Positions 1 to 43,770 of a DNA stretch of 43,770 nucleotides are shown here, piece after piece (within the stretch, counting starts at the first letter, position 1; each line of letters begins with the position of its first letter). The DNA comes from Candidatus Omnitrophota bacterium (GTDB lineage: Bacteria; Omnitrophota; Gorgyraeia; Zapsychrales; JBDRMG01). Position numbers and translations under genes: made by a program. The notes under the pieces are model-generated. The model was not told the origin of the DNA. It made no database searches and saw only the letters and a program-made list of their open reading frames with translations. The DNA is taken from contig JBDRMG010000047.1 in the NCBI GenBank assembly GCA_043812495.1, positions 1-43,770 of the forward strand, in the 5' to 3' direction.

Positions 1-39
1 ATATTATTGACTGTTCCATTAATAAGGAAAAGACCAATA
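1..39. repeat. 39-bp exact direct repeat of 11666-11704 (may extend beyond the window start)
   Basis: ATATTATTGACTGTTCCATTAATAAGGAAAAGACCAATA read identically at both positions. Confidence 0.9.
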
Positions 40-124
40 GGATGTGTTCTCGGGGAGCCGAATGACCGAAATGGTCACGTTCGGTTCTGAGAGGGGCATT
101 AAATAACCAGGGAGGTTACAAAGG

Positions 125-676
125 ATGTCTACTCACAAAAAACTATTGTCTTTTGTATTCGTACTTCTTTTATTAGCCGGATTCGGTTGCGCCAAAAAAG
201 AAAAACCCGCCATCACCATCGATCAAATACAAATCACTGCCGATGAATTTGAAGACGCCTTTCATGCGTCACGGTTTGTGATGCTGGGTGAGGAGGGGCG
301 CAAAGCATTCTTGGAAAGCTATATTTCCACCAAGCTTATCCTCAAGGAAGCCGAGAAAATGGGGCTGGACAAAGATCCCGAATTTTTGAAGGATATTCAG
401 TTTTTCTGGGAAACAGCTCTTCTGAAGCTGGTGATGACGAATGAATCCAAGGCGCTGGCTTCTAGCGTCCAGGTCACCGATCAGGACATACGCAGTTATT
501 ACCAAGCGCACAAGGACAGCCGCTTCAAGGAGAAAGAATTATCCGCGGTCTACGATCAAATCAAATGGCTGCTTCTTCAAGATCAACAGGGCCAGGCCAT
601 GACGACATGGACCGATTCTCTCAAAAACAAAGCCCACATCAAAATCGATTACGGACGCTTAGGTCTCACGCCATAA
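125..676 (+). CDS. Lipoprotein with SurA/PrsA N-terminal-like chaperone helices, no recognisable PPIase domain
   Basis: Signal peptide with lipobox LAGFG-C; 'LILKEAEKMGLDKDPEF' and 'VTDQDIRSYY' resemble PrsA/SurA-N motifs; GGAGG RBS upstream. Confidence 0.65.
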   Translation: MSTHKKLLSFVFVLLLLAGFGCAKKEKPAITIDQIQITADEFEDAFHASRFVMLGEEGRKAFLESYISTKLILKEAEKMGLDKDPEFLKDIQFFWETALLKLVMTNESKALASSVQVTDQDIRSYYQAHKDSRFKEKELSAVYDQIKWLLLQDQQGQAMTTWTDSLKNKAHIKIDYGRLGLTP

Positions 677-688
677 AAGGAGGAAAAC

Positions 689-1255
689 ATGGATCGGGAA
701 TCCAGAAGAAAAATTTTTATTGATCCCTCGTTTCAGTTGAATTTTATCGGGAAATTTTGCTTGGTCGTCATGGCCTCATCCGTGCTGATCGCCTCATCGG
801 TCTTTCTTTTGACGCGCGAATCAACCACCGTGATGATCGAAAACACAAAGGTCTTGGTCAAGCCCACCTCGGATTTCATCCTGCCCAGCCTTTTGATGAC
901 TGTTTTGATTGTTGCGGTCTTTTCGGCCTTGACCGTATTTGTCATCGCCTTATTTGTTTCTCACAAAATCGCCGGACCCCTTTATCGACTTCGCCGAGAA
1001 ATCGATTTGATGCAAAAAGGGGACCTGGACAGGAATTTTAATATCCGCAATAAAGACCAAATTCAGGCTTTGGCTAAAAGCCTGAGTTCGATGAATGATA
1101 TTTTCCGTTCAAAACATACGGAGCTACGCGAGACTTATCAGGCCCTTGTGACCTATTTAGAGAAAAAAGATTTTCGCATTTCTGCTCAAGACAAAGAAGA
1201 GCTCCAAAAGATATTGAATGAAATGAATAAAACAATGGGCTACTTCAAGGTTTAA
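689..1255 (+). CDS. Two-TM membrane protein with HAMP domain
   Basis: Two hydrophobic segments followed by 'SHKIAGPLYRL...GDL...IRNKDQIQALA...N' HAMP pattern; AGGAGG RBS. Confidence 0.75.
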   Translation: MDRESRRKIFIDPSFQLNFIGKFCLVVMASSVLIASSVFLLTRESTTVMIENTKVLVKPTSDFILPSLLMTVLIVAVFSALTVFVIALFVSHKIAGPLYRLRREIDLMQKGDLDRNFNIRNKDQIQALAKSLSSMNDIFRSKHTELRETYQALVTYLEKKDFRISAQDKEELQKILNEMNKTMGYFKV

Positions 1256-1827
1256 TGAAAAAGATTTACCCCCTCATTTTGTTTGTTCTGATCGGCCTGT
1301 TGTCGACGCCGCCTTCTTTGGCCCAAGACAAAGACCTTTCTTTGATCGGCGAAGGCCAATATTTTTCAATTTACGGATCCCAAGATCTTGACATCAGGGA
1401 GCTGCTTTCCGATCTCAATTATAATTATTTGCTTCGCCTGGACAACCTCGCGGATAAGAAAAACCAGGACCCCAAAGACATTCTGACAAAAACAATCGAT
1501 GCCCTTTATCTCGAGATCAGCGATATCCTGGGGATTCATATCTACAGCTATCACGGGAATTTGATGTTTTATCCCGATCAGGCTTCCGTCAATGAGGTTT
1601 TTAAAAGTTATTTTCAGGAGGATTTTCCCGAACGGTCTTTTTATCTTCACGAGAAAAACACCATCTATATTTCCTCTGCGGATTTGACATTGGGAATGAT
1701 CGCGCATGAAATGGCGCACGCGATCCAATCTCATTATTTTGTCGTTCCTCCGCCTCCCAAAGTGCAGGAGATTCTATCTGGATATGTAGAATATAATCTC
1801 AGGAAGTCAACAGGCACGCTCCCGTAA
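1255..1827 (+). CDS. Secreted protein with HExxH zinc-metallopeptidase-like motif
   Basis: N-terminal signal peptide; HEMAH followed by a downstream Glu (QEIL); TAATG overlap with upstream stop. Confidence 0.6.
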   Translation: MKKIYPLILFVLIGLLSTPPSLAQDKDLSLIGEGQYFSIYGSQDLDIRELLSDLNYNYLLRLDNLADKKNQDPKDILTKTIDALYLEISDILGIHIYSYHGNLMFYPDQASVNEVFKSYFQEDFPERSFYLHEKNTIYISSADLTLGMIAHEMAHAIQSHYFVVPPPPKVQEILSGYVEYNLRKSTGTLP

Positions 1828-1851
1828 CTATTCAGAAACTTAAAGAAATTT

Positions 1852-1878
1852 TGAACTTTTCCTCCGCTTGTGCGTTTA
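1852..1878 (+). promoter_or_regulatory. Putative ECF-sigma autoregulated promoter
   Basis: TGAACT...CGTTTA with AAC-N16-CGT spacing, as in SigW-type promoters, just upstream of the ECF sigma gene. Confidence 0.55.
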
Positions 1879-1905
1879 AGATAGTGGAGGAGGGGGACGT
1901 CAAAA

Positions 1906-2484
1906 ATGCAGAATGATCCTGATGAAAGGCTTATGCTGAAGTATCAGGCAGGAGACAAGCAGGCTATGGAAGAGCTGATAGCCCGTTACAAAAATCCTGT
2001 CTATCGTTTTGCGGTTCGCTTATTGCGAAATTCCACAGAAGCGCAAGACATCGCCCAGGAGGTCTTCTTGAAGGTCCATAATGCGAGAATGACATACAAA
2101 GCCACGGGAAAATTTTCAACCTGGATATTCAGCATCACCCACCATGCGTGCATCAGCCGGCTGCGCAAGAACAAGTGGACAATATCCTGGCCCGTCTTTA
2201 AGAACGACCCTAATGTGCCCATGGATGTCGATAGTGCTGATCCTTCCCCCGATGAGGAAGCTTCTCATAAAGAAATGCGAACGATCGTCAAAGACTGCAT
2301 TCACGATCTCCCCCTTCTCCAAAAGGAAATCTTGATTTTACGGGAATACGAAAATCTCGATTATGAAGAAATCGCGAAAATCATCAAAAAACCCTTGGGA
2401 ACGGTGAAATCCTTGATTCACGGAGCGCGGCAATTACTCAAAGAAAAATTGCTTCCCTATGTTGACGAGGGAGGTTACTCATGA
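1906..2484 (+). CDS. ECF RNA polymerase sigma-70 factor (SigW/RpoE-like)
   Basis: Region 2 'AQDIAQEVFLKV...FSTWIFSI' and region 4 'LDYEEIAKII..PLGTVKSLIHGAR'. Confidence 0.92.
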   Translation: MQNDPDERLMLKYQAGDKQAMEELIARYKNPVYRFAVRLLRNSTEAQDIAQEVFLKVHNARMTYKATGKFSTWIFSITHHACISRLRKNKWTISWPVFKNDPNVPMDVDSADPSPDEEASHKEMRTIVKDCIHDLPLLQKEILILREYENLDYEEIAKIIKKPLGTVKSLIHGARQLLKEKLLPYVDEGGYS

Positions 2485-3638
2485 AAAACGATCCTGTTTT
2501 TAATCAATTAAGCAGTTACCTGGACAATCAACTGAGCGCCGATGAAAGGCGTCTTATTGAGGAACACTTGAAACAGTGCAAGGACTGCCAGGAAGAACTT
2601 CGCAAGCTTAAGCTTATTTCCGAGAAGCTCAAAATCTGGCAGGAGCCTGAACTGGGCCCGTTCTTTGAGAAATCCGTCATGGATAAAATCTCCTCCCAAG
2701 AACAAAGAAAGGGTGAGGTTAAAATGAAAAGTAAAACAACAAGGGACAGAGTAGCGATAGGTATTCTGACGACGATTATCATTGGATGTCTTGTAAGTAT
2801 GCAGACATATGCTAAGCGAGCCCTGCAGGGGAGAATCAAAGGGGCCGCCGATTACCTGGTCACCAACACGCCCGGCTTGGGAAACGAAGTCCAATACGAG
2901 CCTTATTATCTTAGCAGCACCGGCGAGGTCAAAAGGGCATCCTCGTCGATTGATAAGATAAGCATTGAATCCATTAGAAAATTGATAAAAAAAGCCAAGA
3001 TGACATTAGAGGTCAAAAATTGCGAGGACACGGCAAAAAGAATTGCTGATATTGCTGTTCATTACGAAGGTTATGTCCTTAGTTCAGACATCAAAAGTTA
3101 TCAAGGTGGATCAAAAAGGGGTACAACCATCTTTAAAGTACTGCCAAAATTCCTTGAAAATGCCTTGGCGGATCTCAAAACACTCGGCAGGGTTGATTCT
3201 CTGGAAGTCAAAGGAGAGGATGTGACCGAGGAATATGTTGACCTTAAGGCAAGGCTGGACAATGCCGAAGCCGTCAGGCAAAGAATGCTGAAGGTGCTAG
3301 ACGAAAAAGCCAAAGATGTCAAAGACATTCTGCAAGTGGAAAAAGAACTTGCCAGAATCGGAGAAGAGATTGAAAAAATCAAAGGCCGCATGAAATATAT
3401 CGACACCCAGGTGGATTTATCCACAGTCACGGTGGATTATTACGAGACTCAATCCATGACTCTTAGCCCCATCAAGGCAGGGGAAAAATTCAAACAGACC
3501 ATCCGAACAGCCGCAGAAACATTTGTGAATGTTTTTAACGGCATCATTGTTCTTGTTTCAGGTCTTCTTCCTATTTTGCTTTGGGGCGGCGTGATTGCCG
3601 GCGTTATTCTAGGTATTAACAAGCTAAACAAAAAATAA
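2481..3638 (+). CDS. Zinc-finger (HxxxCxxC) anti-sigma factor fused to a DUF4349-like domain
   Basis: 'LSSYLDNQL...HLKQCKDC' ZAS motif, TM helix, then 'EDVTEEYVDLKARL...LQVEKELARI..EIEKIKGRMKY...STVTV' and a C-terminal TM; ATGA overlap with sigma gene. Confidence 0.8.
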   Translation: MKNDPVFNQLSSYLDNQLSADERRLIEEHLKQCKDCQEELRKLKLISEKLKIWQEPELGPFFEKSVMDKISSQEQRKGEVKMKSKTTRDRVAIGILTTIIIGCLVSMQTYAKRALQGRIKGAADYLVTNTPGLGNEVQYEPYYLSSTGEVKRASSSIDKISIESIRKLIKKAKMTLEVKNCEDTAKRIADIAVHYEGYVLSSDIKSYQGGSKRGTTIFKVLPKFLENALADLKTLGRVDSLEVKGEDVTEEYVDLKARLDNAEAVRQRMLKVLDEKAKDVKDILQVEKELARIGEEIEKIKGRMKYIDTQVDLSTVTVDYYETQSMTLSPIKAGEKFKQTIRTAAETFVNVFNGIIVLVSGLLPILLWGGVIAGVILGINKLNKK

Positions 3639-3668
3639 CGAATCCAATGTAAGCCACGACAGCCCGAA

Positions 3669-3712
3669 GCCCCCGCCCGCCATTGATATTTTGGCGGGCG
3701 GGGGCCTTTGTC
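3669..3712 (+). terminator. GC-rich hairpin (REP-like core) probably terminating the sigma/anti-sigma operon
   Basis: 14-bp stem GCCCCCGCCCGCCA/TGGCGGGCGGGGGC followed by CTTTGT. Confidence 0.55.
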
Positions 3713-3727
3713 CTTCGCTTTCTTTAA

Positions 3728-3756
3728 TTGACTACAGTTTTATGGCAAAGTATAAT
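3728..3756 (+). promoter_or_regulatory. Sigma-70 promoter upstream of RhuM fragment and glnS
   Basis: TTGACT-N17-TATAAT. Confidence 0.7.
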
Positions 3757-3818
3757 GTTTTACAAAACAGGAAACTTAGCGGTCAACCTGTTAGCTTTTT
3801 AGAAGACTTAGCAAAGAA

Positions 3819-4070
3819 GTGAAAACAATGAAAACGGTGGGGCAATCAAAAGGGCAAGTCCTATTATACAAAAACAAACTTGAAGTTAGGCTAGAAAAAG
3901 AAACAGTCTGGCTTACGCAGGCTCAGATAGCAGGGTTGTTTGCGACCAAACGCCCAGCGATAACGAAGCATCTATCGAACATATTCAAATCAAAAGAGTT
4001 AAAAAAAGAGTCAGTATGTTCCATTTTGGAACACACTGCTTCCGAAGTTGCATGCAAAAACATAAAATGA
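3819..4070 (+). pseudogene. Truncated RhuM-family protein (N-terminal fragment)
   Basis: 'LEVRLEKETVWLTQAQIAGLF...ITKHLSNIF..EL...SVCSILEHTA' is the RhuM N-terminus; ORF stops before the usual YNLD..ISVGYRV segment. Confidence 0.7.
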
Positions 4071-4074
4071 AAAA

Positions 4075-5769
4075 ATGAATCCAGATACTTCCAAAACATC
4101 TCTTGACTTCATCCGTAAAATCGTTGCTGATGATATAACTTCTGACAAACACCAGGGCCGGGTGGTCACGCGTTTTCCGCCGGAGCCCAACGGGTATCTG
4201 CATATCGGCCACGCCAAGTCCATTTGTCTCAATTTTGGCGTGGCCCTTGAAAACAACGGGTTCTGTCATTTGCGTTTTGATGACACCAATCCGGAAAAAG
4301 AAGAAGAGGAATATGTCAAATCCATCAAGGATAACGTCCGGTGGCTTGGCTTTGACTGGAAAGACAAAGAATTCTACGCTTCGGATTATTTTGACAAGCT
4401 TTATGGCTATGCCGTCGAACTCATCAAAAAAGGAAAAGCTTATGTCTGCGATTTAAGCGCCGATGAAATCCGGAATTACCGCGGGACACTCACGGAGCCG
4501 GGCAAAGAAAGTCCTTACCGCAACCGTTCCGCCGAAGAAAATCTCGATCTCTTTGAGCGTATGAAAAAAGGCGAATTCAAAGACGGCGAGCGCGTGCTGC
4601 GCGCCAAAATCGACATGACGTCTCCCAATATCAGCCTGCGCGATCCGGCGATTTACCGTATCCGCCATGCGACCCACCATCGCACCAAGGACAAATGGTG
4701 CATTTATCCGATGTATGATTTTGCGCATTGCCTTTCCGATTCGATCGAAGGCATTACCCATTCGTTATGCACGTTAGAGTTTGAAAACAACCGACCGCTG
4801 TATGATTGGATTTTGGATCAACTGGATGTTCCTTGTCATCCGCAGCAAATTGAATTTGCCCGCCTCAATCTGAACTATACCGTGATGAGCAAGCGAAAGT
4901 TGCTTCAGCTTGTCGAGGAAAAATGCGTCAACGGCTGGGATGATCCGCGCATGCCGACCCTTTCTGGCTTGCGGCGGCGAGGGTTCACGCCGGAGGCCAT
5001 CCGGGAATTTTGCGACCGCATCGGTGTCGCCAGAATGGAAAACGTTGTTGACATCGCTCTTTTGGAGCACTGCCTTCGGGAAGATCTCAACAAGCGCGCC
5101 CCGCGCGTCATGGCGGTCTTGCGGCCTCTCAAAGTCATCATCGATAATTACCCTGAAGGAAAGACAGAAGAGCTTGACGCCGTCAATAACCCTGAGGATG
5201 AAAGCGCGGGAACGCGTAAAGTCCCGTTTTCCCGCGAACTTTATATTGAGCAGGATGACTTCAGGGAGGATCCGCCCAAAGGATTTTACCGGTTGGCGCC
5301 GGGCCGGGAGGTACGCCTGCGCTACGCCTATTTTGTCAAATGCGTCGATGTGAAAAAAGATAAAACAACTGGCGCTGTGACCGAGTTGAACTGCACTTAT
5401 GATCCGGCTTCCCGCGGAGGCAATTCACCCGACGGACGGAAAGTCAAATCAACGATTCACTGGGTGAGTGCCGCGCATGCGCATTTGGCCGAAGTGCGTC
5501 TCTATGACCGGCTTTTCAATAACGAAAACCCCATCGACAAGGAAGGAAATTTCTTGGACTCCTTGAATCCGAATTCTCTAGAGGTACTGAAATCCTGCTT
5601 CGTCGAACCCAGCCTGAAATCAGCCAAAAAAGAAAACCGTTATCAGTTTGAGCGGTTGGGTTATTTCTGCGTTGATCCCGATTCTACTGGCCAGAAACCG
5701 GTTTTTAACCGTACGGTTTCTTTGCGCGATCCCTGGGCGAAGATCGAGAAGAAATTGGAAGTCAAATAG
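4075..5769 (+). CDS. glnS: Glutamine--tRNA ligase
   Basis: [15 protein letters not shown] (HIGH) and MSKR motifs, [10 protein letters not shown]-terminal QFERLGYF. Confidence 0.97.
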
Positions 5770-5775
5770 ACCATC

Positions 5776-8457
5776 ATGCCTTTCACCCTGCCTCAAGCGC
5801 TTAAAGAAGCGACTGAAAAAAATCCATCTCACATTTGCATTCAGCTCAGCAAGGAAAATGAGATCACGCGATGCTCCTACGCAGAGCTTTATGAAAATTC
5901 GCTTGCCATTGCCTGCTGGCTCCATTCTGCGGGCGTCGGGGCGAATGACCGCGTTGCGCTCGTTATAGAAAATTCTCCTCGATGGGCTGCGGTGTATTTT
6001 GGCATCCTTTCAGCCGGCGGGATTGCTGTTCCCGTTGATTGTCAGTCGAGCGCAGAAGAGCTTGACTATATTCTCAAAGACGCCGCATGCAAAATTCTTT
6101 TTGCCTCGTCAGCCGTTTTGTGTCTTGAGGAAATCAAAAAGATCGAAGGGTTAGAGAAAATGGTGGTTATCGGCAATCAGCCGAAAGAGGGAAAATTCCT
6201 TCGTTTTGAGGAAGTTTTGAGGACATCAAAGTCGCACGCCAAGCTCCCCGAACGCCGCGCAGAAGATGCCGCTTCAATCATTTATACGTCGGGGACCACC
6301 GGGCATCCCAAAGGCGTTGTGCTGACGCACGGGAATTTTTATTCCAATTTTCTAAGCATTCAGAAAATCAATCTCATCCGGCCCGCCGACCGCCTATTAT
6401 CGCTTTTACCGCTCCATCACGCGTATCCCTTTACCGTAACGCTTTTAGCGCCTCTTTTTCTTGGCGCATCTGTCACATTCATCGATTCCCTCAAATCCCA
6501 ACGCATACGCGATTGTCTTGCCGAAGAAAAAATTACTATATTAGTGGTTGTTCCCCAGATTCTTTATTTGTTTGGCCAGAAGATTTCGGAACAAATCAAG
6601 GCCATGCCTTTTTTCGCGCGACTTTTCGTTATTTTGATGATGAAGAACTTGTGGGGTTTGCGATGCCTGACCAAAGTCAATTTAAGCCGCCGGATATTTC
6701 ATAAGATTCATAAGACCATGGGCGGGCATTTAAGGTTTTTTGCCTGCGGTGGCGCCAAATTAAACGAAAAGATTGAAAAGTTATTCTTTCAATTGGGCTT
6801 TACCGTGATCGAGGGTTACGGCCTCACGGAAACATCTCCGGTTGCCACTTTTAATCCGCTTGCTCGACCCAAAATCGGCTCAGCCGGCAAGGCCTTGCCT
6901 AATGTCGAAATCAAAATCGATTCTCCTGACCCAGAAGGCATCGGCGAGGTTTTGATCAAAGGTCCTAACGTAATGAGAGGATATTATAAAAAGGAAGAAG
7001 AAACGGCTTCGGTCCTTCGCGACGGATGGCTGCATACGGGCGATGCCGGCTGCTTGGATAGCGACGGATATCTTTTTATCAAAGGCCGCATCAAGGAAAC
7101 CATTGTGTTGAGTTCCGGCAAGAACATTTCACCGGAAGAAGTGGAGGCCCATTACGGCAAAACGCCCTTTATCAAAGAAATCTGCGTTTTGCCGGATGAA
7201 AAAGAAGAGATGCTCGCAGCCGTCATTGTTCCCAACCTCGAGCATTTCAAGCAATCGGGCGAAACCAATATCTATCAAATCATCAAATGGAGAGTGGAGT
7301 ATTTCTCGGAATCCCTGCCGTCCTACAAGAGGATAAGGGATTTTGTGATTGCAAGCGAAAAGCTTCCCCGCACACGCCTGGGGAAAATTCAACGGTTTAA
7401 AGTCGGGCAGATTTACAAAGACAACAAAGTCAAGAAAACCCCTCTCAAGGAACGACCCGACTTGGCGAGCCTGGCACCCAACGCTCGAAAAATTCTGGAA
7501 GTTCTCAAGAAAGAAAAGCAACTCGCCTCTGTTTCACTCGACGATCATCTGGAGACGGATTTGGGCATGGATTCTCTCGATCGCTTTGAAGCCATCGTGG
7601 CCCTTGAGAAGGCCTTTGCCATCAAAATTAAAGAAGAAGATTTTGCCAAGGTTTTTGTGGTGCGGGATGTCATTCAAAAACTGGAAGAGTTGATTGTTCA
7701 GAAACCCAATGTCAAAAAAGAAGAAGCCGAATCCTGGAAAGACATTTTGACCAGAGAGCCGTCCGCAGAGCTTCAGAAAAGAATCAATCTCAAGCCCGGC
7801 CTGTTGGCCAAGACGGCGACGATTCTCGGAGGATTGTGCTTTGGGTTATTTTTTAAGTTATTCTTGCGGCTTGAAGTGCACGGGCAGGACCATTTACCGG
7901 ATGAAAAATTTGTTTTATGTCCGAACCACGTCAGCTATTGGGACGGATTTCTGGTCTTTTGCGCTTTGCCCGCGAAACTCAAACATAAAACGTTTTTCTT
8001 AGGATCCAATCAATATTTTGAGCGGCCTGTAATTCGGCGCATGATTAAATATCTGAAGGTCATTCCGGTGGATTATGTCAGCAACTTGGTCGAAAGCATG
8101 AAGGCCGCCAGTTTTGTCTTGCGCAACCGTCAGGCCCTGTGCGTTTTTCCTGAAGGCAACCGAAGCGTCAACGGGAAAATGAATCCGTTTAAAAAGGGCA
8201 TTGGTATTCTTGCCCAAGAGACCGGCCCGATCATTATCCCTGTTTATCTTCAGGGCGCCTATGAATCGTGGAGGCCCACGGCGAGATTTCCCCGGCCCCA
8301 CCGGGTCCATATCATTTTCGGTGAGCCCAAAAATGTCGATGCATTAAAAAAAGTAGGACTCAAAGAAAAGCCGGACGTGGACGATTATCAAGCCATCAGC
8401 TCAGGGATTCAAAAAGAAGTTGAAGGACTTAAAGATAAAATCCTAAACTCTAAATAA
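5776..8457 (+). CDS. Long-chain acyl-CoA/ACP synthetase - acyl carrier - PlsC acyltransferase tri-domain fusion
   Basis: YTSGTTGHPKG and GYGLTE AMP-binding motifs; DLGMDSL phosphopantetheine site; NHVSYWD (HxxxxD) and FPEGNRS acyltransferase motifs. Confidence 0.9.
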   Translation: MPFTLPQALKEATEKNPSHICIQLSKENEITRCSYAELYENSLAIACWLHSAGVGANDRVALVIENSPRWAAVYFGILSAGGIAVPVDCQSSAEELDYILKDAACKILFASSAVLCLEEIKKIEGLEKMVVIGNQPKEGKFLRFEEVLRTSKSHAKLPERRAEDAASIIYTSGTTGHPKGVVLTHGNFYSNFLSIQKINLIRPADRLLSLLPLHHAYPFTVTLLAPLFLGASVTFIDSLKSQRIRDCLAEEKITILVVVPQILYLFGQKISEQIKAMPFFARLFVILMMKNLWGLRCLTKVNLSRRIFHKIHKTMGGHLRFFACGGAKLNEKIEKLFFQLGFTVIEGYGLTETSPVATFNPLARPKIGSAGKALPNVEIKIDSPDPEGIGEVLIKGPNVMRGYYKKEEETASVLRDGWLHTGDAGCLDSDGYLFIKGRIKETIVLSSGKNISPEEVEAHYGKTPFIKEICVLPDEKEEMLAAVIVPNLEHFKQSGETNIYQIIKWRVEYFSESLPSYKRIRDFVIASEKLPRTRLGKIQRFKVGQIYKDNKVKKTPLKERPDLASLAPNARKILEVLKKEKQLASVSLDDHLETDLGMDSLDRFEAIVALEKAFAIKIKEEDFAKVFVVRDVIQKLEELIVQKPNVKKEEAESWKDILTREPSAELQKRINLKPGLLAKTATILGGLCFGLFFKLFLRLEVHGQDHLPDEKFVLCPNHVSYWDGFLVFCALPAKLKHKTFFLGSNQYFERPVIRRMIKYLKVIPVDYVSNLVESMKAASFVLRNRQALCVFPEGNRSVNGKMNPFKKGIGILAQETGPIIIPVYLQGAYESWRPTARFPRPHRVHIIFGEPKNVDALKKVGLKEKPDVDDYQAISSGIQKEVEGLKDKILNSK

Positions 8458-8527
8458 ACCCAAATTTCAAAACTCAAAAATAGTTTTGGATTTTGGGTTT
8501 TGTATTTTGGATTTGTTTAGTTTTAGG
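8438..8527. repeat. Heptamer-periodic inverted array between convergent genes; possible bidirectional terminator
   Basis: AAATCCT/AAACTCT/..CAAAA units mirrored by TTTTGGA/TTTTGGG/TTTTGTA/TTTTGGA units. Confidence 0.65.
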
Positions 8528-10517
8528 AAAACAACCGCCCTACCTGATAAAACACAACGCTTAAAAGCCAACCTAGCGCAAGGGTATAAAAAACAGCCAA
8601 GCCGGCCCATTTCCAATTCGTTTCTTTCTTGATGACAGCAATCGTTGCGATGCAGGGGATATACACGAGCGTCATGATCAAAAAGGCATATGCTGAAAGC
8701 GGCGTGAAATAATGCGAAAGCACGACAGCCAGCCCGCCTTGCTCAACACCATAAAGTGTGCCAAAAGCGCCCACCACGAGCTCTTTGGCGGAAATACCAA
8801 GTAAAAGAGCCACAGCAGCCTGCCAGAACCCAAAACCGGCCGGCCGAAAGACCGGAGCCAGGAATTTACCGATATGACCAATCAAGCTCTGTTCTGACGC
8901 ATAATCAACACCCGCAGGCAGATACGCCAGAATCCACACAACAATAGCGGCCACTAAAATGATCGTTCCGGCCTTCTTGATAAACTGCAAAGACATCAAC
9001 CACATATGCAAGAATACGTGTCTGAGCCGAGGCATGTGATAGGGCGGAAGCTCCATGACAAGGGGGGCCACTTCCTCTTTGAAGAGAGTGCGTTTGAAAA
9101 TCTGAGCAATAAGGATAGCCAAAATGATTCCCAAAAGGTATAAAGAAAAAACAATCAATCCTTCATGTCTTGGAAAAAGCGCGGCCGCAAAAAGCGTATA
9201 CACAGGAAGCCTGGCCGAACAGCTCATCAAAGGCAAAATAAGAATCGTGAGGATCCTGTCTTTCTCCGATTCGAGCGTGCGCGCAGCCATGATCGCCGGC
9301 ACAGTGCATCCAAAACCAAGAAGCATGGGGATAAATGATTTTCCGTGAAGGCCTAAAGCATGCATGATGTGATCCATGATAAAAGCCGCGCGCGCCAGAT
9401 ACCCTGTGTTTTCCAGAAAAGACATCCCCAAGAATAACAGCATGATGTAAGGTAAAAACCCTAAAACGCTGCCGACGCCTGCGATAATCCCGTCGGAGAC
9501 AAGAGAGCCGAGCCAGGCGGGCCCGCCCGCGTGCGCTATCCCCCACACGACCTTCTCGCCGGACCAGGCAAAAAAATTATTCAACAAATTGACTAGCGGC
9601 TCACCGATGGCAAAAACCAAAGAAAACAAAATAAACATAAACCCGAGAAAAATCGGGATACCCAGAAAACGGTTCGTTAAAACCTTGTCGATTTGGTCGG
9701 ATATGGTCAGACGCTCCTCGAAGGTCAAATGATGACGCGCGCACTCCTTGACGAGTCCTTTGAGATAAGCGAAGCGGCGCTCGGCTACAAATGTTTCTAT
9801 GTTTTCTCCATGCTCAAGCTCGATGTGACGGATAGCCTCCGGAACCTCCCGGTCCATCTTGCTATCTTCCAGTTTTTTGATCGCCCCTGGATCATTCTCG
9901 AGGATTCTGATGGCCAGGGCCCTCAAGCTATAACCAAGGTCAAGACCTTGTTGAGATAAGGATTGTTCTAGCGCTTGAATCCCCGGCTCTAATTCGGCAT
10001 AGTCCATATGCAGGACTTCTCCCGGACGGTCGAGATTCGCAAAAACAGCTTCTTTAAGCTCAGCAACTCCTTTTCCCTCGCAAGCAATGGTGGGGATGAC
10101 CGGAATTTTCAAGATCTTAGACAACCCATCCATATTAATTTCAAGACCGTGTTCTTTCACGCGGTCCATCATGTTCAGGGCTAAAACAACGTTTTCTCCC
10201 ATTTCAAGAAGCTGCGCAACAAGAAAAAGGTTGCGCTTCAGATTTGACGCATCGATAACGGCCACAATAAGATCCGGTCTTTCTTGAACGATAAAATCCT
10301 GGGCAATCTTTTCATCCAGAGAATAAGCATCCAGGCTGTAGGTGCCGGGCAAATCTACCAAAACCGCCTCTTTTTCCCGCAAAGACAAGCGGCCTTCTTT
10401 TCGCTCGACCGTTGTGCCGGGCCAATTGCCGATCCTTTCCTTGGCGCCGGTAAGGCAATTGAAAAGAGTTGTTTTTCCGGAATTGGGTGTTCCGGCTAAT
10501 CCGATTTTATTCAGCAT
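8523..10517 (-). CDS. feoB: Ferrous iron transporter B
   Basis: G1 GTPNSGKTT, G2 GNWPGTTVE, G3 DLPG, G4 NMMD; membrane domain with GFGCTVPA, MSCSARLPVY, ELPPY, YIPC. Confidence 0.97.
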   Translation of the reverse strand: MLNKIGLAGTPNSGKTTLFNCLTGAKERIGNWPGTTVERKEGRLSLREKEAVLVDLPGTYSLDAYSLDEKIAQDFIVQERPDLIVAVIDASNLKRNLFLVAQLLEMGENVVLALNMMDRVKEHGLEINMDGLSKILKIPVIPTIACEGKGVAELKEAVFANLDRPGEVLHMDYAELEPGIQALEQSLSQQGLDLGYSLRALAIRILENDPGAIKKLEDSKMDREVPEAIRHIELEHGENIETFVAERRFAYLKGLVKECARHHLTFEERLTISDQIDKVLTNRFLGIPIFLGFMFILFSLVFAIGEPLVNLLNNFFAWSGEKVVWGIAHAGGPAWLGSLVSDGIIAGVGSVLGFLPYIMLLFLGMSFLENTGYLARAAFIMDHIMHALGLHGKSFIPMLLGFGCTVPAIMAARTLESEKDRILTILILPLMSCSARLPVYTLFAAALFPRHEGLIVFSLYLLGIILAILIAQIFKRTLFKEEVAPLVMELPPYHMPRLRHVFLHMWLMSLQFIKKAGTIILVAAIVVWILAYLPAGVDYASEQSLIGHIGKFLAPVFRPAGFGFWQAAVALLLGISAKELVVGAFGTLYGVEQGGLAVVLSHYFTPLSAYAFLIMTLVYIPCIATIAVIKKETNWKWAGLAVFYTLALGWLLSVVFYQVGRLFS

Positions 10518-10552
10518 TTATTTAAAAGTAAAAATAGGGAATTTTTGAAAAA

Positions 10553-10638
10553 CTTTAAACGCAGATTCACGCAAATTGCACGCAGATTTACGCAGATTGT
10601 ATGATCTAATAAATTTTTAATCCGCGACCATCTGCGTT
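10553..10638. repeat. 86-bp CGCAGAT/ATCTGCG repeat element, inverted copy of 24820-24905
   Basis: Manual reverse-complement alignment gives 83/86 identity. Confidence 0.9.
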
Positions 10639-10648
10639 CGCTCATTTA

Positions 10649-10721
10649 AGGGACGTTGATGATTCTATGATAGTTTTGAATTGTGTAAGCTTCTAAATGT
10701 AATACTATCATCAACGTCCCT
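10649..10721. repeat. Small element bounded by 15-bp perfect inverted repeats
   Basis: AGGGACGTTGATGAT (10649-10663) / ATCATCAACGTCCCT (10707-10721). Confidence 0.8.
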
Positions 10722-10951
10722 CACTGCTTATTGACTTCTTCTACAAATATCTTATAACTCATGCCGCGGCCCAAGGCAAAACGCAAATTTTCCTTGGCAA
10801 TGATTAAAGGACCTTGAGTATTTTGCATGACTTTGATGACTTCTCCTTTGATCAGTCCCATATTTTTCAGGCGTCTTGTGAGGCCTTGACCGGCATCGAT
10901 TTTCGCAATTTTTACGCGCAGACCTTCTTTGACCAGATTTAATGGTTCCAT
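10721..10951 (-). CDS. feoA: Ferrous iron transport protein A
   Basis: 'RRLKNMGLIKG..I.V...GPLII......FALGRGMS.KI.VE' SH3-like FeoA pattern; upstream of feoB. Confidence 0.93.
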   Translation of the reverse strand: MEPLNLVKEGLRVKIAKIDAGQGLTRRLKNMGLIKGEVIKVMQNTQGPLIIAKENLRFALGRGMSYKIFVEEVNKQ

Positions 10952-10970
10952 GATTGTTTCATCCTTTTGA

Positions 10971-11381
10971 TTAACGAACCTTTTTATCCTTGCGATTTAC
11001 GGAAGCGTCGATGTTCTTGATAAACTCAAATAAACGCTGCGTTGTTTTTTCACTTAAGTGATGTTCGATTTTACAGGCATCTTCTTCGGCGACAGGCTCT
11101 TGGACTCCAAGAACCTGATGGAAAAATGTCTTGAGGACCACGTGCCGTTCGTAAAGCCTTTTAGCCGATGAAAGTCCTTTAGGGGTGAGTTTCACCAAGC
11201 CGTAAGGCTCATGCTCGATAAAACCGCTCTTTTTTAGCTTCGCAAGGGATTCAATGACCGAAGACGCCTTGACCTTTAAAAGCTGTGCCAAGTCCTTGAC
11301 GCGCACAACATCATTCTTTTGCTGGACGATCAAAACACCTTCCAGGGCATCCTCTAGCGAAGGAGACATATCGGTTATCAT
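10971..11381 (-). CDS. DtxR/MntR-family metal-dependent repressor
   Basis: 'SLEDALE...VRVKDLA..LKVKASSV...L...G.I.HEPYG.V.LT..G...A...ERH..L..F...LGV....AEEDACKIEH'; ATG at 11381 with GGAGG RBS. Confidence 0.92.
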   Translation of the reverse strand: MITDMSPSLEDALEGVLIVQQKNDVVRVKDLAQLLKVKASSVIESLAKLKKSGFIEHEPYGLVKLTPKGLSSAKRLYERHVVLKTFFHQVLGVQEPVAEEDACKIEHHLSEKTTQRLFEFIKNIDASVNRKDKKVR

Positions 11382-11395
11382 TTCGACCTCCAATC

Positions 11396-11436
11396 TTAGG
11401 TAATCCTAAGTATATTAGGTAAGCCTAACTTGTCAA
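11396..11436 (-). promoter_or_regulatory. dtxR-feoAB promoter with two tandem DtxR/MntR-type operators
   Basis: Minus strand TTGACA (11436-11431)-N16-TATACT (11414-11409); palindromes TTAGGTAATCCTAA (11396-11409) and TTAGGTAAGCCTAA (11415-11428). Confidence 0.85.
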
Positions 11437-11502
11437 GACAATTTTTGCATCGCGATACAAGAACGGAATCCATAAAATCTTGCGTTCTTCTTAATTTTAT
11501 TC

Positions 11503-11561
11503 TTGCAAAATGAAAAAAGATATGTATACTAATCTTTAATCAATTGTTCTAAATTTCACGA
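11503..11561 (+). promoter_or_regulatory. Hydrogenase operon promoter with Rex-like operator
   Basis: TTGCAA (11503-08)-N16-TATACT (11525-30); TTGTTCTAAATTTCACGA (11544-61) resembles Rex consensus TTGTGAA-N4-TTCACAA and matches the site upstream of rex. Confidence 0.7.
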
Positions 11562-11665
11562 TTCAATTATCAGACATATTGCAAAAGAAAAAGGCCTTAT
11601 TGACTTTCTCTTCATTAAAGGAACGGTGGAAGTCAATATTAGGTCTTCTTTCTCGTATAGAGAGA

Positions 11666-11704
11666 ATATTATTGACTGTTCCATTAATAAGGAAAAGACC
11701 AATA
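11666..11704. repeat. 39-bp exact copy of 1-39 within a hairpin-rich operon leader
   Basis: Direct sequence identity. Confidence 0.9.
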
Positions 11705-11775
11705 AAAGGAGATTCTGTTTGACTATTTGTTTTCATCAGGTAAGATAATTTTGACTTCCTAAAATAACCTTAAGC

Positions 11776-12831
11776 ATGTTTATCTCCGAAAATAATCTTC
11801 GAAAGCTTTTCGATAGACTTGGCCAAGACTATGATGTCTTTGTGCCTACGAAAAAAGGCGAACAACGCTTTTATAAGAAATACGCGGGATCTCTGGATGA
11901 CGTTGTTATCGGCGAGGTTAGGTCTTTTGAACCTCTCAAAGCTTTCTTTTCACGGGCGCGGGAGATTGTGGCTGAAGGTTTTCGAGATTCTGTTGTGGGA
12001 GAAGAGAGAAAACCCTTGTGTATTGTCGGAGTCAAGGCGTGCGACCTTAAAGGTTTCAAGGTCCAGGACCATGTCTTTTCCGCCCAAGGCGGATCCGCCT
12101 CTGGCGGAAAGAACCACGACGACGAAGATCCCTTTTATATTAAGAATCGTCAGGAAAATCTTATTATCAGCGCGGATTGCACGTGTGCAATCCGCACATG
12201 TTTTTGTCTCGCCGTTGACGTGAGGCCTTACCCGGAAGAGAATTTTGACCTCAATCTTTCGCAAGTTCAGGGCGGTTTTATCATTAGTGTTGGTTCGCCC
12301 AGAGGCCAGAAGATCATTGACCAAAATCCGTCATTTTTTGAAGATCATTCCAAAGCCGCGAAAAATGAACAGCAGGTTTTACGCAAAAAAGTCACCAACG
12401 AAGTCGAAGAGAACATCCAAAGGACTTCCGTTCCCCGCCAGGACCAATACGCAGGGATCATTGAAAAAGGATTTGAATCCGAGATCTGGAGCGATGAGGC
12501 CAAAACATGCGTGGAATGCGCAGCCTGCAACGCCATTTGCCCGACTTGCCATTGCTTCCTTTTGTATGATCAAAAAGACGAAGACAAAATGGCGCGTTTG
12601 CGTATTTGGGATTCCTGCATGATTAAGGATTTCGCGCGCGTGGCCGGCGGCGCCAACCCCAGACCCAAACTCTGGATGCGTTTGAGAAACAGATTTGAGA
12701 AGAAGTTTGATTTTTTTCCTAAAGTTGCCGGCGTCTATGCCTGCACGGGATGCGGCCGATGCATCACGGCCTGCCCGGCCAAAATCGATATCCGGAGAGT
12801 CTTAAAAAGATTGGTAGAATATGCACGGTAA
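11776..12831 (+). CDS. AsrA / sulfhydrogenase beta-like Fe-S subunit
   Basis: GVKACD, TCFC, CVECAACNAICPTCHCF, WDSC, CTGCGRCITACP motifs. Confidence 0.9.
   Translation: MFISENNLRKLFDRLGQDYDVFVPTKKGEQRFYKKYAGSLDDVVIGEVRSFEPLKAFFSRAREIVAEGFRDSVVGEERKPLCIVGVKACDLKGFKVQDHVFSAQGGSASGGKNHDDEDPFYIKNRQENLIISADCTCAIRTCFCLAVDVRPYPEENFDLNLSQVQGGFIISVGSPRGQKIIDQNPSFFEDHSKAAKNEQQVLRKKVTNEVEENIQRTSVPRQDQYAGIIEKGFESEIWSDEAKTCVECAACNAICPTCHCFLLYDQKDEDKMARLRIWDSCMIKDFARVAGGANPRPKLWMRLRNRFEKKFDFFPKVAGVYACTGCGRCITACPAKIDIRRVLKRLVEYAR
12079..12108. repeat. 30-bp double-hairpin palindrome inserted in frame (SAQGGSASGG)
   Basis: TCCGCC-CAA-GGCGGA followed by TCCGCC-TCT-GGCGGA; starts on a codon boundary. Confidence 0.8.
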
Positions 12832-13648
12832 AAACCCCTATCGTCCCATTAAAACCGAAGTCCTTAATGTGATCACCGAAACACCGACCATCAAGACGCT
12901 GAGATTGAAACCGGCGGAGCCCATTTCTTTCCGGACGGGACAATTCATCGAATTGACCGTTCCCGGCGCGGGCGAAGGCCCTTTTACACCGTCTTCGCGG
13001 CCGGCCGTCAAAGACGAGCTGGAAGTCACCATCATGCGCGTCGGCAAGGTCACGGAAAAGATCCATCAGCTCAAAAAAGGCGACACAGTGGGTGTGCGCG
13101 GACCCTTTGGCGCGGGGTATCCTTTGGATGAATTCAAAGGAAAAGAGATTCTGGTCGTCGGCGGCGGATGCGGTTTTGCCCCTTTACGCAGTCTCATGTA
13201 TTCGCTGTTTGATATGAGCGGCGAATTCAAGCAATTATTCTTTCGTGGAGGCTGCAAAACATCCAAGGAATTTCTTTATCGGGAAGAAATCGAAAGCTGG
13301 ACAAAAAGAAAAGACCTCAATATGAAATTGACGGTCGATCGAGCCGATGATGATAAGACATGGAAACATAATGTGGGATTGGTCACCACCATTCTCGACA
13401 AATTGGACATGGATTGCAAAAAAGGCCTCGCGATCGTATGCGGACCACCGATCATGATGAAATTTGCGACGTTTAAATTGATCGATTTAGGATTTCAGGA
13501 AAACAATATTTTTCTTTCGATGGAAAAGAACATGTCCTGCGGCATCGGCAAATGTGGACATTGCCGTATCGGTACCTATTATGCCTGCAAGGACGGCCCG
13601 GTTTTTCAATATAGCAAAATAAAGAAATTTGCGGAGATTTGGGAATGA
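12821..13648 (+). CDS. AsrB / sulfhydrogenase gamma-like FAD/NAD(P)H-binding [2Fe-2S] subunit
   Basis: GQF, RGPFG, GGGCGFAPLRS, CGPPIMM, MSCGIGKCGHC...CKDGPVF. Confidence 0.92.
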   Translation: MHGKNPYRPIKTEVLNVITETPTIKTLRLKPAEPISFRTGQFIELTVPGAGEGPFTPSSRPAVKDELEVTIMRVGKVTEKIHQLKKGDTVGVRGPFGAGYPLDEFKGKEILVVGGGCGFAPLRSLMYSLFDMSGEFKQLFFRGGCKTSKEFLYREEIESWTKRKDLNMKLTVDRADDDKTWKHNVGLVTTILDKLDMDCKKGLAIVCGPPIMMKFATFKLIDLGFQENNIFLSMEKNMSCGIGKCGHCRIGTYYACKDGPVFQYSKIKKFAEIWE

Positions 13649-13724
13649 CGTTGGCGCGCAAGCGGCAACGTCATTAGTCTAATGGAGCGAGTCCGCCATT
13701 GATTCATTGGCGGACGAGTCGAAG
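13645..13724. repeat. Clustered palindromes including a CCGCCATTG..TGGCGG REP-like unit
   Basis: ATGACGTTG...CAACGTCAT hairpin, then GTCCGCCA-TTGATTCAT-TGGCGGAC with CGAGTC repeated at both ends. Confidence 0.7.
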
Positions 13725-13751
13725 AATCAAAGGATAGAGTTAAGGGATCAT

Positions 13752-14351
13752 ATGAGCTCAAGCGCCGAACAACTTCACGATCGCAAGCTGAATCCAACCC
13801 CCCAAAAAGGTAAAGATCAAAGGCTTTATATTGACCTTGATGTCTGCGCGAGCGGCGAATGCAAAAAATGCGTTATCGAATGCAGCTATTTCTATCACAG
13901 CCCGCCTTATAAAAGTGAAGGGACGCTGTGTGTGGAAAGATTTGACAATAACGGCATCATCTCCGTGGCGGAATTAGCCGCGTACGCGCTTGTTTGCCGA
14001 CGCTGCGAAGAACCGCATTGCGTCAATGCCTGCCCGGTGGAAGCGCTCGAACAGCAACAAGATAAAGACAAAATGCTTATTCGCCATAATATGCGCTGCA
14101 TCAGCTGTAAATCCTGTTCTCACGCGTGTCCTTACGGCACGATTTATCCCGAGAATGTTCCTTATTTGATTCATATCTGCGACTTTTGTTTGGATCGAAG
14201 AGGGCAGAAAGACGAACCGCTTTGCATCAAGAGCTGCCCTTATGGCGCGCTGAGCCTCAAGGCAGGCGACGTGGAATTGGATGGAAAAACATTTTTAGTA
14301 GGCGACAATCTCATCGTTCATTCAACCCATTGGCAACAGCAAAAAGCATGA
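13752..14351 (+). CDS. Multi-[4Fe-4S] ferredoxin-like subunit (HycB/DmsB-like)
   Basis: CRRCEEPHCVNACP, CISCKSCSHACP, CDFC...CIKSCP; atypical first Cys group; ATG start chosen after AGGGA. Confidence 0.85.
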   Translation: MSSSAEQLHDRKLNPTPQKGKDQRLYIDLDVCASGECKKCVIECSYFYHSPPYKSEGTLCVERFDNNGIISVAELAAYALVCRRCEEPHCVNACPVEALEQQQDKDKMLIRHNMRCISCKSCSHACPYGTIYPENVPYLIHICDFCLDRRGQKDEPLCIKSCPYGALSLKAGDVELDGKTFLVGDNLIVHSTHWQQQKA

Positions 14352-15271
14352 TAGAAATCGCATATCTTATTGTTTACGGATTCCTTTTAACGGCTGTGAT
14401 TGGTCTTGTGGCCAGCTGGATTGACCGAAAAGTAACGGCCAGGGTTCAGTATCGCGTGGGGCCGCCTTTTTTTCAGCCCTTTATCGATATCGTCAAGCTT
14501 CTTGGAAAAGAAATGCTGATCCCTCAGGGCGCGTCAAAAATTACTTTTATCAGCGCTCCGGTCGTGGGGTTAGCCAGCGTGATTCTGGTCTCAACGCTTT
14601 TGTGGATGAACACCCTGTATGCCCCCCTGTCGTTTTTGGGAGATTTGATTGTTGTCGTTTATTTATTGACTTTGCCGTCGATAACCATCATGATGGGCGG
14701 ATTTGCTTCGGCCAATCCCTTAGCAAGTTTGGGCGCATCAAGAGAAATGAAACTCATATTGGGCTATGAACTTCCTTTTGTATTGGCAATCTTTGTTCCC
14801 GTCATCCAGGCGGGATACTCCATCCGTATTGCCGAAATTTTGAATTATCAAGCGATGGATGGCGTCGTGGCCGGCAGCTGGTCGGGCGCGCTCGCTCTCA
14901 TTGTCGCTATCATGTGCATGCAGGCCAAGTTAGGCTTTGTTCCTTTCGATATCGCTGAAGCGGAAACAGAAATCGTCTCGGGCCCCCTCATTGAATATTC
15001 CGGTCCGGCTTTAGCGATTTATCGGCTGATGAAAAACATGCTTCTTTTTACGTTGCCGTTTTTCCTTATGATTTTGTTTATGGGCGGATTGAGATTTGAC
15101 GGCATCCATCTTGTGTATGGTATTTTGAAATATATCGGATTAGTTGCGTTGATTACGGTTATCCGAAACACCAATCCCCGCGTGCGCATCGACCAGGCTG
15201 TAAGATTTTTCTGGGGCAAGATGACACTTATGGGAATTTTGGCTGTGCTTTTAGCGATTAAAGGGTATTGA
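14348..15271 (+). CDS. NuoH/MbhM-like membrane subunit of group 4 hydrogenase
   Basis: DRKVTARVQYRVGPP, DIVKLLGKE, GASRE, PFDIAEAETEIVSGPLIEYSG, RVRIDQ; ATGA overlap sets start at 14348. Confidence 0.92.
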   Translation: MIEIAYLIVYGFLLTAVIGLVASWIDRKVTARVQYRVGPPFFQPFIDIVKLLGKEMLIPQGASKITFISAPVVGLASVILVSTLLWMNTLYAPLSFLGDLIVVVYLLTLPSITIMMGGFASANPLASLGASREMKLILGYELPFVLAIFVPVIQAGYSIRIAEILNYQAMDGVVAGSWSGALALIVAIMCMQAKLGFVPFDIAEAETEIVSGPLIEYSGPALAIYRLMKNMLLFTLPFFLMILFMGGLRFDGIHLVYGILKYIGLVALITVIRNTNPRVRIDQAVRFFWGKMTLMGILAVLLAIKGY

Positions 15272-15708
15272 TGAGCATTAAATTACAGGCTTTATTAAAA
15301 TCGCCGTGGGTCTTTCATATGTCGACGGGAAGCTGCAATAATTGCGACATTGAAGTCCTCGACTGCTTAACGCCCCGTTTTGACATTGAGCGATTTGGGA
15401 TTCTTCTTGTGGGAAGCATTAAGCACGCGGATGTTCTTCTGGTCACGGGTTCCGCGAATCGAAAATGCATTCCGCGCATCAAAAAGATTTATGAACAAAT
15501 GCCCAAGCCCTGTTTGGTGGTCGCGATCGGCGAATGTTCGCTTTCTAGGGGCATGTTTATTCAGAGTTACAATTGTCCTGTGCCTGTGGACAAAATTATT
15601 CCCGTGGATGCCTATATTCCGGGGTGTCCCCCTAAACCCGAAGCGATTATTTCAGCTGTGGTAAAATTGATCACAAAAGTCCAAGAGCAAGCAAAGGCCA
15701 AAAAATGA
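15271..15708 (+). CDS. Group 4 [NiFe]-hydrogenase small subunit (NuoB/MbhJ-like)
   Basis: GSCNNCDIE, HADVLLVTG, IGEC, YIPGCPPKP (four cluster Cys). Confidence 0.93.
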   Translation: MSIKLQALLKSPWVFHMSTGSCNNCDIEVLDCLTPRFDIERFGILLVGSIKHADVLLVTGSANRKCIPRIKKIYEQMPKPCLVVAIGECSLSRGMFIQSYNCPVPVDKIIPVDAYIPGCPPKPEAIISAVVKLITKVQEQAKAKK

Positions 15709-16178
15709 CAAAAGGCGAAATTTTACAAGATTTAGGGATACGTTTTAAGGATGATATTATTGATATTTTCGATAAATCTCCAAAAAGGGTTTATATCGAG
15801 ATCAACCCCAAGTCCATCAAAAAAATTGCCCAATATGTTTTTAAAGACTTAGAAGCGCGATTCAATATCGCCTCCTGTGTTGACGTGCGGACCCATTTTG
15901 AAATTTTATATCACTTTACCATCGAACCCATAAATCTTTTGATTTCCTTTCGCGTTAAATTAGACAGAGAAAAACCCGAAATCGATTCATTGACCTTTTT
16001 GATGAAAGGGGCGGATTGGATCGAGCGCGAAATGTGGGAAATGCTCGGTATCAACTTTATCGGCCATGCGGACCTGAAGCGTTTGCTTTTGCCCGACGAA
16101 TGGCCGCAAGGCGTGTATCCTTTGCGCCGTGATTACAAGGAATGGGATGACTCCGCCGTGAGAGATAGAGGAGTGTAA
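15705..16178 (+). CDS. NuoC/MbhK-like subunit
   Basis: ADWIEREMWEMLGINFIGH.DLKRLLLPDEW...YPLRRD. Confidence 0.92.
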   Translation: MTKGEILQDLGIRFKDDIIDIFDKSPKRVYIEINPKSIKKIAQYVFKDLEARFNIASCVDVRTHFEILYHFTIEPINLLISFRVKLDREKPEIDSLTFLMKGADWIEREMWEMLGINFIGHADLKRLLLPDEWPQGVYPLRRDYKEWDDSAVRDRGV

Positions 16179-16184
16179 AAGTGA

Positions 16185-16237
16185 TCAGCTATCAGTCGTC
16201 AGCTTTCAGAAACTGACAGCTGAAGGCTGAAAGCTGA
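16185..16237. repeat. Heptamer-periodic palindromic array
   Basis: TCAGCTA-TCAGTCG-TCAGCTT-TCAG / CTGA-CAGCTGA-AGGCTGA-AAGCTGA. Confidence 0.8.
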
Positions 16238-16247
16238 AAACTTGCTT

Positions 16248-17423
16248 ATGAGCAGAACAATAGTACCCATAGGACCGTATCACCCGCTGCAGGAAGAGCC
16301 GGAGTTTTTCGAGCTCACCGTTGAAGGCGAAAAGATCGTCGATATCAACGTTCAAATCGGCTACAACCACAGAGGCATCGAGAAGCTTTCGGAAATGAAA
16401 ACCTTCGATCAATCGACCTTTGTGATTGAGCGTATTTGCGGGATTTGCTCAACGAGCCATCCCTTTGCCTACACACAGGCCGTGGAAGATATTATCCCGA
16501 TGGATGTGCCCGAGCGCGCGAAGTTTATCCGCACGATTATCGGCGAAGGTGAACGCATCCATTCGCATCTTCTCTGGCTTGGCCTGGCCGGTCACTTTTT
16601 AGGTTACAATACGGTCTATATGTGGGCTTGGAAACTGCGTGAAGAGATTCTGGATGTCATGGAAATACTTTCCGGCAATAGAAATAATTACGGCATGTTT
16701 AAACCCGGCGGCGTCCGGCGTGACATTAAAAAAGAAGATATTCCAGTTGTTCTCAAAAAGATTGATAGCATTGTTCCGACGTTGGATATGCTTCTTAAAG
16801 CGGTCACGGATGATCCTGTTTTGCATGCCCGCACCAAAGGCGTAGGCGTTCTGACCAAAGAAGACGCCATTAGCTATTCGGCTTTGGGTCCGACAGCCAG
16901 GGCTTCGGGGATAGCCAAAGATGTGCGCAAAGACGCTCCTTATGCGGCTTATGATCGCGTGGATTGGAAAATGATCGTCACAGAAAACGGCGATGTTTTT
17001 GACAAGGTGGCTGTGCGGATTCTTGAGATGTACGAATCGATTAAAATTCTTAAATACTGTTTAACAAATCTACCAGCGGGCGAGATCGACGCGAACATCA
17101 AAGACATTCCTCCCGGCGAAGGCATCGGAGCGCATGAAGCGCCCCGCGGGGAAGTCTTTCATTATGTACGCTCGGACGGCACCAACCGTCCCGCGCGTCA
17201 TAAAGTGCGCGCGCCGACCTTTATGAATCTGCCGACTTATAAATCGACGGTTGTAGGCGAAACCATTTCGGATGCCACGATTATTTTAGCGGCCATTGAT
17301 CCCTGCTATTGCTGCACGGAACGCATGGCCGTGCGCGATACCAAGGGCAAAAAACTTTATAACGGCGAAGACTTAGTCCGGCTTTCGCAGGAAAAGACCG
17401 AAAAAATAAGGAAGAAAATTTAA
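16248..17423 (+). CDS. Group 4 [NiFe]-hydrogenase large (catalytic) subunit
   Basis: GPYHP, HRGIEK, L1 ERICGICSTSH, EAPRGE, RAPT, L2 DPCYCCTER followed by a cleavable C-terminal extension. Confidence 0.95.
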   Translation: MSRTIVPIGPYHPLQEEPEFFELTVEGEKIVDINVQIGYNHRGIEKLSEMKTFDQSTFVIERICGICSTSHPFAYTQAVEDIIPMDVPERAKFIRTIIGEGERIHSHLLWLGLAGHFLGYNTVYMWAWKLREEILDVMEILSGNRNNYGMFKPGGVRRDIKKEDIPVVLKKIDSIVPTLDMLLKAVTDDPVLHARTKGVGVLTKEDAISYSALGPTARASGIAKDVRKDAPYAAYDRVDWKMIVTENGDVFDKVAVRILEMYESIKILKYCLTNLPAGEIDANIKDIPPGEGIGAHEAPRGEVFHYVRSDGTNRPARHKVRAPTFMNLPTYKSTVVGETISDATIILAAIDPCYCCTERMAVRDTKGKKLYNGEDLVRLSQEKTEKIRKKI

Positions 17424-19075
17424 TGTTTGGCGGCGAACTGTTTAAAATCGATAATCTTTCAACTTTTATAGGGATCTTTATTGTCTTCTTCTCTGCCTTG
17501 ACCATCCTTTATTCTTCGGGTTTCATGCAAAAGAAGAAGGGTCTGCTGCGTTATTATCTATATATCGTTTTAACGACTCTTGCATCTGTCGGCGCTGTTT
17601 TTGCCAATAATCTTATTTTGCTGATAGTTTTCTGGGGATTTTTAGGACTTCTTCTTTATCTTTTAATCGGCTTTGGGGAGAAAGAAAGGACCTCTGATAC
17701 AGCTAAGAAGGCATTTATTATTATTGGAGGCACGGATGCCTTGATGCTATTAGGGTTGACTTTTGTATGGCATCTGACAAATTCATTTCTAATGAATGAA
17801 ATGAGCATAAAATTAGATTCTCGCATTGCCGTCTGGGCTTATCTGTGTCTAGCAGCTGGCGCATTTGCCAAGGCTGGGGCCATGCCGTTTCATACATGGG
17901 TTCCAGATACAGCAGAAGATGCGCCTACACCTGTTGCGGCCTTTTTACCGGCTTCTCTTGATAAACTTCTAGGAATATATTTCCTTGCAAGAATCTCACT
18001 GGATGTATTTCAGATGGACGCAAGCATGAATACATTTTTAATGGCATTGGGGAGCTTTACAATCATTGCTGCTGTTATGATGGCTCTTGTGCAGCATGAT
18101 TTAAAACGACTTTTGGGATATCATGCGGTTAGTCAAGTGGGATATATGATTTTAGGCATCGGAACAGGAAATCCGATTGGCATCGCAGGCGGTCTATTTC
18201 ATATGCTCAACAATGCCGTTTATAAATCATGCCTCTTCTTTTCCGGCGGTGCCGTGGAAAGAAAAACCGGTACAACCGATTTAGATAAGCTGGGTGGATT
18301 TGCGAAAATTATGCCGATAACATTTACAGCCTTTTTGATTGCGTCCTTGGCTATCTCGGGCATTCCACCCTTAAATGGTTTTGCCTCCAAATGGATGATT
18401 TATCAAGGCATTATTAAAGCAGGACGTACAGGTCACTCTCTTTGGATTATCTGGCTTTTGGCCGCTATGTTCGGGAGCGCCCTGACACTGGCAAGCTTTA
18501 TGAAGCTGATTCATGCCGTATTTCTCGGGCAATCGGCCAAAGAAAGAATGATCAAAGACGATCAACCGCAGGAGACGTCTTTTTCCATGTGGTTTCCGTC
18601 TGGCATCCTTGCCTTTCTTTGTGTTGTTTTCGGCGTATTCGCCTACAGAATACCTCTTCAAATGTATATATTTCCGAGTTTAAACCAGTCCGTGTATTTT
18701 GGCGGCGTATGGAATGCGAGCCTAGCGACGGTTCTCCTATTGATTGGTATCGTCATCGGTTTTATTATTTATCTTCTTGGGGCCGCGACAAAGTCACGGC
18801 AAGTAGAACCCTTTGTTGGCGGAGAAGATTTGAGCAAGCATCCGGATATGAGGCTATCGGGAACAGGATTTTACAACACGATTCAGGACATTGGTTTACT
18901 CAAAGGGATTTATGCCTTGGCCGAGAAAAAGTTTTTTGATATTTATGAGGTGGGCAGCAAAATAACATTTGGGCTCAACAAAATGCTACGGTATATTCAT
19001 AACGGCGTGCTGCCCACGTATTTATCCTGGTGCCTGTTGGGGATGTTGATCCTCTTTTGGGTTTTGTTTACATAA
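17423..19075 (+). CDS. NuoL/MrpA-like ion-translocating subunit
   Basis: KAGAMPFHTWVPD..EDAPTP, KRLLGYHAVSQVGY, FHMLNNAVYKSCLF, LGG, SGIPPLNGFASKW. Confidence 0.9.
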   Translation: MFGGELFKIDNLSTFIGIFIVFFSALTILYSSGFMQKKKGLLRYYLYIVLTTLASVGAVFANNLILLIVFWGFLGLLLYLLIGFGEKERTSDTAKKAFIIIGGTDALMLLGLTFVWHLTNSFLMNEMSIKLDSRIAVWAYLCLAAGAFAKAGAMPFHTWVPDTAEDAPTPVAAFLPASLDKLLGIYFLARISLDVFQMDASMNTFLMALGSFTIIAAVMMALVQHDLKRLLGYHAVSQVGYMILGIGTGNPIGIAGGLFHMLNNAVYKSCLFFSGGAVERKTGTTDLDKLGGFAKIMPITFTAFLIASLAISGIPPLNGFASKWMIYQGIIKAGRTGHSLWIIWLLAAMFGSALTLASFMKLIHAVFLGQSAKERMIKDDQPQETSFSMWFPSGILAFLCVVFGVFAYRIPLQMYIFPSLNQSVYFGGVWNASLATVLLLIGIVIGFIIYLLGAATKSRQVEPFVGGEDLSKHPDMRLSGTGFYNTIQDIGLLKGIYALAEKKFFDIYEVGSKITFGLNKMLRYIHNGVLPTYLSWCLLGMLILFWVLFT

Positions 19076-19076
19076 T

Positions 19077-19637
19077 ATGATTGAACTTTATATCCTTCTT
19101 ATTTTTATGATTGTCGGCGCGGCCATTGCGATCGAAGTCAAAGATTTGCTGTCTTCGGTTGTAGCCGTGGGCGCCGTTGGCTTGGCGCTGTCCATTACAT
19201 TTCTCATCTTGAAAGCGCCTGATGTGGCGATTACGCAATTGGTGGTTGAGTTACTGGCACTCATCATTCTGATTCGGGCGACACTCAAAAAGGACCTTCC
19301 TTTTTCTACGTCGGGTCGATGGTTTGTCAATACCTTGATCACTATTGTTTTTATCTTGGGCTTTTTGGCTGTGGCCATGATTTCTTTGAAGGACTTGCCT
19401 TCCTTTGGTTACCCGACGATGAGAGTGGCCGAAACCTATTTGAAAGAAGGCCTCATGCGCACCGGCGCGACCAACATCGTAGCTTCGGTCATTCTGGACT
19501 ACCGGGCCTTTGATACCTTAGGCGAAGTAACGGTCCTCTTTACGGCCGTGATTGGTGTTTTGGCGATTGTGCGAAGAACCGGACGAAAAAAAGAAGGACA
19601 AATCATAGAGGACGAGGATGAGTCCAGCCCTTCCTAA
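19077..19637 (+). CDS. MbhD/MbhE-like (MrpA C-terminal, DUF4040) membrane subunit
   Basis: LKAPDVAITQ and NIVASVILDYRAFDTLGE motifs. Confidence 0.88.
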   Translation: MIELYILLIFMIVGAAIAIEVKDLLSSVVAVGAVGLALSITFLILKAPDVAITQLVVELLALIILIRATLKKDLPFSTSGRWFVNTLITIVFILGFLAVAMISLKDLPSFGYPTMRVAETYLKEGLMRTGATNIVASVILDYRAFDTLGEVTVLFTAVIGVLAIVRRTGRKKEGQIIEDEDESSPS

Positions 19638-19721
19638 GAAGGGCAGGATGCGCGAATCTAAAGACAAGGAAGAAAACGCGTGAGATGGACAAAAATCAAA
19701 GATACCTAAGGGAAGGGCTGG
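19624..19721. mobile_element. 98-bp MITE-like insertion with 11-bp terminal inverted repeats and 6-bp target duplication
   Basis: CCAGCCCTTCC (19624-34) / GGAAGGGCTGG (19711-21), flanked by ATGAGT at 19618-23 and 19722-27. Confidence 0.8.
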
Positions 19722-20174
19722 ATGAGTAGAGAACACGAAAAAGGAATGTCTCTGATCGTCAAGACCATTACGCGCTTGACCGTAGGCCTTATCCTTCTTT
19801 ACGGAATTTATATTTTATCGCACGGCCATGTGTCCCCGGGTGGCGGTTTTGCCGGTGGGGTCATCATTGCCCTGTCCTTTGTTCACTTGATGCTGGCGTA
19901 CGGAAAAGAGACGGCCTTGGCCAAGCTCTCTAAGGGCGCCACGTCATTTTTTGAGAGCATGGGCGCGATTTTATTTCTGGCCATTGCCCTTTTAGGGTTT
20001 ACGGGAGGATACTTCTTCTTGAATTTTCTCGGCAAGGGTGAGCCCTTTAAGCTCTTTAGCGCCGGGATTATTCCGCTTGCGAATATCGCGATCAGCTTAA
20101 AAGTCGGGGCCGGGCTTTTTGCCATATTCGTGGCTTTAGTTTTGCTGAAATTTGATTCGGAGGATAAAGGATGA
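19722..20174 (+). CDS. mnhB: Mrp/Mnh antiporter subunit B (MbhF-like)
   Basis: HGHVSPGGGFAGG motif. Confidence 0.9.
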   Translation: MSREHEKGMSLIVKTITRLTVGLILLYGIYILSHGHVSPGGGFAGGVIIALSFVHLMLAYGKETALAKLSKGATSFFESMGAILFLAIALLGFTGGYFFLNFLGKGEPFKLFSAGIIPLANIAISLKVGAGLFAIFVALVLLKFDSEDKG

Positions 20175-20286
20175 TGCATTCGATTGCACTTATCTCGTGC
20201 CGAGCAACAAAAATAATTAAGCACTCGATACGAGGGAGCATCATGGTGAGCGACAAATTTTATATTTTAAATGGAGAAGCCGAACC

Positions 20287-20625
20287 ATGATTCTTTATCT
20301 ATTGTGCTTGATTCTTTTCTGCGAAGGCCTCTATTGCATCCTGCGCAAGCGCAATATTATCAAAATTATTGTCGGCGTGATCATCGCCGAATATGCCGTG
20401 AATCTGTTCTTCATTTTGATTGCGTACCGCATGGGGGGCCGTTCGCCGATTTATTCTCCGGATGCGACGATCGTCAACATGGTGGATGCCCTTCCGCAGG
20501 CCGTTGTTCTGACCTCTATTGTCATTGGCTTGGCCTCGACTGCTCTTTTGGTCGCCTTGGCTATGCGTATTTATGATAAGTATGGGACATTCAATATTAC
20601 CAAGATCAGGGAATTAAGAGGATGA
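20287..20625 (+). CDS. mnhC: Mrp/Mnh antiporter subunit C (MbhG-like)
   Basis: NIIKIIVG, VDALPQAVVLTSIVIG. Confidence 0.9.
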   Translation: MILYLLCLILFCEGLYCILRKRNIIKIIVGVIIAEYAVNLFFILIAYRMGGRSPIYSPDATIVNMVDALPQAVVLTSIVIGLASTALLVALAMRIYDKYGTFNITKIRELRG

Positions 20626-22127
20626 TCCAAGAAATCAATATTATTCCGTTTTTTGTGGTTATCCCCTTAGCCGCTTCCTTTCTTGTATCCATTGTCAGGG
20701 AAAAAAGCAAGTGGATGCCGGATTTTCTCGGGATTACGGCTACGGCGGCACTATTGGTGGCTTCGCTATTTTCCGTTAAAATCGTGAATGTATTAGGAAC
20801 ACTTGTCTACAGTGTCGGCGCGTGGAAACCGCCTTTTGGCATCGCTTTGGTCTTAGACGGACTTACTTCCTTTATGTTGGTAACGGTGAATCTAGTCGCT
20901 TTCGCGATCGCCCTGTACTCGATTCAATACATGACGCAGTATACATCCAAGTGGAAATTTTACACTCTCTTTCTTATGATGCTGGCCGGCATGAACGGCG
21001 TCATTGTCACGGGTGATATTTTCAATCTCTTTGTTTTCTTGGAAATCGCTTCGGTCGCAAGTTACGCGCTCGTTGCCTTTGGAACCGAAAAACATGAGCT
21101 GGAAGCCGCTTTTAAATATGCCGTGATGAGCACGGTCGGGTCTTTGTTTATTCTTTTAGGGATTGTCTTGCTGTACAGCTTTACATCGACGCTGAACATG
21201 GCGGATATGGCCGGTGTGTTGGCGCAAAAGGCCGGAAGCAATATTGTCTTGATGGTGAGTGCTTTATTTATTATGGGCTTTGGTCTTAAGGCAGCGCTTG
21301 TGCCTTTTCATGCATGGCTTCCGGATGCGCATCCTTCAGCCCCTGCGCCTATCTCAGCAATGCTTTCAGGCGTTTTAATAAAATCACTCGGCGTGTATAC
21401 CTTGTGCAGAATATTCTTCAATGTCATTGGCATAAGTCCGGCCGTATCTTCTATCCTGTTACTTTTAGGAACGCTCTCTATGGTCGTTGGTGGATTGTTA
21501 GCCATCGGACAATGGGATTTCAAGCGACTTTTGGCCTACTCGTCGATCAGCCAAATTGGCTACATTATTTTTGCGATGGGTTTGGGTACACCACTTGGTA
21601 TTATGGGTGCGCTCTTTCATCTTTTTAATCATTCTGTATTTAAATCATTACTCTTTTTGAATTCAGGCGCTGTTGAATATGCAACAGGAACTCGCGATTT
21701 AAAGAAGATGGGAGGTCTCGCCGCTAAGATGCCTGTGACAGGTACAACGTCTCTCATCGGATCTATGTCCATTGCAGGGATCCCTCCATTTAGCGGTTTT
21801 TGGAGTAAACTGCTTATTATTATTGCAGCTGTTCAAGCGGGCCGCTATGGATGCGCCTTCTGGGCCATTTTGGTCAGCATATTAACGCTTGCGATGTACA
21901 TGAAGATTATGAAATATGCCTTTTATGGTCGCTGTAAAGAAAAAGAGGGCCAAATAAAAGAAGTGCCGATCTTTATGAGATTGTCCATGTTGGTTTTAGC
22001 ATGCATCTGTTTGATGGGAGGAATTTTACTTATTCCTGGTATCAGCGATGTGTTTCTTCAAAGGGCTTCTGATGTCGTTACAGGAGGCGTTAACTACGCA
22101 CTGATCGTTTTTAAGAATTTACAATAA
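20622..22127 (+). CDS. mnhD: Mrp/Mnh antiporter subunit D (MbhH-like)
   Basis: GDIFNLFVFLEI, EAAFKY, KAALVPFHAWLPDAHPSAP, KRLLAYSSISQIG, GIPPFSGFWSK. Confidence 0.92.
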   Translation: MIQEINIIPFFVVIPLAASFLVSIVREKSKWMPDFLGITATAALLVASLFSVKIVNVLGTLVYSVGAWKPPFGIALVLDGLTSFMLVTVNLVAFAIALYSIQYMTQYTSKWKFYTLFLMMLAGMNGVIVTGDIFNLFVFLEIASVASYALVAFGTEKHELEAAFKYAVMSTVGSLFILLGIVLLYSFTSTLNMADMAGVLAQKAGSNIVLMVSALFIMGFGLKAALVPFHAWLPDAHPSAPAPISAMLSGVLIKSLGVYTLCRIFFNVIGISPAVSSILLLLGTLSMVVGGLLAIGQWDFKRLLAYSSISQIGYIIFAMGLGTPLGIMGALFHLFNHSVFKSLLFLNSGAVEYATGTRDLKKMGGLAAKMPVTGTTSLIGSMSIAGIPPFSGFWSKLLIIIAAVQAGRYGCAFWAILVSILTLAMYMKIMKYAFYGRCKEKEGQIKEVPIFMRLSMLVLACICLMGGILLIPGISDVFLQRASDVVTGGVNYALIVFKNLQ

Positions 22128-22128
22128 G

Positions 22129-22626
22129 ATGAAAAAGAAAATCACTCTTTTTATTATTGCATTTTTTACTTGGTGTCTTTTAAGCTGGGTGCCGGATTGG
22201 CAGCATTTAAGCGTGGGTGTTTTTGTCGCTCTTTTTGTCTCTTTGATAACAGGTGATTTGTTTATTCAACGGCCTGATCTTTTGAAACACCCCAAGCGAT
22301 ATTTCTATTTCTTCTTTGTTTATATGCCTGTCTTTACGTGGGAAGTCTTAAAAGCCAATATCGACGTCGCTTATCGCGTTTTGCATCCGCAGCTTCCCAT
22401 TCATCCGGGAATCGTTAAGGTGAAAACCTCTTTGCAGTCGGATACAGCATTGACATTTTTAGCGAATTCTATCACCTTGACCCCCGGAACCATGAGCGTT
22501 GATATTGACCGGGATAATGGTATTTTGTACATACACTGGATTGATGTCAAGGCCAAGGATACGGAAACAGCAACTAAAATCATTGTTGAGCGCTTTGAGA
22601 AAATATTAAAAATGATTTTTGATTAG
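22129..22626 (+). CDS. mnhE: Mrp/Mnh antiporter subunit E (MbhA-like)
   Basis: ANIDVA, PGIV, LANSITLTPGT, LYIHWI. Confidence 0.93.
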   Translation: MKKKITLFIIAFFTWCLLSWVPDWQHLSVGVFVALFVSLITGDLFIQRPDLLKHPKRYFYFFFVYMPVFTWEVLKANIDVAYRVLHPQLPIHPGIVKVKTSLQSDTALTFLANSITLTPGTMSVDIDRDNGILYIHWIDVKAKDTETATKIIVERFEKILKMIFD

Positions 22627-22638
22627 GCTAGGTGATTT

Positions 22639-23007
22639 ATGAAACACTTGAAATGGTTGATAGGGGCTGTGCTTTTGATCGGTGTTGTGGTCGTAATTAT
22701 CACAAGACCCTTTCCTTTTCTTTTTTATCCAGGTCTTCCTTATCTTGCATTCTTAGGAAGAGCCCTGTACATTCTGATCCTTGCTTGCATCATGTGTCTT
22801 TATCGTATAGGAAAAGGGCCGACAGGAGCAGATAGAATTGTTGCCGTAGATATCCTTGGCATTATGATTGTAGGGTTATGTGCTATTTTGACGATTTCAA
22901 CCGGCCGATCTTGGTACATTGATATTGGCATTGCATGGGCCCTTCAGAGTTTTATTAGCACGCTGGCTTTGTCCAAATATTTAGAGGGGAAAGGTTTTGA
23001 TGAATAA
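22639..23007 (+). CDS. mnhF: Mrp/Mnh antiporter subunit F (MbhB-like)
   Basis: GPTGADRIVAVD, YIDI, SFISTLALSKYL. Confidence 0.9.
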   Translation: MKHLKWLIGAVLLIGVVVVIITRPFPFLFYPGLPYLAFLGRALYILILACIMCLYRIGKGPTGADRIVAVDILGIMIVGLCAILTISTGRSWYIDIGIAWALQSFISTLALSKYLEGKGFDE

Positions 23008-23335
23008 TATCATCGGATTAGTTTTTATTAGCTTTGGCTTGGCCTTTGATCTTTTTGGGTGCCTAGGGCTTGTCCGTCTTCCGGATGTCTATAATCGCCT
23101 GCAGGCTGCCACCAAATGCGTGACCATGGGCACGTGCAGCATTCTTTTCGGAACATTCTTGATGGTTGGATTTACCGCCGCTGGCCTCAAGTCGCTTTTG
23201 TGTATGATTTTTCTTATATTAACAGCGCCTGTGGCGGCGCATGCTATCGCTAGGGGCGCGCACAGAGCCGGTGTCAAACTTTGGAGCGAAAGCGTTGTCG
23301 ACCAATACGCACAAGATAAAGAAGGCGAAGCATAG
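23000..23335 (+). CDS. mnhG: Mrp/Mnh antiporter subunit G (MbhC-like)
   Basis: GLVRLPDVYNRLQAATK, LTAPVAAHAIAR. Confidence 0.93.
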   Translation: MNNIIGLVFISFGLAFDLFGCLGLVRLPDVYNRLQAATKCVTMGTCSILFGTFLMVGFTAAGLKSLLCMIFLILTAPVAAHAIARGAHRAGVKLWSESVVDQYAQDKEGEA

Positions 23336-23336
23336 G

Positions 23337-23456
23337 AAATTCCAAATTTAAAATGACAAATGTCAAATAAATTCCCAGTGACCAATGCCCAACTGAAAAA
23401 AATATTGGAAATTTGAAATTTGACATTTATTTGAAATTTTTTATTGGACATTTGAC
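23337..23456. repeat. Heptamer-periodic inverted array
   Basis: AAATTCC/AAATTTA/AAATGAC/AAATGTC units mirrored by GAAATTT/GAAATTT/GACATTT units. Confidence 0.7.
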
Positions 23457-23459
23457 GTT

Positions 23460-24068
23460 ATGAAATTACCTAAAGTAAGAGAACTCATCGAAGCCATCAA
23501 AGCCCTCATTAAAGGGCCTTACACGTCGAAATTTCCCAAAGAACCCCATGTGGCCCATCCGAATTTCCGCGGTCAACCCAAATACAACGAACAAAAATGT
23601 GTGGGATGTCTCGCCTGCGAAGAGGTCTGTCCGGTGTACGCCATCGCCCATAAAGATACCGTTGAAAACGGCGTAGCCAAAAGAACCGTGATTCACTACT
23701 CTGATACCTGCATTTTCTGTAGCCAGTGCGAAGCGGCTTGCATTGCCGACCATGAAGGAATCAAACTGTCGAACGATTGGGACCTGGCCTTTTTTGACCG
23801 GTCAAAAAGTTTTGAAACCATTGATAAAGAGCTGCAGCTCTGTGAGGTTTGCGGTTGCGTGATCGCCTGCAAAGATCATCTGAAATGGATAGCCGAAAAG
23901 ATCGGCGAATTGACGTATTCTAACCCCACCCTCTATCTTTCCCGCCTCAAAAGCCTTGGCATCACAGATGAAAATATCGTTACGGTCCTCAAAGACCAGG
24001 GTCGATCCGATCGCGTCAAGATATTATGCGCCCGTTGTCGACGAGAAACAACCCTGACAACGAAATAG
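23460..24068 (+). CDS. NuoI/MbhN-like 2x[4Fe-4S] subunit with extra C-terminal Cys pairs
   Basis: FRGQP, CVGCLACEEVCP, CIFCSQCEAAC, then CEVC...CARC. Confidence 0.9.
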   Translation: MKLPKVRELIEAIKALIKGPYTSKFPKEPHVAHPNFRGQPKYNEQKCVGCLACEEVCPVYAIAHKDTVENGVAKRTVIHYSDTCIFCSQCEAACIADHEGIKLSNDWDLAFFDRSKSFETIDKELQLCEVCGCVIACKDHLKWIAEKIGELTYSNPTLYLSRLKSLGITDENIVTVLKDQGRSDRVKILCARCRRETTLTTK

Positions 24069-24083
24069 AAACTCCCTAAAGAA

Positions 24084-24560
24084 ATGGATAAAAACTTAAA
24101 GGACATCTGGAAAGGCCGCGTGGTCATGGTCGGCATCGGAAATCCTTTGCGCGGCGATGATGCCTTTGGGCCGGAACTCATCGCGCGCTTAAAAGGGAAG
24201 ATTTCTGCGGCATGCATCGATGCGGGGAGCGCACCTGAAAGCTACACAGGGAAGATCATCAAGGAAAATCCCGACACGATTATCTTAGCCGATGTTGCGC
24301 ACTTGGATTTGCCTCCGGGCGACTATCAGATTCTCCAAAAAGAGGAAATCCTCAAAAGCGGACTCACGACCCATGATTTGTCGCCGCGAATGTTTGTTGA
24401 GTATCTTGAAAGTCAAACAAAGGCGAAAATCTGCATGCTTGGCGTTCAACCAAAAACAGTTTCTATGGGAGAAGAGATGTCGGGGGAAATCAAAGATTTC
24501 TTAAATAAAATGACAAAAATGATACAGGAGATAGACGATGCACGAAACACACTTAATTGA
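24084..24560 (+). CDS. hycI: Hydrogenase maturation endopeptidase (HycI-type)
   Basis: GIGNPLRGDDAFG, DAGSAPE, TTHDL, LGVQP. Confidence 0.9.
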   Translation: MDKNLKDIWKGRVVMVGIGNPLRGDDAFGPELIARLKGKISAACIDAGSAPESYTGKIIKENPDTIILADVAHLDLPPGDYQILQKEEILKSGLTTHDLSPRMFVEYLESQTKAKICMLGVQPKTVSMGEEMSGEIKDFLNKMTKMIQEIDDARNTLN

Positions 24561-24780
24561 GCCCATCATAAAGGGAATATCACAACACGCAGAAAAAGAG
24601 AATGCCCTTAAGGTGACAAAAGTTAAATTGAGAGTCGGCCAGTTGATAGGGACAACTGAAGACTCTTTTAAAGAGACATTTGCTTTATTGGCCAAAGGGA
24701 CCAAATGCGAAGGCGCAGAGGTGGAAATTACTTTTTTCCCAGGCTCGACGGTCAAAGTGATTTCATTTGATGTTGACTGA
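24538..24780 (+). CDS. hypA: Short HypA nickel metallochaperone lacking the zinc-finger domain
   Basis: MHE N-terminus, V..V.LRVGQL, F.LLAKGT.CEGA.VEI; no CxxC...CPxC. Confidence 0.85.
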   Translation: MHETHLIEPIIKGISQHAEKENALKVTKVKLRVGQLIGTTEDSFKETFALLAKGTKCEGAEVEITFFPGSTVKVISFDVD

Positions 24781-24797
24781 AATATTTCTATTAAATT

Positions 24798-24905
24798 AAA
24801 CGCAGATACGCGCAGATCAAACGCAGATGATCGCGGATTAAAAATTTATTAGATCATACAATCTGCGTAAATCTGCGTGCAATTTGCGTTAATCCGCGTT
24901 TAAAG
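24798..24905. repeat. CGCAGAT/ATCTGCG palindromic array; 24820-24905 is the inverted copy of 10553-10638
   Basis: Three CGCAGAT units then ATCTGCG-like units; 83/86 identity to the other copy. Confidence 0.9.
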
Positions 24906-24927
24906 ATTTAATTTCAAGATAAAGACT

Positions 24928-26229
24928 ATGTGCTACGCCATTCCCGGAAAAGTCAAAGAGATCAAAGGCAATTTCGCCATTGTGGATTATTTCGGCGAAG
25001 AGAAAAAAGCCCACAATGAGATGCGCGATCTTGTTGTCGGGGACTACGTTTACGCTCAAGGCGGGTTTGTGATTCGCAAAATTTCGCAAAAAGAAGCCCA
25101 AGAAATACTTTCCGCCTGGAAAGACATGTTTTTCGCGCTCCAGGAGGTGGATGTCCGGCTCTCAAAGCTTGATCAAAAAGAAAGAAAAGTTGATAAAAAA
25201 GTCAGCCGAATTTTAGATCGCGCTCTCGAAGGCCTTGTGCCTAAAAAAGAGGACCTTTTAACTTTGATGAACTGTGATGATCGCCCAAGCCTTGAGCTGC
25301 TTTTTCAGACAGCCAATTTCCTACGGCAGAAATACCACAAAAATTCCTGCTGTGTTCACGGCATTCTCGAAATTTCCAATTATTGCAAACAGAATTGTTG
25401 CTATTGCGGCATTTCCGTCCACAATAAAGTTCTCAAACGTTACCGCATGACGCATGATCAGATTGTCGCAAGCGCTATTGAGGCCATTGAGGTCCACGGC
25501 TTCAAAGCCCTTGTCCTTCAAAGCGGGGAGGATCCGGGTTATTCCGTCGAGGAAATGGCCGAAACAATCCGCGAAATCAAGCAAAAAGCCCCCTGCCTGA
25601 TTTTTATCAGCTTTGGCGAAGTGGGCCGGGATGGTTTGAAGAAACTTTATGAAGCCGGAGCGCGTGGCCTCCTTTTGCGTTTTGAAACATCAAATCCAAA
25701 GCTTTACCAAACCCTTCATCCCGGCCGATCACTTGAAACGCGCTTAGAAGATATCCGCGCAGCTTTTGACATGGGTTACATTATTATTACAGGCGGCCTG
25801 ATTGGCTTGCCGGAACAAACCAACGAAGACATTGTTGATGGTATTCTTTTGGCCAGGAATCTTCATACAGAAATGTACAGCTTTGGACCGTTTTTGCCGC
25901 ATCCCGAGACGCCCTTAGCGGACAAAAAACCGATCGAAGAAACAACCATGTTAAAAGTATTAGCCTGCGCTCGCCTCGTTGACCCCAAAGATTCAAGAGT
26001 CCTGATTACAACGGCTTTTGAGACATTGAGTATGGATGCGCGAAAAAAAGGGTTGCTTGCAGGGGGCAGCTCTGTGATGCTGAATGTGACTCCCGTCGCT
26101 TATCGCGAACAGTATGACATTTATCCCAACCGCATGTATAAGCAAACAGAAATTCAGAACCAAATCAAAGAGACCATCAGGCTTTTAGAATCCCTGGGCC
26201 GTGCCCCCACAGATTTAGGTGCCCGCTAA
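24928..26229 (+). CDS. hydE: HypC domain fused to HydE-like radical SAM enzyme
   Basis: Residues 1-~66 MCYAIPGKV...AIVDYFG...VGDYVYAQGGFVIRKI...EA match HypC; remainder has EISNYCKQNCCYCG (CX3CX2C), RYRM, VLQSGED, LLRFET, GLPEQT, GPFLPHPETPL, TTA, VMLNVTP..YR..YDIY as in HydE; one uninterrupted ORF. Confidence 0.85.
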   Translation: MCYAIPGKVKEIKGNFAIVDYFGEEKKAHNEMRDLVVGDYVYAQGGFVIRKISQKEAQEILSAWKDMFFALQEVDVRLSKLDQKERKVDKKVSRILDRALEGLVPKKEDLLTLMNCDDRPSLELLFQTANFLRQKYHKNSCCVHGILEISNYCKQNCCYCGISVHNKVLKRYRMTHDQIVASAIEAIEVHGFKALVLQSGEDPGYSVEEMAETIREIKQKAPCLIFISFGEVGRDGLKKLYEAGARGLLLRFETSNPKLYQTLHPGRSLETRLEDIRAAFDMGYIIITGGLIGLPEQTNEDIVDGILLARNLHTEMYSFGPFLPHPETPLADKKPIEETTMLKVLACARLVDPKDSRVLITTAFETLSMDARKKGLLAGGSSVMLNVTPVAYREQYDIYPNRMYKQTEIQNQIKETIRLLESLGRAPTDLGAR

Positions 26230-26314
26230 AATGATTGATCTCTTGACGCTGAAGCGATATTATGTTACGTTTGTCGAGGAAGGAAAGCAAAATAAACAAA
26301 TATGGAGGTGAAAG

Positions 26315-26605
26315 ATGTGCTACACAGTACCTGCGGCAGGTGCAATCGTCACAACCGTCATGTGGAGCAGAACCAAAGATGTTAAATTATGGTGGTTGAA
26401 TCTTTTATTTTGGGGCGGAGCTCTTTTTGGCCTCATTGATCATTGGTGGAATGGGGAATTATTCTTTGTCGGCGAACACATTGTGAGTGACTTGCTTTTA
26501 GGCGTCACCATAACTCTTGCCATCTTCATTTTCTGGAAAATTATGATGGCCAAAAGCAAAACTCATCCCACGCTCGCGAACTATATCAATATCAAGAATT
26601 CCTAA
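26315..26605 (+). CDS. Small three-TM hypothetical membrane protein
   Basis: GGAGG RBS; hydrophobic segments; MCY start and GGALFGLIDHWWNGE motif. Confidence 0.75.
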   Translation: MCYTVPAAGAIVTTVMWSRTKDVKLWWLNLLFWGGALFGLIDHWWNGELFFVGEHIVSDLLLGVTITLAIFIFWKIMMAKSKTHPTLANYINIKNS

Positions 26606-26683
26606 GATCGCAAAAACCTAGCAGAATTTTCTTGCGCATTCTTTTGTCTTTTGACAAGGCGATCAAAATACGGAGGACACAAT

Positions 26684-27463
26684 ATGGATTGGGGAATGGA
26701 AAACAGGCTGGATAATTTAATGCCCAAAGGCAAATGTTTTTTTATGCCCATCGATCACGGATATTTTCAAGGACCCACCACGGGATTGGAAAAGCCGGGT
26801 GAAACCGTAGCCCCTCTTTTAGAATATGTGGATGCCCTGTTTTGCACGCGGGGTGTTCTGCGCGCGGCCATTGATCCCGTCAAAAGCAAGCCCATTGTTC
26901 TGAGGGTTTCCGGCTGCACAAGCATGGTGGGTGAAAATTTAGCGAATGAAGAACTGACGACATCCGTTGATGATATTATCCGTCTCAATGCGCAGGCCGT
27001 CGGTGTTTCCGTTTTTATCGGAAGCGCCTATGAAAAACAAACGCTTAAGAATTTGACAACCATGGTGAATAGCTGCGAACCATACGGTATTCCCGTGATG
27101 GCTGTGACGGCCGTCGGAAAAGAAATGGAAAAACGCGAAGCACGCTATCTGGCGCTCTGTTGCCGTATCTGCGCTGAGCTGGGCGCCAAGGTCGTTAAAA
27201 CCTACTGGTGCGAAGATTTTGAAAAGGTTGTGCAAGGATGTCCCGTGCCCGTCATCATGGCAGGTGGACCAAAATGTAAAACGGAAAAAGAAGTCTTTGA
27301 ATTTGTATCCGACGGTATGCAAAAAGGCGCTGTGGGAATTAATTTAGGGCGAAATATCTGGCAGAATCCAAATGCCGTTAGTATTGCCAAGGCCTTACGC
27401 GCTATTGTGCATCAAGGCGCTAATGTCCAGGGCGCCGTGGGCATATTTAATTCCAAAAAATAA
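26684..27463 (+). CDS. lsrF: LsrF-like class I aldolase/thiolase (DhnA family)
   Basis: IDHGYFQGPTTGLE, LRVSG, AVTAVGKEM, CRICAELGAKVVKTY (Schiff-base Lys), AGGPK, GRNIWQ; GGAGG RBS. Confidence 0.85.
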   Translation: MDWGMENRLDNLMPKGKCFFMPIDHGYFQGPTTGLEKPGETVAPLLEYVDALFCTRGVLRAAIDPVKSKPIVLRVSGCTSMVGENLANEELTTSVDDIIRLNAQAVGVSVFIGSAYEKQTLKNLTTMVNSCEPYGIPVMAVTAVGKEMEKREARYLALCCRICAELGAKVVKTYWCEDFEKVVQGCPVPVIMAGGPKCKTEKEVFEFVSDGMQKGAVGINLGRNIWQNPNAVSIAKALRAIVHQGANVQGAVGIFNSKK

Positions 27464-27470
27464 AAGACGT

Positions 27471-28451
27471 ATGAAGGTCGCCAAATACTACAATAACAAC
27501 GATATCCGCATCGAAGAGATCCCAAAACCGAAAATCCATGACGGAGAAATTCTAGTTCAGGTCAAAGCCAGTGGTATTTGCGGTACCGACGTCATGGAAT
27601 GGTACCGCATCAAGAAAGCCCCCCGTATCCTCGGCCACGAAATTGCCGGCGATATCGTTGAATCCAAATCCAAAAAATACAAAGTCGGCCAGCGCGTTTT
27701 TGTCAGCCATCACGTTCCGTGCAATACATGCAAATATTGCTTAGAAGGCCACCACACGGCTTGCGATACTTTGCATACGGGCAATTATGACCCCGGCGGA
27801 TACAGTGAATACGTCCGGGTGCCGAAGCTGAATGTCGAGCGGGGTGTTTATGTCCTGCCGGACAATGTTTCCTACGACGAAGGGACCATGATTGAGCCTT
27901 TGGCTTGTGCCGTAAGAGCTTTGCGCGTCATCGACTTAAAAGAAAGTCATACGGTCCTCATTCTGGGAAGTGGGATCTCCGGCCTTCTCAACATCATGCT
28001 CGCCAAATTAAACAAAGCCAAAGTTATAGCCACCGACATCCATCCCTATCGACTGAAAAAGGCAAAAGAATTCGGCGCCGATGAGGTGATCGATGTTGCC
28101 AAGGAAAAGCTAAATGTTAAAGCTGATCGCGTTATTATCTGCACAGGCGCCTATCAAGCGGTCGAACAAGCCTTTGCTTGCGTCAACAAAAAAGGAATTA
28201 TTCTTCTTTTTGCGATTCCCAATCAAGACATCAAAATTCCCATTCCGGATTCATGGAGAAATGAAATAACCATTACGTCATCTTACGGTGCTGCGCCAGC
28301 TGATCTCAAGGAAGCCTTGAATCTCATCCAGACAAATCGAGTGAATATCAAAGACACCATTACCCATAAGTTACCCCTCGAACGCATTCAGGAGGGATTC
28401 AAGATCATGACAGACGCCAAGGAATCCTTAAAAGTTGTGATTGAGCCATAG
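27471..28451 (+). CDS. Zinc-dependent alcohol/polyol dehydrogenase
   Basis: GICGTD, GHEIAG, CNTCKYC......C, EPLAC, GSGISG. Confidence 0.92.
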   Translation: MKVAKYYNNNDIRIEEIPKPKIHDGEILVQVKASGICGTDVMEWYRIKKAPRILGHEIAGDIVESKSKKYKVGQRVFVSHHVPCNTCKYCLEGHHTACDTLHTGNYDPGGYSEYVRVPKLNVERGVYVLPDNVSYDEGTMIEPLACAVRALRVIDLKESHTVLILGSGISGLLNIMLAKLNKAKVIATDIHPYRLKKAKEFGADEVIDVAKEKLNVKADRVIICTGAYQAVEQAFACVNKKGIILLFAIPNQDIKIPIPDSWRNEITITSSYGAAPADLKEALNLIQTNRVNIKDTITHKLPLERIQEGFKIMTDAKESLKVVIEP

Positions 28452-28467
28452 AAAATTAGGGAGTGTA

Positions 28468-29058
28468 ATGATGAACAAAAAGCTAATTTTTCTCTTAATA
28501 ATTATTTTCATTTTGTGTTTTAGCGGATTGGTTCTGGCGGATAAGGAAGCTCCAAACAGCGTTTATATAAAATCTTCTGAATATGGCAGTCTGTATGCTA
28601 AATCCATTCCGGATGAGCCCTACGGCTCTAAAGGCAAAACATTGATCTATTCTGTTAACCCTAAAGACGGTGCCGAGCAGCTTATTACCACTTATGATTG
28701 GTATTCTCAAGAAATATATCTTTTACACACCGGCGCATTAGTTAGAATAGGCCCTTGGGCAGGCGGCCGCAAAGCGAATAAGGAGGACTTTGCCATTGGT
28801 TTCTACAATGGAGGTCTGACGCGCAAAGAATACTCTACCTTAGATATCGCAGGTCGTGAAGATAATGTATGGGCAAGCGTATCTCATTACAGAGTCTTTA
28901 AGAAAATCCTGGGATTTCGCATAGAAGGTGGCGATGATGCCATTTTAGATAATGAATATTTCGTCTTTGAGGCAGAGACGATTGACGGCCGGAAACTCGC
29001 CTTTGATTTTAATACAGGAGAAATTCAAGCTGCCCAAACACCGATAATGAATCATTAG
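28468..29058 (+). CDS. Secreted hypothetical protein
   Basis: Signal peptide (KKLIFLLIIIFILCFSGLVLA); GGGAG RBS; no family recognised. Confidence 0.65.
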   Translation: MMNKKLIFLLIIIFILCFSGLVLADKEAPNSVYIKSSEYGSLYAKSIPDEPYGSKGKTLIYSVNPKDGAEQLITTYDWYSQEIYLLHTGALVRIGPWAGGRKANKEDFAIGFYNGGLTRKEYSTLDIAGREDNVWASVSHYRVFKKILGFRIEGGDDAILDNEYFVFEAETIDGRKLAFDFNTGEIQAAQTPIMNH

Positions 29059-29083
29059 ACGGTCTCCCTGAAGAATTAAATTC

Positions 29084-29135
29084 TTGCAATATTCCTGAAG
29101 TCCGATATACTATTTAATCGTTCAAAATTTCACGA
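29084..29135 (+). promoter_or_regulatory. rex-hydG promoter with Rex-like operator
   Basis: TTGCAA (29084-89)-N16-TATACT (29106-11); TCGTTCAAAATTTCACGA (29118-35). Confidence 0.75.
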
Positions 29136-29146
29136 TTAATGAAGAC

Positions 29147-29195
29147 GCAACTTACGGAGTCCGCCATTGTTTTTGTGGCGGACTCCGTAAGTTGC
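29147..29195. repeat. 20-bp perfect-stem palindrome (REP-like), related to 39549-39598
   Basis: GCAACTTACGGAGTCCGCCA / TGGCGGACTCCGTAAGTTGC. Confidence 0.85.
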
Positions 29196-29208
29196 TGACT
29201 GAATTAAC

Positions 29209-29311
29209 CCCCCACCACTTTTAGAAACAACCGTTTATTAAAAAGCGATGGGGATTGGATGATAGAACCCTTTAATTTTTAAGACAACTCTGTTACTAAA
29301 AGTGGTGGGGG
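29209..29311. repeat. 103-bp element with 16-bp terminal inverted repeats in the rex leader
   Basis: CCCCCACCACTTTTAG (29209-24) / CTAAAAGTGGTGGGGG (29296-311). Confidence 0.8.
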
Positions 29312-29323
29312 ATCAAGACAACT

Positions 29324-29956
29324 ATGAAAAAAGTCTCCAAAAAAACCATTGACCGGGCCCTTTTGTACATGCGGATTCTCGAGGGACTCATCAAAGAGAA
29401 ACGCAACCTTATCAGCTCCGGACAGCTTGCGGATATAGCGCAGACAAGCGATGTCCAGATCCGCAAGGATATTTCCCATTTCGGTAAAGTGGGCACCCCG
29501 CGCCTGGGTTACAACACCAAGGAGCTCAAAAAGATCCTTGAAGACTTCATTCTGCAGGAGAACGTGGTGCGCGTGGTTCTCTTTGGCGTCGGGAACTTAG
29601 GAACCGCCATTATCAAATATCCCGGCTTTCATAAAGGCAAGGTCAAAATGATCGCGGCCTTTGAGAAAGACGCGCAGAAAATCGGGAAGAAAATCAATAA
29701 TTTGACGATTTACCCAATCGAGCGGGCCCCCGAGGTGATCCGCAAGACCAAGGCGCATATCGGCATCATTGCCGTGCCCAAGGAATACGCCCAAGAGGTG
29801 GCTGATCTCATAGTGCTTTCGGGCTTGCGCAGCATTATTAATTTTGCGCCGGAATCGATTACAGTTCCTAAAAATGTTTTGGTCAAGGATATCGACTTGA
29901 CCATTGAATTCTTATCTCTCTTTTGTAATACACAGAGGGTTAAAAATGACAGTTGA
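29324..29956 (+). CDS. rex: Redox-sensing transcriptional repressor Rex
   Basis: ISSGQLA...QIRKDISHFG..GTPRLGY winged helix; GVGNLG Rossmann motif; IIAVP..AQEVAD, NFAP. Confidence 0.95.
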   Translation: MKKVSKKTIDRALLYMRILEGLIKEKRNLISSGQLADIAQTSDVQIRKDISHFGKVGTPRLGYNTKELKKILEDFILQENVVRVVLFGVGNLGTAIIKYPGFHKGKVKMIAAFEKDAQKIGKKINNLTIYPIERAPEVIRKTKAHIGIIAVPKEYAQEVADLIVLSGLRSIINFAPESITVPKNVLVKDIDLTIEFLSLFCNTQRVKNDS

Positions 29957-31442
29957 AGCATTAAGAAAAGCACCGTGGATTCAGGAGCGCATCAAGCCCG
30001 AAGAAATTACAAAATATCTGAAGGATGGGCAGGATTTTATCTCGGATCAGCGTATCCTGGAAACTCTCAAAGACAATAGCCGGCCGGATCCTCAAAAAGT
30101 CAAAGACATTTTAGCTAAATCTTTAGACATTCAAACCCTTCAGCTCGACGAGGCCGCTTGTCTTTTGAATGTCGCGGATCCTTTGCTGCTTGATGCAATG
30201 AAGCAAACAGCCCTGGCAATCAAGAAAAAAGTCTACGACAACAGGATCGTGACATTTGCACCGCTTTATTTGGGAAATTTTTGCGTCAACAACTGTCTTT
30301 ATTGTGGATTCAAAAAAGATAACACAGATGCCAAGCGTAAGGTGCTGAGCCAAGACGAAATTAAGGAAGAAATCAAAATGCTCGCCGGAAGAATCGGTCA
30401 TAAAAGACTGATTGTGGTTTACGGTGAACATCCCCGTAATGATGTCGATTATATCATCAAAAGTATTCGAACGATTTATGGTGTTGAAATCAAGACGAAA
30501 AACGGCACCGGAAATATCCGCCGGGTCAATGTCAATGCTCCGCCGTTTTGCGTCGAAGACCTTAAAAAATTACACGAAGTCGGCATCGGCACGTATCAGG
30601 TTTTCCAAGAAACCTATCATCATGACACCTACGCAAAAGTCCATCCGCAAGATACGATCAAAGGCCATTACCAGTGGCGTTTATATTGCATGCATCGGGC
30701 GTTTGAGGCGGGTATCGATGATGTCGGCATCGGCGCTCTATTTGGACTATATGATTGGAAGTTTGAAGTCATGGGACTTCTTTGTCATGCCCGCGAACTG
30801 GAAAATACATTCGGCATTGGTCCGCATACGGTGTCTTTTCCCCGGCTTGAACCGGCTGCCCATGCACCATTAACGGAAAACTCACGGTATCGCGTTTCGG
30901 ATGACGATTTCAAGAAACTCATTTTAGTTTTGCGCTTGTCCATTCCCTATACGGGCATGATTATCACGGCCAGGGAAAACGCCGAAATGCGACGGGAAGC
31001 TATTGAAATGGGTGTAACGCAGACGGATGCTTCGCCTAAAATCGGTATCGGATCCTACGCAAAAGGCCAAAGCGGTCAGGACAAAGATAAGCAACAGTTC
31101 ATACTCGGAGATACGCGCAGTCTTGATGAAGTGGTTCGAGAATACGCGAACATGGGTTACATCACATCTTTCTGCACCGCCGGATATCGATGCGGACGCA
31201 CGGGAAAATGCATCATGGATCTTTTGCGAAGCGGCCAAGAAGGTAAATTCTGCAAACTCAATGCCGTCTTGACATTCCGTGAATGGCTCAATGATTTTGC
31301 AAGTGATACAACAAAAGAAGTCGCCGAGCCTGTAATTCAAAAAGAAATCCAAGAAATCAAACTTAAGATGCCGAAAATCTTTCCCAAATTTGTTGCTACC
31401 TACGAGCGAATCAAAAACGGCGCTCGGGATCTCTACTTCTAA
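29946..31442 (+). CDS. hydG: [FeFe]-hydrogenase maturase HydG (tyrosine lyase making CO/CN)
   Basis: RIVTFAPLYLGNFCVNNCLYCGF, GHKRL, GNIRRVNVN, GIGTYQVFQETYH, GIDDVGIGALFGLYDW, GPHTVSFPR; C-terminal CX5CX19C auxiliary-cluster motif; overlaps rex stop. Confidence 0.93.
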   Translation: MTVEALRKAPWIQERIKPEEITKYLKDGQDFISDQRILETLKDNSRPDPQKVKDILAKSLDIQTLQLDEAACLLNVADPLLLDAMKQTALAIKKKVYDNRIVTFAPLYLGNFCVNNCLYCGFKKDNTDAKRKVLSQDEIKEEIKMLAGRIGHKRLIVVYGEHPRNDVDYIIKSIRTIYGVEIKTKNGTGNIRRVNVNAPPFCVEDLKKLHEVGIGTYQVFQETYHHDTYAKVHPQDTIKGHYQWRLYCMHRAFEAGIDDVGIGALFGLYDWKFEVMGLLCHARELENTFGIGPHTVSFPRLEPAAHAPLTENSRYRVSDDDFKKLILVLRLSIPYTGMIITARENAEMRREAIEMGVTQTDASPKIGIGSYAKGQSGQDKDKQQFILGDTRSLDEVVREYANMGYITSFCTAGYRCGRTGKCIMDLLRSGQEGKFCKLNAVLTFREWLNDFASDTTKEVAEPVIQKEIQEIKLKMPKIFPKFVATYERIKNGARDLYF

Positions 31443-31488
31443 AAAATTTGTGATTAGTAGAAAATGTGTTTTTTTATTCGTTTGATTT

Positions 31489-31642
31489 CCCGCCCCGCTT
31501 CTTGCCCCGCAAAATGCGGGGCAGAGGGGCGGGTTAATTCGACCTTATGACTTATGTTCCGTCAATTCGATAAAATCGAATTGACGAGACCTCGCTAAAA
31601 TATTAAGAAAAAGGCGGGCGCTTCGCTCCATAAGTCATGGTC
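31489..31642. repeat. Cluster of nested palindromes downstream of hydG (possible terminator function)
   Basis: CCCGCCCC..TGCCCCGCA-AAA-TGCGGGGCA..GGGGCGGG; CGTCAATTCGAT-AAA-ATCGAATTGACG enclosed by ATGACTTATG/CATAAGTCAT. Confidence 0.75.
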
Positions 31643-31659
31643 TCATTAAAAAGAAATAA

Positions 31660-31688
31660 TTGACATCTGACGGGTTGAGGAGTATAAA
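31660..31688 (+). promoter_or_regulatory. Sigma-70 promoter of antiporter gene
   Basis: TTGACA-N17-TATAAA. Confidence 0.7.
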
Positions 31689-31767
31689 TTTGTTTTGAGG
31701 TTGAAAAACAAAGATAAGCCCCTGTCTGAAGCGAGGCAGGGGTTATTTGCTTATTAAGGACGGCGCC

Positions 31768-33405
31768 ATGAATGTGTTATTGTTAATCGGCTTAACCATT
31801 TTCCTTGGGACATTGGGAGGAAAGATTTTCGAAAAACTGAAAATCCCCCAAGTCGTTGCCTATGTTGTTTTGGGTCTCATACTCGGGAAGTCATTCTTTG
31901 GCATTTGGGGAGATGAAGTGATCGAACAGTTTACGCCGGCCGTGAATCTGGCCCTGGGTTTTATCGGATTTTTGATCGGCTCGGAATTAAAACTCGACCT
32001 TTTTAAACGCAAAGGACACGCGATCTATTCCATCCTTTTCAGTGAGAGCCTGATGACATTTTTTGTTGTCATGGGGGCCGTGACGCTGGTAACGCATAAG
32101 TTCTATTATGGCCTGCTTTTCGGGGCCTTAGCCGCTGCGACCGCGCCGGCGGCCACGGTTGATGTCTTATGGGAGTATAAAACACGGGGGCCTTTGACCA
32201 CAACGCTTTTAGCGATTGTCGCTTTGGACGATGCCGTTGCCCTTATCCTTTATGCCTTTGCCAGCACCTTTTCCAAATCATTGATCGCTCGGGAACATTT
32301 TTCACTCTTTCACACGATTCAAGCTCCTCTAGTGGAAATCTGTTTAACCGCTGTATTGGGTGCGGCCGGCGGGTATATTCTTTTTAAGCTCATTCGCTTT
32401 ATCAAAGACAAAGAGCGCATCCTTCCCTTTACGCTGGGGATTATTACGATGGCCGTCGGCGCTGCCGTTCTCTTAAAAATCGATTTAATTCTCGTCAGCA
32501 TGATGTTGGGGCTGACCTTGGCCAATCTGGCTCCCGAAGAAAGCAAAGAAATCTTCAGCTCCGTTCGAAAATTCAGCCCGCCGGTTTATGTTCTCTTTTT
32601 TGTTCTGGTCGGGGCCAGGCTGGATATATTTTTATTTACCAAAGCCGCCATTGCCGTTTTGGCTGTCGTCTATGTCGTGAGCCGCTCTTTAGGAAAAATT
32701 TCCGGGGCTTTTTTCGGTGGCCTGATCGGCAAGGCTCAGCCAACCGTTACCAAATATCTCGGCCTTTGCCTGTTCTCCCAGGCTGGCGTCGCTATAGGAT
32801 TGGCGATTTCGCTTTATCACAACTTGGGACATCTTGGGCCCGAGGCGAGCCAAGTGGGCCTCACCGTCATCAACGTTATCGTGGCGACCACATTCCTTGT
32901 CCAGATCATCGGTCCGCCGAGTGTACGCTACGCTGTTTTTAAAGCCGGAGAAGCCTATAGGAATATTACCGAGGACGATATTATCGATTCTTATCGCGTC
33001 GGCGATTTGATGGATAAAGAAACGCCCGTGATTCGGCAAAATATGCCTTTGTATTCCATCGTTTCCGTGATGAAAGAAAGTGAAGCGTATCATTTCTGTG
33101 TTGTCGGCGAGCCAGGGGATTTGCGCGGCATTCTTTCTTTAGGGGATTTGCGTAGTTCTTTTCTTGAACAAGAAGCCGAATTGAATCATTTGGTTCTGGC
33201 CGGTGACATCGCTGTGGCGACGACACAATATATCAGCGCTTCTCGGCCTCTTAAAGAGGCTATCGAAATATTTCGGCGCAAAGACATTGACTTCCTTCCC
33301 GTGATCGAGGACGAAGCCTCCATGAAACTCGTAGGTGCCATGCATTATCACCAGGTGATGACAGAAATTCATCGCCAACTTTTTGAACGCCGCGGCAGCA
33401 TCTAA
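31768..33405 (+). CDS. CPA2-family cation:proton antiporter with C-terminal CBS pair
   Basis: About 13 TM segments, ATAPAAT, VALDDA, FFVLVGA, SRSLGK, FSQAGVAIGL; CBS repeats after residue ~410. Confidence 0.9.
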   Translation: MNVLLLIGLTIFLGTLGGKIFEKLKIPQVVAYVVLGLILGKSFFGIWGDEVIEQFTPAVNLALGFIGFLIGSELKLDLFKRKGHAIYSILFSESLMTFFVVMGAVTLVTHKFYYGLLFGALAAATAPAATVDVLWEYKTRGPLTTTLLAIVALDDAVALILYAFASTFSKSLIAREHFSLFHTIQAPLVEICLTAVLGAAGGYILFKLIRFIKDKERILPFTLGIITMAVGAAVLLKIDLILVSMMLGLTLANLAPEESKEIFSSVRKFSPPVYVLFFVLVGARLDIFLFTKAAIAVLAVVYVVSRSLGKISGAFFGGLIGKAQPTVTKYLGLCLFSQAGVAIGLAISLYHNLGHLGPEASQVGLTVINVIVATTFLVQIIGPPSVRYAVFKAGEAYRNITEDDIIDSYRVGDLMDKETPVIRQNMPLYSIVSVMKESEAYHFCVVGEPGDLRGILSLGDLRSSFLEQEAELNHLVLAGDIAVATTQYISASRPLKEAIEIFRRKDIDFLPVIEDEASMKLVGAMHYHQVMTEIHRQLFERRGSI

Positions 33406-33491
33406 ACCCTTTCCCATCTTTTCAAACTCATTTCTGTTGTTTGGGCGCCTCCTATCTTTGTGATATAATCTCTCTAAAAGAGTTATTGGCG

Positions 33492-34031
33492 ATGAAAAAG
33501 TTATGTTCACAAAAGATAATTGGGATCCTTGTCCTTGCGGCTTGCCTTCACGGGTGTGATTTTATTTACGGGCTTTTGCAGCACGAAGGAGCTGAAGAAA
33601 AAAAAATTCTGGGCGAAATTGTGCCATTTACGGATAACGAAAGGGTGTACGAAACCCAAGAGCTCTTAAAGGTTTATGGATTTAATCCGGGCAAGGCCGA
33701 TGGCCGCATGGGGCCAAATACCAGGGAAGCGTTGGAGGGGTTTCAGAGAGCCAATCATCTGAAGGTCTCGCGTTTCGTGGACAAGAAAACCTGGGTCAAA
33801 TTGAATTTTTTGAAAGAGGCCGATTTGGTTTTAGACGGAGAAATCAATATCAAGACCGTCCAGATCATTCTCAAAGAAGCCGGATATGACCCCGGAAAAA
33901 TGGATGGGAAAGTCGGTCAAAAGACAAAAGAAGCTTTACTGGCGTTCCAAAAAGACAACGGCCTAAAACCTGATGGCATCATCGGCTCCTCGACGCTTAA
34001 TAAGTTGATTGAATTCTTGCCAGCCCGTTGA
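33492..34031 (+). CDS. Lipoprotein with two peptidoglycan-binding (PG_binding_1) domains
   Basis: Lipobox LHG-C; two repeats of Q..L...G..PG..DG..G..T.EAL..FQ..N.L. Confidence 0.88.
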   Translation: MKKLCSQKIIGILVLAACLHGCDFIYGLLQHEGAEEKKILGEIVPFTDNERVYETQELLKVYGFNPGKADGRMGPNTREALEGFQRANHLKVSRFVDKKTWVKLNFLKEADLVLDGEINIKTVQIILKEAGYDPGKMDGKVGQKTKEALLAFQKDNGLKPDGIIGSSTLNKLIEFLPAR

Positions 34032-34037
34032 AACACA

Positions 34038-34170
34038 TCCGCCTTCGCTGAAATGTTTTCACGCTCAGCTACGGCGGACAAGGATTGACACAGATGAAAA
34101 GATACAGATGGTCACAGATAAAAATTGCTATCTGCGATTATCTGTGTTTTAATCTGCGATCATCTGTGTC
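34038..34170. repeat. TCCGCCTTCGCT..GCTACGGCGGA palindrome followed by a CACAGAT/ATCTGTG inverted array
   Basis: Read directly from sequence; same array family as 24798-24905 and 35827-35938. Confidence 0.75.
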
Positions 34171-34185
34171 CCCAGCACAATCGCC

Positions 34186-34214
34186 TTGCCAGCCCAAACG
34201 AATTAGCGTATAAT
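34186..34214 (+). promoter_or_regulatory. Sigma-70 promoter of trehalose cluster
   Basis: TTGCCA-N17-TATAAT. Confidence 0.65.
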
Positions 34215-34258
34215 AAATTAAATTATTATTAATATTGATAGACGGAAAGGGGGCTTCC

Positions 34259-35020
34259 ATGAAGGAGCTAAAGGCCGTAGTTTTTGATTTGGACGGCGTG
34301 ATTACCAACACAGCCAAAGTTCATGCCAAGGCATGGAAGCAGACATTTGATGACTATCTCAAGTTAAGAGAAAAAAGAGATCAAGAGCCGTTTAAAGAGT
34401 TTACCATCGAGGGCGATTACCGCACGTATGTCGACGGAAAACCGCGTTATAAAGGCGTACGCAGTTTCTTGGAATCCAGAGGGATAAATCTTGCCGAAGG
34501 CGATCTGTCTGATGAGCCGGGAAAAGAAACCGTCTGCGGGTTGGGGAATACGAAGAATGGGGCCTTTCGCAAGGTCCTCAAAAAGGACGGTGCCGAAGTT
34601 TTCCAACCGGCGGTTGATCTTCTCAAGGACCTTAAGGCCAAAGGAATTCATATCGGTGTGGCCTCCTCCAGCAAAAATTGTCTTATTATCCTCCAGTCCG
34701 TCGGTCTTGAAAGTATTTTTGAGACAAGAATCGACGGGGTCGTTTCTGCCGAAATGGGTCTTAAAGGAAAACCCGAACCGGATATTTTTACCGTTGCCGC
34801 CAAGAATATGAATTGTACGCCGGATGTATCGATTGTCGTTGAAGATGCCGTTTCAGGCGTTCAGGCCGGCGCCAAAGGGCAATTCGGACTCGTTTTAGGA
34901 ATTGCCAGAGAAAACAACGAGAAAGAATTAAAAGAAAATGGCGCAGATGTTGTTGTCACAAATTTTCAAGTAGTTAATACAGAGACTTTGAAGAAATGGT
35001 TCCGGGAGAAGAACGGATAA
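34259..35020 (+). CDS. Beta-phosphoglucomutase-family HAD hydrolase
   Basis: FDLDGVIT, YVDGKPRYKGVRSFLESRGI, ASSSKN, GKPEPD, VEDAVSGVQAG. Confidence 0.9.
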   Translation: MKELKAVVFDLDGVITNTAKVHAKAWKQTFDDYLKLREKRDQEPFKEFTIEGDYRTYVDGKPRYKGVRSFLESRGINLAEGDLSDEPGKETVCGLGNTKNGAFRKVLKKDGAEVFQPAVDLLKDLKAKGIHIGVASSSKNCLIILQSVGLESIFETRIDGVVSAEMGLKGKPEPDIFTVAAKNMNCTPDVSIVVEDAVSGVQAGAKGQFGLVLGIARENNEKELKENGADVVVTNFQVVNTETLKKWFREKNG

Positions 35021-35041
35021 TTCACCGAAAGGAAGACATCT

Positions 35042-35845
35042 TTGAACAGACAACCCAGTAGCTTTTTTGACAACCTTCCGGACATCCAAAAGAGACTTTC
35101 AGAAAAAGAAATTGTATTCTTTCTTGATTACGATGGAACACTCACGCCCATTGTCGCTACGCCTGATCTCGCGGTTCTCTCAGAAGATATGCGCCAGACT
35201 CTGAGAGAATTGATTAAGCGCTATAAAGTTTCGATTGTGAGCGGCCGGGCCACCGACGATGTCAAAGGAAAAGTCAAACTTGACGGCATTTTCTATGCCG
35301 GGAGTCATGGTTTTGAAATTGTGTATCCTTCCGGCGAAGTGAAAATTAATGAACAAGCGCAAAAGATTCGGTCCGTGATTGATGAGGCGCATGCCAAATT
35401 AGAAAAAAGATTAGCCGGCATCAAGGGCGCTTTGGCCGAACACGTGAAATACACGATCTCAGCTCACTACCGCTTGGTCGCGGATACGGATTTCCCGCAA
35501 TTTGAAAAGATCGTGGATGAAACGGTTCGAGAATACCCGAGCCTGCGCAAATCTTCCGGAAAAAAAGTCTTTGAACTAAAGCCAAAAATCGATTGGCACA
35601 AAGGAAAAGCCGTCGAATGGATTTTGAAAGTCATCGGCACCGGAGAAAACATCTTGCCGATTTATATCGGCGATGACACAACGGACGAGGATGCCTTTCG
35701 CGTTCTTAGAGACAAAGGTTTTGGAATTCTGGTGGCTGACCCTGTGCGCGCCTCCGTTGCCGAGTATGTGATTAAGAACGCGGAAGAAGTAAAAAAGGTT
35801 TTGAAATTTTTTATAGGGTTAAAAAGTACAGATGATCACAGATGA
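35042..35845 (+). CDS. otsB: Trehalose-6-phosphate phosphatase
   Basis: FLDYDGTLTPIV, IVSGR, YAGSHG, HYR, GKKVFELKP, KGKAV, IGDDTTDEDAF; TTG start. Confidence 0.92.
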   Translation: MNRQPSSFFDNLPDIQKRLSEKEIVFFLDYDGTLTPIVATPDLAVLSEDMRQTLRELIKRYKVSIVSGRATDDVKGKVKLDGIFYAGSHGFEIVYPSGEVKINEQAQKIRSVIDEAHAKLEKRLAGIKGALAEHVKYTISAHYRLVADTDFPQFEKIVDETVREYPSLRKSSGKKVFELKPKIDWHKGKAVEWILKVIGTGENILPIYIGDDTTDEDAFRVLRDKGFGILVADPVRASVAEYVIKNAEEVKKVLKFFIGLKSTDDHR

Positions 35846-35938
35846 AAAAACACAGATGATCACAGATGAAAAAACACAGATGAGCACAGATGTTTATCTG
35901 TGCCCATCTGTATCTTTTAATCTGCACTAATCTGCGTT
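35827..35938. repeat. CACAGAT/ATCTGTG inverted array with an internal 24-bp tandem duplication, overlapping the otsB stop
   Basis: ACAGATGATCACAGATGAAAAAAC at 35828-51 and 35852-75, then ATCTG units. Confidence 0.85.
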
Positions 35939-35954
35939 TACCAATTAATAAACC

Positions 35955-38444
35955 ATGAATCCCTGGAAACTTACCTACGACAAATTTATCCCCGAACAGG
36001 AGAAACTGCGCGAGACCCTTTGCACGCTAGGAAACGGCTATTTGGGCACGCGCGGGGCCGCCCCCGAAACAAGCGCGACCACCATCCATTATCCTGGAAC
36101 GTATATTGCCGGCGTTTACAACGAGCTCATCACAAAAATCGCCGACCGCGATGTCGCCAACGAAGATTTTGTCAATTGTTCCAACTGGCTATGGCTGAAT
36201 TACCGTATCGCTAACGGACCTTGGTTCGATCGCCAAAAAGTAAAAATTCTTTTATGGCGTAAAGAACTGAATATGAGACGCGGCGTATTGATACGGCGAC
36301 TGCGTTGGCAAGACGATCAAGGACGCATCACCTTTGTCGAAAACGAACGCATTGTAAGTATGGCCGATCCCCATTACGCGGCCATGCGCTGCACGATTGT
36401 CGCCGAGAATTACAGTGCCCCCATTACGATTCGCGCAGGGTTAGACGGAATGATTATCAATGCCGGTGTCGATCGCTACAAACAGCTCAATTCCAAACAC
36501 CTGGAACCTGTGAGCCTGGGCAAAGTTCGAAACGACGGTATTTATCTTCAGATGCAAACCAACCAATCCAAGCTTCAAATCACCGAAGCGCAAAAAACAA
36601 TTGTGTACCAGCAGGGCCAGAAAATTCACCCCTCTATGCGCATTCTCGAGCACGGCAAAGAACGAATTATTCAGGAGTTTACCCTGGATGTCAAAGAAGG
36701 GAACAAATATGCCATTGAAAAAATTGTCAGCATTTATACTTCGCGCGATCAAGGCATTCCGGATAATTGTCTGGCAGCCCAAGAGGCCATTGTCAAAGTC
36801 GAAGAATTCGAACAACTCTATAAATCCCATCAGGCCCGATGGCGGGCGCTTTGGAAAAGATTTGATATCGAAATCGAGGGAAATGATTTCATGCAGATGG
36901 CGCTGCGTTTGCATATCTTTCATCTTTTGCAGGTGGCCTCGACTTATAATGAAGAAATTGATGCGGGATTACCCGCCCGTGGCTTGCACGGAGAAGCCTA
37001 CCGGGGTATCTTCTGGGATGAAATGTTTACTTTTCCTTTATACAATCTTCATGCGCCCGAAATCACGCGTTCTCTTCTGATGTACCGTTATCGGCGATTG
37101 AAGGCCGCGAAGCAATACGCTCAAGAGCACGGTTACAGGGGAGCGATGTTTCCTTGGCAAAGCGCCAGCAAAGGCGACGAGACGACACAAATCATCCACC
37201 TCAACCCCCTCTCCGGAAAATGGGGTCCTGATTTTAGTTCAACGCAGCGCCATATCTCTATCGCGGTTGCTTATAACGTTTGGACGTATTATTACGTGAC
37301 GGGCGACAGGGATTTTCTTGATCGCTACGGCGCGGAAATGCTTTTTGAAATTGCGCACTTCTGGTCTTCACTCGCGACCCTCAACCCAAAGACCCATCGC
37401 TTTGATATTGAAGGTGTGATGGGGCCGGATGAGTTTCATGAAAAATATCCGGGGGCCGAAAAAGGGGGCCTGAAAAATAACGCCTATACCAACGTTCTTG
37501 TTGTCTGGGTTTTGCAAAAGGCCCTTGCGGTTCTTGACCTTTTGGCCGAAGAAGAAAGGAGCGCCCTTCTTCTTAAGGTCAACATTGACGAGCAGGAAAT
37601 CGGTCGCTGGCGCGAAATGATCAAGAAAATAACCGTTGTAATGGATAAAAACGGCATCATTCATCAGTTCGAAGGCTACATGAATTTAAAAGAGCTGGAT
37701 TGGAAAGAGTACAAGAATAAATATGAAGATATCCATCGCATTGACCGCATCTTGAAGGCCGAAGGCCTTTCGCCGGATGACTTCAAGGCCTCCAAGCAAG
37801 CCGATGTCTTGATGATTTTTTATCTTCTCAATGACATGGAAGTCAAAGATATATTTGAAGGGCTTGGATACAACTATGCCAAAGACATCAAAAAGAAGAA
37901 TTATGATTATTATCTTCCCCGAACGTCTCACGGCTCGACTTTAAGCCGTGTGGTCCATGGGTATCTCGCCGAAAAACTCGGCTATCACCATCAGGCCATG
38001 ACGTTTTTTATGGAGGCCCTGCGCAGCGACATGGAAGATATCCAGGGCGGAACGACCTTAGAAGGGATTCACTGCGGCGTCATGGGCGCGACGGTTGATA
38101 TTTTCCTCAAATGCTTCATGGGCCTGTCGTTTCAGAACGAACAGCTCACTCTGGACCCCAGGCTTCCTGAGAGCATCCGCTCGGCCCAGTTCCAGGTACG
38201 GTTTCGCAATATTTGGTTTCATATCCAAATCAAGCCAAAAGCCCTGACCATTTGCGTGGAACCGTTAAAAGAGGTCTCTTTGCAAAGCACCCAGGAAATA
38301 CAGGTCCATATTAGAGGCAAGGCATATAAACTGATTCCCGGAAAATGCACAGTGGTTTCCTTCCAAAGGCCGTCCGGCGTAACCACAAAGATCAAGGAAT
38401 TTATCCGCAACAACAAACCAAAAACAAAGATCAGGAAAAAATGA
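35955..38444 (+). CDS. Glycoside hydrolase family 65 phosphorylase (trehalose/trehalose-6-phosphate phosphorylase-like)
   Basis: LGNGYLGTRG, ARGLHGEAYRG-IFWDE, GAMFPWQS, GPDEFHE (catalytic Glu), NNAYTN, KQADV, HGSTLS. Confidence 0.92.
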   Translation: MNPWKLTYDKFIPEQEKLRETLCTLGNGYLGTRGAAPETSATTIHYPGTYIAGVYNELITKIADRDVANEDFVNCSNWLWLNYRIANGPWFDRQKVKILLWRKELNMRRGVLIRRLRWQDDQGRITFVENERIVSMADPHYAAMRCTIVAENYSAPITIRAGLDGMIINAGVDRYKQLNSKHLEPVSLGKVRNDGIYLQMQTNQSKLQITEAQKTIVYQQGQKIHPSMRILEHGKERIIQEFTLDVKEGNKYAIEKIVSIYTSRDQGIPDNCLAAQEAIVKVEEFEQLYKSHQARWRALWKRFDIEIEGNDFMQMALRLHIFHLLQVASTYNEEIDAGLPARGLHGEAYRGIFWDEMFTFPLYNLHAPEITRSLLMYRYRRLKAAKQYAQEHGYRGAMFPWQSASKGDETTQIIHLNPLSGKWGPDFSSTQRHISIAVAYNVWTYYYVTGDRDFLDRYGAEMLFEIAHFWSSLATLNPKTHRFDIEGVMGPDEFHEKYPGAEKGGLKNNAYTNVLVVWVLQKALAVLDLLAEEERSALLLKVNIDEQEIGRWREMIKKITVVMDKNGIIHQFEGYMNLKELDWKEYKNKYEDIHRIDRILKAEGLSPDDFKASKQADVLMIFYLLNDMEVKDIFEGLGYNYAKDIKKKNYDYYLPRTSHGSTLSRVVHGYLAEKLGYHHQAMTFFMEALRSDMEDIQGGTTLEGIHCGVMGATVDIFLKCFMGLSFQNEQLTLDPRLPESIRSAQFQVRFRNIWFHIQIKPKALTICVEPLKEVSLQSTQEIQVHIRGKAYKLIPGKCTVVSFQRPSGVTTKIKEFIRNNKPKTKIRKK

Positions 38445-39538
38445 AACACATTAAGAATGTATTTCTCTCCGCGATCCACCAGCATGCCGGCAAAACAACG
38501 ATAGCACTGGGCTTGTATAAACTTTTTGTGGAGCATGGCATTAAGACATCGTTCATCAAACCCATCGGGCAGAAATATGTGATGGTCCACCATCAGGCCA
38601 TTGATAAGGATTCTTATCTGATTAACGCCGTTTATCACTGCGGCCGTCACCTTAAAGAAATGAGCCCGGTCACGATCGGGCGGGGATTTACCGAGAAATA
38701 TATTTTTCATCCGTCGAATAAAAAATTACGGCAGCAAATTATGGAATCCTTTAACAGCCTGAGCCTTAGGAAAAACGCTATGATTGTGGAAGGCACGGGA
38801 CATGCCGGCGTGGGGTCTGTGATCGATTTCTCGAATGCAGATGTGGCCAGCATGCTCAAATCAAAGGTCATCATTATCAGCGAGGGTGGCATCGGAAAAA
38901 GCATCGATGAGATTATGCTCAATAAAGCCTTGTTTGATTTGCACGAGGTGGAGATCTTGGGCGTCATCATCAATAAAGTAATCCCCGAGAAATATGAGAA
39001 AATCGAAAAGCACCTGCGCCAGGGACTGAAAAATAAGGGCTTAAGGCTTTTGGGCGTGATTCCCCACAATCCGGTTCTTTCCTCTCCGACCGTTTTTCAA
39101 ATCATGCAGCAGCTTAATTTGCGCCTGATTTGCGGCGAGAAGAATATCCGCACGCGCGTCAAAAATACCATTATCGCGGCGATGGAACCGCACAACATGA
39201 TTGCCTACATCGAAGACCACACGCTTGTCGTGACCTCGGGCGATCGCATTGATAATATCCTGGTGTCGATCAGTTCGCATTTGTTAAGCCGCGGCAAAAA
39301 GTTCAATGTCGCCGGCATTATTCTTACAGGCGGCATGCTGCCTAGCGCCAGAATCATCGATCTTTTGTGGAAAAGCGAAATTCCGGTGCTTCTTTCGGAG
39401 GATGATACCTACACAGTTGCGGCCAATATCAAATCCTTGATTTGCAAAATCGAGAATACGGATAAAGATAAAATAATGGAAGCCGTGGCCCTTGTCAAAA
39501 AGCACGTGGATGCCAAGATGATTTTGGATAACCTTTAG
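38441..39538 (+). CDS. Phosphotransacetylase N-terminal-like protein (BioD-like P-loop + DRTGG), no Pta catalytic domain
   Basis: HAGKTT, FIKPIG, VEGTGH, GVIINK, TSGDR.D, IILTGG. Confidence 0.88.
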   Translation: MKHIKNVFLSAIHQHAGKTTIALGLYKLFVEHGIKTSFIKPIGQKYVMVHHQAIDKDSYLINAVYHCGRHLKEMSPVTIGRGFTEKYIFHPSNKKLRQQIMESFNSLSLRKNAMIVEGTGHAGVGSVIDFSNADVASMLKSKVIIISEGGIGKSIDEIMLNKALFDLHEVEILGVIINKVIPEKYEKIEKHLRQGLKNKGLRLLGVIPHNPVLSSPTVFQIMQQLNLRLICGEKNIRTRVKNTIIAAMEPHNMIAYIEDHTLVVTSGDRIDNILVSISSHLLSRGKKFNVAGIILTGGMLPSARIIDLLWKSEIPVLLSEDDTYTVAANIKSLICKIENTDKDKIMEAVALVKKHVDAKMILDNL

Positions 39539-39548
39539 TTCATGAGGC

Positions 39549-39696
39549 CGCAACTTACGGATGTCCGCCATTGATTCAGTGGCGGATGACGTAAGTTGTT
39601 GGCCGAATCCTTCGACCTAGCTCAGGATGGTTCGAAGGATGGTGAGCCAAGTCGAACCGTTAACCCCACCCGCCACTGAATCAATGGCGGGCGGAG
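39549..39696. repeat. Composite of three nested palindromic elements
   Basis: CAACTTACG..TCCGCCA/TGGCGGA..CGTAAGTTG; TTCGACCTAGCTCA..TGAGCCAAGTCGAA; CCCGCCACTGAATCAATGGCGGG. Confidence 0.8.
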
Positions 39697-39736
39697 CAAG
39701 CAAATACAAAATACTATTTCTAAAACAAAAAAGATA

Positions 39737-40921
39737 ATGAATTCCCAAGATTACCTGAAAGAAATATTTATTCTGGATGCGGTCAGGACGCCCATCGGCA
39801 GTTCCTTTAGAAGTCTCAAAGAAAAAAGCGCCGCACAGCTCGGATCTGTCGTGCTTAAAGAGATATTAAAGAGAACCAAAGTGAAGCCCGACTGGATCAA
39901 CGAAGTGATTTTTGGCAATACCGTTTCAGCGGGGATCGGCCAAAACCTGGCTCGTCAGGCCTCTGTCTTAGCCGGTCTTGCGCATTCTCTGCCTGCCTCT
40001 ACGGTCAACAATGTCTGCGGCTCGGGTCTTCAAGCGGTGATTCAGGGCGCGAGGACAATCGGCTGTCAAGAGGCGGATTGCGTGATTGCGGGTGCGGCGG
40101 AAAGCGTCTCTCATTGTCCTTATTTGGTTGAGCGAAAAGATAAAGAAAAGATTGTTCCTGAAGAGCTTAAAGACAGCCTCATTCACGACGGTCTCACATG
40201 TCAGATGACGCATCAACATATGGGTGAGTTGGCCGAGGCTATGGCCAGAAAATTTAATGTTTCTCGCAGAGAACAAGATCAATTCACTCTTGAAAGTCAT
40301 ACCAAAGCCATGGAGGCTCGAGAGAAAAAGAAATTTGCAAGCGAGATTATTCCTGTTGCACTTGAAGGGGGCAGGGTTTTTCTTGAAGACGAGCGAGTGC
40401 GCAAAAATATCAGTTGTGAAAAACTTGCAGAACTTCCCAGCGCATTTTCTGAAAGTGGAACCATTACAGCCGGTAATGCCTCCGCGCCGGCCGATGGAGC
40501 CGCAGCCGTTCTTCTGGCTTCACAAAGATTCGCGCAAGAACACAAACTTCACCCTCAAGCGCGCATCCTTGGCTTTGTTTCGGCGGCCCTTAAGCCGAGC
40601 GAACTTTTTGAGGGAGCGATTCTTTCCATTCGACAATGTTTAGAAAAATGCCATTTGGGAGTTCAAGATATCGATCTTTTTGAAGTTTGCGAAGCGTTCA
40701 GCGTCCAGGCGATCACGACGAGAAATAAATTGAAAATTCCGGATGAAAAATTTAATATTTACGGAGGCGACATTGCCTTAGGCCATCCTTTGGGCGTGGC
40801 GGGCTTGCGCGTGCTCGTGACGCTTATTCATGCTCTCATCAATGAGAAAAAGAAGAAGGGTCTGGCCGCTGTCTGTTTCGGTGGCGGCGGTTCCATTGCG
40901 ATGGTTGCTGAAATTATTTAA
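39737..40921 (+). CDS. Thiolase (acetyl-CoA C-acyltransferase family)
   Basis: AVRTPIG, GQNLARQ, NNVCGSG (Cys), TAGNAS..ADGAAA, GHPLG (His), VCFGGG (Cys). Confidence 0.92.
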   Translation: MNSQDYLKEIFILDAVRTPIGSSFRSLKEKSAAQLGSVVLKEILKRTKVKPDWINEVIFGNTVSAGIGQNLARQASVLAGLAHSLPASTVNNVCGSGLQAVIQGARTIGCQEADCVIAGAAESVSHCPYLVERKDKEKIVPEELKDSLIHDGLTCQMTHQHMGELAEAMARKFNVSRREQDQFTLESHTKAMEAREKKKFASEIIPVALEGGRVFLEDERVRKNISCEKLAELPSAFSESGTITAGNASAPADGAAAVLLASQRFAQEHKLHPQARILGFVSAALKPSELFEGAILSIRQCLEKCHLGVQDIDLFEVCEAFSVQAITTRNKLKIPDEKFNIYGGDIALGHPLGVAGLRVLVTLIHALINEKKKKGLAAVCFGGGGSIAMVAEII

Positions 40922-40932
40922 AGGAAGCGTTT

Positions 40933-42162
40933 ATGCCAAAGACGAAAACAAAGAAGCTCAATATCAGCCAGCTCGAAGAGCTTAAGATCCTGCGCAAAAT
41001 AACCGATATTACTTCCTCGGAGCTTGAGCTTGCGTGGATCCTCAAAGAGGTCGTTAAAATTGTCACTGAGATGACAAAGGCGGATTCCGTTTTTATTTAT
41101 CTTTTCGATGAGAATAAAAAGAACCTGGTTTTGACGGCATCCAAAACTCCTCACACAAAAGAACTGGGGAAAGTCATTCTGAAAGCCGGCGAAGGGATTA
41201 CCGGTTGGGTCGCCAAAGAAAATAAACTTGTCGCGATAGCCCAAAAAGCCTATCAGGATAAACGTTTTAAAAAATTCGACGTTCTGCCCGAAGACCGCTA
41301 TGAGGCCTTTTTGTCGGTCCCCATTATCTATAAAGGGAAGGCTATCGGCGTTATCAATGTTCAACACAAAAAAGAGCATTCTTATGCCCAAAGCACGGTC
41401 AATCTGATTGATACCATCGGCAAGCTCATCGGCGGCATGATTGAGAACGCACGCCTCTATGACCATACCAAGCAAAAGGCCTTACAATTTGACAGCCTGA
41501 TTAAGGTCAGCAAAACGATCACCTCCGAGAAATATCTCGATGAAATCCTCAATCTGATTGTGGTTGTCACGGCCGAAATGCTGGATTCCAAAATATGCTC
41601 GATTATGCTTTTGGATGAAAAGAAAAAAGAGCTGGTGATGAAAGCGACCCAGTCTTTAAGCGAAGATTATAAAAAGAAACCCAATATCAGGGTTGACCAG
41701 AGCCTCAACGGCGAGGTGATCAAGACAGGTAAGGCTTTGAGCGTTTTTAATGTGCAAAAAGAGGAAAAGTACGCCTACCGGGACTTGGCTGTCAAAGAAG
41801 ATTTGACGAGCATGCTCTCGATACCGATGATCGTCAAAGAGAAAATGATCGGCGTGATCAGCATTTATACCAAAACGCCGCATCAATTCAGTGAAGAAGA
41901 GATTGATGTCCTTCAGATGGTCGCCAATCAGGCGGCGGTCGCGGTTGAGAACACCAAGCTTATGGAAGAAACCCTCAAGGCCAAAGAGGCTTTGGAAATC
42001 CGCAAGCTTGTCGAGCGCGCCAAGGGCATTTTGATGCGCATGAGCAACTTAACCGAGGACGCGGCCCATCGCCTGATTCACAAAAAAAGCATGGATTCCT
42101 GCAAGAGCATGAAAGAAATCGCCGAGTCGATTATTTTGTTGGATGAACTGCAGAAAAAATAA
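40933..42162 (+). CDS. GAF-GAF-ANTAR RNA-binding regulator
   Basis: Two GAF repeats (GEGITGWVA, LSVPI...IGVINV; LSIPM...IGVISIY) and ANTAR 'LEIRKLVERAKGILM....TEDAAHRLI...SM....SMKEIAE'. Confidence 0.92.
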   Translation: MPKTKTKKLNISQLEELKILRKITDITSSELELAWILKEVVKIVTEMTKADSVFIYLFDENKKNLVLTASKTPHTKELGKVILKAGEGITGWVAKENKLVAIAQKAYQDKRFKKFDVLPEDRYEAFLSVPIIYKGKAIGVINVQHKKEHSYAQSTVNLIDTIGKLIGGMIENARLYDHTKQKALQFDSLIKVSKTITSEKYLDEILNLIVVVTAEMLDSKICSIMLLDEKKKELVMKATQSLSEDYKKKPNIRVDQSLNGEVIKTGKALSVFNVQKEEKYAYRDLAVKEDLTSMLSIPMIVKEKMIGVISIYTKTPHQFSEEEIDVLQMVANQAAVAVENTKLMEETLKAKEALEIRKLVERAKGILMRMSNLTEDAAHRLIHKKSMDSCKSMKEIAESIILLDELQKK

Positions 42163-42251
42163 ATGTACGCCATGCCTTGCCTTGCAAGGCATGGCGAGAC
42201 CTCGCCATCCGGCATAACACGGATGGCGGGGATGAACTGCAGAAGAAGTAA
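42141..42251. repeat. 22-bp imperfect direct repeat of the ANTAR gene 3' end enclosing two GC-rich hairpins
   Basis: GGATGAACTGCAGAAAAAATAA (42141-62) vs GGATGAACTGCAGAAGAAGTAA (42230-51); stems at 42168-96 and 42201-30. Confidence 0.85.
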
Positions 42252-42402
42252 GCATAGGAGTGATGTGCTTGTGAATACAGATAATTGAGATCCACGTTAT
42301 CAAAACGAAAGCTTCCAGCTGAAATCTAATTCAATTTTTTCCTCATATTTTCCGATTATTATACCCTATATGCAATAATATCGGCTAGTATTATCTATAT
42401 GA

Positions 42403-42494
42403 TACCCGACAGGGGCAGATAATAAGCAAACTATGCCTGATAAGGTATAGAAATAATAAAAGTTGTTGACATCATACCTTATCGGGTGTATATT
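42403..42494 (+). promoter_or_regulatory. hip operon promoter with HipB-type operator boxes
   Basis: TTGACA (42466-71)-N17-TATATT (42489-94); related boxes TACCCGACAGGGGC, TGCCTGATAAGGTA, TACCTTATCGGGTG. Confidence 0.7.
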
Positions 42495-42503
42495 TATATT
42501 ACC

Positions 42504-42719
42504 ATGAGATTAAGCGAACATATTAAAAAACTGCGAAAAGAAACAAGATTGACCCAGATTGAATTTGCCAAGAGAGTGGGGGTTGGTTTAAGATTTATCA
42601 GAGATCTTGAGCAAGGAAAACCAACAGTACGCTTAGATAAGGTTAATCAAGTCTTGGAGTTTCTCGGATATCATCTGGAAGTGGTGCGCAATGAACAGCA
42701 AGATATTAAGAGCCGCTGA
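42504..42719 (+). CDS. hipB: HipB-like HTH regulator (y4mF family)
   Basis: LTQIEFAKRVGVGLRFIRDLEQGKPTVRLDKVNQVL. Confidence 0.88.
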   Translation: MRLSEHIKKLRKETRLTQIEFAKRVGVGLRFIRDLEQGKPTVRLDKVNQVLEFLGYHLEVVRNEQQDIKSR

Positions 42720-43023
42720 AGTTTTTTTTAAGGACGAATTGGCCGGTTATTTGTATGAGACGCAAGAAGGATATGCGTTTATCTATGACGCCAATTTTTT
42801 GAAGAAAGATATTGCGATTTCTGTATCTTTACCGCCAAGAAAGGAGCCTTATGAATTGAAAGAATTGTTTCCTTTCTTTGACGGTCTTCTTCCTGAGGGC
42901 TGGTATCTTGATTTAGTTTTAGCCAAGCAAAAGCTAGAGCGTGACGATGCGTTTGGCATCCTTGCTTCGACAGCAGGGACAGATACGATAGGGGCCGTAA
43001 CCGTTCGAAAGGCCTCTTTATAA
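42691..43023 (+). CDS. HipA N-terminal-domain protein (HipS-like antitoxin)
   Basis: AG.L......Y.F.YD, ISVSLP, LFPFFDGLLPEGW, DTIGAV. Confidence 0.9.
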   Translation: MNSKILRAAEVFFKDELAGYLYETQEGYAFIYDANFLKKDIAISVSLPPRKEPYELKELFPFFDGLLPEGWYLDLVLAKQKLERDDAFGILASTAGTDTIGAVTVRKASL

Positions 43024-43037
43024 ACAGGATCATTTTG

Positions 43038-43770
43038 ATGAAAAAGAAACGCCACAAATCAATGTTTGGGACAATCAAAGAACCCGCCATAAACTTTTCT
43101 TTGCCGGAGATTTCTCTCAAAGCGCAGGAGATGATTGGAAAGCTCTCGATTTCCGGTGTCCAGCCCAAGTTATCTGTAAAATTTGACAGGAAAAAAGGCG
43201 AGCTTATAACTGTAGCTGAAGGGGGAGAGTATATTCTGAAACCTCAGACCAGTTTTCCGCACATTCCTGAAAACGAACAGTGCTGCATGGATATCGCTCA
43301 AGCTCTAGGTATCGATGTGCCCGCGCATTGCCTTTTGAGACTTACCGAGGGGAGCTTTGTCTATATCGTGAAACGTTTCGATCGTCTGGGAAAACAGAAA
43401 ATCCATCAGGAGGATTTTAGCCAAATTTTAGGAAAAAAGAAATACGACGGCTCCGTAGAACAAATAGGAAGGAAGCTCAAAAGCATTTCCGCTATCCCCG
43501 GCTTAGACGCGCAGCTTTTTTTTGAACGGGTTGTTTTTAATTTTTTGATCGGCAACGGAGACGCCCACCTGAAAAATTATTCTATCAGTCATGGAAAAGA
43601 AAATCAGATCAGGTTAACGCCGGCGTACGATATTGTGTGTTCCAAGCTTGTGATACCTGATGAAGAGGATTCTGCCTTAGCCATACATGGGAAAAAAACT
43701 AAATTAATAAAAGAAGATTTTGATGCCTTGGCGGATTATCTGCAAATCCCGCCCAAGGTGCGCTATGAAA
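43038..43770 (+). CDS. HipA-family kinase toxin (HipT-like), truncated by window end; absent from the ORF track
   Basis: Manual translation: MKKKRHKSMFG...KLSISGVQPKLS...YILKP...ENE...KRFDR...HQEDF...IGNGDAHLKNYS...LTPAYD, open to the end. Confidence 0.92.
   Translation, partial: MKKKRHKSMFGTIKEPAINFSLPEISLKAQEMIGKLSISGVQPKLSVKFDRKKGELITVAEGGEYILKPQTSFPHIPENEQCCMDIAQALGIDVPAHCLLRLTEGSFVYIVKRFDRLGKQKIHQEDFSQILGKKKYDGSVEQIGRKLKSISAIPGLDAQLFFERVVFNFLIGNGDAHLKNYSISHGKENQIRLTPAYDIVCSKLVIPDEEDSALAIHGKKTKLIKEDFDALADYLQIPPKVRYE

What the first reader, a model, noticed from the sequence alone, without database searches (positions are those of the whole stretch)
24084..31442. Candidate hybrid maturation system: [FeFe] maturases HydG and a HypC-HydE fusion serving a [NiFe]-hydrogenase
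Seen: the [NiFe] group 4 operon ends hycI - hypA - hypC::hydE-like, and an intact hydG lies about 3.7 kb further on. hypB, hypD, hypE, hypF, hydF and hydA are all absent from the window. Established: [NiFe] enzymes obtain Fe(CN)2CO from HypCD with CN from HypEF, and HypC hands the unit to the large subunit. HydG cleaves tyrosine to build an Fe(CO)2(CN)-cysteine synthon that HydE processes for HydF. Inference: HydG makes the Fe-carbonyl-cyanide synthon, the HydE-like domain remodels it, and the fused HypC delivers it to the large subunit, replacing HypDEF and the need for carbamoyl phosphate. I am not aware of such a pathway having been described.
Basis: partly seen in the sequence, partly recalled or inferred. 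Interest (0 to 1): 0.95.

Follow-up and report, generated by a model that had tools for sequence, protein, structure and literature searches.

The report
Hybrid maturation route for nickel-iron hydrogenase
This uncultured bacterium, and dozens of its relatives, carry nickel-iron hydrogenases but none of the genes thought universally needed to build the enzyme's iron-carbonyl-cyanide centre; in their place sit two enzymes borrowed from iron-iron hydrogenase assembly, one of them fused to the nickel-iron iron-carrier protein, which points to an undescribed way of making this cofactor.

Summary
A true group 4 [NiFe]-hydrogenase operon ends hycI, short hypA, hypC::hydE-like, and an authentic hydG lies 3.7 kb downstream. 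The genome (90.5% complete) has no HypB, HypD, HypE, HypF, HydF or HydA.

The pattern is systematic.
- I identified 33 fusion-bearing genomes in two phylum samples, one on a record titled as a complete chromosome. HypD and HypE were found in 0 of 33, and HydG in 31 of 33.
- HypD occurs in 50 of 177 and 50 of 144 non-fusion genomes.
- Large subunits 80-86% identical to this one sit in HypD genomes and in fusion genomes.
- In one compared HypD locus, HypF-HypC-HypD-HypE fills the slot (after HycI-HypA) that HypC::HydE and HydG fill elsewhere.
- Thirteen of the 24 fusion genomes in the Omnitrophota sample have no [FeFe] hydrogenase and no HydF.
- Two genomes fuse HypC, HydE and HydG into one protein.
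- The fused HydE domain is a separate clade. It keeps the substrate pocket, has a rebuilt product site, and has gained an invariant CCxH motif.

My best reading (about 0.7) is that HydG plus HypC::HydE replace HypCDEF. The chemistry is inferred, not shown. None of the listings from eight literature searches describes this. This scan met the same fusion before on other DNA (seven earlier unchecked notes).

The parts
11776..14351 (+). Start of the hydrogenase operon: a Fer4_22 protein (11776-12831), an FAD/NAD-binding gamma-like subunit (12821-13648) and a Fer4_11 ferredoxin (13707-14351)
   Evidence: Pfam
14126..16178 (+). NuoH-like membrane subunit, [NiFe] small subunit (Oxidored_q6, 15268-15708) and 30-kDa subunit (15705-16178)
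   Evidence: Pfam
16242..17423 (+). Group 4 [NiFe]-hydrogenase large subunit, 393 aa, with RICGICSTSH, DPCYCCTER and a 32-residue C-terminal extension
   Evidence: Orthologues at 80-86% identity occur in 14 other genomes.
17423..24068 (+). Mrp/Mbh-type membrane module (antiporter-like subunits, MbhD/E, MnhB, 4L, MnhE, MrpF, MnhG) and a 2x[4Fe-4S] ferredoxin subunit (23460-24068)
   Evidence: Pfam
24084..24560 (+). hycI, the large-subunit C-terminal endopeptidase
   Evidence: PF01750 51 bits; TIGR00072 100 bits (cutoff 47.45)
24538..24780 (+). Short hypA, 80 aa: the nickel-binding N-domain only (starts MHE), with no zinc finger
   Evidence: PF01155 positions 1-69 of 112; sequence. The same 80-aa form occurs in fusion loci and in the HypD-type locus of G143.
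24796..24903 (.). Inserted hairpin repeat between hypA and the fusion. It is not part of the system.
   Evidence: 44-nt inverted arms; DNA fold -25.4 kcal/mol, z -4.08. The same repeat unit gives 11 matches in the window against 0.06 expected. In other loci the fusion follows hypA within a few bases (coordinates).
24928..26229 (+). hypC::hydE-like fusion, 433 aa. It comprises a HypC beta-barrel (1-64, Cys2), a helical linker, and a radical SAM TIM barrel of a diverged HydE clade with CX3CX2C at C153/C157/C160 and an invariant C141-C142-x-H144.
29324..29956 (+). rex, a redox-sensing repressor. It recurs between or beside the fusion and hydG in other loci.
   Evidence: NF003995 205 bits. Rex is adjacent in G135, G145, G200, G108, G189 and G160.
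29904..31442 (+). hydG, a radical SAM tyrosine lyase that makes the Fe-CO-CN synthon (probable ATG start at 29946)
   Evidence: TIGR03955 466 bits against a cutoff of 312; 436 bits full length against 4WCX

Best explanation
HydG and the HypC::HydE-like fusion together replace HypC, HypD, HypE and HypF in building and delivering the Fe-carbonyl-cyanide unit of [NiFe] hydrogenases.

Proposed order of steps:
1. HydG cleaves tyrosine and assembles an Fe(CO)x(CN)y-cysteine synthon on its dangler iron. This is established chemistry for the family; here the gene is shown and the activity is inferred.
2. The synthon enters the conserved substrate pocket of the HydE-like domain, where the 5'-deoxyadenosyl radical attacks the cysteine sulfur as in HydE. 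This is inferred from conserved residues.
3. Canonical HydE goes on to pair two Fe(I) units at its S3 site. Here the rebuilt site (R54 to H, T134 to a hydrophobic residue, R155 to G/A, plus a new invariant CCxH) keeps the unit mononuclear and acts as the scaffold that HypD normally provides. This is inferred.
4. Cys2 of the covalently attached HypC domain takes the unit and inserts it into the large subunit. This is inferred from HypC-family function.
5. Short HypA then adds nickel and HycI trims the C-terminus. The genes are shown.

Cyanide would therefore come from tyrosine and not from carbamoyl phosphate. Where the cell also has an [FeFe] hydrogenase, the same single HydG feeds a separate unfused HydE plus HydF.
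For: 1. Own genome. HypB, HypD, HypE, HypF, HydF and HydA are all absent or under their cutoffs. The large subunit has intact NiFe motifs, and hycI and hypA are present.

2. Mutual exclusion in a sample of 201 Omnitrophota genomes.
- 24 carry the fusion: 22 by matches starting at residue 1 plus G133 and G057 by Pfam.
- HypD is in 0 of those 24 and in 50 of the other 177.
- Both states occur in families f8, f18, f31, f36, f44 and f45, but never in the same genome.
- HypF is over its cutoff in 0 of 24; the best hit is 43 bits.
- HypE is over its cutoff in 0 of 33 fusion genomes; the control G143 scores 426 bits.

3. Replication in a second phylum sample of 151 genomes. Seven carry the fusion. 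HypD is in 0 of those 7 and in 50 of the other 144. HydG is in 7 of 7.

4. G201, whose record is titled as a complete 1.52 Mb chromosome.
- HypD: 0 hits.
- HypE: best hit 36 bits.
- HypF_C_2: only a 38-bit partial hit, over 77 of 241 model positions, against 252 bits for the real HypF of G143.
- HydF: 0 hits. HydA: 0 hits.
- HydG is present.

5. Same enzyme, either system. Of the 38 genomes with a large subunit at least 63% identical to this one, 9 have the fusion, 28 have HypD and 1 has neither (G140, 77% complete). Within the 80-86% identity tier, 7 have the fusion and 6 have HypD.

6. In-place swap. G143 reads Fer4-HycI-HypA(80 aa)-HypF-HypC-HypD-HypE-NikR. Fusion loci read Fer4-HycI-HypA(80 aa)-HypC::HydE-(Rex)-HydG.

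7. The fusion follows two different [NiFe] classes, group 4 Mbh/Mrp and a group 3b-like soluble enzyme. It sits beside hydrogenase genes in 23 of 24 genomes.

8. Independence from [FeFe] hydrogenase.
- 13 of the 24 fusion genomes have no HydA and no HydF.
- All 13 have HydG over its cutoff.
- In 10 of the 13, HydG is adjacent to the fusion, one gene away, or fused to it.

9. Rosetta-stone fusions. HypC-HydE-HydG is a single ORF of 915 aa in G155 and 921 aa in G201.

10. The HydE-like domain.
- It scores 228 bits against T. maritima HydE.
- The 23 fusion domains and 18 unfused Omnitrophota HydEs are split by one branch with SH-aLRT 100.
- The radical SAM cysteines, E58, L157, M224, T269 and M291 are kept in 23 of 23; V105 is kept in 22 of 23.
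- R54 is H in 23 of 23, T134 is F/L/C/I in 23 of 23 and R155 is G/A in 23 of 23. All 18 unfused HydEs keep R, T and R.
- CCxH is present in 23 of 23 fusions and 0 of 18 unfused HydEs.
- The changed residues are those that PMC11826987 (passages read) says contact the CN ligands of the di-iron product, and that PMC10114646 (passages read) calls the S3 site.

11. HypC Cys2 is invariant in 23 of 23.

12. The single-chain model is one compact body: mean pLDDT 90.9, pTM 0.90.

13. Docking of the HypC domain (1-80) onto the HydE domain (100-433) received weak support.
- Median score 0.46; best control 0.01.
- The mark was reached by 116 of 157 solved complexes and 2 of 215 mismatched pairs. Scores of 0.60 or under came from only 18 of those 157 and from both mismatches that passed.
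- The runs agree in at least 87% of contacts, and the partner's pLDDT is at least 78.
- My own alignment was used, so these counts hold only roughly.
Against: - There is no biochemical or expression evidence of any kind.
- Ligand arithmetic does not fit directly. HydG's characterised product carries two CO and one CN (PMC10114646, passages read), while the [NiFe] site needs one CO and two CN. A CO-to-CN exchange or a different HydG stopping point has to be assumed.
- Canonical HydE chemistry leaves the cysteine sulfur on the iron, and the [NiFe] site has no such sulfide.
- The fused domain scores below the curated HydE cutoff in 20 of 22 two-domain fusions from other genomes (216-267 bits) and at 239 bits in the window, so its reaction is unknown.
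- In this window hydG is 3.7 kb away, behind five unrelated-looking genes, and a hairpin repeat separates hypA from the fusion. Co-transcription is therefore not evident here.
- HydG was not found in G162 (89% complete) and is only a contig-end fragment in G108.
- G133 has the fusion and HydG away from hydrogenase genes.
- Apart from one closed chromosome, all genomes are metagenome bins.
- Related genomes are not independent, so the exclusion counts overstate the statistical weight.
- The docking result is weak.
Confidence: 0.72

Rival explanations
1. HydG plus the fusion supply only part of the centre, for example only the CO ligand, whose anaerobic source in the Hyp pathway I recall as unsettled. 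Cyanide would come from an unrecognised enzyme unrelated to HypE and HypF.
For: This would avoid the 2 CO : 1 CN mismatch. In a study cited in the passages I read of PMC10114646, HydG is reported to release free CO and CN.
Against: HypD, the scaffold, is missing along with HypE and HypF in 0 of 33, 0 of 33 and 0 of 24 genomes. HydG makes cyanide anyway. No further conserved gene was found beside the fusion.
Confidence: 0.1
2. The fusion and HydG mature some other, unrecognised iron-carbonyl enzyme. The [NiFe] large subunits would get their centre by an unknown route or from a partner organism.
For: G133 has the fusion and HydG away from hydrogenase genes. Omnitrophota are small-genome bacteria that I recall being described as host-dependent.
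Against: The fusion sits in the HypFCDE slot after HycI and HypA in 23 of 24 genomes, across two hydrogenase classes. It carries a HypC domain with the invariant Cys2. It never co-occurs with HypD.
Confidence: 0.07
3. The [NiFe] hydrogenases of fusion genomes are decaying relics that no longer need maturation.
For: HypB is absent and HypA is truncated in this genome.
Against: The large subunits are 80-86% identical to those in HypD genomes, with identical ligand motifs and intact C-terminal extensions. HycI and HypA are retained. The 80-aa HypA also occurs in the HypD-type locus of G143.
Confidence: 0.04
4. HypD, HypE and HypF are present but were missed, because of assembly gaps or divergence.
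For: The window's genome is 90.5% complete and in 66 contigs. Hyp genes cluster, so one lost contig could remove all of them.
Against: HypD was found in 0 of 33 fusion genomes, including one record titled as a complete chromosome and a 2-contig genome (G155). The same HypD model finds 100 clear hits in the other genomes, nearly all with E below 1e-120.
Confidence: 0.02

Closest known systems
HypCDEF pathway of [NiFe]-hydrogenase maturation (E. coli, Thermococcus kodakarensis, Ralstonia eutropha)
   Same: It has the same target (the large subunit with CxxC pairs and a C-terminal extension). It has the same downstream steps (HypA, then the HycI-type protease). It has the same delivery module, a HypC domain with N-terminal Cys2; residues 1-71 match T. 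kodakarensis HypC 2Z1C at 48 bits.
   Different: HypD, HypE and HypF are absent. HypC is not free but fused to a radical SAM enzyme. The cyanide source would be tyrosine through HydG and not carbamoyl phosphate.
HydE/HydF/HydG pathway of [FeFe]-hydrogenase H-cluster assembly (T. maritima HydE, T. italicus HydG)
   Same: HydG is authentic and of the same types as in [FeFe]-only genomes. The HydE-like domain keeps the radical SAM cluster and the pocket residues E58, V105, L157, M224, T269 and M291.
   Different: 13 of the 24 fusion genomes have neither HydF nor HydA. The S3/product-site residues R54, T134 and R155 are replaced and a CCxH motif is gained. A cysteine aligned to native position 311, which I recall as an auxiliary-cluster ligand, is lost. 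The domain is tethered to HypC. Its score is under the HydE cutoff.
HmdB/Hcg machinery for the FeGP cofactor of [Fe]-hydrogenase
   Same: It is another case in which a HydE-like radical SAM enzyme serves a mononuclear Fe-CO cofactor. Some fusions hit HmdB TIGR03957 weakly, at 74-92 bits.
   Different: These scores are far below the HmdB cutoff of 320.9. There are no Hmd or Hcg genes in the neighbourhood. The neighbours are [NiFe] hydrogenase genes.
HypX, the aerobic CO-ligand synthase of O2-tolerant [NiFe] hydrogenases (PMC6802093; I saw only the search listing and the start of the abstract)
   Same: It is an accessory route that supplies a diatomic ligand to the [NiFe] centre from an unusual precursor.
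   Different: HypX adds to HypCDEF and makes only CO. The system here appears to replace HypDEF altogether.

Membership tests
HydG (TIGR03955) | Whole-protein score over the curated equivalog cutoff | tested here: met
   466.4 bits against a cutoff of 312.15
HydG (TIGR03955) | Radical SAM CX3CX2C motif, and a full-length match including the C-terminal auxiliary-cluster domain | tested here: met
   CVNNCLYC lies at residue 127. Residues 39-512 align to 4WCX residues 16-480.
HydG (TIGR03955) | Canonical C-terminal CX2CX22C auxiliary-cluster motif (the motif is recalled from memory) | tested here: inconclusive
   The window reads C-T-A-G-Y-R-C, so the middle cysteine is shifted by three positions. 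The same variant occurs in 9 of 13 HydGs from [FeFe]-only genomes, so it is a lineage variant compatible with the normal function.
HydE (TIGR03956) | Whole-protein score over the curated equivalog cutoff | tested here: not met
   239.1 bits against a cutoff of 254.6. Among 22 two-domain fusions from other genomes, 20 score under the cutoff. Two unfused paralogs score 292 and 360.
HydE (TIGR03956) | Radical SAM cluster and substrate-pocket residues (E58, V105, L157, M224, T269, M291 of TmHydE) | tested here: met
   E58, L157, M224, T269, M291 and the cluster cysteines are conserved in 23 of 23 fusions, and V105 in 22 of 23.
HydE (TIGR03956) | S3/product-site residues R54, T134 and R155, which contact the CN ligands of the di-iron product | tested here: not met
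   These are H, F/L/C/I and G/A in 23 of 23 fusions. They are R, T and R in 18 of 18 unfused HydEs. The residue roles come from PMC11826987 and PMC10114646 (passages read).
HypC/HybG/HupF (PF01455, TIGR00074) | Domain score over the cutoff, and an N-terminal Met-Cys with Cys2 | tested here: met
   PF01455 60.3 bits (cutoff 28.5) and TIGR00074 52 bits (cutoff 48). The protein starts MCYAIPG. Cys2 is present in 23 of 23 fusions.
Canonical Hyp maturation system | Presence of HypD, HypE and HypF in the genome | tested here: not met
   Own genome. HypD in 0 of 33 fusion genomes, HypE in 0 of 33, HypF in 0 of 24.
Canonical [FeFe] maturation system | HydF and a HydA target in the genome | tested here: not met
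   Own genome. Both are absent in 13 of 24 fusion genomes and in G201.
[NiFe] hydrogenase large subunit, group 4 | N-terminal RxCGxCxxxH and C-terminal DPCxxCxxH/R ligand motifs, a cleavable extension, and a Complex1_49kDa-type fold with Mrp/Mbh partners | tested here: met
HypA (PF01155) | N-terminal MHE nickel site plus the CxxC...CxxC zinc domain | tested here: not met
   MHE is present. The model is matched only over positions 1-69 of 112, and the 80 residues contain no CxxC pair.

The most novel reading that the evidence does not exclude
The fused protein would be a self-contained replacement for HypC, HypD, HypE and HypF.

Its rebuilt HydE barrel would use the invariant Cys141-Cys142-x-His144 together with Cys2 of the tethered HypC as a HypD-like iron scaffold. 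It would convert HydG's tyrosine-derived Fe(CO)2(CN)-cysteine synthon into a mononuclear Fe(CN)2(CO) unit and load it into [NiFe] large subunits of at least two classes.

All three diatomic ligands of these [NiFe] sites would then come from tyrosine. The [NiFe] and [FeFe] maturation machineries would share an interchangeable core, and the anaerobic origin of the [NiFe] CO ligand would become directly testable in a minimal two-protein system.
Probability: 0.4. Interest if true: 0.95.

Novelty: new variant of a known kind. Interest (0 to 1): 0.9.

Why it matters
HypCDEF has been treated as the universal route to the Fe(CN)2(CO) unit of [NiFe] hydrogenases. [quoted passage not shown]

A route that runs on HydG and a HypC-tethered HydE paralog would have several consequences:
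- It would be a fourth hydrogenase-maturation scheme, assembled from parts of two known ones.
- It would make cyanide from tyrosine instead of carbamoyl phosphate.
- It would give an experimentally tractable source of the CO ligand under anoxic conditions.
- It would cut the accessory set needed for heterologous [NiFe] hydrogenase production from six proteins to roughly four: HydG, the fusion, HypA and the protease.
- Genome surveys that infer non-functional [NiFe] hydrogenases from missing hyp genes, or [FeFe] metabolism from hydG/hydE alone, would be misreading these lineages.

Tried and rejected
1. HydG specialisation. The window's HydG has a shifted cysteine in its C-terminal motif (CTAGYRC). 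I tested whether this marks a [NiFe]-dedicated HydG. It does not. The variant and the canonical form occur in [FeFe]-only genomes (9 and 4), in genomes with both systems (7 and 1) and in fusion-only genomes (9 and 4).

2. An extra conserved component.
- The unannotated ORFs near the fusion (window 26315-26605 and 28441-29058, and the ~237-aa ORFs in G160, G200 and G150) do not form one family.
- The ~237-aa protein is a His-rich membrane protein with a DsbD_2 hit of 27 bits. It is probably a nickel transporter, and it also occurs in a HypD genome.
- The window's two ORFs have no Pfam or NCBIfam hit.

3. A short HypF hiding under the cutoff. G143 has a 353-aa HypF made only of the Kae1-like part (262.6 bits, under the 466 cutoff). 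I therefore searched its domain, PF22521. The four fusion genomes tested (G201, G155, G135 and G127) gave only partial hits of 26-38 bits, against 252 bits in G143.

4. Expression. No RNA holder was listed for window 24084-31442.

5. The 147-bp spacer between hypA and the fusion as a regulatory site. It is a copy of a dispersed hairpin repeat.

6. Literature.
- I ran eight searches.
- For these I saw the listings and the starts of abstracts only.
- In addition I read passages in PMC9431212, PMC11216029, PMC10114646 and PMC11826987.
- None describes a HypC-HydE fusion or HydG-dependent [NiFe] maturation.
- Subscription journals are not covered, and no supplements were opened.

Full report
**What is in the window.** The + strand from 11776 to 26229 carries one long hydrogenase gene cluster.
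- It opens with a Fer4_22 protein, an FAD/NAD-binding gamma-like subunit and a ferredoxin.
- Next come a NuoH-like subunit, the [NiFe] small subunit, a 30-kDa subunit, the large subunit (16242-17423), a full Mrp/Mbh-type membrane module and a 2x[4Fe-4S] subunit.
- It ends with hycI (24084-24560), an 80-residue hypA (24538-24780) and a 433-residue protein (24928-26229). In that last protein, residues 1-64 are a HypC domain and the rest is a radical SAM/BATS enzyme that matches HydE best.
- The large subunit has both ligand motifs, RICGICSTSH and DPCYCCTER, and a 32-residue C-terminal extension of the kind HycI removes. It is therefore a genuine [NiFe] enzyme that needs an Fe(CN)2(CO) unit.
- After five further genes (a 96-aa ORF, an LsrF-like aldolase, a Zn-ADH, a 205-aa ORF and rex) comes hydG (29904-31442). 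It scores 466 bits against a cutoff of 312 and aligns end to end with the solved T. italicus HydG.

**The window's own genome.** The assembly is 1.94 Mb in 66 contigs and 90.5% complete.
- HypD and HypB gave no hit, and the [FeFe] catalytic domain gave none.
- The HypE, HypF and HydF models gave only far-sub-cutoff hits to unrelated paralogs such as GTPases, AIR-synthase-like proteins and Kae1-like proteins.
- Hyp genes cluster, so one lost contig could in principle explain this. The question therefore had to be settled across genomes.

**The fusion is a real family.**
- Among the 119 listed relatives of the fusion, 118 carry both the HypC and Radical_SAM Pfam domains. They are 58-71% identical to the query, and every source label that names a phylum says Omnitrophota.
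- In a sample of 201 genomes of the phylum, 22 have a match starting at residue 1. Pfam showed that two more, G133 and G057, are the same fusion with a shorter linker. That makes 24 fusion genomes.

**Co-occurrence in that sample.**
- HypD is present in 50 of 201 genomes, in none of the 24 fusion genomes and in 50 of the other 177. Six taxonomic families (f8, f18, f31, f36, f44, f45) contain both kinds of genome, but no genome has both.
- HypF is over its cutoff in 0 of the 24.
- HydG is over its cutoff in 94 of 201 genomes and in 22 of the 24. G108 has a contig-end fragment, and G162, at 89% complete, has none.
- The [FeFe] catalytic domain is in 85 of 201 genomes and in 11 of the 24.
- HydF is over its cutoff in 9 of those 11 and is split over two contigs in a tenth. 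It is absent from all 13 HydA-negative fusion genomes.
- Eight of the 11 HydA-positive fusion genomes also carry a separate unfused HydE. In seven of these (not G165) it lies next to HydG.
- So 13 genomes, this one included, keep HydG and the fusion with no [FeFe] hydrogenase to serve. Where an [FeFe] system exists, a single HydG sits with it and is presumably shared.

**Same hydrogenase, either maturation set.**
- 38 of the 201 genomes have a large subunit at least 63% identical to the window's. Of these, 9 have the fusion, 28 have HypD and one (G140, 77% complete) has neither.
- In the 80-86% identity tier, 7 have the fusion (G162, G088, G135, G126, G155, G145, G152) and 6 have HypD (G184, G150, G175, G143, G071, G067).
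- The ligand motifs are letter-for-letter the same in both groups.
- Gene order shows the swap in place. G143 reads Fer4-HycI-HypA(80 aa)-HypF(short)-HypC-HypD-HypE-NikR. Fusion loci read Fer4-HycI-HypA(80 aa)-HypC::HydE-(Rex)-HydG.
- All 25 genomes tested have a [NiFe] large subunit.
- In 14 fusion genomes the neighbour is a different enzyme: a 441-489-residue large subunit with small, gamma-like and Fer4_22 subunits. I read that as group 3b-like. It is again followed by HycI, the fusion and often HydG, with the 80-aa HypA in most of these loci; G127, G125, G189 and G057 lack it, and G092 has a 124-aa HypA instead.
- Overall the fusion lies beside [NiFe] hydrogenase genes in 23 of 24 genomes. 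G133 is the exception.

**Absence in a closed genome, and replication.**
- One related locus lies on a record titled as a complete 1.52 Mb Omnitrophota chromosome, handled as G201.
- G201 has no HypD, no HydA and no HydF, and its best HypE hit is 36 bits.
- Its only HypF_C_2 hit is a 38-bit partial match covering 77 of 241 model positions. That is formally above Pfam's 27-bit cutoff but far from the 252 bits of G143's real HypF.
- It has one HydG.
- In G201 and in G155 the three genes are merged. A single ORF of 921 or 915 residues holds HypC, the HydE-like domain and HydG. This is the classic sign that the parts work together.
- I repeated the test in the phylum of G202, whose record is labelled Spirochaetota; the tool does not give its placement. 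Seven of 151 genomes carry the full-length fusion. None of the 7 has HypD, against 50 of the other 144, and all 7 have HydG.
- HypE is over its cutoff in 0 of all 33 fusion genomes. The control G143 scores 426 bits.

**What the fused enzyme looks like.**
- Residues 106-428 match T. maritima HydE at 228 bits over almost its whole length.
- The 7O1O chain index is the native number plus 10. I confirmed this because all ten residues named in the papers fall on the right amino acid.
- The fusion keeps E58, V105, L157, M224, T269 and M291, and has K309 as R.
- R54 becomes H144, T134 becomes F226 and R155 becomes G247.
- Across 23 fusions and 18 unfused Omnitrophota HydEs the split is absolute: H, F/L/C/I and G/A in all fusions, and R, T and R in all unfused HydEs.
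- PMC11826987 (passages read) names R54, T134, R155 and T269 as the polar residues contacting the CN ligands of the di-iron product. It names M224 and M291 as the methionines that hold the Fe(I) units.
- PMC10114646 (passages read) describes a threonine and two arginines at the S3 site whose mutation impairs maturation.
- The fusions also gain an invariant C-C-x-H (C141, C142, H144; 23 of 23 against 0 of 18). They shift an arginine by one position (D154 to R246). They lack a cysteine aligned to native position 311, which 14 of 18 unfused HydEs have and which I recall as an auxiliary-cluster ligand.
- On a tree, the 23 fused domains and the 18 unfused HydEs are separated by one long branch with SH-aLRT 100.
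- On the curated HydE model the 22 two-domain fusions from other genomes score 216-267 bits and 20 are under the 254.6 cutoff. Two unfused paralogs score 292 and 360.
- HypC Cys2 is invariant.
- The AlphaFold model of the whole protein is confident as one body: mean pLDDT 90.9 and pTM 0.90, with a HypC beta-barrel, a long helix at 54-78 and then the TIM barrel.
- Folding the two domains as separate chains gave weak support for a specific interface:
  - The median score was 0.46 and the best control was 0.01.
  - The mark was reached by 116 of 157 solved complexes and 2 of 215 mismatched pairs. Scores of 0.60 or under came from only 18 of those 157 and from both mismatches that passed.
  - The runs agreed in at least 87% of contacts, and the partner's pLDDT was at least 78.
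  - My own alignment was used.

**How it most likely works.**
- Shown: the genes, their linkage, their exclusion of HypD, HypE and HypF, their independence from HydA and HydF, and the pattern of conserved and changed residues.
- Inferred: HydG builds its Fe-CO-CN-cysteine synthon. The conserved pocket of the HydE-like domain takes it and performs the radical attack on sulfur. The rebuilt product site holds a single iron unit instead of pairing two. HypC Cys2 carries that unit to the large subunit.
- Unexplained: the ligand count does not fit. The characterised HydG product has two CO and one CN, while the [NiFe] site needs one CO and two CN. The fate of the cysteine-derived sulfur is also open.
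- I put 0.72 on the functional replacement and about 0.4 on the detailed scaffold mechanism.

**Rivals.**
- Missed hyp genes are close to excluded by the closed chromosome and the 0 of 33 count.
- Relic hydrogenases are unlikely, given 80-86% identity to enzymes in HypD genomes and intact motifs.
- A different, unknown target enzyme is hard to square with the HypC domain and the operon slot.
- Partial supply (CO only) remains possible and needs isotope labelling to exclude.

**Comparison with what is known, and novelty.**
- Each protein belongs to or derives from a known family: HydG proper, a HydE paralog and a HypC domain. I therefore class this as a new variant built from two known kinds of maturation system.
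- The pathway as a whole, [NiFe] maturation without HypDEF, is not described in any of the listings returned by eight full-text searches or in the passages I read.
- This scan's own earlier notes show that the same fusion was met on other DNA at least seven times, with similar readings, and that the 80-aa HypA was noted once. Those notes are unchecked AI readings. I saw them only after my main tests, and they did not change my reading.

**Limits.**
- Apart from one closed chromosome, all genomes are metagenome bins.
- Related genomes are not independent observations.
- No expression data could be found.
- I had no model coordinates.
- HydA and HydF were not tested in six of the seven second-phylum fusion genomes.
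- Rohac et al. 2021 was not read directly; its content comes through the review.
- No supplementary files were opened.

Noticed in passing
window 10557-10639, 24796-24903, 34130-34149, 35848-35939: A dispersed hairpin-forming repeat built from ~10-bp ACGCAGAT-type units. It gives 11 matches to a 20-mer pattern against 0.06 expected. One copy is inserted between hypA and the fusion, where other genomes have only a few bases. It may be the Omnitrophota hairpin repeat family described in earlier scan notes; I did not compare sequences.
   Followed up: partly
window 24538-24780; also L044:5155-5397, L021:8512-8754, L056:5755-5997: HypA is a conserved 80-residue form with the MHE nickel site and no zinc finger. 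It occurs in fusion loci and in the HypD-type locus of G143, so it is independent of the maturation swap. HypB was not found in the window's genome.
   Followed up: partly
L044:4092-5153 (G143): The HypF of this HypD-type relative is only 353 aa. It covers positions 391-739 of the 741-position model (the Kae1-like part) and lacks the acylphosphatase, zinc-finger and YrdC parts. A second partial HypF_C_2 hit lies elsewhere in the same genome (G143:C1:191439-192020).
   Followed up: no
window 31167-31253 (HydG residues 422-450); L082-L101: Most Omnitrophota HydGs examined (25 of 34) read C-T-A-G-Y-R-C-G-R-T-G where solved HydG reads C-x-A-C-Y-R. A cysteine that I recall as an auxiliary-cluster ligand is thus moved by three positions. 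The variant occurs with and without [FeFe] hydrogenases.
   Followed up: partly
L036:4194-6026 (G125): The large subunit and the HycI protease are fused in one 610-residue ORF, so the protease is attached to the very C-terminus it should cleave.
   Followed up: no
L026:7638-8357, L024:5953-6666, L043:7406-8119: A ~237-residue membrane protein with a long His-rich loop (weak DsbD_2 hit, 27 bits) sits beside the hydrogenase maturation genes in fusion and HypD genomes. It is probably a nickel transporter.
   Followed up: partly
window 8523-11393 (- strand); L041:10468-12560 (G133): FeoB and a DtxR-type iron-dependent repressor lie just upstream of the hydrogenase operon in the window. In G133, FeoA and FeoB lie directly beside HydG and the fusion. 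This may link iron import to synthon synthesis.
   Followed up: no
window 26315-29058: Four genes between the fusion and rex (a 96-aa ORF, an LsrF-like thiolase/aldolase at 340 bits to NF006081, a Zn-dependent dehydrogenase and a 205-aa secreted-looking ORF) have no counterpart in the other fusion loci. They look like an insertion into the maturation cluster.
   Followed up: partly
window 11776-13648: The Mbh/Mrp-type membrane hydrogenase is preceded by Fer4_22 and FAD/NAD gamma-like subunits of the kind found in the soluble group 3b-like operons. This suggests a membrane-bound enzyme coupled to NAD(P)H. G150 has the same arrangement.
   Followed up: no

Follow-up and report, generated by a model that had tools for sequence, protein, structure and literature searches.

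To our knowledge, the maturation of [NiFe] hydrogenases always requires HypC, HypD, HypE and HypF, of which HypE and HypF are the only cyanide makers we know of. The cyanide of the [NiFe] site, which carries one CO and two CN ligands, comes from carbamoyl phosphate, and the source of its CO under anaerobic conditions is unknown. Radical enzymes of the HydE type are otherwise known to us only from the assembly of [FeFe] hydrogenases, where the product of HydG carries two CO and one CN, and where HydE is currently proposed to dimerise iron units at its exit site. [quoted passage not shown]

Here, we describe a HypC::HydE-like radical SAM fusion encoded in a stretch of 43,770 nucleotides from a Candidatus Omnitrophota bacterium (the window; contig JBDRMG010000047.1 of assembly GCA_043812495.1), the genomic company of which suggests a second, undescribed route to the iron-carbonyl-cyanide centre of [NiFe] hydrogenases. 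The gene lies 3′ of a group-4 [NiFe] hydrogenase cluster, HycI and HypA, and 3.7 kb upstream of HydG (Table 1). The large subunit of this cluster has both metal-binding cysteine pairs intact in its translation (RICGICSTSH and DPCYCCTER), and its C-terminal tail extends about 30 aa past DPCYCCTER, for HycI to act upon. The HypA of the window is without a zinc finger; we rejected a frameshift or truncation as the cause, since conservation of the 80-aa length is seen next to the fusion in other loci and no continuation was found in another frame. HydG has its CX3CX2C motif at residue 127, and its true start is likely the ATG at 29946. Some of the surrounding genes recur in other loci: Rex lies between fusion and HydG in L020 and L022 as well, and the Fer4_22 and FAD/NAD-binding pair also precedes the cluster in L025 and L028; in L022, of which this is the end of the locus, only the FAD/NAD gene is seen.

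Between the fusion and HydG, the window also encodes a 96-aa protein, an LsrF/DeoC-like aldolase, a zinc-dependent alcohol dehydrogenase (Zn-ADH) and a 205-aa protein. Homologues of the 96-aa protein were found in only two of the examined loci and of the 205-aa protein in none, and the aldolase and Zn-ADH genes show no conservation next to the fusion in other loci. A conserved role of these genes was rejected on account of this rarity, and they are treated here as an unrelated insertion.

Table 1 Features of the window discussed in the text, in order of position.
Feature	Position	Strand	Description and basis
Fer4_22 and FAD/NAD-binding pair	11776..13648	+	Pfam; resembles group-3b hydrogenase beta/gamma subunits and lies upstream of the group-4 genes
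Group-4 Mbh/Mrp-type membrane-bound [NiFe] hydrogenase cluster	14126..24068	+	Pfam: NuoH, NuoB, NuoC, NuoD, Mrp, Mbh, Fer4
[NiFe] large subunit, group 4	16242..17423	+	PF00346, PF00374, translation
HycI-type [NiFe] hydrogenase maturation endopeptidase	24084..24560	+	PF01750, TIGR00072
80-aa HypA, N-terminal nickel domain only	24538..24780	+	Starts MHE; PF01155 positions 1–69 of 112
HypC::HydE-like radical SAM fusion gene (P0001)	24928..26229	+	Single ORF, 433 aa; PF01455/PF04055/PF06968
HypC domain, residues 1–64	24928..25119	+	Met-Cys2, Pro6, Gln44 replacing the HypC His
Helical linker, residues 65–105	25120..25242	+	DSSP on AlphaFold2 model
HydE-like radical SAM barrel, residues 106–433	25243..26226	+	CX3CX2C (C153/C157/C160); invariant C142 and H144
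Redox-sensing repressor Rex, immediately upstream of HydG	29324..29956	+	NF003995, 204.9 bits
HydG, tyrosine lyase making CO and CN	29904..31442	+	TIGR03955, 466.4 bits (cut-off 312)

An earlier, sequence-only reading of the window had described the fusion product as a HypC-like domain joined by a helical linker to a HydE-like barrel, and the reading frame, the Pfam matches and the predicted structure all bear this out. The frame opens with ATG, and the opposite strand of 24928–26229 is rich in stops. HypC profiles are exceeded at the N-terminus, with HupF_HypC (PF01455) at residues 1–64 scoring 60.3 bits against a cut-off of 28.5 and TIGR00074 (NCBIfam) 52.0 against 48; among PDB sequences, this domain matches the HypC of T. 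kodakarensis (2z1c) with 48.5 bits. Further along the chain, Pfam places Radical_SAM (PF04055) at residues 148–304 and BATS (PF06968) at residues 323–424. The linker gave no family match in Pfam and NCBIfam searches, and DSSP assigns helices to residues 54–79 and 90–100 of this region in the AlphaFold2 model (mean pLDDT 92.7, pTM 0.92). Pieces of 151–314 nt from public DNA contigs are 100% identical to the fusion gene, none of them covering 25100–25350, and a search of sequencing runs returned four DNA runs with small contig shares (0.05–0.10) and no RNA run.

HydE (TIGR03956) is the top NCBIfam match of the barrel at 239.1 bits, which is below the equivalog cut-off of 254.6, followed by PylB (149.8; cut-off 348), BioB (110.9; 225) and HmdB (77.8; 321). 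The closest PDB sequence is T. maritima HydE, at 228 bits (E 1.6e-66, residues 106–428), compared with 107 bits for PylB and 50–57 bits for BioB. A Foldseek search with the fusion model gave the same ranking, with a TM score of 0.90–0.96 and an rmsd of 1.5–1.8 Å for T. maritima HydE, and TM scores of 0.86 for PylB and 0.81–0.84 for BioB. In a phylogenetic tree, the barrels of the fusions group in a single clade (SH-aLRT 99) with all 18 canonical Omnitrophota HydEs outside it; a second subclade of the fusion is carried by MAGs labelled Candidatus Kuenenia. Fusion barrels score 189–267 bits against TIGR03956, compared with 288–391 bits for the canonical enzymes. HMM score, PDB match, fold and tree thus agree with the earlier assignment of the barrel to HydE rather than to BioB or PylB. 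The radical SAM cysteines C153, C157 and C160 are invariant among 93 aligned fusion proteins.

Across the genome collection, the fusion was confirmed on 447 stretches, mainly from Omnitrophota and also from metagenome-assembled genomes (MAGs) labelled as other phyla, including Saganbacteria/Margulisiibacteriota, Atribacterota, Spirochaetota and anammox Planctomycetes; both Pfam domains are present in 119 of the best 120 protein clusters. With this number of stretches, from hundreds of independent assemblies, and closed chromosomes among the carriers, the fusion is not an assembly artefact of a single genome, a possibility that the sequence-only reading had raised. Among 80 fusion loci, a [NiFe] large subunit or HycI lies within 6 kb in 69, and no hydrogenase gene lies within that distance in 11; a short HypA is found in 47 and HydG in 37. 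In the usual arrangement, the structural genes come first and are followed by HycI, HypA-N, the fusion and HydG, which is seen behind group-4 and group-3b-like clusters alike; L129 and L103 have a group-3b cluster of four genes. HycI is present in all 15 fusion genomes of the Omnitrophota sample. In at least nine protein clusters (880–917 aa), HypC, the HydE-like domain and HydG are combined in a single chain; the HydG part of such triple fusions scores 607 and 631 bits, and one of them is encoded by a closed chromosome. HydE-like enzymes are also found joined to small carrier domains of another kind, namely Se_S_carrier in P0174, P0229 and P0271.

The occurrence of the fusion is mutually exclusive with that of HypD. 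In a phylum sample of 151 genomes, 52 have exactly one HypC, which is standalone in 36, fused in 15 and a fragment in one. HypD was detected in 35 of the 36 standalone-HypC genomes and in the fragment genome, versus none of the 15 fusion genomes. A wider sample, in which 16 fusion genomes carried the labels of several phyla and 15 were new (G164 and G135 being one genome), was equally devoid of HypD, giving 0/16 there and 0/30 over all distinct fusion genomes, most of which are incomplete MAGs, with related genomes not being independent samples and two chromosomes closed. Within the phylum sample, neither HypE nor HypF was found in any of the 15 genomes with the fusion, and HypE (over its cut-off), HypF and HydF were found in none of five further genomes, comprising the two closed chromosomes and three others.

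Missing genes could also reflect genome incompleteness, or the hydrogenases could be relics, leaving the fusion without a special role: the carriers are mostly MAGs, and the window genome itself is 90.5% complete in 66 contigs. Yet HypD is near-universal in standalone-HypC genomes of similar quality, and its absence extends to both closed chromosomes. The ligand motifs of the large subunit are intact, and the fusion proteins are conserved at 38–71% identity with invariant catalytic residues, all of which makes this explanation extremely unlikely and close to refuted.

HydG accompanies the fusion in nearly all genomes, scoring over its cut-off in 14 of the 15 carriers within the phylum sample, with the remaining one cut at a contig end, and in 15 of the 16 in the wider sample. 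Eleven HydG-positive genomes of the phylum sample are without an [FeFe] hydrogenase, and ten of these have the fusion. One might still see in the fusion a HydE isoform that helps to mature [FeFe] hydrogenases and has in its HypC domain an additional carrier of iron, as HydE is its top family match, many members carry HydE as their database name, and [FeFe] hydrogenases were found in 14 of the 30 fusion genomes. The other 16 have none, and both closed chromosomes, in which [FeFe] HydA was not detected, are among them. HydF is missing from ten of the 15 sample genomes in addition to the five further ones; only 5/15 sample genomes have HydF and HydA, and HydA is missing from 6/15 of the further fusion genomes. 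In the window genome, neither HydF nor an [FeFe] hydrogenase was found. Genomes with [FeFe] enzymes moreover retain a separate, canonical HydE, as in the dual-hydrogenase genomes G053, G088 and G092, which have only one HydG, and the fusion gene is located in [NiFe] operons. We consider an isoform dedicated to [FeFe] hydrogenases very unlikely; in the 14 genomes that also have these enzymes, the fusion may play a part in their maturation.

The C-terminal cluster motif of HydG occurs in two forms, CX2CX22C and a variant in which the second Cys is moved. The window HydG has the variant, FCTAGYRCGRTGKC...C, which is common to HydGs of [FeFe]-only genomes. Since [FeFe]-only, dual and fusion-only genomes all show both forms, the idea of a specialised HydG beside the fusions was rejected.

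Within the HypC domain, Cys2, which the sequence-only reading had noted as kept, is invariant together with Pro6 in 93/93 aligned fusion proteins. The segment V41-Y-A-Q44-G-G aligns with V/I/L-V/I/L-H-V/A-G of the standalone Omnitrophota HypCs. The His of the HypC V-x-V-H-x-G motif, which we take to be His51 in E. coli numbering, is kept in all 19 of these standalone proteins and in none of 31 fusions, where the position is occupied by Gln (26 proteins) or by Thr, Tyr or Ala (five). The exchange of His for Gln reported earlier for the window protein was therefore correctly read, and the suggestion attached to it, that something else than HypD loads the domain, fits the lack of HypD in the 30 distinct fusion-bearing genomes.

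For the barrel, we mapped T. maritima HydE numbering from the PDB match and compared 31 fusions with 18 canonical HydEs. According to two reports, M224 and M291 of HydE act as an iron relay, and R54, T134, R155 and T269 are in contact with the CN ligands that the dimerising units carry at the exit site (PMC10114646, PMC11826987). The equivalents of M224, M291, E161 and L157 are retained in 31/31 fusions and that of T269 in 28/31; M224, M291 and T269 correspond to M316, M384 and T362 of the window protein. R54 is replaced by His in all 31 fusions, versus Arg in 18/18 canonical HydEs, and T134 and R155 are retained in 0/31 versus 18/18, so that the three positions read His/Phe/Gly in the window protein. 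H52 is replaced by Cys in every fusion, producing an invariant Cys-x-His (C142, H144). The Arg-Thr-Arg triad was found in 36 of 45 unlabelled representatives. This refines the earlier reading, as the barrel differs from an ordinary HydE and belongs to a separate clade in which the product-exit site is remodelled.

An exit site so unlike that of HydE would also suit a radical SAM domain that modifies the large subunit or another protein, with HypC serving for docking and HydG delivering CO and CN in another way; the Se_S_carrier fusions, which imply that the family is functionally plastic, point in the same direction. Residue conservation argues otherwise, as M224, M291, E161 and L157, and mostly T269, have been retained, and the direct fusion with HydG suggests that a substrate is handed over from HydG. 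A protein-modifying role is thus quite unlikely in our view.

Architecture, conservation, gene neighbourhood, the either/or relationship with HypCDEF, the fusion with HydG and the residue pattern together make it probable that the Fe-CO-CN unit of [NiFe] hydrogenases is made by HydG and the fusion in place of HypCDEF, with the fusion as the central component of the route. The reactions of such a pathway, which we infer at every step, could run as follows. HydG would split tyrosine and assemble cysteine-bound Fe(CO)2(CN), or complex-B, just as in the [FeFe] system. The barrel would take up complex-B, and a 5′-deoxyadenosyl radical would release the Fe-CO-CN fragment from cysteine. An ordinary HydE would then pair two fragments at the exit (S3) site; the site of the fusion would hold a single iron unit, as we propose because Arg/Thr/Arg are lost and Cys-x-His is gained there. 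The HypC domain tethered to the barrel would then receive the unit on its Cys2 and insert it into the apo large subunit. The 80-aa HypA would supply nickel, after which HycI would trim the C-terminal tail. HypB was not found in the window genome, and nickel delivery is thus incompletely accounted for.

Such a pathway must include a conversion of (CO)2(CN) into (CN)2(CO), which we likewise infer. Our analysis found no feature that explains this switch, and HydGs next to fusions fall into the two sequence types that are also seen in [FeFe]-only genomes. HydG and the fusion might instead provide only part of the ligands, for example the CO, with unrecognised proteins giving the cyanides or a scaffold. 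This would sit well with the missing account of the CN2/CO stoichiometry and with HydG chemistry, which gives a surplus of CO over what the [NiFe] site needs, according to one report (PMC10114646). It is nevertheless unlikely, as HypE, HypF and HypD are all missing, HydG makes CN besides CO, and no further conserved neighbour was seen, the intervening genes of the window not being conserved elsewhere. Another version of the pathway has all diatomic ligands derived from tyrosine, with HydG's Fe(CO)2(CN) as the delivered unit and a non-canonical ligand set in these group-3b and group-4 enzymes. It is tenable because both systems are served by HydGs of the same types and our analysis found no component for ligand exchange, and we regard it as doubtful.

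If HydG and the fusion do replace HypCDEF, there would be a second route to the [NiFe] site in which tyrosine is the source of both ligands, and the question of where its CO comes from would be answered for these organisms. Two hydrogenase maturation systems, long held to be independent, would have been recombined in nature. Genome-based hydrogenase calls would change, since many anaerobes, among them Omnitrophota and the other labelled groups named above, would otherwise be scored as unable to mature their [NiFe] enzymes, and a two- or three-gene maturation set would become available for heterologous expression. The remodelled exit site also provides a natural means of testing whether HydE dimerises iron units there, as is currently proposed.

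Among described systems, the Legionellales operon shares with this locus its fusion architecture, the [NiFe] operon, a maturation protease and HypA; it differs in having HypB, which the window genome does not, and is covered by a single sentence that speaks of a ‘full maturation machinery’ and gives no mechanism, with HydG, HypD, HypE and HypF not mentioned in the preprint's main text (bioRxiv 10.64898/2026.04.11.717937). The fused HypC domain resembles the HypC/HybG/HupF chaperones in passing both profile cut-offs, in Met-Cys2 and Pro6, in having the size of a standalone protein up to the linker, and in adjoining [NiFe] structural genes and an endopeptidase. Unlike them, it is never a separate protein, it has lost the His, and the genomes that encode it are without HypD, HypE and HypF. 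HydE (TIGR03956; 3CIX, 7O1O) is the closest relative of the barrel in sequence and fold, and the two have in common CX3CX2C, the equivalents of M224, M291, T269, E161 and L157, and HydG as a partner. The barrel departs from HydE in its sub-cut-off score, its own clade, the replacement of R54/T134/R155 and the gain of Cys-x-His, and the fusion as a whole in its N-terminal HypC domain, its place in [NiFe] operons and the lack of HydF/HydA in over half of the genomes. As in [FeFe] maturation by HydG, HydE and HydF, a genuine HydG is combined with a HydE-type enzyme, the two often being adjacent or fused; in the window genome, however, HydF and an [FeFe] hydrogenase are absent, and the presumed recipient is the [NiFe] large subunit, for which a single iron is needed instead of a di-iron unit.

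Domain searches place a HypC domain at the N-terminus of the fusion protein: HupF_HypC (Pfam) matches residues 1-64 at 60.3 bits (cut-off 28.5), the HypC subfamily model of NCBIfam is passed at 52.0 against 48, and residues 1-71 match the T. kodakarensis HypC structure at 48.5 bits. Radical_SAM (148-304) and BATS (323-424) domains follow. Among NCBIfam models HydE ranked first at 239.1 bits, slightly below its cut-off of 254.6, ahead of PylB (149.8), BioB (110.9) and HmdB (77.8). Among solved structures, T. maritima HydE matched residues 106-428 most strongly (228 bits, E 1.6e-66), ahead of PylB (107 bits) and BioB (50-57 bits). An AlphaFold2 model based on 93 family members (mean pLDDT 92.7, pTM 0.92) contains a HypC beta-barrel, linker helices at 54-79 and 90-100, and a radical SAM barrel, and its Foldseek alignment to T. 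maritima HydE (rmsd 1.5-1.8 A) reached TM 0.90-0.96, above PylB (TM 0.86) and BioB (0.81-0.84). The sequence-only reading had proposed a HypC-like domain joined by a helical linker to a HydE-like barrel; all three elements were borne out, the barrel also by the phylogeny described below. The opposite strand of the gene has many stops and no open frame.

The fusion is not confined to a single genome, and an assembly artefact of that kind, which had been raised as a possible refutation, is thereby contradicted. Both Pfam domains are present in 119 of the 120 best protein-collection clusters (58-71% identity, 421-454 aa) and, for a second subclade searched with the representative P0141, in 115/120, while a genome scan with one genome per species confirmed 447 fusion-encoding stretches, including two closed chromosomes (CP070797.1 and CP070684.1). 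The best 80 of these 447 stretches are mostly from Omnitrophota; other MAG labels among them are Saganbacteria/Margulisiibacteriota/WOR-1, Spirochaetota/Brevinematales, Atribacterota (including Candidatus Caldatribacterium californiense), Elusimicrobia, Auribacterota and others, and the second subclade carries the labels Deltaproteobacteria, Thermodesulfobacteriota and Planctomycetes, including Candidatus Kuenenia. Public DNA contigs matching the fusion were low-share ones only, none of which crosses the HypC/barrel junction.

The genome of the window is 90.5% complete (1.94 Mb in 66 contigs). In it, the fusion provides the sole HypC and the sole HydE-like gene; HypD, HypB and [FeFe] hydrogenase are absent, and HypF, HypE and HydF gave nothing over cut-off. 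We searched 151 genomes drawn evenly from the phylum with every family. A HypC is encoded in 52, never more than once per genome: standalone in 36 (open frames of 66-184 aa), as a fragment at a contig end in one, and fused in 15 (frames of 372-465 aa) spread over nine families. HypD, HypE and HypF are found in 36, 37 and 35 of the 151 genomes, respectively, and in none of the 15 with the fusion, counts in which related genomes are not independent and the majority are MAGs. The 36 HypD carriers are the fragment genome and 35 of the 36 standalone-HypC genomes, the single exception being 72% complete. HydG over cut-off (70/151) is present in 14/15 fusion genomes, the remaining one being cut by a contig end. 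HycI (47/151) is present in all 15, in 30 standalone-HypC genomes and in two with neither. Of 11 genomes with HydG and no [FeFe] hydrogenase, ten are fusion genomes and the other, G150, encodes HypCDE. In many canonical-pathway Omnitrophota we noticed a short HypF of ~355-420 aa beside hypC (for example G065:C24:14715-15812 and G069:C1:109818-110897), covering only positions 380-740 of the HypF model; full-length HypF occurs in only nine genomes of the sample.

Loci from the 447-stretch scan gave 16 further fusion genomes, 15 of them new since G164 is the same genome as G135. HypD is absent from all 16, HydG is present in 15 and [FeFe] hydrogenase in nine. Both closed chromosomes and three other genomes lack HypF, HydF and any HypE over cut-off, and the two chromosomes also lack [FeFe] hydrogenase. 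The pattern extends over nine Omnitrophota families, genomes labelled as several other phyla and the two closed chromosomes, and supports the earlier suggestion of a carrier loaded without HypD. [FeFe] hydrogenase and HydF (62 and 61 of the 151) occur together in the same five of the 15 fusion genomes, as might be expected of a HydE isoform specific to [FeFe] hydrogenase; this reading is nonetheless very unlikely, and the idea that the missing genes merely reflect incomplete assembly is more improbable still, because both are poorly compatible with closed genomes without HydA, HydF and HypDEF. Where both hydrogenase types are present, three of the five genomes encode a canonical HydE in addition to the fusion and only one HydG over cut-off, so the two HydE-type enzymes look not to be interchangeable and HydG looks to be shared.

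Features of the window around the fusion gene
Feature	Position	Strand	Remarks
Fer4_22 and FAD/NAD-binding pair	11776-13648		precedes the group-4 cluster
Mbh/Mrp-type group-4 [NiFe] hydrogenase cluster	14126-24068		13 genes, upstream of the fusion
[NiFe] large subunit	16242-17423		RICGICSTSH and DPCYCCTER motifs; C-terminal tail of ~30 residues
HycI-type endopeptidase	24084-24560		between group-4 cluster and HypA
HypA, 80 aa	24538-24780		nickel-binding N-domain only; starts MHE
Imperfect palindrome	24796-24903		44-nt arms of AAACGCAGAT-like units; fills hypA-fusion spacer
HypC::HydE-like fusion	24928-26229	+	uninterrupted, 433 codons, ATG start
Predicted membrane protein, 96 aa	26315-26605		begins MCY; no family match
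Rex	29324-29956		after four non-conserved genes
HydG	29904-31442		466.4 bits (cut-off 312)
Further palindrome motif copies	10560-10598; 35919-35936		

The gene neighbourhood also connects the fusion to [NiFe] hydrogenases. The loci compared, 14 within the phylum sample and 15 in other records, show it 3' of one of two clusters: Mbh/Mrp group-4 genes, or a group-3b-like set of four (Fer4_22, FAD/NAD, small subunit and a large subunit of 440-465 aa). The genes usually run structural genes, HycI, 80-aa HypA, fusion, HydG. Among the best 80 of the 447 stretches, with flanks of up to 6 kb on each side, 69 contain a [NiFe] large subunit or HycI, 60 HycI, 47 the short HypA and 37 HydG; 11 have no hydrogenase gene within reach, including L143 and L144 with full flanks. 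The short HypA of the window has no zinc finger and no continuation in any other frame; in the 47 loci its homologues have the same length and lie directly upstream of the fusion. The four genes directly 3' of the fusion in the window are not conserved beside it elsewhere.

Several other features of these loci were observed. The hypA-fusion spacer measures 147 bp in the window and 2-10 bp at other loci; the palindrome motif within it is present in six copies in the window (0.11 expected), is matched by high-depth contigs from groundwater metagenomes elsewhere, and seems to belong to the palindromic repeat elements dispersed in Omnitrophota. The Fer4_22 and FAD/NAD pair resembles beta/gamma subunits of NAD(P)-linked group-3b hydrogenases, a resemblance that may point to NAD(P)H coupling of a membrane-bound hydrogenase; the same pair precedes the Mbh/Mrp cluster in L025 and L028, and L022 shows the FAD/NAD gene at the locus end. 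The 96-aa membrane protein has homologues at two other loci, L085 and L026, adjoining in L026 the Fer4_22 gene of a group-3b-like cluster. In L024 (genome G125, 4194-6026), a group-3b-like large subunit and HycI form a single 610-aa ORF, which may be a true fusion of substrate and protease or the product of a sequencing error; in the related G127 (L021) they are two overlapping genes.

Within the HypC domain, Met1, Cys2 and Pro6 are unchanged in 93/93 aligned fusion proteins. The conserved His is Gln44 in the window's protein and is found in 0/31 fusion proteins (Gln in 26, Thr, Tyr or Ala in five) versus 19/19 standalone HypCs of the same phylum, so that retention of Cys2 with loss of the His, previously noted for this one protein, is both correct and general.

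The barrel was compared with canonical HydE residue by residue (31 fusion sequences, 18 canonical Omnitrophota HydEs), using T. maritima numbering (PDB chain index minus 10, which reproduces the residue names of the papers). Passages of PMC10114646 describe M224 and M291 as thioether ligands that relay HS-Fe(CO)2CN out of the substrate pocket into S3, a site with a conserved threonine and two arginines in its lining; PMC10114646 and PMC11826987 place R54, T134, R155 and T269 in contact with CN ligands of the dimerising units at this exit site. M224, M291, E161 and L157 are kept in canonical HydEs and in 31/31 fusions. Arg54, Thr134 and Arg155, present in 18/18 canonical HydEs, are replaced in the fusions by His (31/31), by Phe, Cys, Leu, Ile or Tyr and never Thr, and by Gly or Ala, respectively; position 52 (His in T. 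maritima) is Cys in 31/31 fusions and not Cys in canonical HydEs. These residues suggest that the family keeps the parts that would handle the HydG product, and that the place where ordinary HydE makes the di-iron unit is rebuilt. In a quick HydG-rooted IQ-TREE phylogeny of 90 rows, all 22 fusion rows and three unfused representatives form one clade (SH-aLRT 99), with the 18 canonical HydEs outside. The Cys-His-x-Gly/Ala signature is present in 25/25 rows of this clade and 0/65 others; the Arg-Thr-Arg triad is present in 18/18 canonical HydEs, 36/45 unlabelled representatives and the HydE-HydG fusion P0144. HypC is not the only small carrier domain joined to such a barrel: the HydE-like enzymes P0174, P0229 and P0271 carry an N-terminal Se_S_carrier (PF11823) in its place, form their own clade (SH-aLRT 100) and have Asn at R155.

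HydG itself can be part of the same chain. HypC, HydE-like and HydG parts (607 and 631 bits for HydG) are combined in P0123 (906 aa) and P0130 (881 aa), both representatives at 50% identity, and at least nine clusters of 880-917 aa contain all three Pfam families (P0130 as query). In CP070797.1, the triple fusion lies directly 3' of Mbh/Mrp genes, HycI and short HypA. P0123 and P0130 occupy separate places within the fusion clade, so HydG was probably joined to the fusion more than once in evolution. We noticed that the C-terminal cluster motif of the window's HydG (residues 422-455) differs from the usual CX2CX22C, the second Cys being Gly, followed by two additional Cys (FCTAGYRCGRTGKC...C). 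Since many Omnitrophota HydGs share this variant (compared at loci L157-L170), including those of [FeFe]-only genomes, it appears from its distribution to be lineage-specific and independent of the fusion. Two sequence types of HydG occur next to fusions, and both are also those of [FeFe]-only genomes; a fusion-specialised HydG was rejected on this ground, and any ligand difference would arise after HydG.

Most likely, HydG would produce complex-B, the cysteine-bound Fe(CO)2(CN) unit, which the barrel would bind and subject to HydE-type radical attack on the cysteine sulfur. The single Fe-CO-CN unit would be caught by the new Cys-x-His and handed on to Cys2 of the tethered HypC domain; this domain, no longer in need of the His used with HypD, would pass the unit to the apo large subunit, with nickel insertion and processing finished by short HypA and HycI. 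With two CO and a single CN, the HydG product does not have the ligand count of the [NiFe] site, which holds a single CO and two CN, and this mechanism does not account for the mismatch. The boldest reading, that fusion-matured [NiFe] enzymes have a non-canonical ligand set, is improbable, and we give a similarly low probability to a partial role for the fusion and HydG, such as supplying CO only. A radical enzyme that modifies a protein and docks through its HypC domain is also quite unlikely.

Compared with known systems, the fusion protein fails the membership tests of both parent families. Unlike the HypC family, it has neither the His nor HypD/E/F as partners; unlike HydE, it scores below the equivalog cut-off, lacks the exit-site triad, belongs to a clade of its own and is present without HydF or HydA. 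A full-text literature search returned no description of a HydG plus HypC::HydE-like pathway. A preprint (bioRxiv 10.64898/2026.04.11.717937) mentions a HydE-HypC fusion in one sentence, as part of a [NiFe]-hydrogenase operon of a Legionellales symbiont, and its main text contains neither HydG nor HypD/E/F. The fused-gene observation is confirmed, and its earlier interpretation is supported and now extended. On the substrate side the fusion resembles HydE most, and on the delivery side HypC: known parts in a new combination, which would be novel at the level of the pathway if the mechanism is true. It touches a textbook assumption and lends itself to direct testing with few genes.
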